A stretch of 64,000 bases of DNA from an uncultured virus (IMG/VR IMGVR_UViG_3300020048_000034) (taxonomy: Duplodnaviria > Heunggongvirae > Uroviricota > Caudoviricetes). Made by a program: the position numbers and the translations under genes. Within the stretch, counting starts at the first letter, position 1, and each line of letters opens with the position of its first letter. The notes beneath the pieces were generated by a model. The model did no database searches, had not been told where the DNA came from, and was given only the letters and a program-made list of their open reading frames with translations. The stretch lies in the IMG/VR virus record IMGVR_UViG_3300020048_000034, one strand, 5' to 3'. This document shows, in pieces, positions 1 to 64,000 of the stretch.

Positions 1-506
1 TTTGAGAAGACTTTTGATAGAATTGTAGATTGTCAAAGACAACTCCAACTAGCTAACGATGAATTAAAGAAAGCTAAAACTAAGCTAGATAAAAGTAAGT
101 GGTATAAGATAAAACTTTCTAGACTTAGATCTTTAAGACTAGCTTGGAAGAGATACAATTTTCTTAAATCTAACTTCTTACATCAAGAAGCTAGATACCT
201 GAGGATTTTAAACCCAAGAAACTCTCTGAGAAAGCTTTTACAAAGAAGAAATCTCTAAGAAAGAGATTGCGTCAAGCTTCCTGCACTAGTTTCAAAAATG
301 TACTCTTCTCAAAAGCTTTAATCAATGGTAACATTCCAGTTCTAGTTCCTCCTGAGAATACCACTAAAACTTGCAGTGGTTGTGGAAGTCTTAAGATGAT
401 GAAACTAGAAGATAGAATCTATGAGTGTAAAAAGTGTAAGCTAGTACTAGACAGGGATTACAATGCTGCAATTAACATAGAAAAGCTAGGACTATTAGCT
501 GCATAA
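1..506 (+). pseudogene. tnpB: TnpB (IS200/IS605 RNA-guided nuclease), 5' truncated by window and frameshifted near 199
   Basis: Frame 1 reads ...NFLHQEARY. Frame 3 continues EDFKPKKL...RQAS...PENTTKTCSGCG...YECKKC...DRDYNAAINI (RuvC-II E, Zn finger, RuvC-III). The usual segment between HQ..RY and ED is missing. Confidence 0.85.
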
Positions 507-698
507 ACCTTAAATCAGTGAGCTAGGAAGTAGCACTTAACTCCTAGGTTGAAAGATCTAGGGAACTTTCACAGTTTCAACTGGAAACTAGCATGTTTTT
601 AGTGTTTTAAAGTTGAATCTAGTCGAGTTAGGACCTTAACTTTGCTAGCTCCTAGTAATAGGAGAGAAGCCACCGGGCTTGCCCGGTGGTAAGGTCAC
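507..698 (+). ncRNA. TnpB omegaRNA scaffold / IS605 right end; guide would start at 699
   Basis: Non-coding stretch after tnpB ending in hairpin CCACCGGGC-TT-GCCCGGTGG followed by TAAGGTCAC (TCAC-type right end). Confidence 0.75.
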
Positions 699-1805
699 TT
701 GAAGTTTATTGTTGAAAAGTTTTCCATACCCCTACCTCCAACTCTGGCGCCAGCCCTCATCCGCCGAGTAACTAACCAAGTTTGATATAATTTAGGGGTT
801 CTAAGAAGTTAAACACTAAAAGTGTTCATCTTTTTTGTTGGTTTGTCAAACAAGATGAGGGATTTTTAAAAGAAAGGTAAAAATTATGAAAGAAAAAGAG
901 AACGAAGATACAACAAGCTTCTACATTATTACTATTATGTTTAAATATTATAGTGTAGTTTTTTCAAATGTTGAAAAGTTAGAAGTAGCAAGAATAGAGA
1001 AATGGTTTTTTGGAGAAGAGAGAAATTATAGAATAGAGTATTCGAAAGGTTTTACACTTTTAGATAGAAATAATATTGAATACATTGATATTAAAGGAAT
1101 GGATACATGACAGTAGAATCTAAAGAACTATTAGCTAAATTAGTAAAATTAATTAGTCCTATGGATATACCTGTTTTTCGTAGAGAGAGTATTTACTGGC
1201 TATCTAAAAATTTACATGTCCGTAACTCCAATCATAAAAATTATGAACAAGCAATTAATATTATTCAACAACTTTTAAAGATGGGGGTGCGGTAAAAACA
1301 TTTGGAGCTCATCTATATGGAATGTCCCTGCAAAGAATGTGAAAATCTAACAAAAACAAAATATATTTGCAGTAAAAAATGCGAAAAATTAAAAGAATTT
1401 CAAAGTTTTTTAGATAAAAGAAGGACCAATTATAATTTAAAGTACTATACTAATGAGGAATACTCTGTGTGTTTTAGTAGAAAAACTATGTATTTTCTTT
1501 AATTCTCTATCAAACTAAAGAGGAAATTATGGTATCTTTTGATAAGATTCTTGAATGGCAAAAAAGAATCAAAGCTAAAAGAATGGATACAAAAAGGTTA
1601 TTTATAATTGCTAGAGTTCTATATGGGAAGCAAGAAAAAGTTTCTCTAGTTCGTGGTGAAAAAGGAAACATGAAAAAAGCTGTTGTAGCGCATGAATATT
1701 CTATAAATGATTTTGATACTGATATAGAGAATTTTATATCAAACTCCGAAGCAGTTACTTGCCCAAAACATATTATTACTTCCTTGCAGTTGATGGAGGC
1801 TTTAA

Positions 1806-2282
1806 ATGGATAGTACTAACACCATCGAGAATGAATATTCAACTGTTACAGTTAATGATACATTTACTGTATCAAAAACTTTTTCATTTGATTACAGTCA
1901 TAGACTTCATCTATTACCTAAAACTCACAAATGTTCTAATTTACATGGACATACTGGATCAGTAACTTTTACTATTTCTAGTTACTCTTTAAATGAAGTA
2001 GGATTTGTAAAGGATTTTAATGAGTTTTCATTTATTAAAAAATGGATAGACAATAACTTTGATCATACAATTATTGTATCTAGTACAGATGAAGAATTAT
2101 TAAAAATAGTAAAAGATTTAAGACATTTTGTTTTTCCTGAAATACAAACTACGTCAGAGTTGTTAGCTAGATATTTAGCTAATATTTTTATGAGTAAGTT
2201 AAATATTGATTTTAATATGATTCAAGTTGATTTTTCAGAAACTCCAACTTCAGTTGCAACATTCACTAGGTGTTTAAGTTAA
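1806..2282 (+). CDS. queD: 6-carboxy-5,6,7,8-tetrahydropterin synthase (QueD/PTPS)
   Basis: FDYSHRL, CSNLHGHT, DF, FDH, TSELLA and ETPTS motifs. Confidence 0.9.
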   Translation: MDSTNTIENEYSTVTVNDTFTVSKTFSFDYSHRLHLLPKTHKCSNLHGHTGSVTFTISSYSLNEVGFVKDFNEFSFIKKWIDNNFDHTIIVSSTDEELLKIVKDLRHFVFPEIQTTSELLARYLANIFMSKLNIDFNMIQVDFSETPTSVATFTRCLS

Positions 2283-2631
2283 AAAATTAAAGGAGATAGA
2301 AAGATGCAAGTACCAATGTATCATCCACATGCAGAAAATAAGAAAGATAGAAAAGACAATTTAATTGATTTTTGTGTTTCAACAATTAATGGGTGTAAAT
2401 CTTTTGAACAACTTCAAACAGCTAAGAACTATTGTAATCTAGTTATTGAAAAAATATATGTAATGCCTAAAAAAGCTAAGAAAGTAGAAGAGTTTATTAT
2501 TGTAGAAGGTAGAAGAGAATCTATTTTCGATTACTTTAGGGAAAGATTGTTAGATAAGGCAAAAGAATTAACACCCTATTTGTCACAGCTTCCACAGGAA
2601 GAATTAAATAAGATATTATGGATGTAAACTT

Positions 2632-2802
2632 ATGACTCATACTGATAAAAGAAGTTGCTCAGAGTGTATTTTTAATGAAGGTGAAGTATGTGAACTATCT
2701 GGGGATATTGCTAACAAAAGAAAATGTTCCCCAGAGTTAAGATTTCCAAAAGCATTAAAACAGTGGATTAAAGAGAATCCAGAAGCAGGAATTTCTAACT
2801 AA
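2632..2802 (+). CDS. Small Cys-rich hypothetical protein (56 aa), absent from ORF track
   Basis: ATG..TAA frame MTHTDKRSCSECIF...C...C fills the gap between neighbours. Confidence 0.6.
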   Translation: MTHTDKRSCSECIFNEGEVCELSGDIANKRKCSPELRFPKALKQWIKENPEAGISN

Positions 2803-2813
2803 AAGGTAAAAAT

Positions 2814-3341
2814 ATGGGAAGAAAATTAGTAGGAAATTCTGGTAATGATAGAATATATACCCTGGATAGCCTAGCTGAAAGTATTGTAAAATACTTAAAC
2901 CCTGTAGGAAAGTGTTTTGATCCTTGTGCTGGAAAAAATGCTTTTGTTAAAGCATTTAAACTAAATGGTAACAAAACTAAATGGTGTGAGATAGATAAAG
3001 ATAAGGATTTCTTTGATTGCAGTTATACTTCTTCAGAATGGATAATCACTAATCCTCCATTCTCTATGATTAAAAAATTTCTTGTTCACTCAATGAATTT
3101 AGAAGTACCTAATATAGCATTTTTATGTACGATAAATGCTTTTTGGATGAATGGAAAGTTAGATTTAATACATAGAAAAGGGTATGCCATAAAAGAAATT
3201 ATTATAGTAGAATCCCCATATTTTAGAAAGTTGAATAATTGGCCTCAAAGTGGTTTTTCACTAGGTGTCACAGTTATGAGAAAGAAAAAATATAGGTATC
3301 CAATTAAAAAAGAATTAAAAATAACCTACTTAGATTGGTGA
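2814..3341 (+). CDS. Amino (N6-adenine) DNA methyltransferase, small phage type
   Basis: DPCAGKNAF (motif I), EID, ITNPPFS (motif IV). Confidence 0.8.
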   Translation: MGRKLVGNSGNDRIYTLDSLAESIVKYLNPVGKCFDPCAGKNAFVKAFKLNGNKTKWCEIDKDKDFFDCSYTSSEWIITNPPFSMIKKFLVHSMNLEVPNIAFLCTINAFWMNGKLDLIHRKGYAIKEIIIVESPYFRKLNNWPQSGFSLGVTVMRKKKYRYPIKKELKITYLDW

Positions 3342-3344
3342 ATT

Positions 3345-4091
3345 ATGATATTACACGGAAATTGTCTAGACAGAATGGATGAACTTGATAAAAGAACAGT
3401 TCATCTATGTATTACCTCTCCTCCTTATAATGTTGATTTGGGGAACAATAAATTTAACAAGGATGCGTATGATATTTATGATGATGCATTATCTCATAAA
3501 AAATACATACAATTTCTTTCTGATGTGTTTGAAAAAGTCTATAGACTTCTGACTAAGGATGGGAGACTATGTATAAACATAGGTGATGGTAAAAATGGAC
3601 AAGTTCCTACAATTCATGATCTCAGAGTTGCTTTGTTTGAAATTGGGTACAAACCACTTGGTCATATAATTTGGAATAAAAAACACACTGGAAATAGGAC
3701 AGCTTGGGGAAGTTTTATGTCTCCCAGTTGTCCTAGCTTTCCTACACCATTTGAGCATATTCTTCTATTTTACAAGAAAGAAAAGAAACTTCAAAGAGAA
3801 GGAGAAACAGATTTAAAAAAGGAAGAATTTATTGAATGGGCTACCAGTATGTGGGAGTTCAAACCCGAAACTAACAAAATGCATCCAGCAGCTTTTCCAA
3901 TTGAGTTACCTTATAGACTTATTAAAATGCTTTCATACATAGGCGATAAAGTACTGGATCCTTTCTCTGGAAGTGGAACAACACTAGTTGCAGCTAAAAG
4001 ATTAAAAAGAAAGTACTGTGGTATTGAATTATCTAGCGACTACATCAAACTTGCTAAGAGAAGATTAAAAACAGAACTTTCTTTGTTTTAG
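3345..4091 (+). CDS. Beta-class N4-C/N6-A DNA methyltransferase
   Basis: TSPPY at the N-terminus; HPAAFP and LDPFSGSGTT at the C-terminus. Confidence 0.92.
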   Translation: MILHGNCLDRMDELDKRTVHLCITSPPYNVDLGNNKFNKDAYDIYDDALSHKKYIQFLSDVFEKVYRLLTKDGRLCINIGDGKNGQVPTIHDLRVALFEIGYKPLGHIIWNKKHTGNRTAWGSFMSPSCPSFPTPFEHILLFYKKEKKLQREGETDLKKEEFIEWATSMWEFKPETNKMHPAAFPIELPYRLIKMLSYIGDKVLDPFSGSGTTLVAAKRLKRKYCGIELSSDYIKLAKRRLKTELSLF

Positions 4092-4540
4092 AATAGGGGA
4101 TATCCAATGAGAGAGAAAGACTTTAAAAGAATTTTAAGAAAGAAAAATGATTTCATAGACCATTTAATAGAAAAAATTAAAACTATGGAAGAAGAAATAG
4201 AAAATAAAAATTATCTTTTAAGTATAAGAGATAATTATTATGATAAAATGATTCAAAGATATTATAGAAATATTACTTCTTTTTTAGATAAAATGTTTTG
4301 TTTTGGAATTTCAATTTCAATTATAATATGTATTATTATTCTCATACATCATTTTAATGTTCTAAATCATCTTAAATAAGGAGTAAACTATGTGGATTAA
4401 TTATATTTGAAGAAATACTTCTGTACCAAAAGGTACTTTTGGGGGATCAATATGTATGTGTGAGAAGTGTGTTGAGAAAAGAAAACCTATTCCCGAAAAA
4501 TCAGCTATTGAAATTATGATGGATGCAATGGAAAAGAAAG

Positions 4541-4750
4541 ATGATACAAAAAATGATTACTAAAATGGACGGTTGGAAAACAATAATTGGGGGATTACTA
4601 TTTATAATGCTAGCTATATTAGCTTTACTTAGTTGCCTTCTTCCAGAAGTACAAATGACAATGGTTGAGAAAGCACTAGACTTCTTTGCACTAGGGTTTG
4701 CTACACTAGGAATAGGTAGTAAACTCCAGAAAGTAATTGACAAGGAGTAA
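4541..4750 (+). CDS. Small two-TM membrane protein (holin-like)
   Basis: GWKT followed by two hydrophobic segments and a basic C-terminus. Confidence 0.4.
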   Translation: MIQKMITKMDGWKTIIGGLLFIMLAILALLSCLLPEVQMTMVEKALDFFALGFATLGIGSKLQKVIDKE

Positions 4751-5855
4751 TAGTGGATTCTTTGGAAGAAAAATATTTATCTTTAGAAATTAAAAATGAT
4801 TTGTTTAATAAAAAATTATTCGAACTTTTTCATTTAGAAAATGAAATTATCAATGAAGAATTTCAGTTAAACAAAGAAGATACAATAGAAAAATATAATT
4901 TTATAAAAGGCCAAAAACACTGTATTTCTACTGTTTTAGGTATTTTGCAAAAATAGGATAAAAAATGGAATCAATACATGTAGGCAAAGTCAAACTAGAA
5001 TTTAAATTAGAAAACAATATAGATCATTATTCTTTAAATTCCTACATTCCTTTAATAGATGGGATGTATGTTGGAGAAGAAGGATGGTTTGTTGTTGCAA
5101 ATAATATTGTAGTACTAGAAGGAAAGAATGTTTTTAACAAATGGGGAAAAAGTGTTTCATTAAATTCTATTCTTAATGCTTCATTTTTTATTACAAGGGA
5201 GAAAGAGCATGACTTATAAAGTTTTAAAAAATAAATATAATTATTACAAAATTTTAAAAATGGTAGATTTTAAACTTTTTAAAGTATGGTTGCCTTATAA
5301 TGGTTTTAATCATATATGGCTAGATTTAATTGCTAGTAGAAAATTATTTAAATCAATAGAAGATGTCACTATTGAATTACAATGTATTAAAAAGTCTGAA
5401 GAAATACAAAATCAGAAAGATGATTCTAGCTATGAATTAGTCCCAATTACTTTATAAAAAACAATTTAAAGGAGAAAATCATGGTAGAAAGAGAGCAGGA
5501 GACAGTGTTAAAGACAGTTTTTAAAGAAGAAAGTACAGTCACTACTGAAGAACCACCTGTTAAATCAGAAGGCATTGAATCAGAAGGTATTGAATCAGAA
5601 AGTGTTGAGGCTGTTGATTCAGAAGATACGGAAGTAGAAGAAGAGGAAGTAAATGAATACACATTAGGTAAATTTATTTTAGAACATAAAAGCTTATTTT
5701 TACCTTTTTCTGAAAAAGAGGGTTACATGGAACATATTTTAAAAAGAATGTGTAAACAAGGTTTCATTCAAAGAAAAAAAGCTGTTGATGGTACATTTTA
5801 TGTTCCAACTGGTAAATTATATCTTTGCTTTCCTCCAAAATAGAAAGGAATTCTT

Positions 5856-6134
5856 ATGTTCACAGTTACACAGGAGGCAGATACTATTTATAAAGTAGAT
5901 ATGGAAATACCTTTAAATAAAACAGAGGAAGAAATACTAGATTTAGCTAAGTATGAATGGCCTAAGTTTAACAAGTTACTTTTTCAGAAACATGTTAAAC
6001 TAGCTAGTAATATCCCGCCTTACATTATTCTTTATATGGCTCATTCAATTACGCATACAACTGCCACAATTTCTTTACTAGTAGGGGATAGATACATTAA
6101 ATGTATTGAACATTTAGATATGTATCCAGATTAA
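5856..6134 (+). CDS. Divergent Csx3/Crn3-like protein (cA4 ring-nuclease fold)
   Basis: 92 aa. Pattern KV...P....I...A ... K.VKL ... AH.I.H ... YI..I.H...Y parallels Csx3 over its whole length; the DPK motif is absent. Confidence 0.55.
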   Translation: MFTVTQEADTIYKVDMEIPLNKTEEEILDLAKYEWPKFNKLLFQKHVKLASNIPPYIILYMAHSITHTTATISLLVGDRYIKCIEHLDMYPD

Positions 6135-6499
6135 AAATTGGAGAAAACAATGGAAACAATGGAATTAAGTTCAGAAGGATATTTGTTATTAAGTAGGCGT
6201 GGTTATTTAAAAAGACAACTTTGTCCTTATTCTCAGAACCCAGAAGATTGTGGTGATTGGTGTCCTTTGTTTATTGAACCAACTGATCATTCTTCTGATG
6301 AAAAAATAAAAACTATTAGAATTTGTAATTCTAGAATTCTTATTGGTGAATTGACAGACAGAAGACCTTTCAAACTAACTGTAAAAGTCGATGATGTACC
6401 AGCAGGAGTTAAGGATGGAATATGAACATAAAGGGGAACTAGAACATCAAACTGTAAAAATTGATAGCTTAGAGTTGAGATATGACCATAAAGGTATCT

Positions 6500-6797
6500 G
6501 TGAACTACGCCGGGCTAAAGCACCGGCGTTTCCCTAATGGGCAATAGTTCACCAGACTTAGACTAGAGAAATCTAAACTACGTTGAAGAAGTTACCACAC
6601 CTAGGGATGCCGCCTCAGTTCCTAGCTCTGTGTAGGCTCTGTAAGAAGGGAGCACACCCGGTCAACCTAGATTCGGTGTCCCAAGGACACAAGCTACTTC
6701 AACATTGTCGAGAGGAAGTTGGAAAACATCACTGGTAAAAGGTAGTGAATACACGTTACATCGAAAGATGGCTTATAGCAAACTTTAAAGGTAATTT
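6500..6797 (+). ncRNA. IscB omegaRNA (HEARO-like) scaffold; guide is the ~6480-6499 flank
   Basis: ~300 nt GC-richer leader with CTACGTT, GGATGC..CTCAG.TCC..GCTCT and AACATTGTCGAGAGG motifs; highly similar to 10848-11152. Confidence 0.88.
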
Positions 6798-8087
6798 ATG
6801 GTATATGTATTAAATAAAGATGGGAAACCACTCATGCCTAGCATTAGACATGGTAAAATCAGAAGAATGTTGAAAGAGAAGAAAGCTGTAGTAGTTAAAA
6901 CTACTCCTTTCACAGTTAAACTCTTATACACTCCTAAGACAAATGTAATACAGAATCTAGTTCTAGGAATAGACCCTGGAAGTAGAACTCTGTCAACTGT
7001 AGTTAGAGTTGAGAAAACTCCTAAACTAGTCTATGTTTCTGAAGTTAAAGTTAGAACTGATATTACTAGTAAGTTGAAAAAGAGAAGTTCCTACAGAAAA
7101 ACTAGGAGAAATCGTAAAACTAGATACAGAGAATCACGTTTCTTAAACAGGAAAAGGAAAGAGAAATGGCTACCACCTAGTGTTGTTTCTAAACTTAATT
7201 CTCACAAGAAAGAGATAAAGTTTATCTTTAACATCTTACCTGTCTCTAGAGTAATCCTAGAGAGAAATACTTTTGATACTCATAAGTTAAAGAATCCTAG
7301 TATCAGTGGTAAAGGATACAAACATGGTACACTCTACTCTTATGAGAATCACAGACAGTACGTTTTAACTAGAGATAAGTACTGCTGTAGAAGTTGTAAA
7401 AAGAAGAATGTAGTTCTCAACACTCATCACATTACGTTTAAAAGTAAAGGAGGAAAAGATCACTACTCTAACCTAGTTACCCTTTGTGAAACATGCCACA
7501 AGAAAGTTCACAGTGGAAAGTTAAAACTACATAAGAAACTTCTAGCTAGTCTAGGAACAAGTGTAAACACATTAGATGCTACTCACGCTACAATCATTTC
7601 TAAGAGACTAGAAGAATTTCTCTTAAAACACAAAGACAGAAGAAATTATAAATTTTTAACTACTTTTGGGTATGAGACAGTAGTAAAAAGAAGAATTCTA
7701 AAGTTAAAGAAAACTCACTACAATGATGCAATTTCTATATCCTATCCTATTAAAACCTCTTACTCTAAGACTAGAGCAGAATTTATGTTTAGAAAGATAT
7801 CGGTGAGTAAAGGAGACTACCAGCAGACTAAAGGTGTAAGAAGTCAGGTAAAGATACCTACTTGCAAGATTCATGGGTTTAGGAAGTTTGACATTGTACA
7901 GTATCTTGGAAAGTATTACATTATTAAAGGTAGAATGAGTTCTGGTTACGCAATTCTTATGAATTCTAAGTTAAAACCAGTAAATTTTGGAACTAATGGT
8001 AAGAGTAAACCTACTGTGAACTTTAAACTTTTGAAAAGAATTAGTTCTAGAAGAAGTACTCTTATAATAGAAGTTAGAAAACACTAG
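6798..8087 (+). CDS. iscB: IscB RNA-guided endonuclease
   Basis: PLMP N-terminus, RuvC-I GIDPGS, Arg-rich bridge helix, RuvC-II E, HNH (HH...GG...NLVTLCETCH), RuvC-III HYNDA. Confidence 0.95.
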   Translation: MVYVLNKDGKPLMPSIRHGKIRRMLKEKKAVVVKTTPFTVKLLYTPKTNVIQNLVLGIDPGSRTLSTVVRVEKTPKLVYVSEVKVRTDITSKLKKRSSYRKTRRNRKTRYRESRFLNRKRKEKWLPPSVVSKLNSHKKEIKFIFNILPVSRVILERNTFDTHKLKNPSISGKGYKHGTLYSYENHRQYVLTRDKYCCRSCKKKNVVLNTHHITFKSKGGKDHYSNLVTLCETCHKKVHSGKLKLHKKLLASLGTSVNTLDATHATIISKRLEEFLLKHKDRRNYKFLTTFGYETVVKRRILKLKKTHYNDAISISYPIKTSYSKTRAEFMFRKISVSKGDYQQTKGVRSQVKIPTCKIHGFRKFDIVQYLGKYYIIKGRMSSGYAILMNSKLKPVNFGTNGKSKPTVNFKLLKRISSRRSTLIIEVRKH

Positions 8088-8273
8088 TTTGTGGCCTTAT
8101 ATAGCATGGCTAAAGCACCGGAGTTTTATGGCACTCTCTATAATTCTAAAACTAACATATATCTTACAGATGAAGAATTAATAAATCTTCTTTTAAATTT
8201 AAAGAAATAGACCATTCAAAAGCAAAACTATTTTAGAAATGGTTTTGCTTTTTTTGTTTGAAGGAATTTTAAA

Positions 8274-8651
8274 ATGAATATATATTTAGCTAGTGGGGCT
8301 AGCAATAGAATTTTAATAGAAGCAGTTAGATTATTAATAGAAAACACTTTTCCATTTAAGATAATTTCTTCATGGCATAGAACACCACCCATTGAAAATG
8401 TAACAGAAAGAGCGATAATAGATTTTAGAGAAATAGATATTGCAGATACAGTCATTGCTTTTTATCCCTATGGATTGAATGGAACAATTTGTGAACTAGC
8501 GTATAGTTTTTGTAAAAATAAGCACACACTTTACGTTAGGCCAGAAGATTCTCAAAGCGAAGATCCATTAATTATTGGATTATTTGATCCAAAGTTTGTA
8601 TTCCATAATATGAATGATTTAATGAACTATTTGCAAGGAATTTCAAAATGA
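8274..8651 (+). CDS. Nucleoside 2-deoxyribosyltransferase-like protein
   Basis: IYLAS, D..EI..AD.VIA, GT.CE..Y motifs. Confidence 0.75.
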   Translation: MNIYLASGASNRILIEAVRLLIENTFPFKIISSWHRTPPIENVTERAIIDFREIDIADTVIAFYPYGLNGTICELAYSFCKNKHTLYVRPEDSQSEDPLIIGLFDPKFVFHNMNDLMNYLQGISK

Positions 8652-10342
8652 GAATAGAATTAACTGCTAGAAATATTGTAAATCAAGAAGAAATATCTGA
8701 ATTTATAGAAACTTTCCTAGATTTCGAGGATCAACCGTTAGAAATTCATCAATGGTTGAATAGCCAACTCAGAGTCTATTTAAATAAAAAATATAAAAAT
8801 GTAAAGCCTGTGACAGAGTATAAAAAAAGCGATCCAGCGTGGCTAAAAGATTCAGTTGAAAATGGTACAGCATTAGCTGTAGATTTATCTCATGTAGATT
8901 TAATTAGACAAATTTTTCATATTATAGATTATTTTGAAGCTTTAGAAGATTCAGAATTAAAAAAGATTTTTAAAATTCCATTTGAGGTAGCAGTCACAAA
9001 ATCAGAAGAGTGGACTAAAGAGTTACAGAGAAAAGCACCTTTAGAAATTGATGAAGCAGGAGAAGCAGTAGTTAGAAAATATCAAAATGGAGTAACATGG
9101 AAAAGACTTTTAACACCAGAAGCACTAGAACTAGAAGGTGCAAAACATAGAATGGATCATTGTGTAGGCGGTCCAGTTTTTATTAAAAAACTTACTAAGA
9201 ATAAAGCTAAATTTTATTCTTTAAGGGATAAAAATGATAAACCGCAGTGTACTATAGAAATAGAAAGAAATTCTATTGAGCAGATGAAAGGTATTAATGA
9301 TAAAGAAGTAGCATTGGAGTTCATAGAGTATTGTTTTGATTTTATAGAAAAACCAATAGAGCATAAACATTTTTCCAATGTTAATGACTTAAAGTTAATT
9401 GACGGTAGAATAATAAATGGAAAAATTACAAATATTCACGAACTTAAAGAAAATTTAACTATAAATGGAAATTTAGGATTAGGTCATACGAGAATAACTA
9501 AATTACCTGCTAATTTAACTGTAAATGGTAATTTATATCTGTATGACACAAACATAAAATCATTACCAAAAAATTTAAAAGTAATAGAAAATTTAGATAT
9601 ATCTAGAACTAATATTTCTAAATTACCAGAGGATTTAATAGTTAAAGGTAGAATTTTATTAGATAAGACAGAAATTCATGAAATACCTAAAAATATTGAC
9701 ATTAATTCTTTTAACTTTTCTGAATCTAATGTCACATCTTTACCAGATGGATTTAAATGTGAAGGTGATCTTCGTCTAAATCATAGTAAATTTACTAAAT
9801 TACCAGAAAATTTATATGTAGGTGGGGATCTTACTTTATATGGAGCAAGATTAATATTAGAACTTCCAGAAAATTTAATTGTAAAAGGTAAATTAGATCT
9901 TTCTTCAACTAGAATTGAATTTTTACCAAAAAATTTAAAAATTGGTAAATCTTTAAACCTTTCAAATTCTAAAATAAAAAAGCTTCCTAATAATTTAACT
10001 GTAAATGGTAAATTAGATTTAAATCGTTGTTGGAATCTTAAAACGTTACCAAAAAATTTAATAGTAAATGGAGATTTAGATTTAATAACATCTGGAATTA
10101 AATCTATACCTTCGGATTTAAAACTTGGTAAACCAGTTAATTTAACTTCCTCAGATATAAATCGTTATCATGAATATATAGGTAAAAAGAGACCAAAAGA
10201 TTTCTTTAAAAACAGAGAAGAAGAAAATGCTTATGATAATGAGAATTATACAAATCATATTTTTATTCTAGAAGAACAAAATATAAAAATACCAGAACAT
10301 TTAAAAGACTATATAGTATATGCAAAAAAGATTTACTATTAA
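8648..10342 (+). CDS. PcfJ-like domain + LRR solenoid protein (paralog 1)
   Basis: ARNIVN N-domain, EG..MDHCV, YSLRD..P.CTIE, QMKG, then ~21-aa LP.NL.V.G.L.L repeats. Confidence 0.8.
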   Translation: MRIELTARNIVNQEEISEFIETFLDFEDQPLEIHQWLNSQLRVYLNKKYKNVKPVTEYKKSDPAWLKDSVENGTALAVDLSHVDLIRQIFHIIDYFEALEDSELKKIFKIPFEVAVTKSEEWTKELQRKAPLEIDEAGEAVVRKYQNGVTWKRLLTPEALELEGAKHRMDHCVGGPVFIKKLTKNKAKFYSLRDKNDKPQCTIEIERNSIEQMKGINDKEVALEFIEYCFDFIEKPIEHKHFSNVNDLKLIDGRIINGKITNIHELKENLTINGNLGLGHTRITKLPANLTVNGNLYLYDTNIKSLPKNLKVIENLDISRTNISKLPEDLIVKGRILLDKTEIHEIPKNIDINSFNFSESNVTSLPDGFKCEGDLRLNHSKFTKLPENLYVGGDLTLYGARLILELPENLIVKGKLDLSSTRIEFLPKNLKIGKSLNLSNSKIKKLPNNLTVNGKLDLNRCWNLKTLPKNLIVNGDLDLITSGIKSIPSDLKLGKPVNLTSSDINRYHEYIGKKRPKDFFKNREEENAYDNENYTNHIFILEEQNIKIPEHLKDYIVYAKKIYY

Positions 10343-10354
10343 AAGGAATTAAAT

Positions 10355-10885
10355 ATGGAATATCCATTTAGATATGATAAGCCAAATATAGGAGATACTT
10401 GTTGGTTTGTGACAGAAACTGGTCCAGTAAAGACTACTATTGTTGACAAACATGATAATTACTTTAATAAAAATAGAAATATATACAAAGAAGAATGTGA
10501 GAAACAAGAAGATTACTTAATTGACTACTGGATTGAGGATTATCCTTATCATGGACTAGTTTTTGGCACAGATTTGTTTGAAACCTATGAAGAAGCAATT
10601 AATGTGTTTAACTCTCAAAATGATATTCCTTTGAAGTTAAGATACAAAAAAGAAATAGTCTTTAATAGTAAGGATTTATATAGTAATCTTTCAGATTTTA
10701 TAAAATTACTTCAAGAGAAGTTGAAACTTGTACCAAAGAAATACAAAAATCAAGCAATAGTTAGTATTGAAAATTTTAATATTTATTATTATAGACCAGA
10801 AACAAAAGAAGAAGAAATAGAAAGAAAGAATTTTGAGGATTATAATAGTGAGCTACGTCGGGCTAAAGCACTGGCGCTTCTCTAA
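10355..10885 (+). CDS. Phage protein truncated by IscB element 2; last 12 aa come from the element; native tail at 12474-12541
   Basis: Element begins at 10848 inside the ORF. N-terminus YPFRY.KP is paralogous to 14086. Confidence 0.75.
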   Translation: MEYPFRYDKPNIGDTCWFVTETGPVKTTIVDKHDNYFNKNRNIYKEECEKQEDYLIDYWIEDYPYHGLVFGTDLFETYEEAINVFNSQNDIPLKLRYKKEIVFNSKDLYSNLSDFIKLLQEKLKLVPKKYKNQAIVSIENFNIYYYRPETKEEEIERKNFEDYNSELRRAKALALL

Positions 10886-11152
10886 GGAGATGCAGTAGTT
10901 CACCAGACTCAGGTTAGAGAAATCTAAACTACGTTGAAGAAGTTACCACACCTAAGAATGCCGCCTCAGTTCCTAGCTCTGTGTAGGCTCTGTAAGAAGG
11001 GATGCAAAACCCGGTCAACCTAAGTTCGATGTCCCAAGGACACAAGCTTTTTCAACATTGTCGAGAGGAAGTTGGAAGATTTCAATGGTTATAGCTGAAA
11101 TTAGTACACGTTACATCGAAAGATGGCTTATAGCAAACTTTAAAGGTAATTT
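10848..11152 (+). ncRNA. IscB omegaRNA scaffold; guide is the ~10828-10847 flank
   Basis: Close paralog of 6500-6797; similarity starts sharply at GTGA. Confidence 0.88.
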
Positions 11153-12439
11153 ATGGTATATGTATTAAATAAAGATGGGAAACCACTCATGCCTAGCATT
11201 AGGCATGGAAAAATAAGAAGGATGTTGAAAGAAAAGAAAGCTGTAGTAGTTAGAACTACTCCTTTCACAGTTAAACTTCTCTACACTCCTAAGACTGAAA
11301 CAGTACAACCTCTAGTTCTAGGAATAGACCCTGGAAGTAAAACTTTATCAACAGTAGTTAGAGTTGAGAAAACTCCAAAGCTAGTTTACGTTTCTGAAGT
11401 AACTCTAAGAACTGATATTACTAGTAAGTTGAAAAAGAGAAGTTCCTATCGTAGAAACAGAAGAAATCGTAAAACTAGGTACAGACAAGCTAGATTTTTA
11501 AACAGGAAAAGGAAAGATAGATGGCTACCACCTAGTGTTGTTTCTAAACTTAATTCTCACAAGAAAGAGATAAAATTTATCTTTAACATCTTACCTGTTT
11601 CTAGAGTAATCCTAGAGAGAAATACTTTCGATGTTCATAAATTAAAGAATCCTAGTGTGAAGAGTACAGGATACAATCATGGTACACTCTACTTTTATGA
11701 GAATCATAGACAGTACGTTTTAACTAGAGATAAATACTGCTGTAAAAGTTGTAAAAAGAAAAATGTAGTTCTCAACACTCACCATGTAGTACTCAGAAGT
11801 AAAGGAGGAAGAGATCACTACTCTAACCTAGTTACGCTTTGTGAAAAATGTCATAAGAAAGTTCACAGTGGAAAATTGAAACTCTCTAAGAAACTTATTT
11901 CTAGTCTAGGAACAAGTGTAAACACTTTAGATGCTACTCATGCTACAATCATTTCTAAGAGACTAGAGGAGTTTCTCTTAAAACATAAAGAAAGAAAATG
12001 TTACAAATTTCTAACTACTTTTGGCTATGAGACAGTAGTAAAAAGGAGAATTCTAAAGTTAAAGAAAACTCACTACAACGATGCAATTTCTATATCCTAT
12101 CCTAGTAAAATCTCTTACTCTAAGACTAGGGCAGAATCTATGTTTAGAAAAATATCTGTGAGTAAAGGAGATTACCAGCAAACTAAAGGTGTAAGAAGTC
12201 AGACTAGAATCCCTACTTGCAAGATTCATGGATTTAGGAAGTTTGATGTAGTACAGTACCTTGGAAAATATTACATCATTAAAGGTAGAAGAAGTATAGG
12301 ATACTTTGAATTAATGAACTTTAACCTAGAATCAGTAAAATTAAGACCTGTACCTAAGTTTAAATTCTTAAAAAGGGTTAAAGCTAGAAAAAGTACTATA
12401 ACTATAGAAAGGAGAAGGAAACTTTTCTCGCCAAGCTAA
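11153..12439 (+). CDS. iscB: IscB RNA-guided endonuclease (second copy)
   Basis: Same PLMP/RuvC/HNH motifs, intact; nearly identical to copy 1 except the last ~50 aa. Confidence 0.95.
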   Translation: MVYVLNKDGKPLMPSIRHGKIRRMLKEKKAVVVRTTPFTVKLLYTPKTETVQPLVLGIDPGSKTLSTVVRVEKTPKLVYVSEVTLRTDITSKLKKRSSYRRNRRNRKTRYRQARFLNRKRKDRWLPPSVVSKLNSHKKEIKFIFNILPVSRVILERNTFDVHKLKNPSVKSTGYNHGTLYFYENHRQYVLTRDKYCCKSCKKKNVVLNTHHVVLRSKGGRDHYSNLVTLCEKCHKKVHSGKLKLSKKLISSLGTSVNTLDATHATIISKRLEEFLLKHKERKCYKFLTTFGYETVVKRRILKLKKTHYNDAISISYPSKISYSKTRAESMFRKISVSKGDYQQTKGVRSQTRIPTCKIHGFRKFDVVQYLGKYYIIKGRRSIGYFELMNFNLESVKLRPVPKFKFLKRVKARKSTITIERRRKLFSPS

Positions 12440-12543
12440 AGCTCTAGCGTTTCCAAGTTTCCACAACAAATTTATGAAATTTTAAAACAATAGGAGTTAA
12501 AACTTTTAGCAGAATTAAAGGAAAAGTGTGAAATGGAGTAATA

Positions 12544-13446
12544 ATGGAAACTTTACAGTTTGTAGCAGAAATTACTAGAATTAAAATGTTGAACAAAATT
12601 AAAAAACTAATTGATGCAAATAGCCTTAAATTTGAATATGGAACAACATCTTATGATTCTTTTGACTACTATTATGATGGTAAAACTATTAAAAATAAAA
12701 GAATAGAAGTTCCAAAACCAGGCTCATTCTTTTCTTTTTATCCAGTAGGTTTAATTAATTTGGATAAAGGTGTTTATATTATTAAATTTTATATTTATAA
12801 TCCTAGAGATGATGAAGATTCAATTATGCCTATATATGGTATATGGTTAGGTGCTTACAGAAAAAAAGAAGATAAATATGATAAATTATTTGAAGAAGAG
12901 TTATTACCTATAAAATTAGATCAGAAATTTTCAAATGCTAATGACTTAGATTTAAAAATTCACTGTTTTTTAAAACAGTGGCATGAATTAATGGGTGAGT
13001 CTCTTACAGATTTTTCTTCAGAAATTTATAGTATTTTTGATTTACCACTTCCAAAAAAATATAGAAGTTGCCCACCAATAATATATAGAGGTCTAGGTAC
13101 TGGATTTGCTGATATTGATCCCACAGAACCATTGCATCTTGATAGTGAAAGATATCTTGCTAGTTGGACACCAAATAAAGAAATAGCTATAGATTACGCT
13201 GTCCATCAATCTGGAAGTGGAGTTATAATTAAAAAAGTTCCTAAGCCAAAAGATATGCTAATAAATATTAGTGAGTTCTATAAAAAAGCATTTGGAAAAA
13301 CTGTAAAAAAAGATAAATATGCATCACCTACAGAATTCTTTGTCAGTCATCAAAATGAAATAATTATGTTTGAAACTGATGAGGATGAAGTAGTTGAACC
13401 AGAAAATATAGAAGTAGTAGATGATAAAATTAGAGCTATACTTTAA
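12544..13446 (+). CDS. Putative ADP-ribosyltransferase (R-S-E type)
   Basis: IYRGLG ... ASWT...IA..YA ... QNEII. Confidence 0.6.
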   Translation: METLQFVAEITRIKMLNKIKKLIDANSLKFEYGTTSYDSFDYYYDGKTIKNKRIEVPKPGSFFSFYPVGLINLDKGVYIIKFYIYNPRDDEDSIMPIYGIWLGAYRKKEDKYDKLFEEELLPIKLDQKFSNANDLDLKIHCFLKQWHELMGESLTDFSSEIYSIFDLPLPKKYRSCPPIIYRGLGTGFADIDPTEPLHLDSERYLASWTPNKEIAIDYAVHQSGSGVIIKKVPKPKDMLINISEFYKKAFGKTVKKDKYASPTEFFVSHQNEIIMFETDEDEVVEPENIEVVDDKIRAIL

Positions 13447-13464
13447 TCAATTTTAAGGAAAAAT

Positions 13465-14082
13465 ATGAAACTACAAGCAGCACTATCTAAAAGAGAATTA
13501 GAATATATTGAACAAGTTGAACGAGAACGAGAAGAAATGGAAGAAGATGAATACTATGAAGGAGATCAATTTTCACATGGAGCTGAAAGACTTGGTTTAG
13601 ACTATGAATTACTCAGGTTTATTGATGAAAACTGGTTTTTTATGACAAAATGGGAGAATGAAAAAGGTGCATGGAATGAAATTAAAGATTTAGAAATACC
13701 TAGATCATTTAAAACTCCTAATAAATCTATACTTTATAGAGGCTTATTTTTATCTGAAACTGCCTTAAATAAGTTTGAAAATAATAAACCTGTAAAATTA
13801 GATACAGTAAAATTATCATCATGGACAGAACTTAAAAATGTAGCTCAAGAGTTCACTCACGATCACGGTGTTGTCATAAGTATGCCTGTTTCTAAATTAA
13901 AAATTTGGATATGTTTACAGCATCTATACCCATATTTAACTAGAAAAGATAGATATACTCAAGGAATGAGAGAAGTAATTGTTCATGGCACTGGTGTACC
14001 TAAAAATACTTTAACACCAGATATGGTTGTTTGGTCTAAATTTACCAAAAAAGGTAAATTAAAAGATATTAAAAAGAGATAA
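13465..14082 (+). CDS. Putative ADP-ribosyltransferase (R-S-E type)
   Basis: LYRGL ... SSWT...VA..F ... MREVIV. Confidence 0.6.
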   Translation: MKLQAALSKRELEYIEQVEREREEMEEDEYYEGDQFSHGAERLGLDYELLRFIDENWFFMTKWENEKGAWNEIKDLEIPRSFKTPNKSILYRGLFLSETALNKFENNKPVKLDTVKLSSWTELKNVAQEFTHDHGVVISMPVSKLKIWICLQHLYPYLTRKDRYTQGMREVIVHGTGVPKNTLTPDMVVWSKFTKKGKLKDIKKR

Positions 14083-14085
14083 TTT

Positions 14086-14475
14086 ATGAATTACCCCTTT
14101 AGGTATTATAAACCAATAGGAAGTTACTGTTTCTTCTTAACAGAGGAAGGTATCTTTAAAGCTAGGATTATTTATGTTTATGATAGAGGTAGAGATCAAC
14201 TTAATAAAGAACAATACATGTTTGATTACTACATTGAAGGATTTCCATATAGACTTTCTTTTGGAATAGATATTTTCGAAACAAGGGAAGAATGTGAGAA
14301 TTTAATAGATAAAGTTGATCTTTTAAAATTAAAAACTAATTTTGTGAATACTGATAAATTAAACCTTCATACAATTATTACCGATAAATCTATGTTACAT
14401 ATTAAAGCATTTGATAATGAAAAACTGGTATATGGTTTTTGGAATTTCATTGAAAAAATGATGAGGGGATACTAG
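14086..14475 (+). CDS. Hypothetical protein, paralog of the 10355 N-terminal domain
   Basis: YPFRY.KP.G..C.F.TE.G ... DY.IE..PY...FG.D.FET.EE shared. Confidence 0.7.
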   Translation: MNYPFRYYKPIGSYCFFLTEEGIFKARIIYVYDRGRDQLNKEQYMFDYYIEGFPYRLSFGIDIFETREECENLIDKVDLLKLKTNFVNTDKLNLHTIITDKSMLHIKAFDNEKLVYGFWNFIEKMMRGY

Positions 14476-16157
14476 TGAAAATTCAATTAATTGCTAGAAA
14501 TATTGTAAATAATAAGGAACTAGATTCCTTTTTATTAGGTCTATCTCAACATACTAATAAACAAGAAGTTAACAATTGGATTAAAAAACAACTTAGATAT
14601 TATTTTCAAGAGAAGTATAATGAAGTAAGACTAGTTAAAAAATATAAAGATAGTGATCCAGACTGGTTAAAAGATGGGGTTAAGAATGGAACAGCTTTAG
14701 AAGTAGTATTAGATAATGAAATAAGAAATAAATGTATTCATGTAATTGACTACTTTAACTCTCTTATTCCATTTGAACTAGATAAAATTCAAAAATTATC
14801 TTTTGAAGTTGCTGAAACAAAAGCTGATTTGTGGTTAGAAAAATTAAATGAAAAAGCTTCTTTAGAAGAAGATCCAGAAGGTATTAAAGTAGTTAGAGAA
14901 TACCCAGAAGGATTTAAATGGGTTAAAGTATTTTCAGAACAGTCTCTTAATAGAGAAGGTTTACTTATGAAACACTGTGTTGGAAGTTACTATGAGAAAG
15001 TAAAACATGGACACTGTGTTGTTTACTCATTAAGAAATCCAGATAATATTCCAAAATGTACTGTTGAAGTCATTAAAACTAGTGTAACTCAAATTAAAGG
15101 ATTTGCCAATGGTTCAATTAAAGAAAAGTATGTAAAATATGTTAAAAACTTTATTAAAACTCCTATAAAAGGTGAAAAGTATGAAAAAGTAGAGGATTTA
15201 GATAATATTGGAATCATAGAACAAGAAGGAATATGGCATAACATCCAACATTTACCAGATAATTTTATAATAGATGATTTTCATGAGTTTAAAAAATTCA
15301 ATATTAAAAAATTACCCAATATAATTATTCTTCATCAAATTAAATTTACAGGTTGTAATATAGATGAAATTAATGGAGTTAAAGGGGATCATTTAATTTT
15401 AAAAGCTTGTAAAATTAAAGAAATAAAAGGAATAGTTGCTGTTACCTCATTAAGTATTTATAATTGTAAACCTTTAATGTTTAAAAAAGGATCTAAAGTA
15501 ACTCAATACTTTGCTGGAGATCCATCTAAAATAGGTAATTTAGAAATTACTTCCAGTGTAAAAACATTGCTTATTAATTTCTATAAAGGAAAGGAATTAC
15601 CATTTACAGTTCCTAAAAAGTTACACTCTTTAAATTTATTACATTGCCCTAATCTAAATAGTTTGCCAGAAGTTGAAGTAAACCAATGCTTTATTAAAAA
15701 ATGTAAAAATATTACTAGTATTCCAGAAGGAATGAAAATACTTCAAAAACTAGAGTTAAAAAATAGTAATGTATCAAGTATTTATGGATCAGTAAATATA
15801 TGTAATATTATGGGAAATAAATCTTCTTTAAAAGTATTAAGAAATATTGAAAGATGTACTATTTGGAATTCACCTAAATCCACAGACTTAGAAGAATTAA
15901 GTTGTGATACTTTAGGGTGGGCTGATTTAAGGATAGAGGAAAATAGCTTATTAGCTGAAAAAATCAATTGTAAAACAATGGAACTTAGTTTAAATAATTT
16001 GACTCTATTTAAACTTCCTTCTACTGCTAAGATAGATTCTTTAACGATTGTCATTCCTAAAAATGACACGAAATATGAAGAAGATTTTTTAAAATTAAAT
16101 CCATTTTTGCATAAAAATCAGCTAACAATATATATTGAAAGTGCAGAGTTCAGTTAA
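14475..16157 (+). CDS. PcfJ-like domain + divergent LRR protein (paralog 2)
   Basis: ARNIVN, PDWL, REG..MKHCV, YSLR..P.CTVE, QIKG; irregular LRR C-terminal half. Confidence 0.8.
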   Translation: MKIQLIARNIVNNKELDSFLLGLSQHTNKQEVNNWIKKQLRYYFQEKYNEVRLVKKYKDSDPDWLKDGVKNGTALEVVLDNEIRNKCIHVIDYFNSLIPFELDKIQKLSFEVAETKADLWLEKLNEKASLEEDPEGIKVVREYPEGFKWVKVFSEQSLNREGLLMKHCVGSYYEKVKHGHCVVYSLRNPDNIPKCTVEVIKTSVTQIKGFANGSIKEKYVKYVKNFIKTPIKGEKYEKVEDLDNIGIIEQEGIWHNIQHLPDNFIIDDFHEFKKFNIKKLPNIIILHQIKFTGCNIDEINGVKGDHLILKACKIKEIKGIVAVTSLSIYNCKPLMFKKGSKVTQYFAGDPSKIGNLEITSSVKTLLINFYKGKELPFTVPKKLHSLNLLHCPNLNSLPEVEVNQCFIKKCKNITSIPEGMKILQKLELKNSNVSSIYGSVNICNIMGNKSSLKVLRNIERCTIWNSPKSTDLEELSCDTLGWADLRIEENSLLAEKINCKTMELSLNNLTLFKLPSTAKIDSLTIVIPKNDTKYEEDFLKLNPFLHKNQLTIYIESAEFS

Positions 16158-16188
16158 ATAAGAAAATTTTAGAGAAAGGTATGATAAG

Positions 16189-16788
16189 ATGACATTCAAG
16201 AAAGACCTCATAGATAATAGTATTATTTTAGAAAATCATTTTAAATTAACTAGTGGAAGACATTCTCAGTATTACATTAATAAAGATGCAATTTACTGTA
16301 ATCCATTTGTTTTTAATTCAACAATTAAAAATATGATAAGTTTGATTAGCGAAAATTTTATTAGAATTGAAGACTATGATAACATTGTTTATTTGTATGA
16401 TATAATTACTGGTCCAGCTATTGCAGGTGCAGTGCTAGCTTCTCCTATAGCAAATCATTTCATGAAAAGTTTTGTTTACCCAGAAAAAGGATTAAACAAA
16501 ACAATGTGTTTTAATCGTGGCTATGACAAAGTAATTAGAAATAAGAATGTATTGATTGTAGAAGATATTATTACTACTGGAAATTCTGTAATGTCCACTA
16601 TAAATGCTATTAAAGATTGTGGTGGGAAACCAGTTGGAGTAGTATGTATTTGGAATAGATCTGGTAATAAATCTTTATTTGATATTCCATTATATTCCTT
16701 AATTACTGAAGAAGTAATGTCTTACTTACCAGAAGAATGTCCTTTTTGTGAAGCAAATATACCACTAGTAGATCCAAAGAAAATATAA
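16189..16788 (+). CDS. pyrE: Orotate phosphoribosyltransferase
   Basis: HFKLTSGRHS.YY, PRPP motif VLIVEDIITTGNS, C-terminal ECPFC..NIP. Confidence 0.9.
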   Translation: MTFKKDLIDNSIILENHFKLTSGRHSQYYINKDAIYCNPFVFNSTIKNMISLISENFIRIEDYDNIVYLYDIITGPAIAGAVLASPIANHFMKSFVYPEKGLNKTMCFNRGYDKVIRNKNVLIVEDIITTGNSVMSTINAIKDCGGKPVGVVCIWNRSGNKSLFDIPLYSLITEEVMSYLPEECPFCEANIPLVDPKKI

Positions 16789-16910
16789 AGGAGAAAATAT
16801 GGATTTAAAAACCCACATTAATTTTGTTAAGTGCAGCTCATGTACTATTTGTAAAAAAGAACCTATAGAAGAATTCGAAGTTCAAAAACTTAACTATTTA
16901 GGAAACGTCT

Positions 16911-17504
16911 TTGAAAAATCCGATAATTCATATTAGACTATTAGGGAAGAAAGAAAAGAAAACTTTCTTCAATAAATATAAAACAGCTACTCCTAGACAT
17001 ATTACCCATTGTGGAGTGTATGCTGCATTCCATGAATTGAAGTGTATTGGAGGATTAGTTTTAGACAAAAAACCTTTAAACACTGGTTTTACTGCTAAAA
17101 ATGTAGTTGGTATCTCTTATTTATATATAGCTCCTAAGTATAGAGGTCTAGGCCTAGGAGAGACATTAATTTCAAAAATTTTAAATAAATATAAGAATAT
17201 TACTTTGACTACTGGATTATATACTTATGGATCAATTATTCATATTTTTAAAAAATTAAATTTTAGAATTTTTAGAAAAATAGGAAATATTAATTTTTGG
17301 ATTTTTGAAAAAGAAGTATCAAGCATTACAGAAGAGTCATTAGATTGGGTTTGTAAGAAGTATTCTTGTAAGATGCTAAAGTCAGTTTGTATAAAAAGAC
17401 AGTTGTTAGCTAGTTTACCGTCTAATTTTCAAAAAAGATCATTGTACTATGAAACATGTTTTAACTGTTCAAATGCTTTTAAAGAAGGAGAGACAGAAAG
17501 ATGA
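16911..17504 (+). CDS. GNAT acetyltransferase with a Cys-rich C-terminal domain
   Basis: LYIAPKYRGLGLG acetyl-CoA motif; C..C..C..CxxC tail. Confidence 0.7.
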   Translation: MKNPIIHIRLLGKKEKKTFFNKYKTATPRHITHCGVYAAFHELKCIGGLVLDKKPLNTGFTAKNVVGISYLYIAPKYRGLGLGETLISKILNKYKNITLTTGLYTYGSIIHIFKKLNFRIFRKIGNINFWIFEKEVSSITEESLDWVCKKYSCKMLKSVCIKRQLLASLPSNFQKRSLYYETCFNCSNAFKEGETER

Positions 17505-18214
17505 GTTTAAAGCCTATATTTATTAATGCTAGAGATATATCTGATGCTTGGTTTCAAACAATTTATGCCTGCTTAGATTATGGTAAAGAATTTGTTATTG
17601 ATAGTGGATCTTTTGCTGGTCAAAAAAGACTAGAACTAGATTACATAACAATTCATATTAAACAACCTGGATATCCTTATGATAAAAAATCATTAGATGA
17701 AATGATGCCAAAAATTCCATCACACTATTGTGTACCTGATCCAGTATGTGAAGGATACATGGATGAGTATCTTCCTTATTTAATGACTGAAGAAATGAAA
17801 GAGAACGAGTGCTACACCTACGGGAGTCGTATTTGGTCTAAACTAGGAGAAAATGTTAGGTCGAATCAAGTTCATTACATAATTGATACTTATAAAAATA
17901 AAGGTTTCAGAAATAATCAAATGGTGTTACAAATTGCTCAACCAATTGATTTATTTATTAATGATCCTCCTTGTTTAAGGTATCTGGACACTAGAATTCA
18001 AGACAACAAACTTCATTTTTTTGGGTACTGGAGAAGCTGGGATTTATGGTCTGGATTCCCCGTAAATTTAGGGGGGATTCAATTCCTTAAAGAATACATG
18101 GCTAACGAAATAGGAGTGGAGGATGGAGAAATGATTTGTTCTAGCAAAGGAATTCACCTCTATGATCATGTATTTGATATTGCTAGAAAGTTAAAAGGGG
18201 ATAATTGTAGTTAA
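17501..18214 (+). CDS. thyA: Short thymidylate synthase (ThyA fold)
   Basis: YTYG, PPCL, RSWD, GFPVN (Asn, dUMP-type), HLY motifs. Confidence 0.85.
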   Translation: MSLKPIFINARDISDAWFQTIYACLDYGKEFVIDSGSFAGQKRLELDYITIHIKQPGYPYDKKSLDEMMPKIPSHYCVPDPVCEGYMDEYLPYLMTEEMKENECYTYGSRIWSKLGENVRSNQVHYIIDTYKNKGFRNNQMVLQIAQPIDLFINDPPCLRYLDTRIQDNKLHFFGYWRSWDLWSGFPVNLGGIQFLKEYMANEIGVEDGEMICSSKGIHLYDHVFDIARKLKGDNCS

Positions 18215-18239
18215 AATCAATTAAAAAGGAGTTTAAAAA

Positions 18240-18701
18240 ATGAGTAATGTAAGAAAAGCAACAGCATTGTTAAGGGCAGCATTTGAGTTCTTAGATTCAG
18301 ACGAGTTTGAAAATGTTGAAGAAATTGGACAAGAGGAAGAAGAAACAGAACTTAACTCTGAGGATGAACAACTTATTAGAGATTACAAAAATGGGTTTTC
18401 ATGGGTTAAGCTAGTTTCTCGTAATGCATTAAAAAGAGAAGGTAAGCTGATGATGCATGATGTTGCGGATTATTATCCTAAAGTTGCTTCAGAAAAGTAT
18501 GAAGTTTATTCATTACGTGATCCATCAAACAAGCCTCATTGTACTATTGGTGTTGATCTAAAGAAACGTGCAATTGATCAAATTGTTGGTAAAAGAAATG
18601 AACCACTAGATCTAAAATATGTTGGATATGTGTGGAATTTTATTAAATATCCACTTAACAATGGTCCAAAGTATAGATCAGTAGTTGATATCCCAGAATA
18701 A
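18240..18701 (+). CDS. Leader + stand-alone PcfJ-like domain (HC changed to HD)
   Basis: MSNVRKATALLRAAFEFL leader; REGKLMMHDV, YSLRD..PHCTI, QIVG. Confidence 0.8.
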   Translation: MSNVRKATALLRAAFEFLDSDEFENVEEIGQEEEETELNSEDEQLIRDYKNGFSWVKLVSRNALKREGKLMMHDVADYYPKVASEKYEVYSLRDPSNKPHCTIGVDLKKRAIDQIVGKRNEPLDLKYVGYVWNFIKYPLNNGPKYRSVVDIPE

Positions 18702-18717
18702 TTAATATAATTAAAAG

Positions 18718-18751
18718 GGGGACTATTAATAAAATAGTCCCCTTTCTTTTT
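18718..18751 (+). terminator. Rho-independent terminator
   Basis: GGGGACTATT/AATAGTCCCC stem + T tract. Confidence 0.8.
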
Positions 18752-18770
18752 ATTAGAGGAGATAATAATT

Positions 18771-19457
18771 ATGAGAAGAGTTCATAATAAAAAATGGGAA
18801 GATTTAGGGATATCTAGATCTACTTATTTAAGATATCTTGACAAAGGAATTACTCCAACACCTCCTAAAAACCCTAGAAGAATTAAGAATGAAATTAATT
18901 CTATATGGAATTTTGTAGACCCAGAATGGGTATATAGAACTTGTAATAGAATGTCAAAAGGTAATATGGAATTGTATGATTATTTATTGGATTATGTCTA
19001 TACTTTGAAATTAGAAGTAGCTGAAAATCCAAAAACATATATTGTGGCAAGGTTGAGAAATAGAATTAGAGATTTTATTAGATTTAAAAAAAAGTTTTCA
19101 GAATACATTGATGGGAGTAATTTAAAAATGAAAGATTTAAGAAAAGCAAGAATACTTCTAAAAGCAGCGATGGAATTATTAGAAGAAATAGATGGAAATA
19201 TTTTATTTCCAGAATATATCGGTGATATTGGTTTTGATGCTGTAATAGATACAATTGAAAATGGTGAATTTTTATCTAGTGAGTTTGAGAAATTAAGAGA
19301 CAAACTCCTTAAATATTCTAAAATATACAGAAAGAAATTTTCATGGAAAGAAATTCATGATACATTAATCATGGATGATATTGATGAAACAATGATTGAA
19401 AAATTGAGACGATATTTTAGAAATTGTTTTTCTGAAATGAATTATCAATCTAGTTAA
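18771..19457 (+). CDS. HTH/sigma-region-2-like protein read in frame into a leader-bearing protein (internal start 19128)
   Basis: LGISRSTYLRY; TYIVARLRNRIRDFIR; internal GGAG-RBS + MKDLRKARILLKAAMELL. Confidence 0.55.
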   Translation: MRRVHNKKWEDLGISRSTYLRYLDKGITPTPPKNPRRIKNEINSIWNFVDPEWVYRTCNRMSKGNMELYDYLLDYVYTLKLEVAENPKTYIVARLRNRIRDFIRFKKKFSEYIDGSNLKMKDLRKARILLKAAMELLEEIDGNILFPEYIGDIGFDAVIDTIENGEFLSSEFEKLRDKLLKYSKIYRKKFSWKEIHDTLIMDDIDETMIEKLRRYFRNCFSEMNYQSS

Positions 19458-19470
19458 TAGGAGTTAAAAA

Positions 19471-19841
19471 ATGAACAATGTAAGAAAAGCAAAAACACTT
19501 TTAAAAGCAGCAACAATGTAAGAAAAGCAAAAACACTTTTAAAAGCAGCAATTGAATTATTAAAAGAAGAAGTAAACTCTTCTATTACTGCGACTAGATT
19601 TATACCTGGGAGTTGCTATGTTCATAAATACATAGATGATTATGCTTTTTGTTTTCTCAGAAATGTGAACGAAAATAAAGCTAAAATCTTACCATTTGAG
19701 GCTAAAAGTGTTAAAGACACTGAAATATTCTATTTTAATGATGAAGATGTAAATAATTTTAAACAGTTAAGTATTTTAGATGTGCATAGAATTTCTAAAG
19801 AAAACAATCATGATTGGTTTTTAAAGTGGTTCTCTAGATGA
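19471..19841 (+). pseudogene. Leader-bearing 110-aa protein frameshifted by a 38-bp tandem duplication
   Basis: Removing one copy gives MNNVRKAKTLLKAAIELLKEEVNSSITATRF...WFSR*. Confidence 0.8.
19474..19549 (+). repeat. Exact 38-bp tandem duplication
   Basis: AACAATGTAAGAAAAGCAAAAACACTTTTAAAAGCAGC x2. Confidence 0.95.
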
Positions 19842-19858
19842 ATTAAAAGAGGTTTAAT

Positions 19859-19957
19859 ATGCCATTCCTTAAAGCAGCTTTAACTAGTAAGGAGTTAAAA
19901 AATATAAAAGAAATAGAGAAAGAAATAATACGAAGAGAAGAATTAAAATATTTGTAA
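19859..19957 (+). CDS. 32-aa ORF resembling the N-terminus of the 13465 protein
   Basis: MPFLKAALTSKELKNIKEIEKE vs MKLQAALSKRELEYIEQVERE; GAGG RBS. Confidence 0.5.
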   Translation: MPFLKAALTSKELKNIKEIEKEIIRREELKYL

Positions 19958-19991
19958 AAGCTAACTACATTGAAATTATAAGGAGTTAAAA

Positions 19992-20447
19992 ATGAATAAT
20001 TTAAGAAAAGCAAAAGTTCTTTTAAAGGCTGCACTTACACTTTTAAATCAAAAAGAAAATTTAATAGCAGGATCAGATGATTTTAGTGATCTAAGTATTG
20101 AAGATTTAGCTAATAAATTACATAAATTATATGCAGCTAGTGATCCATTAAATCATTTTCCAGAGGGTACTCATTATATTGACCATAGAGGAATACATAA
20201 TATCATTTTAGGTGTCACTATTGATGATTCCCTAAATATGTGTAAAAACCACAATATTAAAGTAAGAACTAAGAAAAAATCTCCAGTAGGTAATTATAAA
20301 TTTAACTTTATAATTGCTCATACTAATTCTTGTGAATTACAGATCCATGCTGGTGCTGTAAGAAAAAGAGTAGGTGTTGCTGATAATGTCGTAACTATTT
20401 CATTCATACCCTTTGAATATGCTATGGTTCCTCAAATTAAAAAATAA
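19992..20447 (+). CDS. Leader-bearing hypothetical protein
   Basis: AAGGAG RBS; MNNLRKAKVLLKAALTLL leader. Confidence 0.8.
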   Translation: MNNLRKAKVLLKAALTLLNQKENLIAGSDDFSDLSIEDLANKLHKLYAASDPLNHFPEGTHYIDHRGIHNIILGVTIDDSLNMCKNHNIKVRTKKKSPVGNYKFNFIIAHTNSCELQIHAGAVRKRVGVADNVVTISFIPFEYAMVPQIKK

Positions 20448-20480
20448 AATATTCTATGCTGCTTAATATGGAAGAAAATT

Positions 20481-20759
20481 ATGGAAATTAGAAAAAGAAT
20501 GTCAGACTCAAATATTGGTATTCAGAAATATGGAAAAGTATTATTTGCTGACCCAGTAAATAATAAATATCCAATTGATACTGAGAAACACATTAGGGCA
20601 GCATGGGCATACATACACATTCCTAGAAATGCTGCTAAGTACTCTCCAGATGAAGTAGAAATAATTAAAAATGCAATTAGAAAAGAGTCTAAAAAATACA
20701 ATATTAATTTAGTAGCAAGTTTGATATCTTCAGCAATTAAATTACTACAAAAAAGATGA
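20481..20759 (+). CDS. Small protein with ADP..KYPIDT..HIRAAW.YI domain (DUF6582-like, recalled from phage head-associated proteins)
   Basis: Motif visible in the translation; family name from memory. Confidence 0.55.
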   Translation: MEIRKRMSDSNIGIQKYGKVLFADPVNNKYPIDTEKHIRAAWAYIHIPRNAAKYSPDEVEIIKNAIRKESKKYNINLVASLISSAIKLLQKR

Positions 20760-20793
20760 TATTCATTTAGTGAATAGCATTAAGGATTAAAAA

Positions 20794-22635
20794 ATGGACT
20801 ATATTGAACTAAATGCAAATTCTAGGAATATTGCTAATATTGATGAAGTGAAAAATTTTATTGACGAACTAATAAAGCATGAAAAAGAAAAATTAATAAT
20901 CAACTGGGTGACGAAAAAACTCAGAAAATATATTATTGATGAACTCCCATCAATTAAACCTTTTAGAGTTTATTATGGAGATGATGTAGATTCTTTCCCA
21001 GACTGGCTAAAAAAAGCTATTAAGGAAGAAAATGCTTTTACTGTGGTACTTAAAAATAAATTTGTAAATAGTTGCGTTCATATCTTAGATTATCTTAATT
21101 CTCTAGATGAAAAAGAGTTAAGTAAAATTTATAAAATTAATTATCCAGAAATGGATAACAAAGCTAAATTATGGACTACTAAACTAAAGAAAGAAACTGG
21201 TGAATGGGATGATTTCAAAGGTCAAAAAATTGTTAGGAAATACAAAGATGGTGTTAAATGGTTAGAATTATTTTCTCAAAAATGCTTAGATAGAGAAGGT
21301 TCACTGATGAACCATTGTGTTTCTACTTATCATGCAGACGTGAGAGATAAATTAGCTAAGATATATTCTTTAAGGGATGTAAAAAACACTCCTCAGTGTA
21401 CTATTGAAGTTAGAGATGGGGGAGTAAATCAAATAAAAGGATATGATGATCAAGAAATTGATTTAATTTTTTCAAAATATGTAAAAGACTTTCTTAATAA
21501 TCCAATTGAAGGAAGAAAATATGGTTTTGCAAAAGAACTATTCAATGCTTATCTAAAATATGAAAAAGGTGAGTATAAGATAAATAGTGATAGTACAATA
21601 AAAAGTGGTTTATTCAAGGGCGATTTAGATTTACGTGGAACAAATACTAAATTACCTAATAAGTTACATGTAAGAGGTGATTTACTCTTAAGTGAATATA
21701 AATTACACTTTTTACCAGATAATTTAACAGTAGATGGAACATTAGATTTATCTAATTCCAATATTAGACATTTACCAAAAAAGTTAAAAGCTGCACAATT
21801 AGATTTAACTAACACTATTATTGAAGAAATACCAGATGATCTAGAATCAAAACAAATTATTTTCTCTAAATCTAGAGTTTCAAAATTACCAGATAATTTT
21901 ACTACATTCAATTTATTTTTAGGTGGTTCTTCTATAAAATCTTTACCTAAAAATCTAGTTGTAACTGGAACTTTAAACTTAGAAGATTCAGATATTGAAA
22001 GTATTCCAGAGGATATAAAATTAAAAGGTAGTTTAGTATTAAATTATAAAATTAAATTTCTTCCTAAATCGCTTAGAACTATTAACGGATCATTAAATTT
22101 AGGAAATAATGCTATAATTACATTACCAGATAATTTAACAGTAAGGCATACTTTTTCCGGTGTTTCTTCAAAGATTAAACAATTACCAGATAATCTAACA
22201 GTTTTAGGAAAAATGAATTTTCCTAGTCATGTAGTAAAAATAGGAAAAAATTTAAAAGTAAAAGAACTGGAAATAGGATACTATTGTAAGATAGAAGTTA
22301 TTCCCTCTAACATAACTGTAAAAACTTTATTTATTAATTGCGATAATGTTGTTAAATTACAGGATAATTTTACAATTGAAGAAACTTTGCATATAAATAA
22401 TTGTGTAAATTTAACTGAGTTACCTGAAAATCTAACTGTTCCAAATTTAATTATTAGAAGTGATTCTATCTCATCTTTACCTATAAATTTAAAAGTTGAA
22501 GAACTTGATATTTCAGGTGCACCTAACATTAAGAAATTACCAAATGATCTGCAATGCAATGTAATTTATGTTAATTCTTCCAATAGATTGAATTTTACAA
22601 GTTCTAAATTTAAAAAGAAATTAAAAGTTCTATAA
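20794..22635 (+). CDS. PcfJ-like domain + LRR protein (paralog 3)
   Basis: RNIAN, PDWL, REG.LMNHCV, YSLRD..P.CTIE, QIKG; LP.NL.V repeats. Confidence 0.8.
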   Translation: MDYIELNANSRNIANIDEVKNFIDELIKHEKEKLIINWVTKKLRKYIIDELPSIKPFRVYYGDDVDSFPDWLKKAIKEENAFTVVLKNKFVNSCVHILDYLNSLDEKELSKIYKINYPEMDNKAKLWTTKLKKETGEWDDFKGQKIVRKYKDGVKWLELFSQKCLDREGSLMNHCVSTYHADVRDKLAKIYSLRDVKNTPQCTIEVRDGGVNQIKGYDDQEIDLIFSKYVKDFLNNPIEGRKYGFAKELFNAYLKYEKGEYKINSDSTIKSGLFKGDLDLRGTNTKLPNKLHVRGDLLLSEYKLHFLPDNLTVDGTLDLSNSNIRHLPKKLKAAQLDLTNTIIEEIPDDLESKQIIFSKSRVSKLPDNFTTFNLFLGGSSIKSLPKNLVVTGTLNLEDSDIESIPEDIKLKGSLVLNYKIKFLPKSLRTINGSLNLGNNAIITLPDNLTVRHTFSGVSSKIKQLPDNLTVLGKMNFPSHVVKIGKNLKVKELEIGYYCKIEVIPSNITVKTLFINCDNVVKLQDNFTIEETLHINNCVNLTELPENLTVPNLIIRSDSISSLPINLKVEELDISGAPNIKKLPNDLQCNVIYVNSSNRLNFTSSKFKKKLKVL

Positions 22636-22651
22636 TATAAGATGGTAAAAT

Positions 22652-25279
22652 ATGAAAAATAATAAGTATTTAATAGAATTAAATGCTAGAAACATTGTTA
22701 ATATAAAAGATATTTCTGATTACATTAATCATATCTCTTCAAATATAAAAACAGTAGAAATTAAAAATTGGGTATCTAAACAAGTTAAAGAATACTTGCA
22801 GAATGATATTGAATCAGTTGAAAAAGTAACTAAATCTAAATCTACTGATCCAGATTGGTTGAAGAATAGTGTTAAAGAAGGAACTGCATTAAAAGTAGAA
22901 TTAACTGATAATTTTAAGGATAATACAAATCTTATTTTAACCTATTTAGATATTATTGATGACAAAAAAGAACTTTCTAAAATTTATAAAATAAAATACA
23001 AAGAGATGTTAGATAAAGCTAATTACTATTTTATAAATAATGATTCTAAAGATATTACAGTAGTTAGAGAGTACAAAAGTGGATTTAAGTGGGTTACACT
23101 TGATTCATTACATGCTTTCAATAGGGAAACAAAGTTAATGAATCATTGTATATCTACTGATCCAGAGTACGTTAAAAAGTTAGAAAGTGGTAAAGGTATT
23201 TATTATTCACTTAGAAGCAGCAGTAATAAACCCCACTGCACAATTGAAGTAGAAAAAAGACAAATAATACAAATAAAAGGACATTCTGATGGTCCAGTTA
23301 TTCAAAAATATGTTAGATATGTTTTAGACTTTATTAAAAATCCTATTGAAAATAAATATAAGAAAATCCAAGGGAAGAATGATTTAATGAATATTGGTTG
23401 TATCTTACAAAAAGGAGTACTACACAATATTTATAAACTTCTAGATGGATTTATATATAATGGAACATTAGACTATACAGATGATAAATATTTAAAGAAA
23501 CTTCCAGATAATTTAACTATTAAAAGACATTTGAATTTAACTGGTACAAATATTACTGAATTACCAAAAAATTTAAGTGTTGGGGGAAGTATAATAGCAC
23601 GCAAAACACTAAATTTAAAAAAGATTCATTCCTCGCTAAAAACCTATGATTTAGATTTATCCGAATCTGGAATAGAAGAATTACCAGATGAATTAATATT
23701 AAAAAGAGATTTGAATTTAGTCAAATCCAAAGTTAAAAAACTTCCAAGTAGATTAAAAATTAAGGGTTCATTATATATTGAAAAAACAGATATTACAGAA
23801 TTACCAGAAGGTTTAACCTGTAGTTTTTTAAGTTTAGAGAAGACTGATATTAAAGAACTTCCAAAAGTTTTAAATATAGATAACTTAATATTATCTAAAA
23901 AAATTACTTTTTTGCCAAAAAATTTTAAATGTAATGGTTCTGTTACTTTTAGTAGTTCCTCTATTACTGAACTTCCAGAAGGGTTAAACATAAAAGAATT
24001 TTATGTTGAATCAATAAATAATGGTAAGTTAGAAAAATTACCTGAAAACCTTGTTACAGATAGACTAGATTTAACAGGTACAAAAATTAAAGAACTTCCT
24101 AAGAAGCTTAAAATAAAAGAATTACATTTATCAGAAACAATAAAAGAACTTCCATCTGATATTAAAGTAGACCTTTTAATTATACCTAATTATAGTGAAT
24201 TGGTTAAGCTCACTAAAAATTTAAAAGTTAAAACAATAGAGTTAAGCAATTACCTTGGAGGTAAAGATTTAATAAATAGTGGTACTGTAATAGAAGAAGA
24301 TTTATCAATATCTGAGTCAAACATACCTTCTATTCCTTCAGATTTAAAAATCGGTAGAAGTTTATATATGGATACAACATTAATTTCTAGTTTGCCTGAA
24401 AACTTAAATTTACAAAATTTAAACATTAGTCGTTGTAAAAACTTAAAAACTTTACCCGAAAATATAAAGGTTAGTGAATCATTTATAGCTATTGATAGTG
24501 TGATAGAAGAGTTACCAGAAAATTTTAATTGTAAACTTATAAATATAAGTAATTCTAAAGTTAAAAAATTACCAGAAAATTTAAAAATAGAAGAGTTAAG
24601 AATAGACAATAGTGATATAACAGAATTACCAAAGAAGTTAATAGTGGACACATTATACTTATACAATTCTAAAGTTACTTTTATTCCTAAAGAAATTACT
24701 ATAAAGAAAAATTTAGTTCTTCCAGAAAGTGATGTTATTATTGAAGAAGGAATAGATTTAAGTAATATAGAATTGAATACATATAAAAGTAAAATTAAAA
24801 AATTACCTAATAATTTAACAGTTAGAAATTTACTTTTAAATACAAAAATTAAAAAATTACCAAAAAATTTAACTATTTTAGATAGGGATAATAGTTTTGT
24901 AATTCCTACTTTTTCTCCTATAACTGAAATACCTTCTGATTTTAAATGTAATGCTAAAATGTATTTTAAAAGGTCTAGAATTAAGAAAATACCAAAAAAC
25001 TTTAAATTTCTTAATTCTGTTAACTTTGAAAGTTCAGAGTTAACAGTTCTTTCAGAAAATATGGAAGTTAATGGAGATTTAAACTTAAAATATTGTAAGA
25101 TGGAATATTTGCCAGAAAATTTAACTGTAAAAGGAGATTTAGAAATAACAAATCTTAACAGTAACAAAATTCCTGACAGTATAAAAATTGATGGTATGTT
25201 ATATATGCCTCTTAATAAGATACTTGATAATGTTTGGTATATCCCAGAACATTTAAAATCAAAAGTAGACCCTATATGA
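22652..25279 (+). CDS. PcfJ-like domain + long LRR protein (paralog 4)
   Basis: ARNIVN, PDWL, MNHCI, YSLR..PHCTIE, QIKG; about 600 aa of LP.NL repeats; ends IPEHLK like paralog 1. Confidence 0.8.
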   Translation: MKNNKYLIELNARNIVNIKDISDYINHISSNIKTVEIKNWVSKQVKEYLQNDIESVEKVTKSKSTDPDWLKNSVKEGTALKVELTDNFKDNTNLILTYLDIIDDKKELSKIYKIKYKEMLDKANYYFINNDSKDITVVREYKSGFKWVTLDSLHAFNRETKLMNHCISTDPEYVKKLESGKGIYYSLRSSSNKPHCTIEVEKRQIIQIKGHSDGPVIQKYVRYVLDFIKNPIENKYKKIQGKNDLMNIGCILQKGVLHNIYKLLDGFIYNGTLDYTDDKYLKKLPDNLTIKRHLNLTGTNITELPKNLSVGGSIIARKTLNLKKIHSSLKTYDLDLSESGIEELPDELILKRDLNLVKSKVKKLPSRLKIKGSLYIEKTDITELPEGLTCSFLSLEKTDIKELPKVLNIDNLILSKKITFLPKNFKCNGSVTFSSSSITELPEGLNIKEFYVESINNGKLEKLPENLVTDRLDLTGTKIKELPKKLKIKELHLSETIKELPSDIKVDLLIIPNYSELVKLTKNLKVKTIELSNYLGGKDLINSGTVIEEDLSISESNIPSIPSDLKIGRSLYMDTTLISSLPENLNLQNLNISRCKNLKTLPENIKVSESFIAIDSVIEELPENFNCKLINISNSKVKKLPENLKIEELRIDNSDITELPKKLIVDTLYLYNSKVTFIPKEITIKKNLVLPESDVIIEEGIDLSNIELNTYKSKIKKLPNNLTVRNLLLNTKIKKLPKNLTILDRDNSFVIPTFSPITEIPSDFKCNAKMYFKRSRIKKIPKNFKFLNSVNFESSELTVLSENMEVNGDLNLKYCKMEYLPENLTVKGDLEITNLNSNKIPDSIKIDGMLYMPLNKILDNVWYIPEHLKSKVDPI

Positions 25280-25293
25280 TAGGAAGATCTAAG

Positions 25294-26496
25294 ATGAAAT
25301 TTAATTCAGTAAATAAATTAATCACAAGAGCAATTACATTGTTAGAAGCAAAAGTTCCTTCTTTAAAAGAAAATACTAGAATTATAGTATTTAACCCTAA
25401 ACATAAAAAATACTTTCTAGGAACAATTGATAAAGTACTAGAAGATAGATATGTTATTGTTTATGATAACAACAATGAGAAAGTGCAGTACATGTTTCAA
25501 TCAGAACATTTAATTGGAAAAGGTGTTGATAAACAATACAAACAACCAATTGAAGAAGAGCAAGTAGGAAACTTTGTAACTAGTTACTATGTCAAACCTA
25601 CCATTATAATGTTACAGAAGAAAGAAGTTAAGGAAGAACATTCTTACATTAAGGCATTATCCTCTTTAAAAGAAAATGATAGAGTAATAGTATTTTGTCC
25701 TAAAAGAAAAACTATAACTATGGAAGATAGAGAATCCAGATATTTTACATGTTTCATTAAATCAGTTGAAATATCAAAGTCTGTTGTTGCTCCATCAATA
25801 GAATTTAAAATTAAGTTTGATAATGGAGGAGGAACATTCTTAATGGTTCCTACTAACATAGATTACAGTAAACTAAGTTTAAATTCTAAATTTTTAGATA
25901 TTGGGGAATTACAATATATTATAGGAAAAGCCAACACTACTAAGGAGGAACATGGTATTCCAGAGTATGAGTTATATAAATACATGACTGAATTATTTGT
26001 TAAACCTTCTATATTTAGTAAAAAATTCTCTAGTAAAAAAGAACAAGAAGAAATAATAAAACAGTTTAATGAGTTAAAACAAGTAGAACAACATGGAATA
26101 TCGGAGTCAGAGAAAAATCCAGATAATGGTAAATGGGTTTTTGATACTAATATAGGTAAAGTTAAGAATATAAAAGAAGTTAATTCTGAATATATGGATA
26201 TAATTGATAATCCTAATTATGATAAATCATCTAAAGATCCAAGATTAAGATATAAAAAAATTGCTATATTAAATGAGGAATATAAGAAGAAAGATCTTAA
26301 AAGAATAAAAGAAAATGCTAGAATAGATTCTTTAAAGAAAAATAAAAAGAAATACTATGATCCAGTGACGGATAAAGTATATGATCATATACCTGATGGA
26401 CTAGAAGTAGAACCAGGAGCTGATGATGAGTTTGATGGAAAACCAATTAGACTTAGATATCCTGGATGGAAGAAAACTTATAATAGGGGGTTTTAA
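25294..26496 (+). CDS. Leader-bearing protein with two SH3/Tudor-like repeats
   Basis: MKFNSVNKLITRAITLLEAK; repeated LKEN.R.IVF.P ... DN ... IGK ... I ... VKP. Confidence 0.6.
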   Translation: MKFNSVNKLITRAITLLEAKVPSLKENTRIIVFNPKHKKYFLGTIDKVLEDRYVIVYDNNNEKVQYMFQSEHLIGKGVDKQYKQPIEEEQVGNFVTSYYVKPTIIMLQKKEVKEEHSYIKALSSLKENDRVIVFCPKRKTITMEDRESRYFTCFIKSVEISKSVVAPSIEFKIKFDNGGGTFLMVPTNIDYSKLSLNSKFLDIGELQYIIGKANTTKEEHGIPEYELYKYMTELFVKPSIFSKKFSSKKEQEEIIKQFNELKQVEQHGISESEKNPDNGKWVFDTNIGKVKNIKEVNSEYMDIIDNPNYDKSSKDPRLRYKKIAILNEEYKKKDLKRIKENARIDSLKKNKKKYYDPVTDKVYDHIPDGLEVEPGADDEFDGKPIRLRYPGWKKTYNRGF

Positions 26497-26498
26497 TT

Positions 26499-26834
26499 TT
26501 GAAAAATGATATTAAAGAATTAATGGAAAGTGCTACTAGACCTAGAATTCCAGAAGGAACTAGACTAGTTGTTGAAGATCCTAGAAACAAAAATCATTAT
26601 TGGTTGTCAACAGTTAAATTTGTAAAAGAAAACGTTTTATACATTGAGCTAGACAACGGCGCAAAATATCAATTTTTTAAAGACTCTCATAGAGTTATTG
26701 GAAAAGGAGTAGATAAAGTTGTTACTCATCCAATTTTAAAAGAAGAAATTTGGAAGTTCATTAAGTCATTTTATGTTAAACCAGATGAGGATATGATTGC
26801 TCCAGAAAACATGAGGTATTTGAAAAAAGGATGA
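26499..26834 (+). CDS. Single-domain paralog of the 25294 repeat
   Basis: TR.VV..P ... DN ... IGKGVDK...PI..E....F..S.YVKP. Confidence 0.7.
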   Translation: MKNDIKELMESATRPRIPEGTRLVVEDPRNKNHYWLSTVKFVKENVLYIELDNGAKYQFFKDSHRVIGKGVDKVVTHPILKEEIWKFIKSFYVKPDEDMIAPENMRYLKKG

Positions 26835-26838
26835 ATTA

Positions 26839-27663
26839 ATGAAATCCTATTTTAATAAAATCATTCCAAATATTACTAGACTTAAATTTGATTACTTTGA
26901 AATTGATAAACAATTTAAGGACCCAAATGGATATATTCTAGAAAGTAATGAATTTAAAGCTATGAATCATTTTAAATTTGAAAATTCAATTATAGGAATA
27001 TATCCATTTAAAAATTTTTATATTTTAAGACATATTTATTTAAAATCTTTTTCACCAAATAGATCTATTATTTCCTCATATTATATTACTAGTGTACCTA
27101 TTAGTGGAAAGCCCTTAGAGTATATTAATAATAAAACATTAAAAATTCATGACTTGTTGTGTGAATGGGGAGATTCTGAAGATCAAACTATTTTAAAGAA
27201 AATGGAAGACTTAGGAATTAATAGTGCTTTTAGTAAATATAGTGGTGTTCTTTATCGTGGACTTAGAGTAGATGAAAAAATATTAGATCATTTAAAAAAT
27301 GGGTACTCAGTCAATTATAATGACGAAAATACTTCAACCGACTATCCTTTTTCTAGCTGGTCTAAAAATCTTTCTACTGCTACAAGATTTTCTGTAGATC
27401 CTCACGATTTAAAATTAAATAAATTTTTTGGTGTAATATGCGAATATAAACCAAAGAGTTATGAGATATTAATTGATATTAATTTGTTTGAAGAAAAAAT
27501 GTTTAATAATAGAGGATATTATAAATTTTTTAATGAAGAAGAAGTAATTTTAATTAATACTTCAAACTCAATGTTATTAAGACCAAAAGAATTATTATAT
27601 TGTGGTAGAGAAAATGGTTCTGTTATAAGGATAGATTATCCTAAATTTAAGAAAAAATTCTAA
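26839..27663 (+). CDS. Putative ADP-ribosyltransferase (R-S-E type)
   Basis: LYRGL ... FSSWSKN..TA..F ... EEEVIL. Confidence 0.65.
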   Translation: MKSYFNKIIPNITRLKFDYFEIDKQFKDPNGYILESNEFKAMNHFKFENSIIGIYPFKNFYILRHIYLKSFSPNRSIISSYYITSVPISGKPLEYINNKTLKIHDLLCEWGDSEDQTILKKMEDLGINSAFSKYSGVLYRGLRVDEKILDHLKNGYSVNYNDENTSTDYPFSSWSKNLSTATRFSVDPHDLKLNKFFGVICEYKPKSYEILIDINLFEEKMFNNRGYYKFFNEEEVILINTSNSMLLRPKELLYCGRENGSVIRIDYPKFKKKF

Positions 27664-28518
27664 TTTTTTGTATTAAAATATAATGAGGTATTTGAAAAAA
27701 GGATGAATTATTTAATATTAAGTGCTAAACTTTTAAGTATTTTTATAATAGTTTTCATAATTACAGCTATGGGATTTGGATTAATGGTTGATTATGGAAT
27801 TATTAAATAAGGAGAGAAAAATGAAATATTTACCATTTGAAATTGAACAAATTGAATCTAGAGCTATGGCTGGTGGGCAAATTGAAAAGTATATATCTAA
27901 AGTTGCTCAAGATGTATCTAAGAAACCCAGCACTTTAAGATTAATTTTACTTATTGCCAAAGTTATTTATAAATATGGAAAAATGTTTGCCTATGAAGAA
28001 TTTGAAATGATAATGAGAAGACTGTGGAAAAATAACTCTAAGGACTTTAAAGATAGAGGTTTTGGGATATAAGGAAAAAATATGCAATCAGTATTACTAA
28101 AGCTAGCATTTGTACATGCTCTATGTCAAATGGTTACTCTAGAGGATCAGATAGAAAGACAGATAGTCAAAGAAGTAGAACTCAATGCTTGGAATACTCT
28201 AATTTCTTCTCATGGTACTATACATATTAAAAAACTTCAAAAATTAACTCTAAAATTGAATAAGTTTTGCAAAGAAATGCAATGGGAAAGATTTAACATT
28301 CAAGCAGCTTTAAATTTTTCAATTCTTTTAATAGAAGACATATTTTCACACATCAAAGATGAGAATAGAAAGAAAACGTTTAAAGATTTAATTGATTCAT
28401 TAAACAAAGCATATTTTTTCTTCACTGAAAAAGAAGGAGAAAAGTATGATTTAATTGAGGAAGGTCTAAAAGCTAATATTCTTTGGAAAGAACTAGTTGA
28501 AAACTGAAGGAGAAAGAT

Positions 28519-29517
28519 ATGGAAAGAAAGCTAGCTACGGTTGAAGATATTAAAGAAATTCAAGCAATTCCTAATGCAGATAATATTGTTAAAGCTAGAG
28601 TAAGGCATTGGTGGGTTGTCATTGGAAAAGATCAATTTCAAGTAGGAGATAAGTGTATTTACTTTGAAATTGATAGCTTATTACCTGTTTACAACCCAAT
28701 GTTTGAAGGACTAGATAAATACAATTCTATTAAAGAACAAAATGGGGTTACTGGATACAGAATAAGAACTGTAAAATTAAGAAATCAGATTTCTCAGGGC
28801 CTAGCTTTGCCTTATACTGGTGATTTACCAATAGGCACAGATTTAACAAAAGAATTAGGAGTTGTAAAGTATGACCCTTATTTTGATTTCAAAATAAGAC
28901 TTCGTTCTGACAATGGTGCAGAAGGATTATTTCCCTGCTTCATTCCGAAAACAGATGAAGAAAGAATACAGAATTTAGAAATAGAAGAACTATGTAAATA
29001 TAATAATGATAGAAATCATAGTCAATTTAATGTAACAGAAAAGCTAGATGGAACTAGTTTCACCGCATATAAGTATGAGAGTGAATTTAAAGTATGTAGT
29101 AGGAATTTAATTCTTAGAAGGGATGAAAGTTCTATTTATTGGAAAATAGCCGTAAAGTATGATATTGAAAATATTATACCAGATAATTTTGCTATCCAAG
29201 GTGAAATAATTGGTGAAGGAATTCAAGGAAATCCTTTAAGAATTAAAGGTCAGGAACTCTATGTTTTCTATATGTACAATATTGCGGAAGGTAAATATGA
29301 TTTTAAAAATCTACCACTAAAACAAGTTCCTTTCTTTGTTCCATACAAAATAACATGTGACACAACTATTGATCAACTTATTGATTTTGCAAATGACTTT
29401 AAATCTAATATCAACAAAGAGAGACAAGCTGAAGGATTAGTATTTTATAGAATAGAAGATGGTATCAAACAAAGTTTCAAAGTTTTAAACAATAAATACC
29501 TTCTAAAAGAAAAATAA
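28519..29517 (+). CDS. RNA ligase (Rnl2/DRB0094-like, N-terminal OB fold)
   Basis: IPNAD, SQGL, KTDEERIQN, EKLDGTS, GEIIG.GIQGN, EGLV, K..N..YL. Confidence 0.9.
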   Translation: MERKLATVEDIKEIQAIPNADNIVKARVRHWWVVIGKDQFQVGDKCIYFEIDSLLPVYNPMFEGLDKYNSIKEQNGVTGYRIRTVKLRNQISQGLALPYTGDLPIGTDLTKELGVVKYDPYFDFKIRLRSDNGAEGLFPCFIPKTDEERIQNLEIEELCKYNNDRNHSQFNVTEKLDGTSFTAYKYESEFKVCSRNLILRRDESSIYWKIAVKYDIENIIPDNFAIQGEIIGEGIQGNPLRIKGQELYVFYMYNIAEGKYDFKNLPLKQVPFFVPYKITCDTTIDQLIDFANDFKSNINKERQAEGLVFYRIEDGIKQSFKVLNNKYLLKEK

Positions 29518-29861
29518 AAGGAGATAGACATGAATGAGAGATTTGAAGAATTACTAGGTAGATATGTTGAGTTTAGAGCTAAGGAATCCGAAGCTAGAGA
29601 AGTAAAAAACTCAATTGCTAAAGAAATTGATCAACTGATGACTGAGGAAAATCTTACTAGTATTAAAGTGTATATTACAGCATTAGAAGAAAATTATGAC
29701 TGTATGTATGAAGAAAGAAAAACTAAAAAGATAAACTATGAAGTTTTAAGAGAGTTGCTTTCTGACACCTTGTTTGATACAGTAGTAAAAGAGGACAAGT
29801 ACACATATCTAAAAATTGCAAAAGAGAAAAAAGAAAAACCTGTAAAGGAGAAAAAATAATC

Positions 29862-29901
29862 AAAAGCTACTTTCTAAAGAATAGAAAGTAGCTTTTTTTT
29901 T
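29862..29901 (+). terminator. Rho-independent terminator
   Basis: AGCTACTTTCTA/TAGAAAGTAGCT stem + long T tract. Confidence 0.85.
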
Positions 29902-29989
29902 GATCCTGTAAAAAATTCAAACAAAAATCGTTTAACTTAATTAGTGTTTTTACCAACTTTTATTGGAAAAAACATATAAAGGAAAAATT

Positions 29990-30970
29990 ATGAAAAAATC
30001 TAATTATCTTCATTTTACAAATAGAGAGAAAGCTTTAAGTATTTTAACTACAGGTCTTAAAGTTATCCAACCTAAATTTGAACCTGGAAAAAAGTTAACT
30101 CCAATACAATCATTAATGAGAGCTCGTACAAAAAATTCTTTATGGGCTATTTTAGAGTCTAGAAAGAAATATATAAAAGAATATATTGAAAGTGCTGATA
30201 CTGATCCAGATTCAGTATTATTCTTTTTTACAGCACCCTCTATAGGAGAGAAAGGTGGACCAGAGGACGAAAATGATGATGGTCAGGAAGGATATGTAAG
30301 ATTCATAAATGATAAAGATCCAGTTATTCCACCTGAAAATTTTTATAAAGTTAGAATTAATTCTATTAATTATACACCGAAAGAAGCTTTAGGTATTTTA
30401 AAAAGAAAAACTGAGGTAGGTTCGAGTGAATCCACTGATGAATTAATTGAATTAACACTTAATCAACTAAAAGAACTGGATTTAGATAAAGAATTTTGGG
30501 AAATAGGTAATGAAGTAAAGAAACCAGAAGTTATTAAAGGATCTTCTATTTATGTTTTAAAAGATGGAGAAAAAGTAGTTGCTATTATAGTTGTACAGAA
30601 AAAACAAATTAAAGTTTTGCAATCTATTAAAAAAGGATATGGTACAAAGATCGTAAGTGCTATAATTAAAAAATTAGGGAAATCATTAAAAGTAAAAGAA
30701 GCAGTACGAGGTGCTATTAATTTTTATTATAAAATGGGGTTTGAACTTGATAGAAATTATCTTGATACTCGCAATGGTAATACCATTAATATGACATATC
30801 ATAATAAATTATCTGATAAATTATCATCTAATGAACGTATTAAAAATGATATTGATTTTTTGGAAAATGAAATAGAAAAGATTAAGAAAGATTATGATGT
30901 TAATATGCAAAGAAGAATTTTGGGACCATATATTAGGACAATAAATAATTTAAAAATGGTTGCAAAATAG
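29990..30970 (+). CDS. Multidomain protein with a C-terminal GNAT domain
   Basis: KKGYGTKIV ... AINFYYKMGF. N-terminal HFT..AL.IL..GL could be an ART-like start (weak). Confidence 0.6.
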   Translation: MKKSNYLHFTNREKALSILTTGLKVIQPKFEPGKKLTPIQSLMRARTKNSLWAILESRKKYIKEYIESADTDPDSVLFFFTAPSIGEKGGPEDENDDGQEGYVRFINDKDPVIPPENFYKVRINSINYTPKEALGILKRKTEVGSSESTDELIELTLNQLKELDLDKEFWEIGNEVKKPEVIKGSSIYVLKDGEKVVAIIVVQKKQIKVLQSIKKGYGTKIVSAIIKKLGKSLKVKEAVRGAINFYYKMGFELDRNYLDTRNGNTINMTYHNKLSDKLSSNERIKNDIDFLENEIEKIKKDYDVNMQRRILGPYIRTINNLKMVAK

Positions 30971-31015
30971 TGAATCCCAACTACCATAAAGGGTAGTGGT
31001 TTATCGCTCACTTTT
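30970..31015 (-). mobile_element. 46-bp single-hairpin IS200/IS605 mini-element
   Basis: GTGAA...CTACC-ATAAAG-GGTAG hairpin...followed by ATGAA, the same termini as the IscB elements; removing it leaves a TAA stop for the upstream gene. Confidence 0.6.
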
Positions 31016-31035
31016 ATGAATAAAGGAAGAAAGAT

Positions 31036-31614
31036 ATGACAGACTTACTTTTAGGTGGAGGATTAGACTCAGTAGCTTATCTAATTCTTTTAAACAAGGA
31101 ATTAGATAAGTGTATTTGGATTAATTATGGTCAAGTATCTATTAAAGGAGAACTAGAAGCATGTAAATATTTCTGTGATTTTTATAACAAAGAACTAATT
31201 GTGGCAACAAATACTCAGATAAAAAATTATAATAAAAATTCAATGTTATTTTCTGGTAATTTAGAAGATCCTCCTTTTGTAATTGGTAGAAATTTATCAT
31301 TAATAATGACTGCATTTGAGTATTCTAAAAAGATAATGTTAGGATTTACAGATCCTGGGTATGCACCCTTTGAAGATGCAAATTCTAAATTTATAAATGA
31401 TTTAAATTTTTTACTAGAAAGAGTTATGCCATCATATAGCATAATAGCTCCTTTAATACATAAAGATAGAAAAGAAGTTATAAAGGAAGCCTATTCATTA
31501 AATAATTTATTATTTGAAAAATCTTTTACTTGCTGGGTATCTAATTCAAAAATAGAATGTGGAGTATGTAAACATTGTATTCTAAAAAAAGAGTTAATAA
31601 AGGAGGTACTGTAA
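31036..31614 (+). CDS. QueC-like PP-loop ATPase (short)
   Basis: GGGLDS, NYGQ..E, RNL, TC...CGVCKHC. Confidence 0.8.
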   Translation: MTDLLLGGGLDSVAYLILLNKELDKCIWINYGQVSIKGELEACKYFCDFYNKELIVATNTQIKNYNKNSMLFSGNLEDPPFVIGRNLSLIMTAFEYSKKIMLGFTDPGYAPFEDANSKFINDLNFLLERVMPSYSIIAPLIHKDRKEVIKEAYSLNNLLFEKSFTCWVSNSKIECGVCKHCILKKELIKEVL

Positions 31615-31617
31615 GAA

Positions 31618-32352
31618 ATGGAAAAAAAGGCATTAATTAGCTTTAGTGCGGGCATAGATAGCACAACTGCTGCGTTTCTTTATAGATCAATGGGGTATGA
31701 AGTTACACTAGCCACATTTGAAGATGGGCCAATTAATAACCCAATGTCAAAGTACTTTGATTCTAGTCAACCTATTGATATGAGACCCTGGTCTATTGAT
31801 TTACTAGAATATCAGGAAAGAATATGTAATCTCTATAATTTTAAAAAAGAAATATTTAGATTTCCAGAATTACAACAAATAACACCTTTATCTCCAAGAA
31901 TAGGAAATGAAAAAGCTATTTTTGCAGAATCATTAGGATGTATTTTTTATGTAGGATATAAATATCTTATGGCTTCTTTATTATTAAGTCATGGAGCAGC
32001 CTATAAGTATGATACAATAGTTTTTGGTAATCTACCTTTTGATCAATTTTATAAGGATGAATTACCAGAATCTTTTCAAAAAATAAGAAATTTAATGATA
32101 GATATTTATGATAGAGTAGATTTTCCAATTATAGAAAATCCGTATTATGGTGATGATTTTAAAACTAAAGAAAAAGTTATTTTAAAAGCTATTGACTTAG
32201 GTGTCCCTTTACATTTAACTTATAGTTGTAGAGTAGATGCACCAAAAACTAGTGATGGTTTATACCTTCATTGTGGGAAATGTGAAAACTGTTTGGATCG
32301 GATTAGAGCGTTTAGAGCTATAAATCAAGTAGACCCTGCATTTTATGTTTAA
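31618..32352 (+). CDS. Second QueC-like PP-loop ATPase
   Basis: FSAGIDS, TYSC...HCGKCENC..R..AF...DP..Y. Confidence 0.8.
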   Translation: MEKKALISFSAGIDSTTAAFLYRSMGYEVTLATFEDGPINNPMSKYFDSSQPIDMRPWSIDLLEYQERICNLYNFKKEIFRFPELQQITPLSPRIGNEKAIFAESLGCIFYVGYKYLMASLLLSHGAAYKYDTIVFGNLPFDQFYKDELPESFQKIRNLMIDIYDRVDFPIIENPYYGDDFKTKEKVILKAIDLGVPLHLTYSCRVDAPKTSDGLYLHCGKCENCLDRIRAFRAINQVDPAFYV

Positions 32353-33232
32353 AGGAATTAGTATGGAACAATACGGAATTGAACTAGAGATTAAAGGGTT
32401 ATCCCTAGCAGAAGTTTCAAACATAGTGTCCACATTTTTTAATGTTGAAGAAAATATAACAGACTTATCTGTACCTTTAAAAGTGTTAGATAAAGGTAAA
32501 GTTACTTTAATTGAAGCCTTAATACCTGTATCTAAACTGAATACTTTTTTGGGAGAGATATTAATAAAATATGAAGATAATTCTCAAGGGTTATTCAGTA
32601 ATATTTCTGATATAGGTGTAGAAAAAAGTATAATAGAAATTGTTTTTCCTCCTATTTCTTTAAAAGAAACAACAATACTTCAAAAATTATTTAATGAATT
32701 AAAAGAAAAAGGTGCGATAGGTACTGAAGGAATTCACCCTATTTCAACACATATAAATTTAGATGTCAGTGAGTTAACTATTTTCCAATTAAGAAATTTA
32801 ATACTTTTTTATAAAAGAAAAAGATGTATATCTAATATACCAGAAAATAGATTAAGGTTTATATCAGATTATACTTATTCTTTTAATAAGTTTCTCAACA
32901 ACCTGACAAAAAATTCTACAATTGAGGATATGTATTATGAATATTTTTATAAACAAATAACTACAGCACCTATTGATATAGAAAATTTATATAGTAGCGA
33001 TTATGCTTTTCAACTAGGATCTAAAATACCTACAATTATTAAATATAATTTTCTAAAGTTAAGCAGTTATTTAATTACAATGTTACCTGATAAAAATCTT
33101 TCAAAAATTATAAATTCTTATAATTGTATTTGGCCCATACTAGCCATAGAATTTAGAGATTTTAATACAGATTTTGATCTAGGTACTAAAGTAGATTTAA
33201 TACATTCACTCTATGAGGAATCTAAGAAATAG
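32345..33232 (+). CDS. Amidoligase-2 / COOH-NH2 ligase-like protein
   Basis: YGIELE, EIVFP, THIN, IEFR.F motifs. Confidence 0.6.
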   Translation: MFKGISMEQYGIELEIKGLSLAEVSNIVSTFFNVEENITDLSVPLKVLDKGKVTLIEALIPVSKLNTFLGEILIKYEDNSQGLFSNISDIGVEKSIIEIVFPPISLKETTILQKLFNELKEKGAIGTEGIHPISTHINLDVSELTIFQLRNLILFYKRKRCISNIPENRLRFISDYTYSFNKFLNNLTKNSTIEDMYYEYFYKQITTAPIDIENLYSSDYAFQLGSKIPTIIKYNFLKLSSYLITMLPDKNLSKIINSYNCIWPILAIEFRDFNTDFDLGTKVDLIHSLYEESKK

Positions 33233-33280
33233 GCAAATTACCACTACCCTAAAGGTATAAGGGTTTCCTCACCACATCTT
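33232..33280 (-). mobile_element. Degenerate single-hairpin IS200/IS605 mini-element
   Basis: ACTACCCTAAAGG...GGTTTCCTC...followed by ATGGA; related to 30970-31015. Confidence 0.5.
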
Positions 33281-33291
33281 ATGGAAGTTAA

Positions 33292-33497
33292 ATGTTCGTG
33301 CGAGAAATCTTCGTGAGCTGGCATGGATGAATTGCCTCCTCTTGAAGATTTAAAAGTAGCGTCAAATTAAGTTGTTCAAAGAACAACAAAATAAACGTGC
33401 TATAGCCATTGATGAGGGACATAGTACAGTCTAATTGAAGCATAAAAAAGAAACTGTCAAAAGACAGAAGCCACGGGCTTGCCCCGTGGTAGGTCAC
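33292..33497 (+). mobile_element. Non-autonomous IS605-type element / orphan omegaRNA
   Basis: Right end GAAGCCACGGGCTTGCCCCGTGGTAGGTCAC is nearly identical to 666-698; internal hairpins; left-end-like sequence after TTAA; no ORF. Confidence 0.7.
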
Positions 33498-33521
33498 ATA
33501 TTAACTATTACACTGTAAGAT

Positions 33522-34556
33522 ATGAGCCATAGTAAAGTTGTAAAAAAAGGAAATTATCTAATGTGCCTTATAAGTATTACTGACTTTAAAGAACATGATA
33601 TTTGTCAAAATATAGTGAATAAATTAAATTTAACCTATAGTAAATACTATGGATTTAATCCTTGGACTATAGATAATCTTACTAGAAATTATTTTGATCC
33701 TTTAGTTAATACTTATATTTGTAAAAAATATGTGTGCATTATAAAACAAGAAAAAATTGAAGAAGTTTTTATACTATTTATTGGAAAAGAAAATTTATTA
33801 ACTCAACCGTCTGGATATTTTATAGATTATGATATGAGATGGTCATGTTCACATGTAGATTTGTGGAAATGTAGTCAATTGAGTATATTATCAAAAAAAC
33901 TAGGACTAGAACATACTATTGAATTAAAAATACCCTTTGTATTAAACAAAAATGAATCTTTTAAAGATTTTGTTAAATCGCTTCATAATAATTTTAATCC
34001 TCATATTTTTGGAAATAAATCAAAAAAATACTCTATAGAATTTACTCAAGATAAATCAAAAATTCTTACCACAGTAGTTCATTGTTTAAGCAAATACGGA
34101 GCCAAAAGATATAATTATTTAAAAAGCAAAGGAGAGGTAGTAGTTCCATATTTATGTACTATAATATTTGATGAATACAACAATTTTTCTATTGTAGAAA
34201 GTGGTATCTCAATTATATCTGTAAAAGAAGAAATAGTTGGTTTTTGCACATGGAAAATAATAAATAAAATTGGATATTTACATAGTATAATAATAAATAT
34301 TACTGAAGAGACAAAAAATTTAAGTTTGTACAGCGTTCTTACCATACATACTATTAATCATTTATTTAATAAAGTAAGAAAAATTAATTTAGGTATTAAT
34401 TTTGGGAATTTAGGGGACTATAAAAAAATATTTAATTGTGAAATAGTAACTATAAATTTAGTGCAAACTATTGAAAACACTTTTGAGAATATAGAAAAAA
34501 TACTATACGAAATTAGCGAAAACCATCTGGATTATATGGAGGTAGAGTCATTATAA
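33522..34556 (+). CDS. Fem/GNAT-fold acyl- or aminoacyl-transferase-like protein
   Basis: C-terminal INLG....L..YKK.F motif; size typical of double-GNAT proteins. Confidence 0.45.
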   Translation: MSHSKVVKKGNYLMCLISITDFKEHDICQNIVNKLNLTYSKYYGFNPWTIDNLTRNYFDPLVNTYICKKYVCIIKQEKIEEVFILFIGKENLLTQPSGYFIDYDMRWSCSHVDLWKCSQLSILSKKLGLEHTIELKIPFVLNKNESFKDFVKSLHNNFNPHIFGNKSKKYSIEFTQDKSKILTTVVHCLSKYGAKRYNYLKSKGEVVVPYLCTIIFDEYNNFSIVESGISIISVKEEIVGFCTWKIINKIGYLHSIIINITEETKNLSLYSVLTIHTINHLFNKVRKINLGINFGNLGDYKKIFNCEIVTINLVQTIENTFENIEKILYEISENHLDYMEVESL

Positions 34557-35515
34557 TGGAATTTAAATATTATAGTTCAATTAGAGAAGTAAAAACTATA
34601 TGGGAAGATTTAGAACTTCCTTTTTCTTCCTATACAACTAAATATGAATTATATGAAGAATTATATGATTTTTTATGCAGTAATAAAATTCCTGATTATT
34701 ATCATTACTCTAATCCCTACATAATGATAGGGTTAGATAAAGGTAAAGTGATTGGTATATTACCTTTTATTTCTAGTAACAATAAAAGAACATTAATCTA
34801 TAATTGTGGATTCATAGGCTATATGTTACCAGTTATTCCTTGTTATTTACATAAATTTGCAGAAAAAATAGATATGGATTTATCAGATATAAATCATCAA
34901 TATATTACAAACTTAGAAAATAGTAAATATTATTTTTGGTGTAAAGCTAATATAATAGATTTAAGGAATATTAGTACTTCTGAAGAGTACTTGGAGTCTC
35001 TTTCCACTAAAAAACAAAAAGATTTAAAAAAAATTATTAATTTAAATAATTTAGTTGTAACAGAGGAAGTTTTAACTGTACCTAATTATAACATGATTAA
35101 AAAAAAGTATAACAGTAAGTGGATTAAAAATAAAGGGTTTTCGATAGCTTGTAGGCTACATTTAAATGATATTTTGTTTAAGCACTCTAATACTCTAACA
35201 ATTGTTTGTTATTTAAATGATAATATAATTTCAATTAATAAAGGAATTATAGATAACAATACGTTGTTAGGTTACAGTTGTATTAGACCCACTACATATA
35301 ATAATTTTATCTTTCAGTATTCTATTTTTAAATTAATTGAATTAGCAATTAGTAAAAAAATAGAATATTTTAATTTAGCCTCTAGTTTTGAAAATACCCT
35401 AAATATGTCTTATAAAAATAAATTTTTAAACACAGATATTAAAATACCTTGTATTTTATCAAAAACAGAAGAGGGTAAACCTCCTTACTTTAGTAATAAA
35501 AAATGGATTTTTTAG
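34556..35515 (+). CDS. Fem/GNAT-fold (Acetyltransf_6-like) protein
   Basis: IGILPF, IDL...EEYL.SLS.K.QK.LKK, LIE.AI..K.EYFNL...YK..F. Confidence 0.6.
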   Translation: MEFKYYSSIREVKTIWEDLELPFSSYTTKYELYEELYDFLCSNKIPDYYHYSNPYIMIGLDKGKVIGILPFISSNNKRTLIYNCGFIGYMLPVIPCYLHKFAEKIDMDLSDINHQYITNLENSKYYFWCKANIIDLRNISTSEEYLESLSTKKQKDLKKIINLNNLVVTEEVLTVPNYNMIKKKYNSKWIKNKGFSIACRLHLNDILFKHSNTLTIVCYLNDNIISINKGIIDNNTLLGYSCIRPTTYNNFIFQYSIFKLIELAISKKIEYFNLASSFENTLNMSYKNKFLNTDIKIPCILSKTEEGKPPYFSNKKWIF

Positions 35516-35526
35516 AAAGGAAATAA

Positions 35527-36354
35527 ATGAGCCGCTTAATAGATCAAAAATATTTTGATAATTATGGAGGTTTAGAAACCTCTAAACCTTATAATGAAAT
35601 ATGGAAAAATCATACAATTAATATTAAATCCATGTTTGCTTATTTTAAAAAATTAAATTTGAATATTACTTCTTTTTTTGATATAGGTGCAGCAGACGGT
35701 TCTCTAATAACTGAAATATCTAAAAGTATTCCTTCTAGAGGGGTGGAAATTTTTGAAAATATAGTACCTTTAGAAATGAGAAAATTTATAGACATAAGTG
35801 ATTCGGTTCAATATAATTACCCATATTCAGATATTATGTGTTTAAATGGATACTCATATTACACTCCTAATCAATTAGATAAGTTATTTAATAATTTACC
35901 CTGTAAGTATATAATTTGTTCAGGACAGGATATTGATTTGATAAGATATTCTTATCCAAAAGGTATTTTACCTAAGAAAGTATATGAGATAACATTAAGA
36001 CCTTATTCTTGGTGGATTAATTTCTTTGATAGAATAGGATTTAAAATTTTAATAAATGATAATTTTTATATTTTAGAAAAAGGAAAAAACATTTCGTTTA
36101 AAAAAATAAAAGACTATTTTAATATAAAATATTATAAAGAACATATCATGTTTAATGATGTTAAACTTTATTATAATGGGAGAAAAATTATAATTGAAAA
36201 TGCTTCTGAAACAGATTTAGTTCAGTTAACCTATTTTTTATGTGGACTTAGAAATAATGGTGTTACCGCTATTGGAAATTATAATTTTGTACCTGGATGG
36301 TCAAATACCATTAAAGGTAACTTAAATTATATATTTCCACCAGATACTTTTTAA
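35527..36354 (+). CDS. Class I SAM-dependent methyltransferase
   Basis: FDIGAADG, GVE, RP.SWW..FF...GF. Confidence 0.7.
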   Translation: MSRLIDQKYFDNYGGLETSKPYNEIWKNHTINIKSMFAYFKKLNLNITSFFDIGAADGSLITEISKSIPSRGVEIFENIVPLEMRKFIDISDSVQYNYPYSDIMCLNGYSYYTPNQLDKLFNNLPCKYIICSGQDIDLIRYSYPKGILPKKVYEITLRPYSWWINFFDRIGFKILINDNFYILEKGKNISFKKIKDYFNIKYYKEHIMFNDVKLYYNGRKIIIENASETDLVQLTYFLCGLRNNGVTAIGNYNFVPGWSNTIKGNLNYIFPPDTF

Positions 36355-36367
36355 AAAAGGATTTTCT

Positions 36368-37264
36368 ATGTCATCTAAATTAGAGATGGTTCTACAAACA
36401 ATGACTTCAAAGTCAGATAGATTTCTAAAAAACCTCTCAAAAGATGTTGTTAAAACAGAGTTAAAAATTTTAGAACTAAGAAAAAAACTTTATTCTTCTA
36501 AAACTCTAAAAGAGTTTATGAACAATCTAAAAATAGTTGATGGTCAACTGTTTAACTTTCACTTAGTTAATTTAATTAATCAATACAAAGAGTGTTATTA
36601 CAGAAATTTATCTTTAAGTATAAAAGCATTTCCAGATTATGAATTAGTGTTTAACAAAATGTTTGAAAAGAATAAAGTTAAGTTTTGCTCCTCTGTTTAC
36701 TTTTACAGACCTACTTCTAATTTAGAAGAATATATTTTAATGGCTTACTATGATTTTTTAACTCGATTACCTTTACAAAAACCGTTTGTCATAGAATATG
36801 ACTATGATTCTAAAAATATAAAAAAGTTATTTTCTTCTGACTTTGATTACTCAAGTAAGAAAATTTTTATCAATGAAAGATCCCCAATTCTTCCAAGTTA
36901 CTACGATATAGTTTCCTTCCATAAAAGTCTAGAAACAATAGATTTAAACAATGTTCTCCCAATAATAGAGAAGAAAACTGTTTCCTTAAAGAACTTCAAA
37001 CCCAAATACTATATTTCTAATATTGATGAAACAGCTAATTACACTCTTTTCTTATGTAAAGATAAAGTATTTGGTAGAAGAATATTGTTTTTTAATAATA
37101 TTTTTGTGAAATACCCTAGCTTTCAGGATCTAGATTACAAAATAATTGCTCATCCATTTAGACAGCTACCTTCACCAGTTAACTTATTAGATGCAATACT
37201 AGTGTTTTACAATGACAAGAAATTGTATGGATTCATTCAATCTGAAGAAATAGGATTTAATTGA
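36368..37264 (+). CDS. Hypothetical protein in the modification cluster
   Basis: 298-aa ORF with RBS, co-oriented, no recognised motif. Confidence 0.6.
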   Translation: MSSKLEMVLQTMTSKSDRFLKNLSKDVVKTELKILELRKKLYSSKTLKEFMNNLKIVDGQLFNFHLVNLINQYKECYYRNLSLSIKAFPDYELVFNKMFEKNKVKFCSSVYFYRPTSNLEEYILMAYYDFLTRLPLQKPFVIEYDYDSKNIKKLFSSDFDYSSKKIFINERSPILPSYYDIVSFHKSLETIDLNNVLPIIEKKTVSLKNFKPKYYISNIDETANYTLFLCKDKVFGRRILFFNNIFVKYPSFQDLDYKIIAHPFRQLPSPVNLLDAILVFYNDKKLYGFIQSEEIGFN

Positions 37265-37617
37265 TGAAAAGTAAATTTTTCAAAATCACCTTTAATAATT
37301 TTCATGGAACAATTGACTTATCTTTAGTTGATGAATTTGAAGATATAACAGTAAAAGAACCACAGAAATTGTATTATTTCAACAAGCTATATGTTGATAA
37401 GGAATTACGAAATAAAGGTATTGCTAAACAACTGTTGGAAAAATTAGAACATTGGGCTGACTCTGAGAACATTGTAGTTGTTGGTGATGTCAACCCCTAT
37501 GGAGATCTAGATTTTGAGAAACTTGTTCAACTGTACTTGGATCACGGTTTTGTTAAGTTTGGAATTAAGTGTTGTCTTGAGCAACCTTTTCAACAAATTG
37601 TTCGGTATCCAAAATAA
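37261..37617 (+). CDS. GNAT acetyltransferase
   Basis: LYVDKELRNKGIAKQLL ... NPYG ... Y...GF. Confidence 0.85.
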   Translation: MMKSKFFKITFNNFHGTIDLSLVDEFEDITVKEPQKLYYFNKLYVDKELRNKGIAKQLLEKLEHWADSENIVVVGDVNPYGDLDFEKLVQLYLDHGFVKFGIKCCLEQPFQQIVRYPK

Positions 37618-37623
37618 TTTTAA

Positions 37624-37655
37624 AAACCTACTAATTTTTAGTAGGTTTATTTTTT
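37624..37655 (+). terminator. Rho-independent terminator
   Basis: AAACCTACTA/TAGTAGGTTT stem + T tract. Confidence 0.7.
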
Positions 37656-37659
37656 ACTT

Positions 37660-37798
37660 ACAATAGAATTTATTGTTATAAGGTTATAAAACAATAAATT
37701 CTGTTATTACATAGTTTATTATAATAAATGAATATAATAATAGAATTTATTGTTAATAAACATACATATTATAAAACAATAAATTTAATAACAATAAA
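37660..37798. promoter_or_regulatory. Repeated operator-like sites upstream of the RHH-helicase genes
   Basis: AATAGAATTTATTGTTA at 37662 and 37739; TTATAAAACAATAAATT at 37684 and 37769; the cores are mutual reverse complements. Confidence 0.6.
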
Positions 37799-37809
37799 AG
37801 GAACTATTT

Positions 37810-37983
37810 ATGAAAACTACAAAATTACTAACTGTTAGTTTACCCATTGAATTTTGTACAAAATTAAAAAGACTCTCATTAAAACGATCATTAAAAAAGA
37901 ATATTACAATTACTGTTTCTTCACTAGTTAAAGAAGCATTAATAGAAAAGTATAAATTTGAGGAAACTAGTAAGGAGGAATAA
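37810..37983 (+). CDS. CopG-like ribbon-helix-helix protein (57 aa), absent from ORF track
   Basis: MKTTKLLTVSLP...VSSLVKEALIEKY; TAATG coupling to the next gene. Confidence 0.7.
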   Translation: MKTTKLLTVSLPIEFCTKLKRLSLKRSLKKNITITVSSLVKEALIEKYKFEETSKEE

Positions 37984-40787
37984 TGTACAATGTTACAGAA
38001 CTAGTTGCAGAGTTTGATAAAATCAATCATAAGAGAATTAAATCTATCCTAGTAGACAGAAAGAACCATTCTTTCAGCAATTTGAAAGAACTAGCATACT
38101 TCTCTAGAGAAAACACTATTTTTACTAGTTATCAAAAAGAAATTACAGGCGTTCCTAGAACTAACGAAGCAGGAAAAGAACTATATATAGGAAACAATCT
38201 TATATGGTTAGACTTAGATTTTGAAGTTAATTTGAAAACATTAAAGAAAAAATTAGAAAAAGTTAATTTAACTAGTTTTGCTTTTTATACTTCAAGTTAT
38301 TACTCTAAGAGTCAAGCACATGCTAGATTATGTATCGTATGTGATGAAACACTTTCTTTAGATGACTGGTACTGCATAAGAGTTTATGCAAACCAAATTT
38401 TAACTATTTTGGGATTAACTAAAACTCAGGATAATCATATTTACTCTCTAAGTAGTTATCTTAAAAGCATAAAAGGTGATTTTGAAAAAGAAGATTTGGT
38501 TTACAATAAGGGTCAAAAGTTCAAATGGATTAAACAAGAAGAAGTAATTAGAAAAACTAGTAAAAAGAAAGAAACTATAGAAAAGGCTTGTTATGGAGAT
38601 TTAGGAAACTTAGCAAACTTTTTAAATAACTTTTCTTCAATAGAAAAAGTAAAAATAAGAGACAACAATAATACAATTTCTATTTGTTTTACAAATATAT
38701 CTGAAAAAACACCTTTTGGTTACTTCATTTATATGAATAACCCTTGGACTGTTTATCATCGAAATAAAGATCCTCAATATCTTTCTAATTTACTTTCACC
38801 ACTAGATTTTGAAAAGTTTAAAAATTTTTATTTGAATTCTAATTATATTAATAGTGATCCTTTTAAAGATGACTTAAAAACTAATAAAACTATAAATGTA
38901 GATTTTGTAGATCAATCTTTATTTAGTAGACATTCATTAATTTTCCTTGAATCCTCAACTGGAAGTGGAAAAACTACTGCAATTTCAGAATTTATATCTA
39001 AAAATCCACAAAAATCTGTTCTTTTTATTTCAGTAAATAGAATGCAAGCAGTTGCATTATATAAATCTTTATCTAAAGAAGGTATAGGAGTAACTTGTTA
39101 TTTAAAACATTCCTTAAAAGAATACCAATATGAGAAAAAAGGTAGAAAGAAAGTATCCATATATAATGAAACATTTGAAAATGAAGCACAAAATTCCAAT
39201 TTACCTAGTAGACTTATTTGCGGAGTTCTTTCGTTACATCATCTAATTAAAAATGATAAGTTATTAAAAAATTACGATTATATAATAATTGATGAAATCT
39301 CAACATTACCTAATAATATTTCAAGAAGTGTTGGATTAGTTTATGAAAGACTTGGATCTTTTGAATTAGGCTTAAAAGCTTTTAAGTTACTTCTTACAAA
39401 TTCTGAAAAAGTTATCTGTATGGATGGATTTTTATCTAATTCTATTATAAAATGTATATCAGATATTTCAAAAAAAGATCCCTACATTATTAAAAATAAA
39501 ATGCCTACTAATAAAAAAATAGAAATTTATGTTTGTTCTGGAGGACAGCCTAAATTTGAGGGAAAAGGTACTTGTAAGAAATATTTAAGTAAAATAATGG
39601 AGGATATAGATAAAGCCAGTTTTAATGTGACTAAAAGACTTATGGTTGTTGCTCTTTCTTCACTAGATTTATCGAACACTTTAGGGGATTTTCTTAGAAA
39701 ACAATATCCTGATAAAGTAATTCAAGTATTTAATAGCGAATTAACTGAGAAAGATGGATTAATGGCTATTCAAATGTTTGAGGATCTAGATAAATATATG
39801 GAAGACTATAAAATAGATATTCTTATCTACTCTCCTACTATAACTACTGGTATTGACATACCACAAGCTAAAGGTACTAATGTATATCAAATTATATCTG
39901 GAGATCAGCTTTCTTCTCACACTAACTATCAAATGACAATGAGAGGTAGAAAAGCAAAGGTTTATAGAATATTAATGGCTAAGTCACTAATGGTAAATAA
40001 AAAAATAAATTCATCCTTTGATGATTTTATTATTGAATCTCTTGATGAAATTAAAAATTCTATCCCTTTTAAGAGTTCTAAATCAATTAAATGGAAATCT
40101 AGAAATTTTCAAACAACAGGATTGCTTTTATCTTATTATAGATTAGAATACAATATCTCAGAAAAAGAATGGAAAAAAGTAAACGACCTGAAATCATTAA
40201 TAAATGCTTTAAAATTAATGTCATTACAATATAATTATGATCTAGAGGGAGTTAAAATAGCTTTAAAAATAGATCGTGCTAATATAAATTTTCAAAATGA
40301 ATTATATGAAAGGGGTAACACTGGGTATAAACAATATATAAATTTTCTTAAACATGAACATTGTAAAATTTCAGTAGAAGAAGATATTGATTATAATTCT
40401 CCTCATTACTATGGGAAATATAATAATAATTCTACGAAATATAAAGAATCACATAAAGAAGATTATAGTAATAAATTAAAAGAATTAAATTGCTGGAAAG
40501 AAGAGTATAAAGAATTAAAAAGTGATAGATTATTTAAAATTTTAAAAATAGCTAAAGTTTTTAATGTTTTAAAAACTAAAATAAGAATAGGGAAGTATTC
40601 TAATGATGAATTACTAGAATTATATGATACTCTTTATAAGAAATCTTTCTTAAAAGAGTATAAAGAGTTTAGAGAAGTATTATGTAAGAATACAAATAAA
40701 GAAAAAATAGCCGTAATTAAAAGCATCTTAAACATTATTTTTAATATTAAGGATACAGAAAAAAGGTATTCAATAGTTATAGAATAA
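37983..40787 (+). CDS. Primase-like N-domain fused to a UL9/origin-binding-type SF2 helicase
   Basis: WLDLD..YTS..HARL; STGSGKT, IIDE, MDG, SPTITTGIDI, Q...R.R. Confidence 0.75.
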   Translation: MYNVTELVAEFDKINHKRIKSILVDRKNHSFSNLKELAYFSRENTIFTSYQKEITGVPRTNEAGKELYIGNNLIWLDLDFEVNLKTLKKKLEKVNLTSFAFYTSSYYSKSQAHARLCIVCDETLSLDDWYCIRVYANQILTILGLTKTQDNHIYSLSSYLKSIKGDFEKEDLVYNKGQKFKWIKQEEVIRKTSKKKETIEKACYGDLGNLANFLNNFSSIEKVKIRDNNNTISICFTNISEKTPFGYFIYMNNPWTVYHRNKDPQYLSNLLSPLDFEKFKNFYLNSNYINSDPFKDDLKTNKTINVDFVDQSLFSRHSLIFLESSTGSGKTTAISEFISKNPQKSVLFISVNRMQAVALYKSLSKEGIGVTCYLKHSLKEYQYEKKGRKKVSIYNETFENEAQNSNLPSRLICGVLSLHHLIKNDKLLKNYDYIIIDEISTLPNNISRSVGLVYERLGSFELGLKAFKLLLTNSEKVICMDGFLSNSIIKCISDISKKDPYIIKNKMPTNKKIEIYVCSGGQPKFEGKGTCKKYLSKIMEDIDKASFNVTKRLMVVALSSLDLSNTLGDFLRKQYPDKVIQVFNSELTEKDGLMAIQMFEDLDKYMEDYKIDILIYSPTITTGIDIPQAKGTNVYQIISGDQLSSHTNYQMTMRGRKAKVYRILMAKSLMVNKKINSSFDDFIIESLDEIKNSIPFKSSKSIKWKSRNFQTTGLLLSYYRLEYNISEKEWKKVNDLKSLINALKLMSLQYNYDLEGVKIALKIDRANINFQNELYERGNTGYKQYINFLKHEHCKISVEEDIDYNSPHYYGKYNNNSTKYKESHKEDYSNKLKELNCWKEEYKELKSDRLFKILKIAKVFNVLKTKIRIGKYSNDELLELYDTLYKKSFLKEYKEFREVLCKNTNKEKIAVIKSILNIIFNIKDTEKRYSIVIE

Positions 40788-40789
40788 TA

Positions 40790-41115
40790 TAGCATAAATT
40801 ATGCTAACTAGTCAAAAGCGATAGTCATATAGGTACTTTTTTTTTTGACTAGTTAGCATAAATCTGAGATCTAGATTCTATCCTTAAATACTAGAATTAA
40901 AGAAAAAAACACTCTAATTATACTTACGGTTTTTATTACTAAGCAAGTAGTTGAAATAATTAAAGAAATATAAATTGTCGTAAGTAGTGAATAACGTAAG
41001 CTTATAAGTAAGAAAAATTCTTCAGTACTTACGACATTCTAGAAGTAAAAACCAAAATTTAAAAATACTTACGGTATTCACTACTTACTAAGTATTTGAA
41101 ATCATTAAAGATATT
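40790..41115. repeat. Candidate replication origin: inverted repeats and TACTTACG iterons
   Basis: Perfect 19-bp IR at 40799-40817/40843-40861; TACTTACG at 40921, 41026, 41066 and its reverse complement at 40979. Confidence 0.55.
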
Positions 41116-41250
41116 TTTATTGATGCCATCTTTTACACTGAAATATATGTATTGTACTCTTTTTTATTAAAACAATTTTTAAAATCACAGCTTCTAAAAG
41201 AACTATTTTTCAAAGTTTTCTAATTTGTCGATTTTCTGTTTGCCAGCGAC

Positions 41251-41279
41251 TTGACAAGTCAAAAATTTTATGCTATACT
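41251..41279 (+). promoter_or_regulatory. Sigma70 promoter with extended -10
   Basis: TTGACA-17-TATACT with TGn. Confidence 0.85.
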
Positions 41280-41501
41280 GTTTTTCACAATTTGAAATTT
41301 TTCTAAAAAAGGAATTTTTAAAATGGAATCTATCTGTAGAACTAAAGATTGGGAGTGTCCTTTGATCAAGCAAGACAAAGACATTTGCATAAGAACTTGT
41401 GAGAAACTAAAGTTGTTTCAATCACAACTAGCTAGACAGAGAAGCTTTCAAACGAATGATTCTACTCCACCTAGTATTCTATATTCTAAAAACAAATCAG
41501 A

Positions 41502-41771
41502 GTGAGAAAGGAGGAATTTATGAAAACATTAATAGCATTACTTTTCCTTGTCATAGTGCCTGTTGCAAATTCAGGGGATACAGTCCTTAAATCTTATGAC
41601 AATAAAGGGCATTACACTGGTAAAGCAGTAGTAGTTAATCCCACTACTATAAAACAGTATGATGATAAAGGTCATTACACTGGTAAACAAATTATTCAAC
41701 AAGATAACAAAACTGTCAAATGTTACGATGATAAAGGCCATTTAACAAAGAAATACATTATTAAAAAATGA
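41502..41771 (+). CDS. Secreted small protein with three YD.KGH.T.K repeats
   Basis: Signal-peptide-like MKTLIALLFLVIVPVANS; triple repeat. Confidence 0.65.
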   Translation: MRKEEFMKTLIALLFLVIVPVANSGDTVLKSYDNKGHYTGKAVVVNPTTIKQYDDKGHYTGKQIIQQDNKTVKCYDDKGHLTKKYIIKK

Positions 41772-42949
41772 AAAGGAGCTTTTAAATGTTATATAGAACT
41801 GCTGAAAAACACTATGAATATATTGAATTTCAAAATAAATATTTATTCCGAGAAGTAGTTTTTGAACATTTAACAATTGGTTTAATAGATAATGCATTAG
41901 ACCAAAATTATTCAATTCATTTTAGAATAGTAGATGAGAATGTATTTAATTATTACAATGAAACAAAAACATTAGATATGGAAAAAATAGATTTAGAATC
42001 TAGAGGTAAGTATATTAGAGTTATAGATAAAATACCTGGTTCCCCATTCTTAGAAGAAGACCTTAATTACATCAAGCAAAAGACTTACTCTCAATTTGAG
42101 AAAGATAAAATGATTCAAGAAGCAAAGGATCAAATTAGAGTTAAGCCAATTTTTAGGTTTATTCTACAATTCAATGATGAAAAATTATATAAAGTATATG
42201 AAGGGTATTATAGAAAGTATAAAGGTGTTGTAACTGAGCAAGAGATGCTAGATATGGATAAATCACTTTATTCTTTTAAATTAATAAAAGATGAACTAGT
42301 TACTACTCCATTTATATTAAAAATAAATGATGAGTTTTTACCATTTTTCTCATTAAAAGAACTAGATACTGTATATGTTACTAAAAATGGTTCCTTACAT
42401 AGTAAAGAATTACTTTCTAATAAACAAAAAGTTTACATTAGAATGCGTAAAGAGGCTATGGAATTACTTCACACTCATTAAAAAAGGATTTTTAATCTAT
42501 GTCATGCCCTAAATGTATTTACTTTGATTTTGAAAATGGAGAAAAGAGCGATAGATGCCCTAGTCCTAAAGTTAAATTTAATGATTGTATGTTTTATACA
42601 TCTAAAAAGGATAAAAAAGCTTTAAAAGATATGATTCCTTCTGTTAAGAAATTAAAAAGTAAAAGTGAAAAAATTATTCCACCTCCAAAATTGAAGTTAA
42701 AAACCATTGAGAAAATAGATAAGATAGAAGTATGTTTCGACTACACTTGTAGATGCAATAATAAGATTAGTCTGAAAGCCAGTTACATAGGTAACAATAA
42801 AATCACTAGGTTTTGTCATCACTGTGGTAAGTCGTTTAAGTACATTGTGCAAGTTAAAAAAGGTGATGAGGGTGACTATGGTTTTCAGACTAGAGTCGTA
42901 ATAGAAGAAATTGTTACTAAACGAAAAGTTCCAACTCAGGAGTAAATTC

Positions 42950-44886
42950 ATGGCAAATAAGACATACGATGAGTCCTCAATTGAGATTCATCAGGGGTTA
43001 GAAGGATGCCGTAGGAGACCGAATATGTATATAGGAGAGTTGGGTGCTCAAGGTATTCAACACTTACTAAGGGAACTAGTTGAAAATTCAATTGATGAGT
43101 TTTTTGAGAAACAAAATAGCTATATTGTTGTAAAAGTTATAAATAATGAGGATAAAACTCAAACTTTTATTGTAGGAGATAAAGGAAGGGGAATACCTGT
43201 AGGTAAACACAAAACAGGATTAAATACTTTAACTGCCATTATGACTATACTTCATGCTGGTGGGAAATTTGATGATACTGCATACAAATCCAGTAGAGGG
43301 GTAAATGGAGTTGGAATTTCAATTGTAAATGCTCTATCTAGAAAATGTGAAGTATGGACAAATAGAAATAATGATTGGTATTATCAATCCTTTGAAAAAG
43401 GTATTGCTACAATAGATGATCCAGAGTATATGGAAAGTAAACCATCTATTGCTAGAAATCTTTCCTTAAATAAAGGAACATTAATTAAGTTTACTCCAGA
43501 TTATAAAATTTTATCTAAAGATAAAAAAGATATAGTTAAATTAGAGAGTTTGGAAAAATGGCTCTACACAGTAGCCTTTTTAAATAGTGGTGTTAAAATA
43601 AAATTGATTTATAATGATAAGGAAATCGACTATTATAACTCAGAAGGTCCACAAGCGTTTGTCAAAGAAATCCTTCCAAAAGATACAGAAGAAATTGGAA
43701 AATGTTTTGTAATAGATAATGAAAATTTAACTGTTGCATTACAATGGACTGATTATGATGAAGAGGATAAGTTAATTTCTTATGTTTCGGGGGCGGAAAC
43801 GGAATCAGGCGGTACTCACTTAGTAGGTTTGATGGAGGGATTAACTAGATCATTTAAAAACTACTCCAACAAAGCTAGTGCTTTAACTTCTCAAGATATA
43901 AAATTAGGGATAGTTGGTTTCATTAACTACAGACTTTCTCAAAAACAACTCAAGATATAAAATTAGGGATAGTTGGTTTCATTAACTACAGACTTTCTCA
44001 AAGTGAGTTTGACTCTCAAAAGAAAGATAAGTTAATAACCGTAGCTGCTAAAAAGGATGTTAGTGACCAAGTTTACAAAGCATTTTCTAAATGGTTGAAC
44101 AACAACAAGTCAACCGCAACTATTATAGTAAACAGAGCACTAGATTTGAAGAACGCTAGGTTACAAGCAAAACAACTTCAAAGTGCCGCTTCAAAGATTA
44201 AAAACAAAAGAGGAAAAGTTTTACTACCTGGAAAGTTAACTACTTCTACAACTAAAGATCCAACTTTGAGAGAGTTATTTATAGTGGAAGGAGATAGCGC
44301 AGCTGGAAGTGCCCGTAGAGCCAGATACCCTGAATTCCAGGAGGTTCTAGCCATACGTGGAAAAATTATTAATGCTGCTAAATCGTCTCTTTCAAAAACT
44401 TTAAATAGTGAGGAAGTTCAAGCAATACTCACAGCTACGGGGTTAGATTTAAAAGAATTAAAAAATAGAACCTATAGAATAGGTAAAATACTAGCTCTTT
44501 GTGATAGCGACGAGGATGGAAAAAATATAGAGGTGCTCCTAGCTACACTTTTTCAAACTATTGCACCAGATTTATATGAAAAAGGTATGATTTATGTTGT
44601 AGATGCGCCTTTGTATTTTGCAACATGTAAAGATAAACAGTATTCGGGAAATACATTTGAAGAAATACGTGAAAAAATGCCTAAATCTGCACCAGATCAT
44701 TTAATCCTAAGAATGAAAGGTTGGGGAGAATGCTCCGCAGAAATTTTAAGAGATTTAGCTTTTAATGTTAAAACTAGAAATATTTTAAAAATAACACCTT
44801 TAAAGAACAGAAAAGAAAGATCTAGGTTTGAGGCAGTAGTCGGCGAGGATACAAACATGCGTAAAGAATTATTAGGTGTATCTTAA
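42950..44886 (+). pseudogene. gyrB: Type IIA topoisomerase ATPase/TOPRIM subunit (GyrB/ParE-like) split by a 59-bp insertion; 625 aa if repaired
   Basis: RRPNMYIG, ENSIDE, GRGIP, HAGGKF, GGTH, then EGDSA, RGK, D.DEDG, KGWGE in the downstream frame. Confidence 0.9.
43890..44002 (+). repeat. 54-bp direct duplication with 5-bp spacer AACAA
   Basis: CTCAAGATATAAAATTAGGG...CTTTCTCAAA at 43890-43943 and 43949-44002. Confidence 0.95.
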
Positions 44887-44896
44887 AAGGAGACCT

Positions 44897-46264
44897 ATGT
44901 CTGAACAAACTTTGCTTAGTCTAGTTGAGGAAAATACTATTTCCTATGGAAAAGAGGTCTTGAATGAGCGTGCTCTCGTTGACTTCAGAGATGGATGCAA
45001 ACCTATTCATAGACGAATTTTATGGGGTATGTATAAAATGGGTATGCATCATAATGGTGGTTTTAAGAAGGCGGCTAGAGTACTAGGGGAAGTTGTTGGA
45101 AAATTACACCCACATTCTTCTGATGCTGTCTATGGTGCTATGGTAACGATTGCAAATTCTTCTACTCGGCTTTTACATCCTGAAGGAAATTGGGGAGATG
45201 CTGAAAACCCAAAAAGTTATGCAGCATTTCGTTATACTCTTTGTAAACTGTCAGAGTATTCTGACAAGTACTTATTAGATCCAGACTACCTTGCAATTAC
45301 TCCTATGGTAAAAACGTATGATGGAGAGAATGAGGAACCTGTGTTTCTACCTGCTAAAGTGCCTAACTTATTAGTTAATGGTACTGAAGGGATTGCAGTT
45401 GCAGTTTCATGTTATATACCGTCATTCTCACTTGAATCAGTCATAGAATTATGTAAGATAGCATTTAAAAGATCTGTTACTGCTAAAGATTGTTTAGAAA
45501 CTCTAGAGTTTAAGTTCCCTTATGGTGGGATAGTTACATCAAGTGATGGGGATATTTTAGAGTATTTTAAAACTGGAAAAGCAACTTTAACATTTTCCCC
45601 AAAAATTAAAGTTAAAGGCAGTGAAGTAATTATAAATGAAATCCCACCTCGATTAAAAATAAATCCTACAAAGCAAAATCCTTCTCCAGGTTTCATTGAG
45701 AAAATATCTGCTTTAAAAGGTGTTAAAAAAGTCTTAGATTTGAGAGAGAAGCAGATTTTAGAGTTCAAGGCTATATTAAATAACTCGTATACTAATGATA
45801 CAATAAAAGATATTAGAAATATTTTAACAGTTAGCCTCCCATTTCAAACAAAGATAACTGTTAGAAGCAGTAATGGTGAAGATACACTTTTTAAACAGTG
45901 TACAATTCCTGATATAGTAAATAAGTGGGTTAAGTGGAGAACTAATTTTGAAGTAAAAATGCTATCTAGGCTTCTTAACTTAGAAAGAGAAAGACTAGAT
46001 AAAAATGAATTAATGATCCTAATCATAGCTAATCTAGATATTGTAAAACGTGCTTTGGAAGCAGATCATTTTCAGAAGTACTTGATTAAGCATCTAGACA
46101 TAACTGAGGATCAAGCTAAGTACGTTGAAGGAAAAACACTTTCCTCTCTTACTAAAGTGAGTAAAGAGTCTCTTATTGAGAAAGTTAAAGAGTCTAAGAA
46201 GAAGATAAAACAGTTTAAGTATTTCATAGAGAACCCAGTTGAAAGAATCCTAGAAACATTGTAA
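44897..46264 (+). CDS. gyrA: Type IIA topoisomerase breakage-reunion subunit lacking the C-terminal pinwheel
   Basis: RAL.D.RDG.KP.HRR, HPH, AAFRYT, PNLLVNG..GIAV; only 455 aa. Confidence 0.9.
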   Translation: MSEQTLLSLVEENTISYGKEVLNERALVDFRDGCKPIHRRILWGMYKMGMHHNGGFKKAARVLGEVVGKLHPHSSDAVYGAMVTIANSSTRLLHPEGNWGDAENPKSYAAFRYTLCKLSEYSDKYLLDPDYLAITPMVKTYDGENEEPVFLPAKVPNLLVNGTEGIAVAVSCYIPSFSLESVIELCKIAFKRSVTAKDCLETLEFKFPYGGIVTSSDGDILEYFKTGKATLTFSPKIKVKGSEVIINEIPPRLKINPTKQNPSPGFIEKISALKGVKKVLDLREKQILEFKAILNNSYTNDTIKDIRNILTVSLPFQTKITVRSSNGEDTLFKQCTIPDIVNKWVKWRTNFEVKMLSRLLNLERERLDKNELMILIIANLDIVKRALEADHFQKYLIKHLDITEDQAKYVEGKTLSSLTKVSKESLIEKVKESKKKIKQFKYFIENPVERILETL

Positions 46265-46272
46265 AAACACTG

Positions 46273-46308
46273 TTGACAAATTCTAAATTTTGTGTTAGAA
46301 TTTGTCAA
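46273..46308. promoter_or_regulatory. Palindromic sigma70 promoter, valid on both strands
   Basis: TTGACA-17-TAGAAT on both + and -; 14-bp perfect IR. Confidence 0.7.
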
Positions 46309-46376
46309 TTTTAAATATTCTTTAAACAAAGAAAGGAAAAATTTTTGAAGTTTTAAAAATTACTAAGGAGAAAAGA

Positions 46377-46973
46377 ATGGGTAGAAAGCGCAAGGTAACT
46401 CTTCACTTGCTTCTCATTTTAGCTGTGTTTTACTGTTTCAATTTCGATAATAGTTTGGGCGCTTCAATACAAATGAAGCCCCTAATCTCAGAAAATTCAA
46501 AGATTGTACAGAAAGATAAAAAGATCTTGATGATTGATTGGGTAATAAATAACTCTGAGTGTAGTACCATAACAGCTAAAGAGATAGTGGAAGCAGTACT
46601 GGAAACCTCCAATCCTTTATTACTTCTTTCGATTATGAAGAAAGAAAGTGAGTTTAAACCTAAAGCTATTTCTAGTTCTTCTTGTATTGGATTAGGTCAA
46701 ATTTCACCAATACATATTAAAGAATTAAAAGAAGAGAATATTATAAATAGCAGAAAGGATTTAACTAGAATTAAAAACAACATTAAATCTATGGATTTTA
46801 TTTTACAACAGAAGCTAGAAAGAGCTAACAATAATGTTAGAAAAGCTTTGTTGTATTATGTTGGGGATACTTCTAGAAAGGATTATGTGAACAGTGTCAT
46901 GAAAAACTATTCTTCATTACACGGTTATGTATCAAAGGGGACACATGGAAAATCAAAAAAATCAAAAAAGTAA
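46377..46973 (+). CDS. Lytic transglycosylase (SLT) with N-terminal signal/anchor
   Basis: ESEF.P.A.S....GLGQI, NI, AL..Y.G, YV..V. Confidence 0.85.
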   Translation: MGRKRKVTLHLLLILAVFYCFNFDNSLGASIQMKPLISENSKIVQKDKKILMIDWVINNSECSTITAKEIVEAVLETSNPLLLLSIMKKESEFKPKAISSSSCIGLGQISPIHIKELKEENIINSRKDLTRIKNNIKSMDFILQQKLERANNNVRKALLYYVGDTSRKDYVNSVMKNYSSLHGYVSKGTHGKSKKSKK

Positions 46974-47798
46974 TCTAAAGGATATAGAAGTTAAAAAATT
47001 TAAACTTCTTCAGTCTATCAAGAAATTAAAAACTAAAATTTTATTACTTACTGGTCCTATAACTAGAACGGATGCTTTAAATGAACTAGCTATTTTAGGA
47101 AAAATAGCTCACAATATAGGAATGGAAGGAGAGTTACTGAATAATAAAGCTGCTAAGAAAATGTTTGCTTGTGAAACACAACTCTCTTCTTTAAGTTTAA
47201 AAATTAAAAATGGAGAGGTAACTAAGGAAAAAGTTAATGATATAGTAAAAATTATTATTTTTAATCTTCCCTCCTCAACAGAGGAAAAAGAGGATTCACC
47301 AATAGATAAAGAAATTATACCATTACAGAATATACAATATGTTAAGATAGGGAAGGATCCAGAAACTAAAATAGTAACTGCTCCATTTTTATTTCCCTTT
47401 CCATTTCCATTAAATGAAAGTAAGTTAAAGAAATTAGAGCATGGTTTTAAATTAAAACAGATATTAGTATTTCCCCATTATTATCTTTGTGAAAATGCAC
47501 CATTTCTAGTTATAGGTACTAAAGGATTACCAGCTAATGTACCTATTTCTAAGAAAGCAGATCAAATTTTAGACTCATTTTCTAAAGTAAAAGGTTTAAA
47601 TACTAGACTGTCTGCTGTTCATGAGATATCAAAGTTTTCAAGTACATGGTATGCAGTATTAGTTATTAATTCCAATATAGAGGAAGAAATAACTAGTATA
47701 ACTAATACTATTCTAAAACAAAAAGATCCAAGGAAGAAAGATGTAAATGCACCAGTAGGTGTAGGGGAAAGTAGATTTACTATATATCTGGAGTAAAT

Positions 47799-48134
47799 AT
47801 GGCTAGTGGTAACTGTGAAGTAACAAATAAATTTTATGCTTCATTGGATGAACATCATGTTATACCTCAAGAAGTTGGTGGTGTAAATGGACCTAAAGTT
47901 AGACTAGGTCCAGATGTTCATCAAATAATTCATAGAAGTGTAACTAGTATACAGACTAGAGAACTATTTCTTTCTAGTCTGTCCCCATTACAACGTATGA
48001 AAGCAGAGTACTTAATTCAGGCAATTATAGCTTCAAAAACTATGCTTCCTAGAACAAAGAAGAATGAGATTAAAATTGAAGTAGATGATAAAACTTTCCA
48101 AGCATATCAAGATTGGAAAGCTAGAAAAAAGTAG
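47799..48134 (+). CDS. HNH-like small nuclease (degenerate)
   Basis: EHHVIP...GG......L...VH..IH. Confidence 0.6.
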   Translation: MASGNCEVTNKFYASLDEHHVIPQEVGGVNGPKVRLGPDVHQIIHRSVTSIQTRELFLSSLSPLQRMKAEYLIQAIIASKTMLPRTKKNEIKIEVDDKTFQAYQDWKARKK

Positions 48135-48141
48135 TTTAATT

Positions 48142-48178
48142 TCCCTAAAAGTTTAAAAGCTTTTAGGGATTTCTGTTT
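48142..48178 (+). terminator. Putative terminator
   Basis: TCCCTAAAAG/CTTTTAGGGA stem + TTTCTGTTT. Confidence 0.55.
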
Positions 48179-48195
48179 AAAAAAGGATTTTTAAA

Positions 48196-48933
48196 ATGAT
48201 AAGTTTATACAATTTTGTAAGTGAGGAATTAAACTTACGTTTTTATAATAAGGTAGATAGAGAAGCAATTTTAAAAATTATGTTTTCTTTTTTCTTAGGT
48301 CATTATACTTATAATAGAGCATCTTATATTCTTTGTAAAAATTATGGTAAAAATTTAAAAGATGGTGGTATGCAGAGAAAATTCTCAGCTCTAACTTCTA
48401 AGGTTGGAGAAAAAGAAGTTGATTATATAATGAAAAACCTCAGAGGAAAACTAAATAACAAAAAATTTAAAGTATTTAGAAGTGACTGGGAATTTATAGA
48501 AGATCATATTAATTTTATACCAACATATTCTAATTACCCATTAGAGGAAAAAGTATTAACAGATATTTCTCCGTTTATTAGAAATCTAAGTTATAAACTT
48601 AAAATGTTTTTATCTAAAGATAATTCAAAAGATGTATTTGATATAACAAATGATTTACTTTTGTATGCTTCATTAGGATATAGAAAATATATTTATGATT
48701 ATAATAAAACCATTCACGATACAGATAATTATAAATTACTTTTATCATTAGTTTATAAAACTGTTCGAAATGGAGGAATAGATTATATTGGATCATCATT
48801 TACAGCTAAAAGAAAAATTAGTTTAAAAACATCATCTATTGAAGATTTTAATGATGAAGGAGAAATATATCTAGACCCTTCAGGGGATGTAAAATTTGCA
48901 GAAATTAGAAGAACTAAATTTAATGAAGACTAA
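48196..48933 (+). CDS. Possible sigma70 region-2-like transcription factor
   Basis: FI..LSYK...D...DL...A...Y.KY...Y..VRN..IDYI pattern; no region 4 seen. Confidence 0.35.
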   Translation: MISLYNFVSEELNLRFYNKVDREAILKIMFSFFLGHYTYNRASYILCKNYGKNLKDGGMQRKFSALTSKVGEKEVDYIMKNLRGKLNNKKFKVFRSDWEFIEDHINFIPTYSNYPLEEKVLTDISPFIRNLSYKLKMFLSKDNSKDVFDITNDLLLYASLGYRKYIYDYNKTIHDTDNYKLLLSLVYKTVRNGGIDYIGSSFTAKRKISLKTSSIEDFNDEGEIYLDPSGDVKFAEIRRTKFNED

Positions 48934-49225
48934 TTTTAAAAAATCGTTTAACTAATTAAAAACACTTTTTTCTAAAGTGTTGTAAAACTCCGCATGGCAT
49001 AGTTCACTTCAACTCTCATTGAAAGGAGAAATTTATGAGCTTTTTTAATGGAAATACAGAAAGTCAAGATTGCTTTGAAAAAGGACAAGAAATGGCTAAG
49101 GAACATGCAAATACTCTTTCGCATGAAGCAGCTAGAGATGGATTTCTTCAGGGGTTGTCTATATCAGATCAAGAGTCTTATAAAGAAGGATTTGACAGTG
49201 TAGCAAACAAAGATTAAATAGAGCC

Positions 49226-49265
49226 AAAAAGGGAAGTGTGTAGAAATACACATTTCCCTTTTTTT
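49226..49265 (+). terminator. Rho-independent terminator
   Basis: GGGAAGTGTGTA-GAAA-TACACATTTCCC + T7. Confidence 0.85.
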
Positions 49266-49281
49266 GTTTCGATTTTCTGAC

Positions 49282-49310
49282 TTGACAAAAAAAGTTATTT
49301 ATGTTATAGT
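49282..49310 (+). promoter_or_regulatory. Sigma70 promoter with extended -10
   Basis: TTGACA-17-TATAGT with TGn. Confidence 0.85.
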
Positions 49311-49360
49311 AGTATTATATCGTTTATATCATATAAACAAATTTTAAAAAAGGAAATTTT

Positions 49361-49528
49361 ATGGCAAAAATAATTTTTGTAATTGACGAGAATCTGAAGT
49401 TGTATTATGAGGGAGTAGCTAGACAATTGTCTGTCAAAGAGAAAACAACTGTATCACTATCAGAAGTAATTCGAAGAGCTTTGAAAACTACTTATGGACA
49501 ACCCAAAAAAGGAGAAAAGCAATGTTAA
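49361..49528 (+). CDS. Ribbon-helix-helix protein (55 aa), absent from ORF track
   Basis: MAKIIFVIDE...VSLSEVIRRAL; AAGGA RBS; resembles 37810. Confidence 0.7.
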   Translation: MAKIIFVIDENLKLYYEGVARQLSVKEKTTVSLSEVIRRALKTTYGQPKKGEKQC

Positions 49529-50313
49529 GTAATGAATTTAATTCTTCAGTTAAAAAAGCTAACTTTGATAAAACAATTGATATTCCAGTTGCTTCTACTG
49601 TAGAAAGTGGATGGTTAACCTTTAACAATGCAGCAGTTGAAGAGTTTGATTTAAAGAATAATAATTTTTATTCCATAAATTATTCAGATCAAAACTTATA
49701 TTTTACATTTACCAGTGTAAATTCAAATGATGTTAGAACACTGGTAGTAAGAGAGGATACTAGAGCTTATTTCAATTTAACTAATTTTGTAAAAAATAAT
49801 AATGTTGGATTTAAAAAAGCCTATTTTAAAATTAAAACTTTAACTTCCAATGAGTGCTATATTAATTTTACAGAAGAAGTAGATGAAAATACCGTTTTAA
49901 TTCCTGATGTAGAACCAGAAATTCCTGAAACAGAAGATACCGGAGATTTTAAACTATTTACAAAAGAGTTTAAATCTAGGAAAATGAGTAGGGAGAATTT
50001 ATGTGTATCAGTAAGGAAAGAAGGAAGATTTACCTTTAATTATAATATTGTAAAACAGTATGATTTGGAAAAGAATTGTTTCATTAGACTGTTTTATGAT
50101 GAAAAAGGAAATAGGATAGGATTTAAATTCAGTGACACAAATTCAGAAATTGGATCTAGGAAAATGGTAGTTTCTAAAAATAATATTCAATATGGCATAA
50201 TGGTGAATGCTGTTCCTTTCTTTAAAAAGTATAATAATTTTAAATTGACTGAAACAAAAATATACTTTCTAGAGGTAGATGAAAAAACTGGTATTTGTTT
50301 TATTAAATTATAG
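49522..50313 (+). CDS. Protein with an internally duplicated beta-rich domain
   Basis: G..TFN...V..(F/Y)DL..N.F occurs twice. Confidence 0.6.
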   Translation: MLSNEFNSSVKKANFDKTIDIPVASTVESGWLTFNNAAVEEFDLKNNNFYSINYSDQNLYFTFTSVNSNDVRTLVVREDTRAYFNLTNFVKNNNVGFKKAYFKIKTLTSNECYINFTEEVDENTVLIPDVEPEIPETEDTGDFKLFTKEFKSRKMSRENLCVSVRKEGRFTFNYNIVKQYDLEKNCFIRLFYDEKGNRIGFKFSDTNSEIGSRKMVVSKNNIQYGIMVNAVPFFKKYNNFKLTETKIYFLEVDEKTGICFIKL

Positions 50314-51626
50314 GAGGAATTATGGATAAAGAAAGTTGGGCAGTTATATGTTGGAGAAAGAATTTTGGAACTAAAGAGTCAATATTTGTCAAAAGTAAAG
50401 ATGAAGCATTTGAAAATGCTAGAAATCTTTCTTTGAAGATAGAAAACTCTAGAGTAGATGTTGGTAAACATGGAATAATTAGAAGAATATACGAGAATGG
50501 AGAGATAGTAAGGGAGTTTCCACAACAACCCTTTATCGAAAAAATATCTGACTAAATATAGGAGATGGAAATGAAACAATTAGACTGTTCTGAGTTTGTT
50601 GATTCTGAAATTCCTATTATATTTGATGATTGTGTGACCTCTAATGACATTAATAATGATAGTATGTATTTTATTATAGTTAGAGTAAATCCTATTTGGA
50701 AGCAGGAAGAAGTCACTCGTATAATTTTAGATTTTTATTCAGATTTAGTTCCGAACTATAATGTTTCTATTTGGCAATGCTTTTCTCTTACGGAAGAAAA
50801 ATTAATCAAAAAGAATATATTAGAAAAAATAAATTCACCTATTTCCTATTGGAATCCATTAGTTGGTATGGAAAAAGGAACTATAGATTTTTAATGTTGT
50901 ATTAAAGGGGGAATTATGGGATACATTATTACTTGCAGTGGAAATAGAGAAAAATATTTTACAGGAGATAAAAAAGAATTTTGGTCAAATGACTTAAATA
51001 AAGTATGTATTTTTGAGGATAAAGAAGGTACTATTGATATAGTAAATCATCCACTTTTAGATCAACAGATAGTAGATGAAACAACTAGTGTAGGAAATGT
51101 ATCTATTTTATATCCTCACCCTATAATTGAAAAAGCAGTGAAAAATAGCGAGCATAGTTACTGTACATTATATGTAAAAGAGATAATAGAGGGAGTAATT
51201 AATAATGAAATAATATTTGAAAAAGCTTTTAATGCAAAAACTGTTGTGACTATTGATGGTGAAGATTGTACTAAAGACTTTGAAAGATGGAAAAATAATC
51301 AATAAAGGAGGAATTATGGGATATTTTACTACTTATGATGTTGAGATTACCGACAAAGAGATGAATTATGTTGATGATGACAGAAAAATTCATCAAGAAA
51401 TTCAAACTGAGTTTGATGTAATATTTGGTGAAGAGTCAAAATGGTATGACTATGAAGAGAACATGAAAGAATTCTCTAAAAAGTACCCTGATCTAATATT
51501 TACTATTCATGGAAATGGAGAAGGTAATAATGATATATGGAGAGAGTATTTCTTAAATGGGGAAAGTCAACATACTGAAGCTCAATTGGTATTTGAACCG
51601 TGCAAACTTGTTAAATAGGAGGATAT

Positions 51627-52097
51627 ATGTCCTATAAAGTAAATACAAACGCTAGATACATAGTTAAAGATGCTATTGATAAATTGGGACTTACACATTC
51701 TAAAATATCAGAAATATGTAATGTTAGTATTGGGTCTATTAAAAGATGGATATCAACTGGGCGTGCAAATGCTGAGAAAATAAAACCTCTTGAAAATTTA
51801 CTTACAGGAATATCTACAAAGAATTTTGTAAAATCAATTGATGATGTGGGAGAAGTACTTATAAAGATATATGAGAAAAGAAATATATTTTCTATTAAAT
51901 CTTCTACACTTAGTATTATGTCTGGAAGAATTTTTATACATGATAAATTCATTTCCCAACTATCTGAATACCTATTAGATAGGGGCTTTTATATTTTAAA
52001 AAACAGAAATTTAGAATGTGAACTTTACTCAATAATAGGTGTAGATCATTTATTGAAAATTAATAGTTTAACAGAGGAGGAGTTAAATGAAATCTGA
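51627..52097 (+). CDS. HTH (Cro/CI-like) DNA-binding protein
   Basis: GLTHSKISEICNVSIGSIKRW. Confidence 0.7.
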   Translation: MSYKVNTNARYIVKDAIDKLGLTHSKISEICNVSIGSIKRWISTGRANAEKIKPLENLLTGISTKNFVKSIDDVGEVLIKIYEKRNIFSIKSSTLSIMSGRIFIHDKFISQLSEYLLDRGFYILKNRNLECELYSIIGVDHLLKINSLTEEELNEI

Positions 52098-52392
52098 CTT
52101 TTCTGAAAAAGAGTTAAAACTTATAGAGAAATTATCTCCTATTAGATATCAAGAAATCATTCTTGATAAATCAGATATTCCTCCAATTATCTTATTTGAA
52201 GAAATTGCTTTAGATTGCTTTCTTGAGAATGACTGGGGAACTGAAGTGGAGTCACTTAGAAATATGTTGAAAGCAATAAGGTCATGCGTTATGTTTAGAA
52301 ACACAGAAGAATTTGAAAACTTAATTGAAATAGAGGAGTAATTATAGAAGAGTATAGAGTTATTGTTATATAGATAAAGAAGGAAGATAAAA

Positions 52393-52830
52393 ATGATACC
52401 AGTAATGCAGGAATTTAATAATAATATCTACGGAGACTGTAAGAGAGCAGTGTATGCGAGTCTATTAGACTTACCTATTGATGCAGTTCCTAATTTCAGT
52501 CGTCATAAAAGACGAAACAAATTAGTGTTTATACAGTTTCTATTTTCTTGTGGGTGGGAGTTTTATGGATATGGCAGATATAATGGGGTTATTACTACTC
52601 TACCTAGAATAGAGGATAGCCTTAATGGGTACTTTCAAGCTGTAGTGAAAAGTAAAAACTTTGAAGGTACTAGTCATTGTGTTGTTATGGATGTTACTGG
52701 ATTAGTAGTACATGATCCCTCTACTTCAAGAAATTACCAAAATGAAAATATCATTGAAAGTTGCGAAATAATTGGTTGGGATATAGTTAGCCCTAGAACT
52801 GACGATGAATGGAAGGAGTGGTTAAAGTGA
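52393..52830 (+). CDS. Papain-fold (Cys-His-Asp) phage protein
   Basis: Q...GDC.RA..ASLL, HCVV, HDP. Confidence 0.55.
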   Translation: MIPVMQEFNNNIYGDCKRAVYASLLDLPIDAVPNFSRHKRRNKLVFIQFLFSCGWEFYGYGRYNGVITTLPRIEDSLNGYFQAVVKSKNFEGTSHCVVMDVTGLVVHDPSTSRNYQNENIIESCEIIGWDIVSPRTDDEWKEWLK

Positions 52831-54708
52831 ATTCATTGAGTATTATAATGGAACATCTATATAAGGAGTAATTATGGAAGACTATAGAGTAGGAGATAAA
52901 GTTATTGTTATTTTAGATAAAGAGCCATATAAAACATTTAGAGCATTAGATAAAAATCTCCCAGATACTTTACTTTTATCTGGTCGTTTGGCAAGCACTT
53001 TCATCAAAACCGAAAAAGTAAATGATGTTGTAAGAACTACTTGGAGAGGAAATATTAAGTATGATTCTTTTGGTCTATCTTTAAATAAAAATATATTCTT
53101 AAATAATATTGTTGGTAGAGCGATTAGTGTAGATTGTAGTGATCCAATTAAGCCTGAGTTGTTAATTAATTACATTGATGGAGATGATGAATACAAAAAA
53201 GAAGTATTAGAAAGATACAATAAGCTCTCTGATAAACTTGACAAACAGATAGAAATTCGAAGAAGACTTCTAGAATTAAATGAGAACCTTAATATAAAAA
53301 CATTGTTCAATGAAGTTAATGCTAAAAAGATAGTAGGATTATTTCTAAAGAGAATTTTTAAGGATGAAATAACACTTCAGAATTATGTCGATTTTCTTAA
53401 TAATCATTTTGACTTTATAAATTATCTACAATTTTTAAATACTGATGAAAACGCTAATTGGGAACTATCTGATTTAGATAAAGTAATTGCTAGAAATTTT
53501 CTTTCAGATATGGAATTTCTTTGTTCCATAGATAATACAGTACTTAAAGAGGGACTAGAGTTGAGGTTGCTTATTAAGAAAACATGGAATTTGGATGAAG
53601 AAAGCGAGTATGATGAAACAGAAGAAAATGATGGAGAAGATTACTAATTGATAATTTAAATATTATTTAAAGGAATTGATAATGGAGATTAAAAGTGAAT
53701 TATCTATCGCTCAAATTAAAATACTTCTTGATACAGAATTAAGAGTCACTGAACTAAGGGAGATAGCTAGACAATTAGGAATAGTAAGTAGTGGAGTACC
53801 AAAAATAGCATTGAGAAATAAGATACTTTTAAAAATAAAAGATAGGAGTAAATATGAGAAAAATGACTGAAGCTGAAGCCATTTTAAAAGTTCATAGTGA
53901 GAACATTAATCTACTTTCTAAATGTTTTAAATGGGGTATTATTATATTTATAGTATTTCCATTACTAGGAAGCCTTTTACATTTTATTTTTAATCTTATT
54001 ATTTTACTAATTGTATTAATTTCTTAAAAAATGGAGGAATTATGGAAAAACATTGCTCTAATTGTAAATGGAATTATAACTGTATTGTTTATACCAGTAT
54101 TAAAAATATTACTCCCCAATTGGAAGCATTAAAAATCTATTATGGAAATGTTTCTTCTTTTATTGCAATACGATGTTCTATGTTTGAAGAGATTAAAGAT
54201 GATGGAGTACCGGATAATTTAGTATGTCCCCAGTGTCAGGAAGAAAAAGAAAAGAATCTCAGAATAAGGAAAGATTCAGTGGAATGTCTAAAGTGTAATT
54301 ACAAATACACAATTTCTGAATCTTGCCCTAAATGTGGAGAAGTAGGTATTAATCTTTTGAAAAGAGTAAATAACATAGTAGTACAGTGTTTAGTCTGTGA
54401 TTATAAAAAGGAGGAATAAAATGTCTAAGATAACTGTTTTCTCAAATGAAGAAGAGGCTTATGAGCATTTAAAAAGTTATTTACATAATGGTTCTTTTAA
54501 TAAAATAATATCTCAGAACATAATTAAGGATTTAACTAAGAAGGTAAATAAGATACGAAGTGAATTACTTAAAACAAGATTAAAGAAAGATACTTTTGAA
54601 AAAGATGAATATTTTAATTTAAGTATTCAAAGACTAGAAGAAGAGCAGAAAGTACTAGAATGTTTAATAGATTACATTATTGAATTAAATTAAAGTCGAT
54701 TTTCTAAT

Positions 54709-54737
54709 TTGACAAATTTCAAAATTTATGTTATGAT
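54709..54737 (+). promoter_or_regulatory. Sigma70 promoter with extended -10
   Basis: TTGACA-17-TATGAT with TGn. Confidence 0.85.
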
Positions 54738-54781
54738 ATTTTAAAGTTTGATAAACTTCTAATCAAAGAAAGGAAAATGAA

Positions 54782-55954
54782 ATGTTCTACAAAGCAAGAC
54801 CTATCCATGAAATAATTCCAGTAATTAAAGAGCTGTTAAAGATTCAACACAGAGAAAATGAAGTAGCTGTACCTTACTTACTAGGTCCTCCTGGAATAAG
54901 CAAGACTGCCAACATTTCTCAGATGTGTGATGATGAAGATGATTGGTATGGATTAATTACTCACTGGGCTTTAAGAGCTGTTGAAACAATATCTGGTTTA
55001 CCAGAGTTCAGTGATGTAACAGTGACTAACGCCAAAGGTAAAGAATTTAACAAAAGAGGAACAACATGGACTATGCCTGATATATTAACTCAGGCATATA
55101 AAATATTGGAAAAGAGAAAACCAAAAGTACTTGTTTGGTTATTGGATGATATGCACAGAGCTTCACCTGAACATCAGAGTTATGGGTATGAGATGTTTAG
55201 TGAACGAACACTTGAAGGTCATAGAATACCAAATGAAGTGAGATTCATTTTGGCAGGTAATGATTCAGTTAAAGCAGGGGCAAAACCAATATTCAGTGCA
55301 ATCATAAACAGATGTGCTGTGTTTCCAGTTAGGTTGGACTTTGAACAGTGGAAGATGAATTATGCTATACCTAACCAAATTAATCCAAAGATAATTGCTT
55401 TCTTAACTAACCCCAGGAACTCTATGTATTTTCAGGAAGAAGAACAAATAGGAATTCCTTGGTCATCAGCTAGATCTTGGTCAAAGTTCAGTACGCTTCT
55501 AGACATCTTAGAAAAGACTGATAGAACTTCACCCGCAGAGATCATGTATTACGCCGCAACTCATCTAGGTGAAACATCAGCAAAAGAATTTGGGGGACAC
55601 TATTCACTTTTCTCAAAAATAGATGCGGCAAAACTTTTCACAAAGAACGCAAAAATTAAAATACCAACGGATATGAGTGGTCAATATATTTTCTTGCTTG
55701 CAGTAGTTATTGAATTTTTCAGTCGATGGGAAAAGGAGAAATCTAAGAGAGATGAACATTTACATACATTAGCTACGATTATTATAGAAGTAGCTAAAGT
55801 TGCTTCAGAAATTGGAGTAACTGGTTTAAAAGAAATTGTTATAACCGAAAGAGCTTTAAAGTTAAAGGATTTGTATAGATCAGTTAAAAGAACTATGTTA
55901 GATATTAATCCTGAAATAACAAAGAAGTTAGAAGCAGATATTAGATTAATCTAA
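54782..55954 (+). CDS. MoxR-type AAA+ ATPase
   Basis: GPPGISKT, LLDD, AGN, NR, S.RSW. Confidence 0.85.
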   Translation: MFYKARPIHEIIPVIKELLKIQHRENEVAVPYLLGPPGISKTANISQMCDDEDDWYGLITHWALRAVETISGLPEFSDVTVTNAKGKEFNKRGTTWTMPDILTQAYKILEKRKPKVLVWLLDDMHRASPEHQSYGYEMFSERTLEGHRIPNEVRFILAGNDSVKAGAKPIFSAIINRCAVFPVRLDFEQWKMNYAIPNQINPKIIAFLTNPRNSMYFQEEEQIGIPWSSARSWSKFSTLLDILEKTDRTSPAEIMYYAATHLGETSAKEFGGHYSLFSKIDAAKLFTKNAKIKIPTDMSGQYIFLLAVVIEFFSRWEKEKSKRDEHLHTLATIIIEVAKVASEIGVTGLKEIVITERALKLKDLYRSVKRTMLDINPEITKKLEADIRLI

Positions 55955-55966
55955 TTGTGGGGGATT

Positions 55967-57292
55967 ATGAATGATAGAATAAGTGAAAAATTCAGGCAAA
56001 TGATGTTAAAGCTATTAAACCATCCAAAGTTAAGTTTGTTTAGCTACACTGTTTATAATTATAAGATGGAATTGATAGAAGTAGATGAAAAGTCTGTTTC
56101 AGATAAACATATACTAGACAGACTCACAGCATTTGCAACTATTCGAAATGGAAGACCCTATGTAGGGTTCTTTTCTAATTTTGTAGAAGAATGTTCAGTA
56201 GAAGAGCTAGTTTTTGTAGCACTTCATGAAATGCTACACATTATTAACGGTCATGGTTTAAGGACTGGAGAAAGAGATCCATTTATATCTAATCTTGCTT
56301 CAGATCATGTCATTAATGTTCCATTAATCAAAGATAGTGAACATGTTCTTTCTTGTATAAAAGTACCTGATGGGGAGAAGAAGCCTTTTGTAATAAAAAA
56401 GTTAGAAAATTCAAATAAAACTTTTGAGGAAGTATATGAATACTTACTTGAGAGAACAACTACTAAACCCACAACTGTAACATTTAAAGTAAAAAGTGAT
56501 GGAGAATTTAAGGATGTAACTCTACAAGTTAAAACAACTACAATACATCTTAAAAATCAAAAAATAACAGTAGTTACAGATATAATACCTAGCAAAGAAG
56601 ATGCTACTGATATTGTAGAACACATAAGAGCTTCGACTAGAGCAGCTCTAAATGAAATTAAAAATAGAGGGTTAGAACAAGGTCATTTAACAGATTTAAT
56701 TGATAAATTAATAATGGTTAAAGTACCTTGGGATAAACTTTATGAAAAAGCAATTAGGTCTAAGTCTATTATATCACCTGATAGGAGAGTTTGGACTAAC
56801 CCTAGAAAGAGATTACGACCTCATGGATTTATACTTCCTGGACCTAGTTATGATAAAAAAGCTTCTACGCTTGTAGTAGTTAGGGATACTTCTGGAAGTA
56901 TATCAAAAGATGATCTTTCTAGATTTGTTTACATAACAATACAAGGAGCTAAATTATTTGATTATGTTAGGATCATAGATCATGATACTATAGTAGAAAC
57001 AGATACTACTATAGAAGCATTATTAGTTACAGAGGAAAACTTTAAGAATACTGACATAGGAACTATAAGAGGGAGAGGAGGAACTTCTCATAGAAAAGTA
57101 TTTGAGTTACTAGAGAAAGCAAAGGAGGAAGCATCAGACATTTCCTTCATAGTGTTCTTAACTGATAACTACAGTGACTTTAAATGTATAAAATATTTCA
57201 CATGGCAAGAAGAATTTCCATTTATTATGATTTTAACGAAAAATCATGAAAAACCTAATAATGTCGATTTCATAGTGATTGAGGATATATAA
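55967..57292 (+). CDS. HEXXH metallopeptidase-like + vWA domain protein (MoxR partner)
   Basis: HEMLH...H..R, N.A.D..IN; DTSGSI, GRGGT, TD. Confidence 0.85.
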   Translation: MNDRISEKFRQMMLKLLNHPKLSLFSYTVYNYKMELIEVDEKSVSDKHILDRLTAFATIRNGRPYVGFFSNFVEECSVEELVFVALHEMLHIINGHGLRTGERDPFISNLASDHVINVPLIKDSEHVLSCIKVPDGEKKPFVIKKLENSNKTFEEVYEYLLERTTTKPTTVTFKVKSDGEFKDVTLQVKTTTIHLKNQKITVVTDIIPSKEDATDIVEHIRASTRAALNEIKNRGLEQGHLTDLIDKLIMVKVPWDKLYEKAIRSKSIISPDRRVWTNPRKRLRPHGFILPGPSYDKKASTLVVVRDTSGSISKDDLSRFVYITIQGAKLFDYVRIIDHDTIVETDTTIEALLVTEENFKNTDIGTIRGRGGTSHRKVFELLEKAKEEASDISFIVFLTDNYSDFKCIKYFTWQEEFPFIMILTKNHEKPNNVDFIVIEDI

Positions 57293-59116
57293 TGAATACA
57301 ATTCCAGACTTTAAAGAGATCAAGATAGATAAGCGTAGGATAGCATGGATGTTACAAATTCTAACAGACTTTTTCTATAAACAATGGATTAATATAAGTA
57401 GTGATGATTCTCCAAAGGTGCTATCGCTTAAATATGATGACGGAGTAAATAAAATAATTATATCTAACAATTTTCTAAAACTAGAGATACAATTATGGGT
57501 AAATGATATAGTTTCAGTATTTAGACCTATGCAATCTCTTTTCGAAGGAGTAACTGTTACCATAGATAGTATTTTGTATAATAATAAGAAAGTAACTCTT
57601 CCTTACAAATTCGCAAAATTATTAATATATTTTGATGATAATGGAATCTTTAATGATGCAGTTAGTTATTTCGAGAAACAAGCTTTAGCTCCAGAGTACA
57701 TATAGAAAACCAACTAATGTCGATTTTCTAAAGGTATAATATATGAATAAGATAATTCCAGACTTTAATGATATTGAGATCAATACTAACAGAGTAATAG
57801 AAATGATACAAGTTTTATCTGATTTTTTCTATAAGTATTGGGAGGAATTAGATGATGATATTCTTTATCCTATTGATTTTATGAAGTATAAATATGGATT
57901 TTATAAAATACGTTTATCTAATAAAAAGATAACAATATGTGTATTAAACACTTGCTTCTCATTCTATTATTTAAAATTGTCTAAAGATGGAATCAATGTT
58001 TCATTAAATAACTCTTTATTTAATAATTACAGAGTTACTATTCCATATAATTTTGCAAGACTTTTAACATACTTTGATGATAATGGTATATTTGAGGATG
58101 CAGTTAGTTATTTTGAAACACAGATCTTATTATCAAAAGAGGAATATTAAATTATGCGTTCAGCTACTATGTTTTGCGATGGTAAAAGAATTGGTACATT
58201 ATGGGATTATGATAGACATAGAGATAAGTATATATATTCCAAGACAGATGCAGTATTTATAGAGGCTAATTCTAAAAAAAGATTTATAAATGTTGATCAA
58301 ATAAGTGCAAAAAAGAACTCTGCTAGAGTAATAGAAATTACAAACAGAGATAATATTTCTGAATATTTACTTAGGGAAATAAAAGAATTAGCTAATGTTG
58401 ATAATTTAACAGTTAAAACTATAACAACTAAAGACATAAGGAATAGATTAAATGATATCCCTGTTTATATAGAAGATAATAAATTATATGCTTTTTTAAA
58501 GAGCAATATGTCAATAGTTCTTAATCCTTCTAGAACAAAACCTTACAACTTTGATAAAACATTGGATACATGGATTGACAATGTAAATTACATTAACTCC
58601 TTTCTTAAAAAACCAAAAACAATTGAATATTTAAAATTTATAAATTCCTTTGGAGAGCAAAAAATAGAGTTTACAGCACTTACCTTGAATTCTTTTAGGT
58701 TCTTCAAGAAATTAGTTAATACTTTTGATGAATCCAAAATTAAAGTATCTGAAAAAAGAGTTACTGAGATAATAAATACCTTAGTAGGATTTTTATATCC
58801 AGTTAAACGATCCCATTATGGTGATTATGTATATGTTCCATCATTATTTTATAAGCATGAATATATACACCTTTATATAAAGAAATATGAATTAGATGTT
58901 AATTTCTTTAGTAATAGCATAGGGTTTAGTTATACCAATGGAAAAAAACTTAAAGGTAAAGTAATAAATGTAACTATACTAGGAGAGACAAAGAAAGTTA
59001 AAATAACTTACAACACTGCTAGATTCTTATCCTATCTTGATAGTATGTATGTATATGAAGAAGCATTAGAATATTTTGAGAAACAGAAATTACTAGGAGT
59101 TTTTAATGAATATTAA
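57292..59116 (+). CDS. Three tandem paralogs (57292-57705, 57743-58150, 58154-59116) sharing a C-terminal domain
   Basis: V...Y..A..L.Y.D......A..YFE.Q.L in all three. Confidence 0.75.
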
Positions 59117-60850
59117 AATTTTGGAGGAATAATGTTTAAATTTAAAGAGGGTAAAAGAGTTGTTTTCAGAAAAGGTACTGAGTATTACACTGGTACAATA
59201 CTTGCTTGTTCTTATGATGATAGAGATGAAGAAGAATATGGGGAACAAATCATATATTCAATACAACCAAGCTGTTTGATTTTACCTAATAAAGTATTTA
59301 TTCCAGAGTCCCAGATAGAATTTGAAACTGAAATTGGATATGATAAATCTTTAACTGAAGAGTTTATCTTATCTTTAAAGAATCAAAATGAAGATAAAAA
59401 TGTAATAACACTCCTAACTTCAGAAGAAATACCAGACTGTTGTGGTTCCTGTTACAACTTTCGATTTTCTAAAACTGGCGAACAGCCGTTTTGTAATCGA
59501 AATGAAGTTCCTGTTTGTATGTTTGGAAAGTGTGGATTTTATAATAGGAAGTACATATTTAGATAATTTAAAAAAGGAGATAGAAAGATGGAATATTATT
59601 CTAGACAAGTTTACCCATTAAATTATGATGAAGATAATTATGAAGAAGCAATTGATAATCAAGATCATTTTCTTTCAACTAATGAAATTAGAAGTACAGT
59701 AATTCTTACAGAACCAAATCCTAAATATGATTTTAATGATAAGATATTATTTGTCACAGACAAACTCATTGAGGAAAGACAGGGTAAAAATCCTAGTCCT
59801 AGGAAAATAGAAATTGTTTGCTACACTGGTTTAATTACTAGAGTAAAATATTCTAAACATAGAGATAAAAAAGTAAATGATGAAACTTGGGAGATACATG
59901 TTCAATACTATTATACAAATAGAAAAAATAAAAAAAGAAAGCAAACTAAAATTGTTCCTATTACTGAGATACTAGGAAAAATAGAAGAATTAAAGGAAAC
60001 ATTTATACATTTAGATAGTATCCCTATTCTATATCCATATTTAGATCAAAATAAAGTGGATAAAATAATTACTGAAAAACAAATTCAATTTAATGAAGAA
60101 AATAGACAATACAAATTACAATTTGAAATTAGAAAACCTTTACCAAAAGAGATCAATAATATCTCTATAGTTGATTTGAAGTATTTATTTTTTAATATCA
60201 TAGAAAAAGTTACTACAGATGAAAAAGAAATATCTATTTTAGAGTATTTAAAACTAGCACTGCAAACAGACAATTTAAAATCGTATGTAAAGGATGATTT
60301 AGAATTTTTAATTTCATTATTTAATAAAATGAAAGGATCTGAAAAAGTATTTTTACATTTTACTAAAGGTGTGGAAAGTTTAATTAGGGAGGAAAAATCT
60401 TATAATGATGACGATGAAGAAGAGTATGATGATGAAGAATACGATGATGAAGAATATAATACCCATAGAAATCCTAAGAAAAACAAGAAAAGATATGAGG
60501 ATGATGAAAATTGGGAGGACGAATAATAAAGGAATATTAAAATGAATGAACAACTTGAATTATTAATTGAATCCTTTATAGGTAATGAATATAAAAAGGA
60601 TGTTTTAAATCATATTGATAAATGGTACAAGTCAAAGCTTGATGATTATAGATTTATTTTTCCAGGAACTGAATTAAATATTACGGATGTAAATAGGATA
60701 GTTAAGAAATTATCTCTAGATAAAGATGAAGAGATATTTCCTGAAAAGTGTTTAATTTCATGTTCTATAGAAGGATTAATGTCTATAGATATTACTTTAT
60801 CTGTGAAATCAAAAGAACTTGAATTCTATCTTTTAAAATGGTATTAAAGA

Positions 60851-60896
60851 AAATGGCTCCTAGTGTTGAAGTATAGCATTTAGGAGCCATTTTTTT
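60851..60896 (+). terminator. Rho-independent terminator
   Basis: ATGGCTCCTA/TAGGAGCCAT stem + T tract. Confidence 0.8.
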
Positions 60897-60908
60897 AAAT
60901 TTTTCGAT

Positions 60909-60937
60909 TTGACAAATTTTAAAATTTATGTTATACT
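60909..60937 (+). promoter_or_regulatory. Sigma70 promoter with extended -10
   Basis: TTGACA-17-TATACT with TGn. Confidence 0.85.
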
Positions 60938-61166
60938 TTTTTAAAGTCGATTTTCTAACACTCAAAAAAAAAGGAAATTTAAAAATGGGCTACAGTTCAA
61001 GAGAAGTTTATCCTTCGGAATATGATGAACCATATATTTGCGAAGTATGTAAAAAGGAGGAAAATGATTGTAAATGTCCTGAATGTCCTACTTGTGGTAT
61101 AATAGGTAGCCCTTCCTGTGTTATTGAAAATCATTTTTCAGAAGAATTAAGAAAGGAGATTATAAA

Positions 61167-61396
61167 ATGATAAAAGTATATCATAGAATTGATCCTACAT
61201 TTCAAGTTGAAGCAAATCCAGATCTGAAAAATTATGTTTTTGTAGCAGATGTAGATACAAACGTCTTAGAAAAAGCATTTGAACTTACTAACAACATAGA
61301 ACATAATTGGACTAGAAATTCTATACTCCATATAATGCTTGGTATATTGTTGATAGTATTGGCTTTAAAGAAAGTAATTTAAAAGGAGAAGAATAA
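61167..61396 (+). pseudogene. YodL-like protein with internal deletion/frameshift near 61320
   Basis: LEKAF.LTN....W in one frame; WYIVDSIGFKE in another frame ending with TAATG coupling at 61396. Confidence 0.6.
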
Positions 61397-61731
61397 TGTC
61401 ATGTGTTAGATGTGGGAGATGCTGTTTTTATCTAGTTCCCGTTGTATCTAAAGAATATTCAGATAATGAGAACTTAGACATAGAAACTTTACCTGAAGAG
61501 GGTTTTGTGTTAGTTGATGGTGAAACAACATTTTGTCCTCATCTATCATGGGATGATATTAATGATGTAGCTACTTGCGGAATTCATGATAAAATATGGT
61601 TTAAACAAACTCCTTGTTACAGACATGCAAATTCTGAATTTGAGGAACTTCCTTGTAGAATAGGTCCTTACGTTAGAAGCAATACTAAATTATTTAATCA
61701 TTACAAAACCTTGATTAAGAACATTAATTAG
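61396..61731 (+). CDS. YkgJ/CxxCxxCC cysteine-cluster protein
   Basis: CVRCGRCC, CPHL, C.IH, C. Confidence 0.8.
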   Translation: MSCVRCGRCCFYLVPVVSKEYSDNENLDIETLPEEGFVLVDGETTFCPHLSWDDINDVATCGIHDKIWFKQTPCYRHANSEFEELPCRIGPYVRSNTKLFNHYKTLIKNIN

Positions 61732-61739
61732 GAGTTAAT

Positions 61740-62360
61740 ATGCACATTTCCATTTCCAACTCCACTAGAAAGTACATGTCGATTTTACAGATTGAGCAAT
61801 TTCCATTTTCCGAAGAAACTTTAAAAACCAATTTTAGGGCTCTTGCCAAACAGTATCATCCAGATACTTCTGGAGATGACTCAAAAATGTTTTTAAAAAT
61901 TAGAGAAGCATTTGATTCCTTAATTAACTTAGCTTCTCTTGTAACTCCTGAGGACGTAAATAATGAACTAAAGAAACAGGAGAAAGCAAAAGAGGACATG
62001 TTTGAACTCTATGATACTTGCCCAAAGTGTAATGGATTAGGCAATAGAGTTGAACAACAGATAGTTAGAAACACTCAATCACTAACAAGAGTTCCTTGTA
62101 TATTATGCCCTCCTAGAAAGTGTAATGCCTGTGACAATGGAACATTCACTCAAAGAAATGGTCGGAAGGTAACATGCTTAAAGTGTAAAGGATTAGGATT
62201 ATTACCTGATAAAAGATGTGGTTGGTGTGGAGGAAAAGGTACTTTGAAGTATCAGTGTGAGATGGAAAATGTTACAGTCAAATGTATGTTGTGCTATGGA
62301 ACAGGTAAAGTAAAAGTTGATCCTTTCAACCCTGTAATACCTAAAGGTGGAATCCTTTAA
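61740..62360 (+). CDS. DnaJ-like co-chaperone (J domain + Zn fingers, no C-terminal domain)
   Basis: YHPD; multiple CxxCxGxG. Confidence 0.9.
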   Translation: MHISISNSTRKYMSILQIEQFPFSEETLKTNFRALAKQYHPDTSGDDSKMFLKIREAFDSLINLASLVTPEDVNNELKKQEKAKEDMFELYDTCPKCNGLGNRVEQQIVRNTQSLTRVPCILCPPRKCNACDNGTFTQRNGRKVTCLKCKGLGLLPDKRCGWCGGKGTLKYQCEMENVTVKCMLCYGTGKVKVDPFNPVIPKGGIL

Positions 62361-62987
62361 ATGAGAAAAATATGCTAATAAAAACATTCAACGAAACATA
62401 GATACTATAAATTTTGTAAAGTCACTGGTAAAAATATCATAGGAGGATTTAGCACTAAGGCTAAATGTGTGTATCAAGATATCAGTAATGCTATATGCGT
62501 GGATCACGCAAACTGTTTTGATAAATGGTCTAAGTGTCCTATAAAAATGTCATTTCCAATGGAAAGTGCGGTTTTATTAGAATATATGAAATTCATTGTT
62601 ACAATGGAAGGATTTAAAAACTCAAACTCTTATGATTACTTAGATAATGATCTTTATCCATATAAAGGAGAAAATAATGGATAACTTAATTGCTGACAAA
62701 ATTGATATTACAGTATCTTATCCTGGAGATGAAATTCAAATTATTCTAAAAGGTGACTCACTTAGGCTTTATAGATTTGCAAAGCAGTTGCATGAAAAAG
62801 CTGATGAAGATAGTATTTTTGAAGCTAATGTTCATGATATGAGAGTAGTTAAATTTACTCACACTATACCATTTAGTTAAAAATTATGAAAAAGAGATTA
62901 ATTAAAAATTAGATTTATGCCCAAAGTGCCTATATAGTTTTGTTCTATTAATTCTTAGAAAGTTGAGTATCAAAAAGGAACTTAATT

Positions 62988-63530
62988 ATGGTAAAATATT
63001 TTACTATACAAAATTATTTAGAAAATTCACTTCAAACTGTCTCCACATCATTAGCCGCTGAATATCTAGGTATGAGTCCATCATCAGTTAGAAATTTAGT
63101 AACAACTAACTTATTAGATGCAATAATTATAAAGGGTAAAAAGAGATCTTGGACTCTTATTGAAATATCTATTTTAAAGGAGTATAAGAAAAAAAGCCCT
63201 GATCAACCTGAAGTGTATGATAAAATAAAGAAAATTCTATTAGAGATAGTTATAAAAAAAGAGGTAATATATTACTCAGACTTATTAGAAAAAATAGGAT
63301 TCACTTTTCGTAATCCTGTCCATAGACGGTTAATAAAAAAATATCTGTCCTTAATAGATGAATTTTCATTGAAAGAATACAATTTATTACTTTCCAATGT
63401 AGTCATTCTTAAAGGTACAAACTTACCAAACTCTGAGTTTTTTGAAGGTACTAAAGAGGAACATATTAATTACCTTAATAAAATATATAAAGGTATTGAA
63501 AAAGAAGTATTTATGACTCTTGAAACCTAA
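62988..63530 (+). CDS. Excisionase-type HTH protein with a second winged-helix-like domain
   Basis: AAEYLGMSPSSVRNL; I.YSDL...G. Confidence 0.6.
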   Translation: MVKYFTIQNYLENSLQTVSTSLAAEYLGMSPSSVRNLVTTNLLDAIIIKGKKRSWTLIEISILKEYKKKSPDQPEVYDKIKKILLEIVIKKEVIYYSDLLEKIGFTFRNPVHRRLIKKYLSLIDEFSLKEYNLLLSNVVILKGTNLPNSEFFEGTKEEHINYLNKIYKGIEKEVFMTLET

Positions 63531-63583
63531 ATAGGTTTATTTTCTAGAATTACTGGAAGTTAAACTTTAAAAAAGGAGAGATT

Positions 63584-63796
63584 ATGGATAACTGGAAATC
63601 CATTGAGACAATACCTAAAGATGGAACTATGGTTTTAACAAGTGATGGAAAAGAGTGTGTTGTTGGAAATCACCCACCAACTTGTGGATTAGGTAAGTGG
63701 AAAAAGGATGAAAAAGGTGAATGGTGCGGATCAGTATTTGTTAAATACTACAAACCTACTATTTGGACACACTTACCAAAACTTCCTGTACTGTAA
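63584..63796 (+). CDS. DUF551-like small phage protein
   Basis: W..IET.PKDG..VL ... PT.W..LP..P. Confidence 0.75.
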   Translation: MDNWKSIETIPKDGTMVLTSDGKECVVGNHPPTCGLGKWKKDEKGEWCGSVFVKYYKPTIWTHLPKLPVL

Positions 63797-64000
63797 AAAA
63801 TATGTAAAACTGCTTAAAAGTTCCATTGGAGAACTATCATGAAAATAGCTATTATGAAAAATAAAGAACTAACTAAATTTGCTAAGTTAGTATTTGGGGA
63901 TATTATTGACACAGTATATAATTACGCAGATAATTATGATGAGGATGAAGTAAATGATTTCTTAGAAAGAGAACTAGGATGTGTTGAAACAATTAAAAAC

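Follow-up and report, generated by a model that had tools for sequence, protein, structure and literature searches.

Four neighbouring genes of a large AT-rich uncultured phage begin with a common ribosome-binding site (RBS) and an 18-residue helix, placed before proteins that are otherwise unrelated. Our comparisons support the proposal of an earlier note on this DNA that a portable leader module has been attached to unrelated cargo proteins, and three lines of evidence speak for it: the chimeric make-up of gene A, the RBS that copy B retains despite being fused to an upstream gene, and constraint at the level of the peptide. We tentatively read the helix as an address or docking element for one common partner, most likely the assembling prohead core, in which case the cargo would be packaged, clipped and injected.

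The leader cassette and the genes it opens

The window, that is, the whole stretch of DNA analysed, spans 64 kb of a 140,269-nt contig. The cassette comprises about 66 nt, made up of a GGAGT-type RBS, an ATG and 18 codons that specify a cationic, amphipathic helix, and is found at positions 18228, 19114, 19460 and 19982 and at no other place in the window; the leader genes are adjacent and co-oriented, and all copies fall inside 1.8 kb. Homology between the copies begins exactly at the Shine–Dalgarno (SD) sequence and stops after codon 18. Residues R5, K6, A7, L10, L11, A13, A14 and L18 are invariant across the four copies, and by sequence reading L4-A7-L11-A14-L18 would form a hydrophobic face of the helix-packing type.

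The copies also emerged as a 71-nt direct-repeat family of five members, with 66–100% identity to the reference copy, and a 31-letter DNA pattern derived from the leader matched five places with no mismatches, against 0.00 expected from 100 shuffles. A DNA model of the cassette, run over the window, returned the same five places and none further. The four copies served to build a 22-residue leader HMM and by construction score 40.0–45.5 bits with it; its best match beyond them in a six-frame scan of the window reached only 4.5 bits. The RBS form GGAGT...AAAAATG is confined, within the window, to the four leader copies; a generic SD is present at 58 of the 94 plus-strand ORF starts examined. 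The related helices previously suggested at the N-terminus of the gene at 25294 and the C-terminus of that at 20481 did not stand: the leader HMM gives them −0.3 and −2.8 bits, values within the range of its 1102 weak background matches. A candidate for a decayed fifth cassette at 19859–19905, noticed for its LKAALT peptide and the word AAGGAGTTAAAAA, was likewise rejected (protein 4.5 bits, DNA 0.2 bits).

The leader stands at the extreme N-terminus of the ORF in genes A and D. Copy A (18228..18293, plus strand; GGAGT RBS, ATG 18240, 18 leader codons MSNVRKATALLRAAFEFL; HMM 45.5 bits, DNA model 59.6 bits) opens gene A (18240..18701, plus strand, 153 aa), which consists of the leader helix, an acidic low-confidence linker (approximately residues 19–44) and a PcfJ core. 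PcfJ (PF14284) was matched above the Pfam gathering score (34.8 bits against a cut-off of 25; residues 26–121; E 1.8e-8), confirming the earlier observation of a bare PcfJ domain behind one leader, with the acidic linker between the two. The core is 38–45% identical by BLASTP to the PcfJ cores of the genes at 14475, 20794 and 22652, and the N-terminal stretch of about 125 residues usual in these paralogs is replaced in gene A by leader and linker. In an AF2 model computed from a 4-row alignment, the core reached pLDDT 76–89, the leader 51–55 and residues 22–37 less than 50; the helix is predicted without confident packing on the core. A Foldseek search with this model gave weak GNAT-like rows only (best E 2.7e-3, TMq 0.35). 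Between gene A and the next ORF lies an intrinsic-terminator-like hairpin (18715..18745, plus strand) of 13 pairs followed by a T run.

Copy D (19982..20045, plus strand; GGAGT RBS, ATG 19992, 18 leader codons MNNLRKAKVLLKAALTLL; HMM 42.3 bits, DNA model 57.0 bits) opens gene D (19992..20447, plus strand, 151 aa), in which the leader precedes an orphan cargo: the gene gave no Pfam or PHROG match and no usable Atlas match, and found only itself among 5.8 billion clustered proteins.

A fused copy and a copy broken by duplication

All four copies lie where the earlier note had placed them, but its picture of four genes each opening with the leader applies only in part, as the copy at 19128 is no ORF start and that at 19471 is broken as assembled. 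Position 19128 is residue 120 of ORF B (18771..19457, plus strand, 228 aa), in which a sigma-70-region-2-like N-part (residues 1 to ~110) continues in frame into a leader gene (residues 120–228). Copy B (19114..19181, plus strand) keeps its own RBS inside the fused ORF, with a GGGAGT RBS-like word, ATG 19128 and 18 leader codons MKDLRKARILLKAAMELL (HMM 41.1 bits, DNA model 53.1 bits). Two stand-alone homologs of the N-part, P0007 (103 aa, 64% identity) and P0008 (102 aa, 60% identity), end at B residue 110–111; because they stop about nine codons before the leader ATG, this ATG was evidently once a gene start, and the alignments identify ORF B as a read-through fusion of the upstream gene with a leader gene. 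A 151-nt contig from a second study spans 19031–19181 with one other letter and no gaps, and keeps the same frame across the fusion. Searches with the N-part alignment against IMG/VR and GenBank phages gave no matches, the C-part had no usable Atlas match, and an AF2 model of B made without an alignment was unusable (pLDDT 41). A programmed frameshift at a dnaX-like A-AAA-AAG heptamer (19088–19094, in the right frame and just before the junction) was considered and rejected, the window containing 92 such words where 82 are expected.

Copy C carries a perfect 38-bp tandem duplication (19474..19551, plus strand; 2.1 copies, 100% matches, score 156) that shifts the frame. The first repeat unit belongs to a cassette (19460..19521, plus strand; DNA model 45.7 bits) with an RBS, ATG 19471 and 14 leader codons, after which translation runs out of frame to a stop; as assembled, this 16-codon ORF reads MNNVRKAKTLLKAATM-stop. 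The cargo frame (19509..19841, plus strand; HMM 40.0 bits) holds a second copy of leader codons 2–18 followed by ~90 cargo residues; it has no start codon of its own and no ATG before it, and its sole listed ORF begins with GTG (19665–19841). The peptide formerly given for 19471 is obtained only by skipping one repeat unit. A 48-aa fragment of a C ortholog from a different sample, P0004, lacks the duplication, and its initial M stands directly at the leader; across the leader/cargo junction it is identical to the cargo frame at 28 of 37 residues. Public contigs from the likely source run show no differences over A, B and D and break at the duplication, where record 1 ends at 19483 and record 4, with 17 letters unplaced, begins at 19512; contig material of the second study covers 19641–19791 with one other letter. 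A 21.5-kb contig was set aside as further coverage, its matches being only 18 nt, the estimated chance length.

Occurrence elsewhere and genomic setting

A fifth leader copy lies on another small contig of the likely source sample; this copy, P0004, P0007 and P0008 are carried by contigs of 481, 1,256, 5,415 and 12,441 nt. Of the patterns used to look for the leader in other collections, the first two required Arg at residue 5 and would miss P0004-like copies; three pattern scans of IMG/VR gave no leader matches. Among 1.84 billion representative proteins, leader matches were limited to three proteins of the window itself, a single ortholog fragment and two repeat proteins. Several other matches were discarded: L024, found with P0004, is an out-of-frame chance match; two in JGI metagenome contigs, one out of frame in a PLP-enzyme gene and one in a bacterial intergenic inverted repeat of 67% GC, were judged chance, as were 57 in GTDB genomes (best 17.0 bits, many with stops or within other ORFs). 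The leader HMM detected no leader at 21 loci around Thy-like homologs, reached at best 6.0 bits at 24 loci around DUF6582 homologs, and had no match at E ≤ 1 on 10 distantly related whole contigs.

The window's DNA-modification enzymes are Thy-like, QueC-like and QueD-like proteins and an amidoligase, and the 64 kb contain no recognisable head, scaffold or prohead protease gene. Peptidase_S77 scored over its cut-off in four of five distant contigs carrying a Thy-like gene; the kinship of these five is distant, with a topoisomerase subunit 31–33% identical in three of them and the 934-aa helicase-like protein matched in none. For none of the 14 genes tested from 12544–16157 and 18240–27663 did the 21 loci surrounding the Thy-like gene in other phages contain a homolog. 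The T4 late-promoter word, TATAAATA, occurs 20 times in the window against 21.6 expected, and none of these occurrences is upstream of a leader gene. The cluster itself consists of accessory genes in a lineage-specific, fast-changing stretch, and the paralog families of the region include five PcfJ genes, the 25234/26499 pair and two HNH genes.

Possible roles of the leader

Docking on a common partner other than the capsid is a credible though unlikely alternative. The partner would be the sigma-70-region-2-like protein encoded just upstream, with fusion B as a 'Rosetta stone', or a host factor, and the four genes would encode alternative partner subunits or regulators. ORF B does join a protein of the 103-aa type and a leader protein in a single chain, in a frame that recurs in the second-study contig; all three members of the N-part family show a Sigma70_r2 match at the same place (E 0.02–0.04, 14–15 bits, below the Pfam cut-off of 24); leader genes B–D directly follow the sigma-like gene, behind the terminator; and the hydrophobic face of the leader is of a type suited to helix packing. 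However, the sigma-like assignment is sub-threshold, gene A, which has the same leader, belongs to a different transcription unit on the upstream side of the terminator, and a fusion of neighbours can come from one lost stop codon with no interaction needed. A complex prediction for the B N-part and the leader scored 0.02 against a mark of 0.32. It seems to us quite improbable that the leader is specifically a docking helix for the sigma-70-region-2-like protein, with the leader genes as swappable partners (region-4-like modules or anti-factors) through which a single minimal transcription factor of the phage would be retargeted or switched, and fusion B as a natural single-chain pair.

We also regard local paralogy as unlikely. 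Under this explanation the genes would descend by tandem duplication from one ancestor, the helix would be a structural or oligomerisation element, and the remainder would have diverged, or been partly replaced, beyond recognition. The copies are indeed adjacent and co-oriented in a region rich in paralog families, and their synonymous divergence (0.18–0.56) indicates that they are not recent. BLASTP similarity among the leader proteins is confined to the leader region, and cargo-only Smith–Waterman comparisons of the six pairs gave z from −0.84 to 2.86, with five pairs at 1.6 or below. The top pair, A–B, is borderline (its score was equalled or exceeded in 4 of 300 shuffles), but BLASTP of the two cargos yielded no alignment at E ≤ 100. 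The cargo of A, moreover, belongs to a different family, PcfJ, whose paralogs lack the leader, and in the predicted structure of A the helix is not confidently packed on the core and is separated from it by a linker of pLDDT below 50. The whole-length homology of a simple tandem paralog family was absent from these comparisons, which for the orphan cargos were of sequence only and agree with the earlier description of the cargo as unrelated.

It is rather improbable that the RBS and first codons were copied simply as a working translation start for new ORFs, with a functionless peptide carried along. The exact limits of the homology, from SD to codon 18, and the restriction of the RBS form to leader genes fit such copying; we also count toward it that A-rich early codons are typical of efficient translation starts. 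Against it, a generic SD already serves many ORF starts that lack the leader, synonymous changes are present at the invariant L10, L11, A13 and A14, and the variable positions keep hydrophobic or basic character, in P0004 as well. The pN/pS between copies is 0.39–0.84 in all six pairs, a figure of little statistical weight over 17 codons. Because the invariant residues show synonymous changes, the peptide rather than the DNA appears to be conserved, and we conclude from the aligned copies that selection acts on the leader peptide and not merely on its DNA. The further idea that DNA homology drives cargo shuffling is weak, given the synonymous divergence and a four-way invariant run of just 13 nt. 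An RNA-level explanation was dropped, RNAalifold on three cassettes giving no conserved fold (−2.04 kcal/mol, 7 pairs, 1 compensatory change).

Metagenome mis-assembly as the source of the repeated leaders, or of the duplication and fusion, is very remote: the 38-bp duplication is perfect, the public contigs break exactly there, and 38 equals k−1 for k=39 (a remark only), but the four copies differ at many sites and are therefore not collapsed or duplicated reads, the public contigs match A, B and D, and the second study covers 19031–19181 and 19641–19791 with one other letter each, which leaves only the duplication as a possible artefact.

We return to the reading that we tentatively prefer, in which the helix would bring different cargo to one common partner, most likely the prohead core during assembly, much as the capsid targeting sequence (CTS) does for the T4 internal proteins. 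The cargo would be packaged, then clipped after a Glu near the helix end, and the clipped proteins would accompany the heavily modified DNA on injection and serve in anti-defence. Candidate sites are A-x-E at residues 14–16, present in three of the four copies (A, B and C; D has T at position 16), and, by sequence reading, L-x-E directly after the helix in two of four (LLE in B, LKE in C; absent in A and D). The first 30 residues of gene D contain no L/I-x-E or A/S-x-E, and no single protease motif is common to all four copies. The cassette itself behaves as a module: it takes the place of the N-terminal region in a PcfJ paralog (A), heads a gene later merged with its upstream neighbour (B), and is the site of the 38-bp duplication (C).

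The T4 CTS is described as the first 10 residues of IPIII, with gp21 cutting after L/I-X-E (PMC9026906). The CTS of T4 Ip1-3 and the ip genes of other T-even phages resemble the present locus in three respects: a short N-terminal leader is the sole common part of small accessory proteins that are otherwise unrelated, the phage has modified DNA and carries these genes clustered in variable loci, and the leader is portable to other cargo (PMC12373910, PMC9026906, PMC3012670). Unlike the 10-residue CTS, and compared by description, the leader here has 18 residues and is cationic and amphipathic; it is not consistently followed by L/I-X-E, and the window has no head genes or protease. In addition, one copy follows another gene in a fused ORF and one is disrupted. 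In phiKZ-like giant phages, many head-packaged proteins bear N-terminal propeptides cut after Glu (S/A-X-E) by a gp21-related protease (PMC9026906), to which the A-x-E of three of the four leaders may be likened; those propeptides, however, share no one sequence, and A-x-E is a low-information motif missing from the fourth leader. PeSL (promoter-early stem-loop) cassettes of T4-type phages, too, are described as short repeats found where genes begin in hyperplastic regions, with a proposed role in modular shuffling (PMC2839356, PMC4122927). They are non-coding units of promoter and terminator, whereas the repeat here is an RBS plus a coding leader. The repeated sigma-70-like promoter and stem-loop terminator of a PeSL were not found: the repeat has its start at the SD, an 11-kb scan shows no enrichment of promoter-like sites (61 against 72.9 expected), and of the five terminator-like hairpins in that scan one lies in the leader cluster.

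Several forms of module evolution are captured at this locus: a PcfJ paralog whose N-terminus has been swapped, two genes run together by read-through, and a tag that carries a tandem duplication. If the leader is a head-loading tag, it would mark a hot spot where injected proteins, a PcfJ domain among them, are encoded in a phage with heavily modified DNA far from the T-even phages, and signal-sequence detection could then recover such cargo from metagenomes, as has been done for T-even ip genes. If the tag has another partner, it would be a compact natural docking peptide worth characterising.

Copies and distribution of the leader cassette

The cassette, comprising a GGAGT-type ribosome-binding site (RBS), an ATG and 18 codons of a cationic amphipathic helix, has its leader at 18240, 19128, 19471/19509 and 19992, corresponding to gene A (18240-18701), ORF B (18771-19457), copy C (19471/19509-19841) and gene D (19992-20447). 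A pattern derived from the copies matched five places against 0.00 expected, a DNA model of the cassette recovered the same five and no others, and a 71-nt direct-repeat family has five members. A protein HMM built from the four copies scored 40.0-45.5 bits on those same copies, with the next six-frame match in the window at 4.5 bits. Homology between cassettes starts at the Shine-Dalgarno (SD) word and ends after codon 18; the GGAGT...AAAAATG form is restricted to the four leaders, and a generic SD word is present at 58 of the 94 + strand ORF starts. The earlier note described four genes starting with this leader: it is indeed present at all four places, but the 19128 copy is internal to ORF B and copy C carries a tandem duplication. 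The helices at 25294 and 20481, also regarded there as related, score -0.3 and -2.8 bits with the leader HMM, which falls within background.

Beyond the window, we did not find the leader in IMG/VR (three pattern scans), in 21 loci around homologs of the window's thymidylate-synthase-like (Thy-like) gene, in 10 whole contigs of phages with Thy-like homologs, or in 24 loci of DUF6582 proteins. Two metagenome matches and 57 matches in bacterial genomes were judged to be due to chance. A leader profile searched against 1.84 billion representative proteins gave six matches at E <= 0.001, namely A, B, D, P0004 (a 48-aa ortholog fragment of C) plus a pair of repeat proteins bearing a TPR-like helix. 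A 481-nt contig from the probable source run carries a fifth copy, which differs from 19467-19511 at 6 of 45 letters; this copy has its own RBS-like word and an in-frame stop upstream, while its peptide continuation and upstream sequence both differ. It could belong to an unseen part of the same genome or to a co-occurring relative.

Fusion and duplication among the leader genes

The leader at 19128 begins at residue 120 of the 228-aa ORF B, whose start at 18771 is preceded by a strong terminator-like hairpin. Residues 1-119 are matched by two proteins that stand alone, P0007 (103 aa, 64% identity) and P0008 (102 aa, 60%), both of which stop at B residue 110-111, some nine codons ahead of the leader ATG. 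Because of these end points, ORF B is a read-through fusion of two adjoining genes, and the ATG at 19128, with its own GGGAGT word, once served as the start of a gene. In a second study, a 151-nt contig spans 19031-19181 with zero gaps; therefore, the ORF B frame is no error confined to this assembly. An A8 run followed by G (19086-19094) lies just upstream of the junction, where the -1 frame meets a stop at 19109-19111, giving a product near the length of P0007 and P0008; in the +1 frame the stop falls at 19123-19125, immediately before the leader ATG. Programmed frameshifting is not indicated, with the heptamer of this run (A-AAA-AAG) occurring 92 times in the window against 82 expected. Sub-threshold Sigma70_r2 matches fall at the same place in the B N-terminal part (18771-19127), P0007 and P0008 (E 0.02-0.04; 14-15 bits, cut-off 24), and this family is a candidate minimal regulator, of sigma-like or HTH type, at the head of the cluster.

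Copy C contains a perfect 38-bp tandem duplication (19474-19551), such that its ATG frame is cut to 16 codons; the cargo frame, encoding the part after the leader, is left without a start. Since P0004, encoded on a 1,256-nt contig from a different sample, goes from M and leader straight into the same cargo (28/37 residues identical), the unduplicated gene is ancestral. In the likely source run, the public contigs are interrupted at the duplication, one ending at 19483 and the next beginning at 19512, with 17 unplaced letters; the duplication may be a genuine lesion, a polymorphism or a product of misassembly. The architecture of A and B, together with this duplication, shows that recombination occurs at this spot. 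The earlier proposal that DNA homology drives cargo shuffling gains little support, as the copies are old and all four share an invariant run of just 13 nt.

Cargo proteins and genomic setting

As previously reported, one leader gene carries a PcfJ domain: gene A consists of the leader, an acidic linker and a PcfJ core (Pfam 1.8e-8). This core is 38-45% identical to those of the large PcfJ/LRR-like proteins 14475, 20794 and 22652, which carry about 125 other residues where A has leader and linker. In an AF2 model of A with these paralogs, pLDDT was 76-89 for the core, 51-55 for the leader helix and below 50 for residues 22-37. Foldseek with the core model (18240-18701) returned weak rows only, mainly GNAT-type acetyltransferases (best E 2.7e-3, TMq 0.35), a lead on the PcfJ fold that falls short of a result. 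The five PcfJ-domain genes, all on the + strand (8648-10342, 14475-16157, 18240-18701, 20794-22635 and 22652-25279), represent a paralog expansion. Three of the four large proteins (560-875 aa), those at 14475, 20794 and 22652, run into long LRR-like repeat arrays with mutual identities of 27-33%. The B C-terminal part, C and D matched no Pfam or PHROG family, and B and D retrieved only themselves from 5.8 billion clustered proteins. Next after D lies a DUF6582 protein (20481-20759; Pfam 3e-25), whose relatives occupy 24 IMG/VR loci of 38-67% GC, with a leader gene nearby in 0/24.

The window has a GC content of 28%, and all ORFs of at least 100 aa with a protein-family match lie on the + strand. 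A QueD-like PTPS (1806-2282), the Thy-like enzyme (17501-18214), and two QueC-like proteins with an amidoligase (31036-33232), all + strand, are DNA hypermodification candidates; a DNA methylase, a split type II topoisomerase, an RNA ligase and HNH endonucleases are also encoded. For the Thy-like enzyme, the nearest GenBank phage matches (26-31% identity) bear the annotation thymidylate synthase or pyrimidine/dUMP hydroxymethyl-transferase. No head, tail or protease genes were recognisable in this 64-kb part of a 140,269-nt contig. GenBank phages gave no near match to the window, which probably comes from an aquatic metagenome, and the second study's run contains short, 99%-identical pieces of it. 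Because 14 of 17 genes tested between 12544 and 27663 lack a homolog in the 21 Thy-like loci (the PRTase, GNAT and Thy-like genes being the only exceptions), this stretch is lineage-specific.

Several further elements were observed. A 79-aa ORF (267-506) matching a Cas12f1-like TNB domain/transposase zinc ribbon (Pfam 1.5e-17) resembles a TnpB-type fragment cut off by the window edge. Two RRXRR/HNH endonuclease genes (6798-8087 and 11153-12439; 429 and 428 aa), identical over 25 nt upstream and in their first codons, probably represent copies of a single mobile homing-endonuclease gene. The gene at 25234-26496 adjoins a paralog (26499-26834, 111 aa) with 38% identity over residues 22-113 of the first protein, counted from the internal Met at 25294; the first protein has a second, weaker internal repeat, and no family was found for the pair.

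Candidate roles of the leader

The pattern of the leader genes matches the description of the T4 internal proteins Ip1-3 in PMC12373910, where an N-terminal packaging leader is their sole shared feature, their loci are variable, and every one of them inhibits a modification-dependent GmrSD nuclease. According to PMC9026906 and PMC3012670, the T4 tag comprises IPIII residues 1-10 and gp21 cuts it off after L/I-X-E, and phiKZ-type proteases cleave after S/A-X-E. Against a capsid address stand the lack of head genes in the window, a tag that differs in length and charge from the leader, no cleavage motif fitting all leader copies, and no T4-type late promoter word for the leader genes. Peptidase_S77 occurs in four of five contigs with the Thy-like gene, which are only distant kin (topoisomerase subunit 31-33% identical in 3/5; a 934-aa helicase-like protein matched in 0/5). 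Weighing the T4-like pattern against these counterpoints, we retain a capsid address as the likeliest single mechanism, tentatively and at well below an even chance.

Alternatively, the leader may dock cargo on another partner, one candidate being the sigma-region-2-like protein next to it, on account of the B fusion. Hidden paralogy among the leader genes is a further alternative, to be set beside cargo comparisons that bear out the earlier description of these proteins as unrelated: with the first 20 residues removed, Smith-Waterman z-scores for the six pairs were -0.84 to 2.86, and BLASTP gave no alignment of the A cargo with the B cargo. Were the leader a hitch-hiking translation start, the peptide itself would be incidental; pN/pS is 0.39-0.84 in 6/6 pairs (pS 0.18-0.56; small counts, about 11 synonymous sites per pair), L10, L11, A13 and A14 are invariant yet encoded by differing codons, and no conserved RNA fold was found in the cassette. 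Variable positions retain hydrophobic or basic character, P0004 included, and the helix has a Leu/Ala face (L4, A7, L10, L11, A14, position 15, L17 and L18) and a basic one, with a net charge of +2 to +4. A phage this rich in DNA-modification genes would presumably meet modification-dependent nucleases as T4 does.
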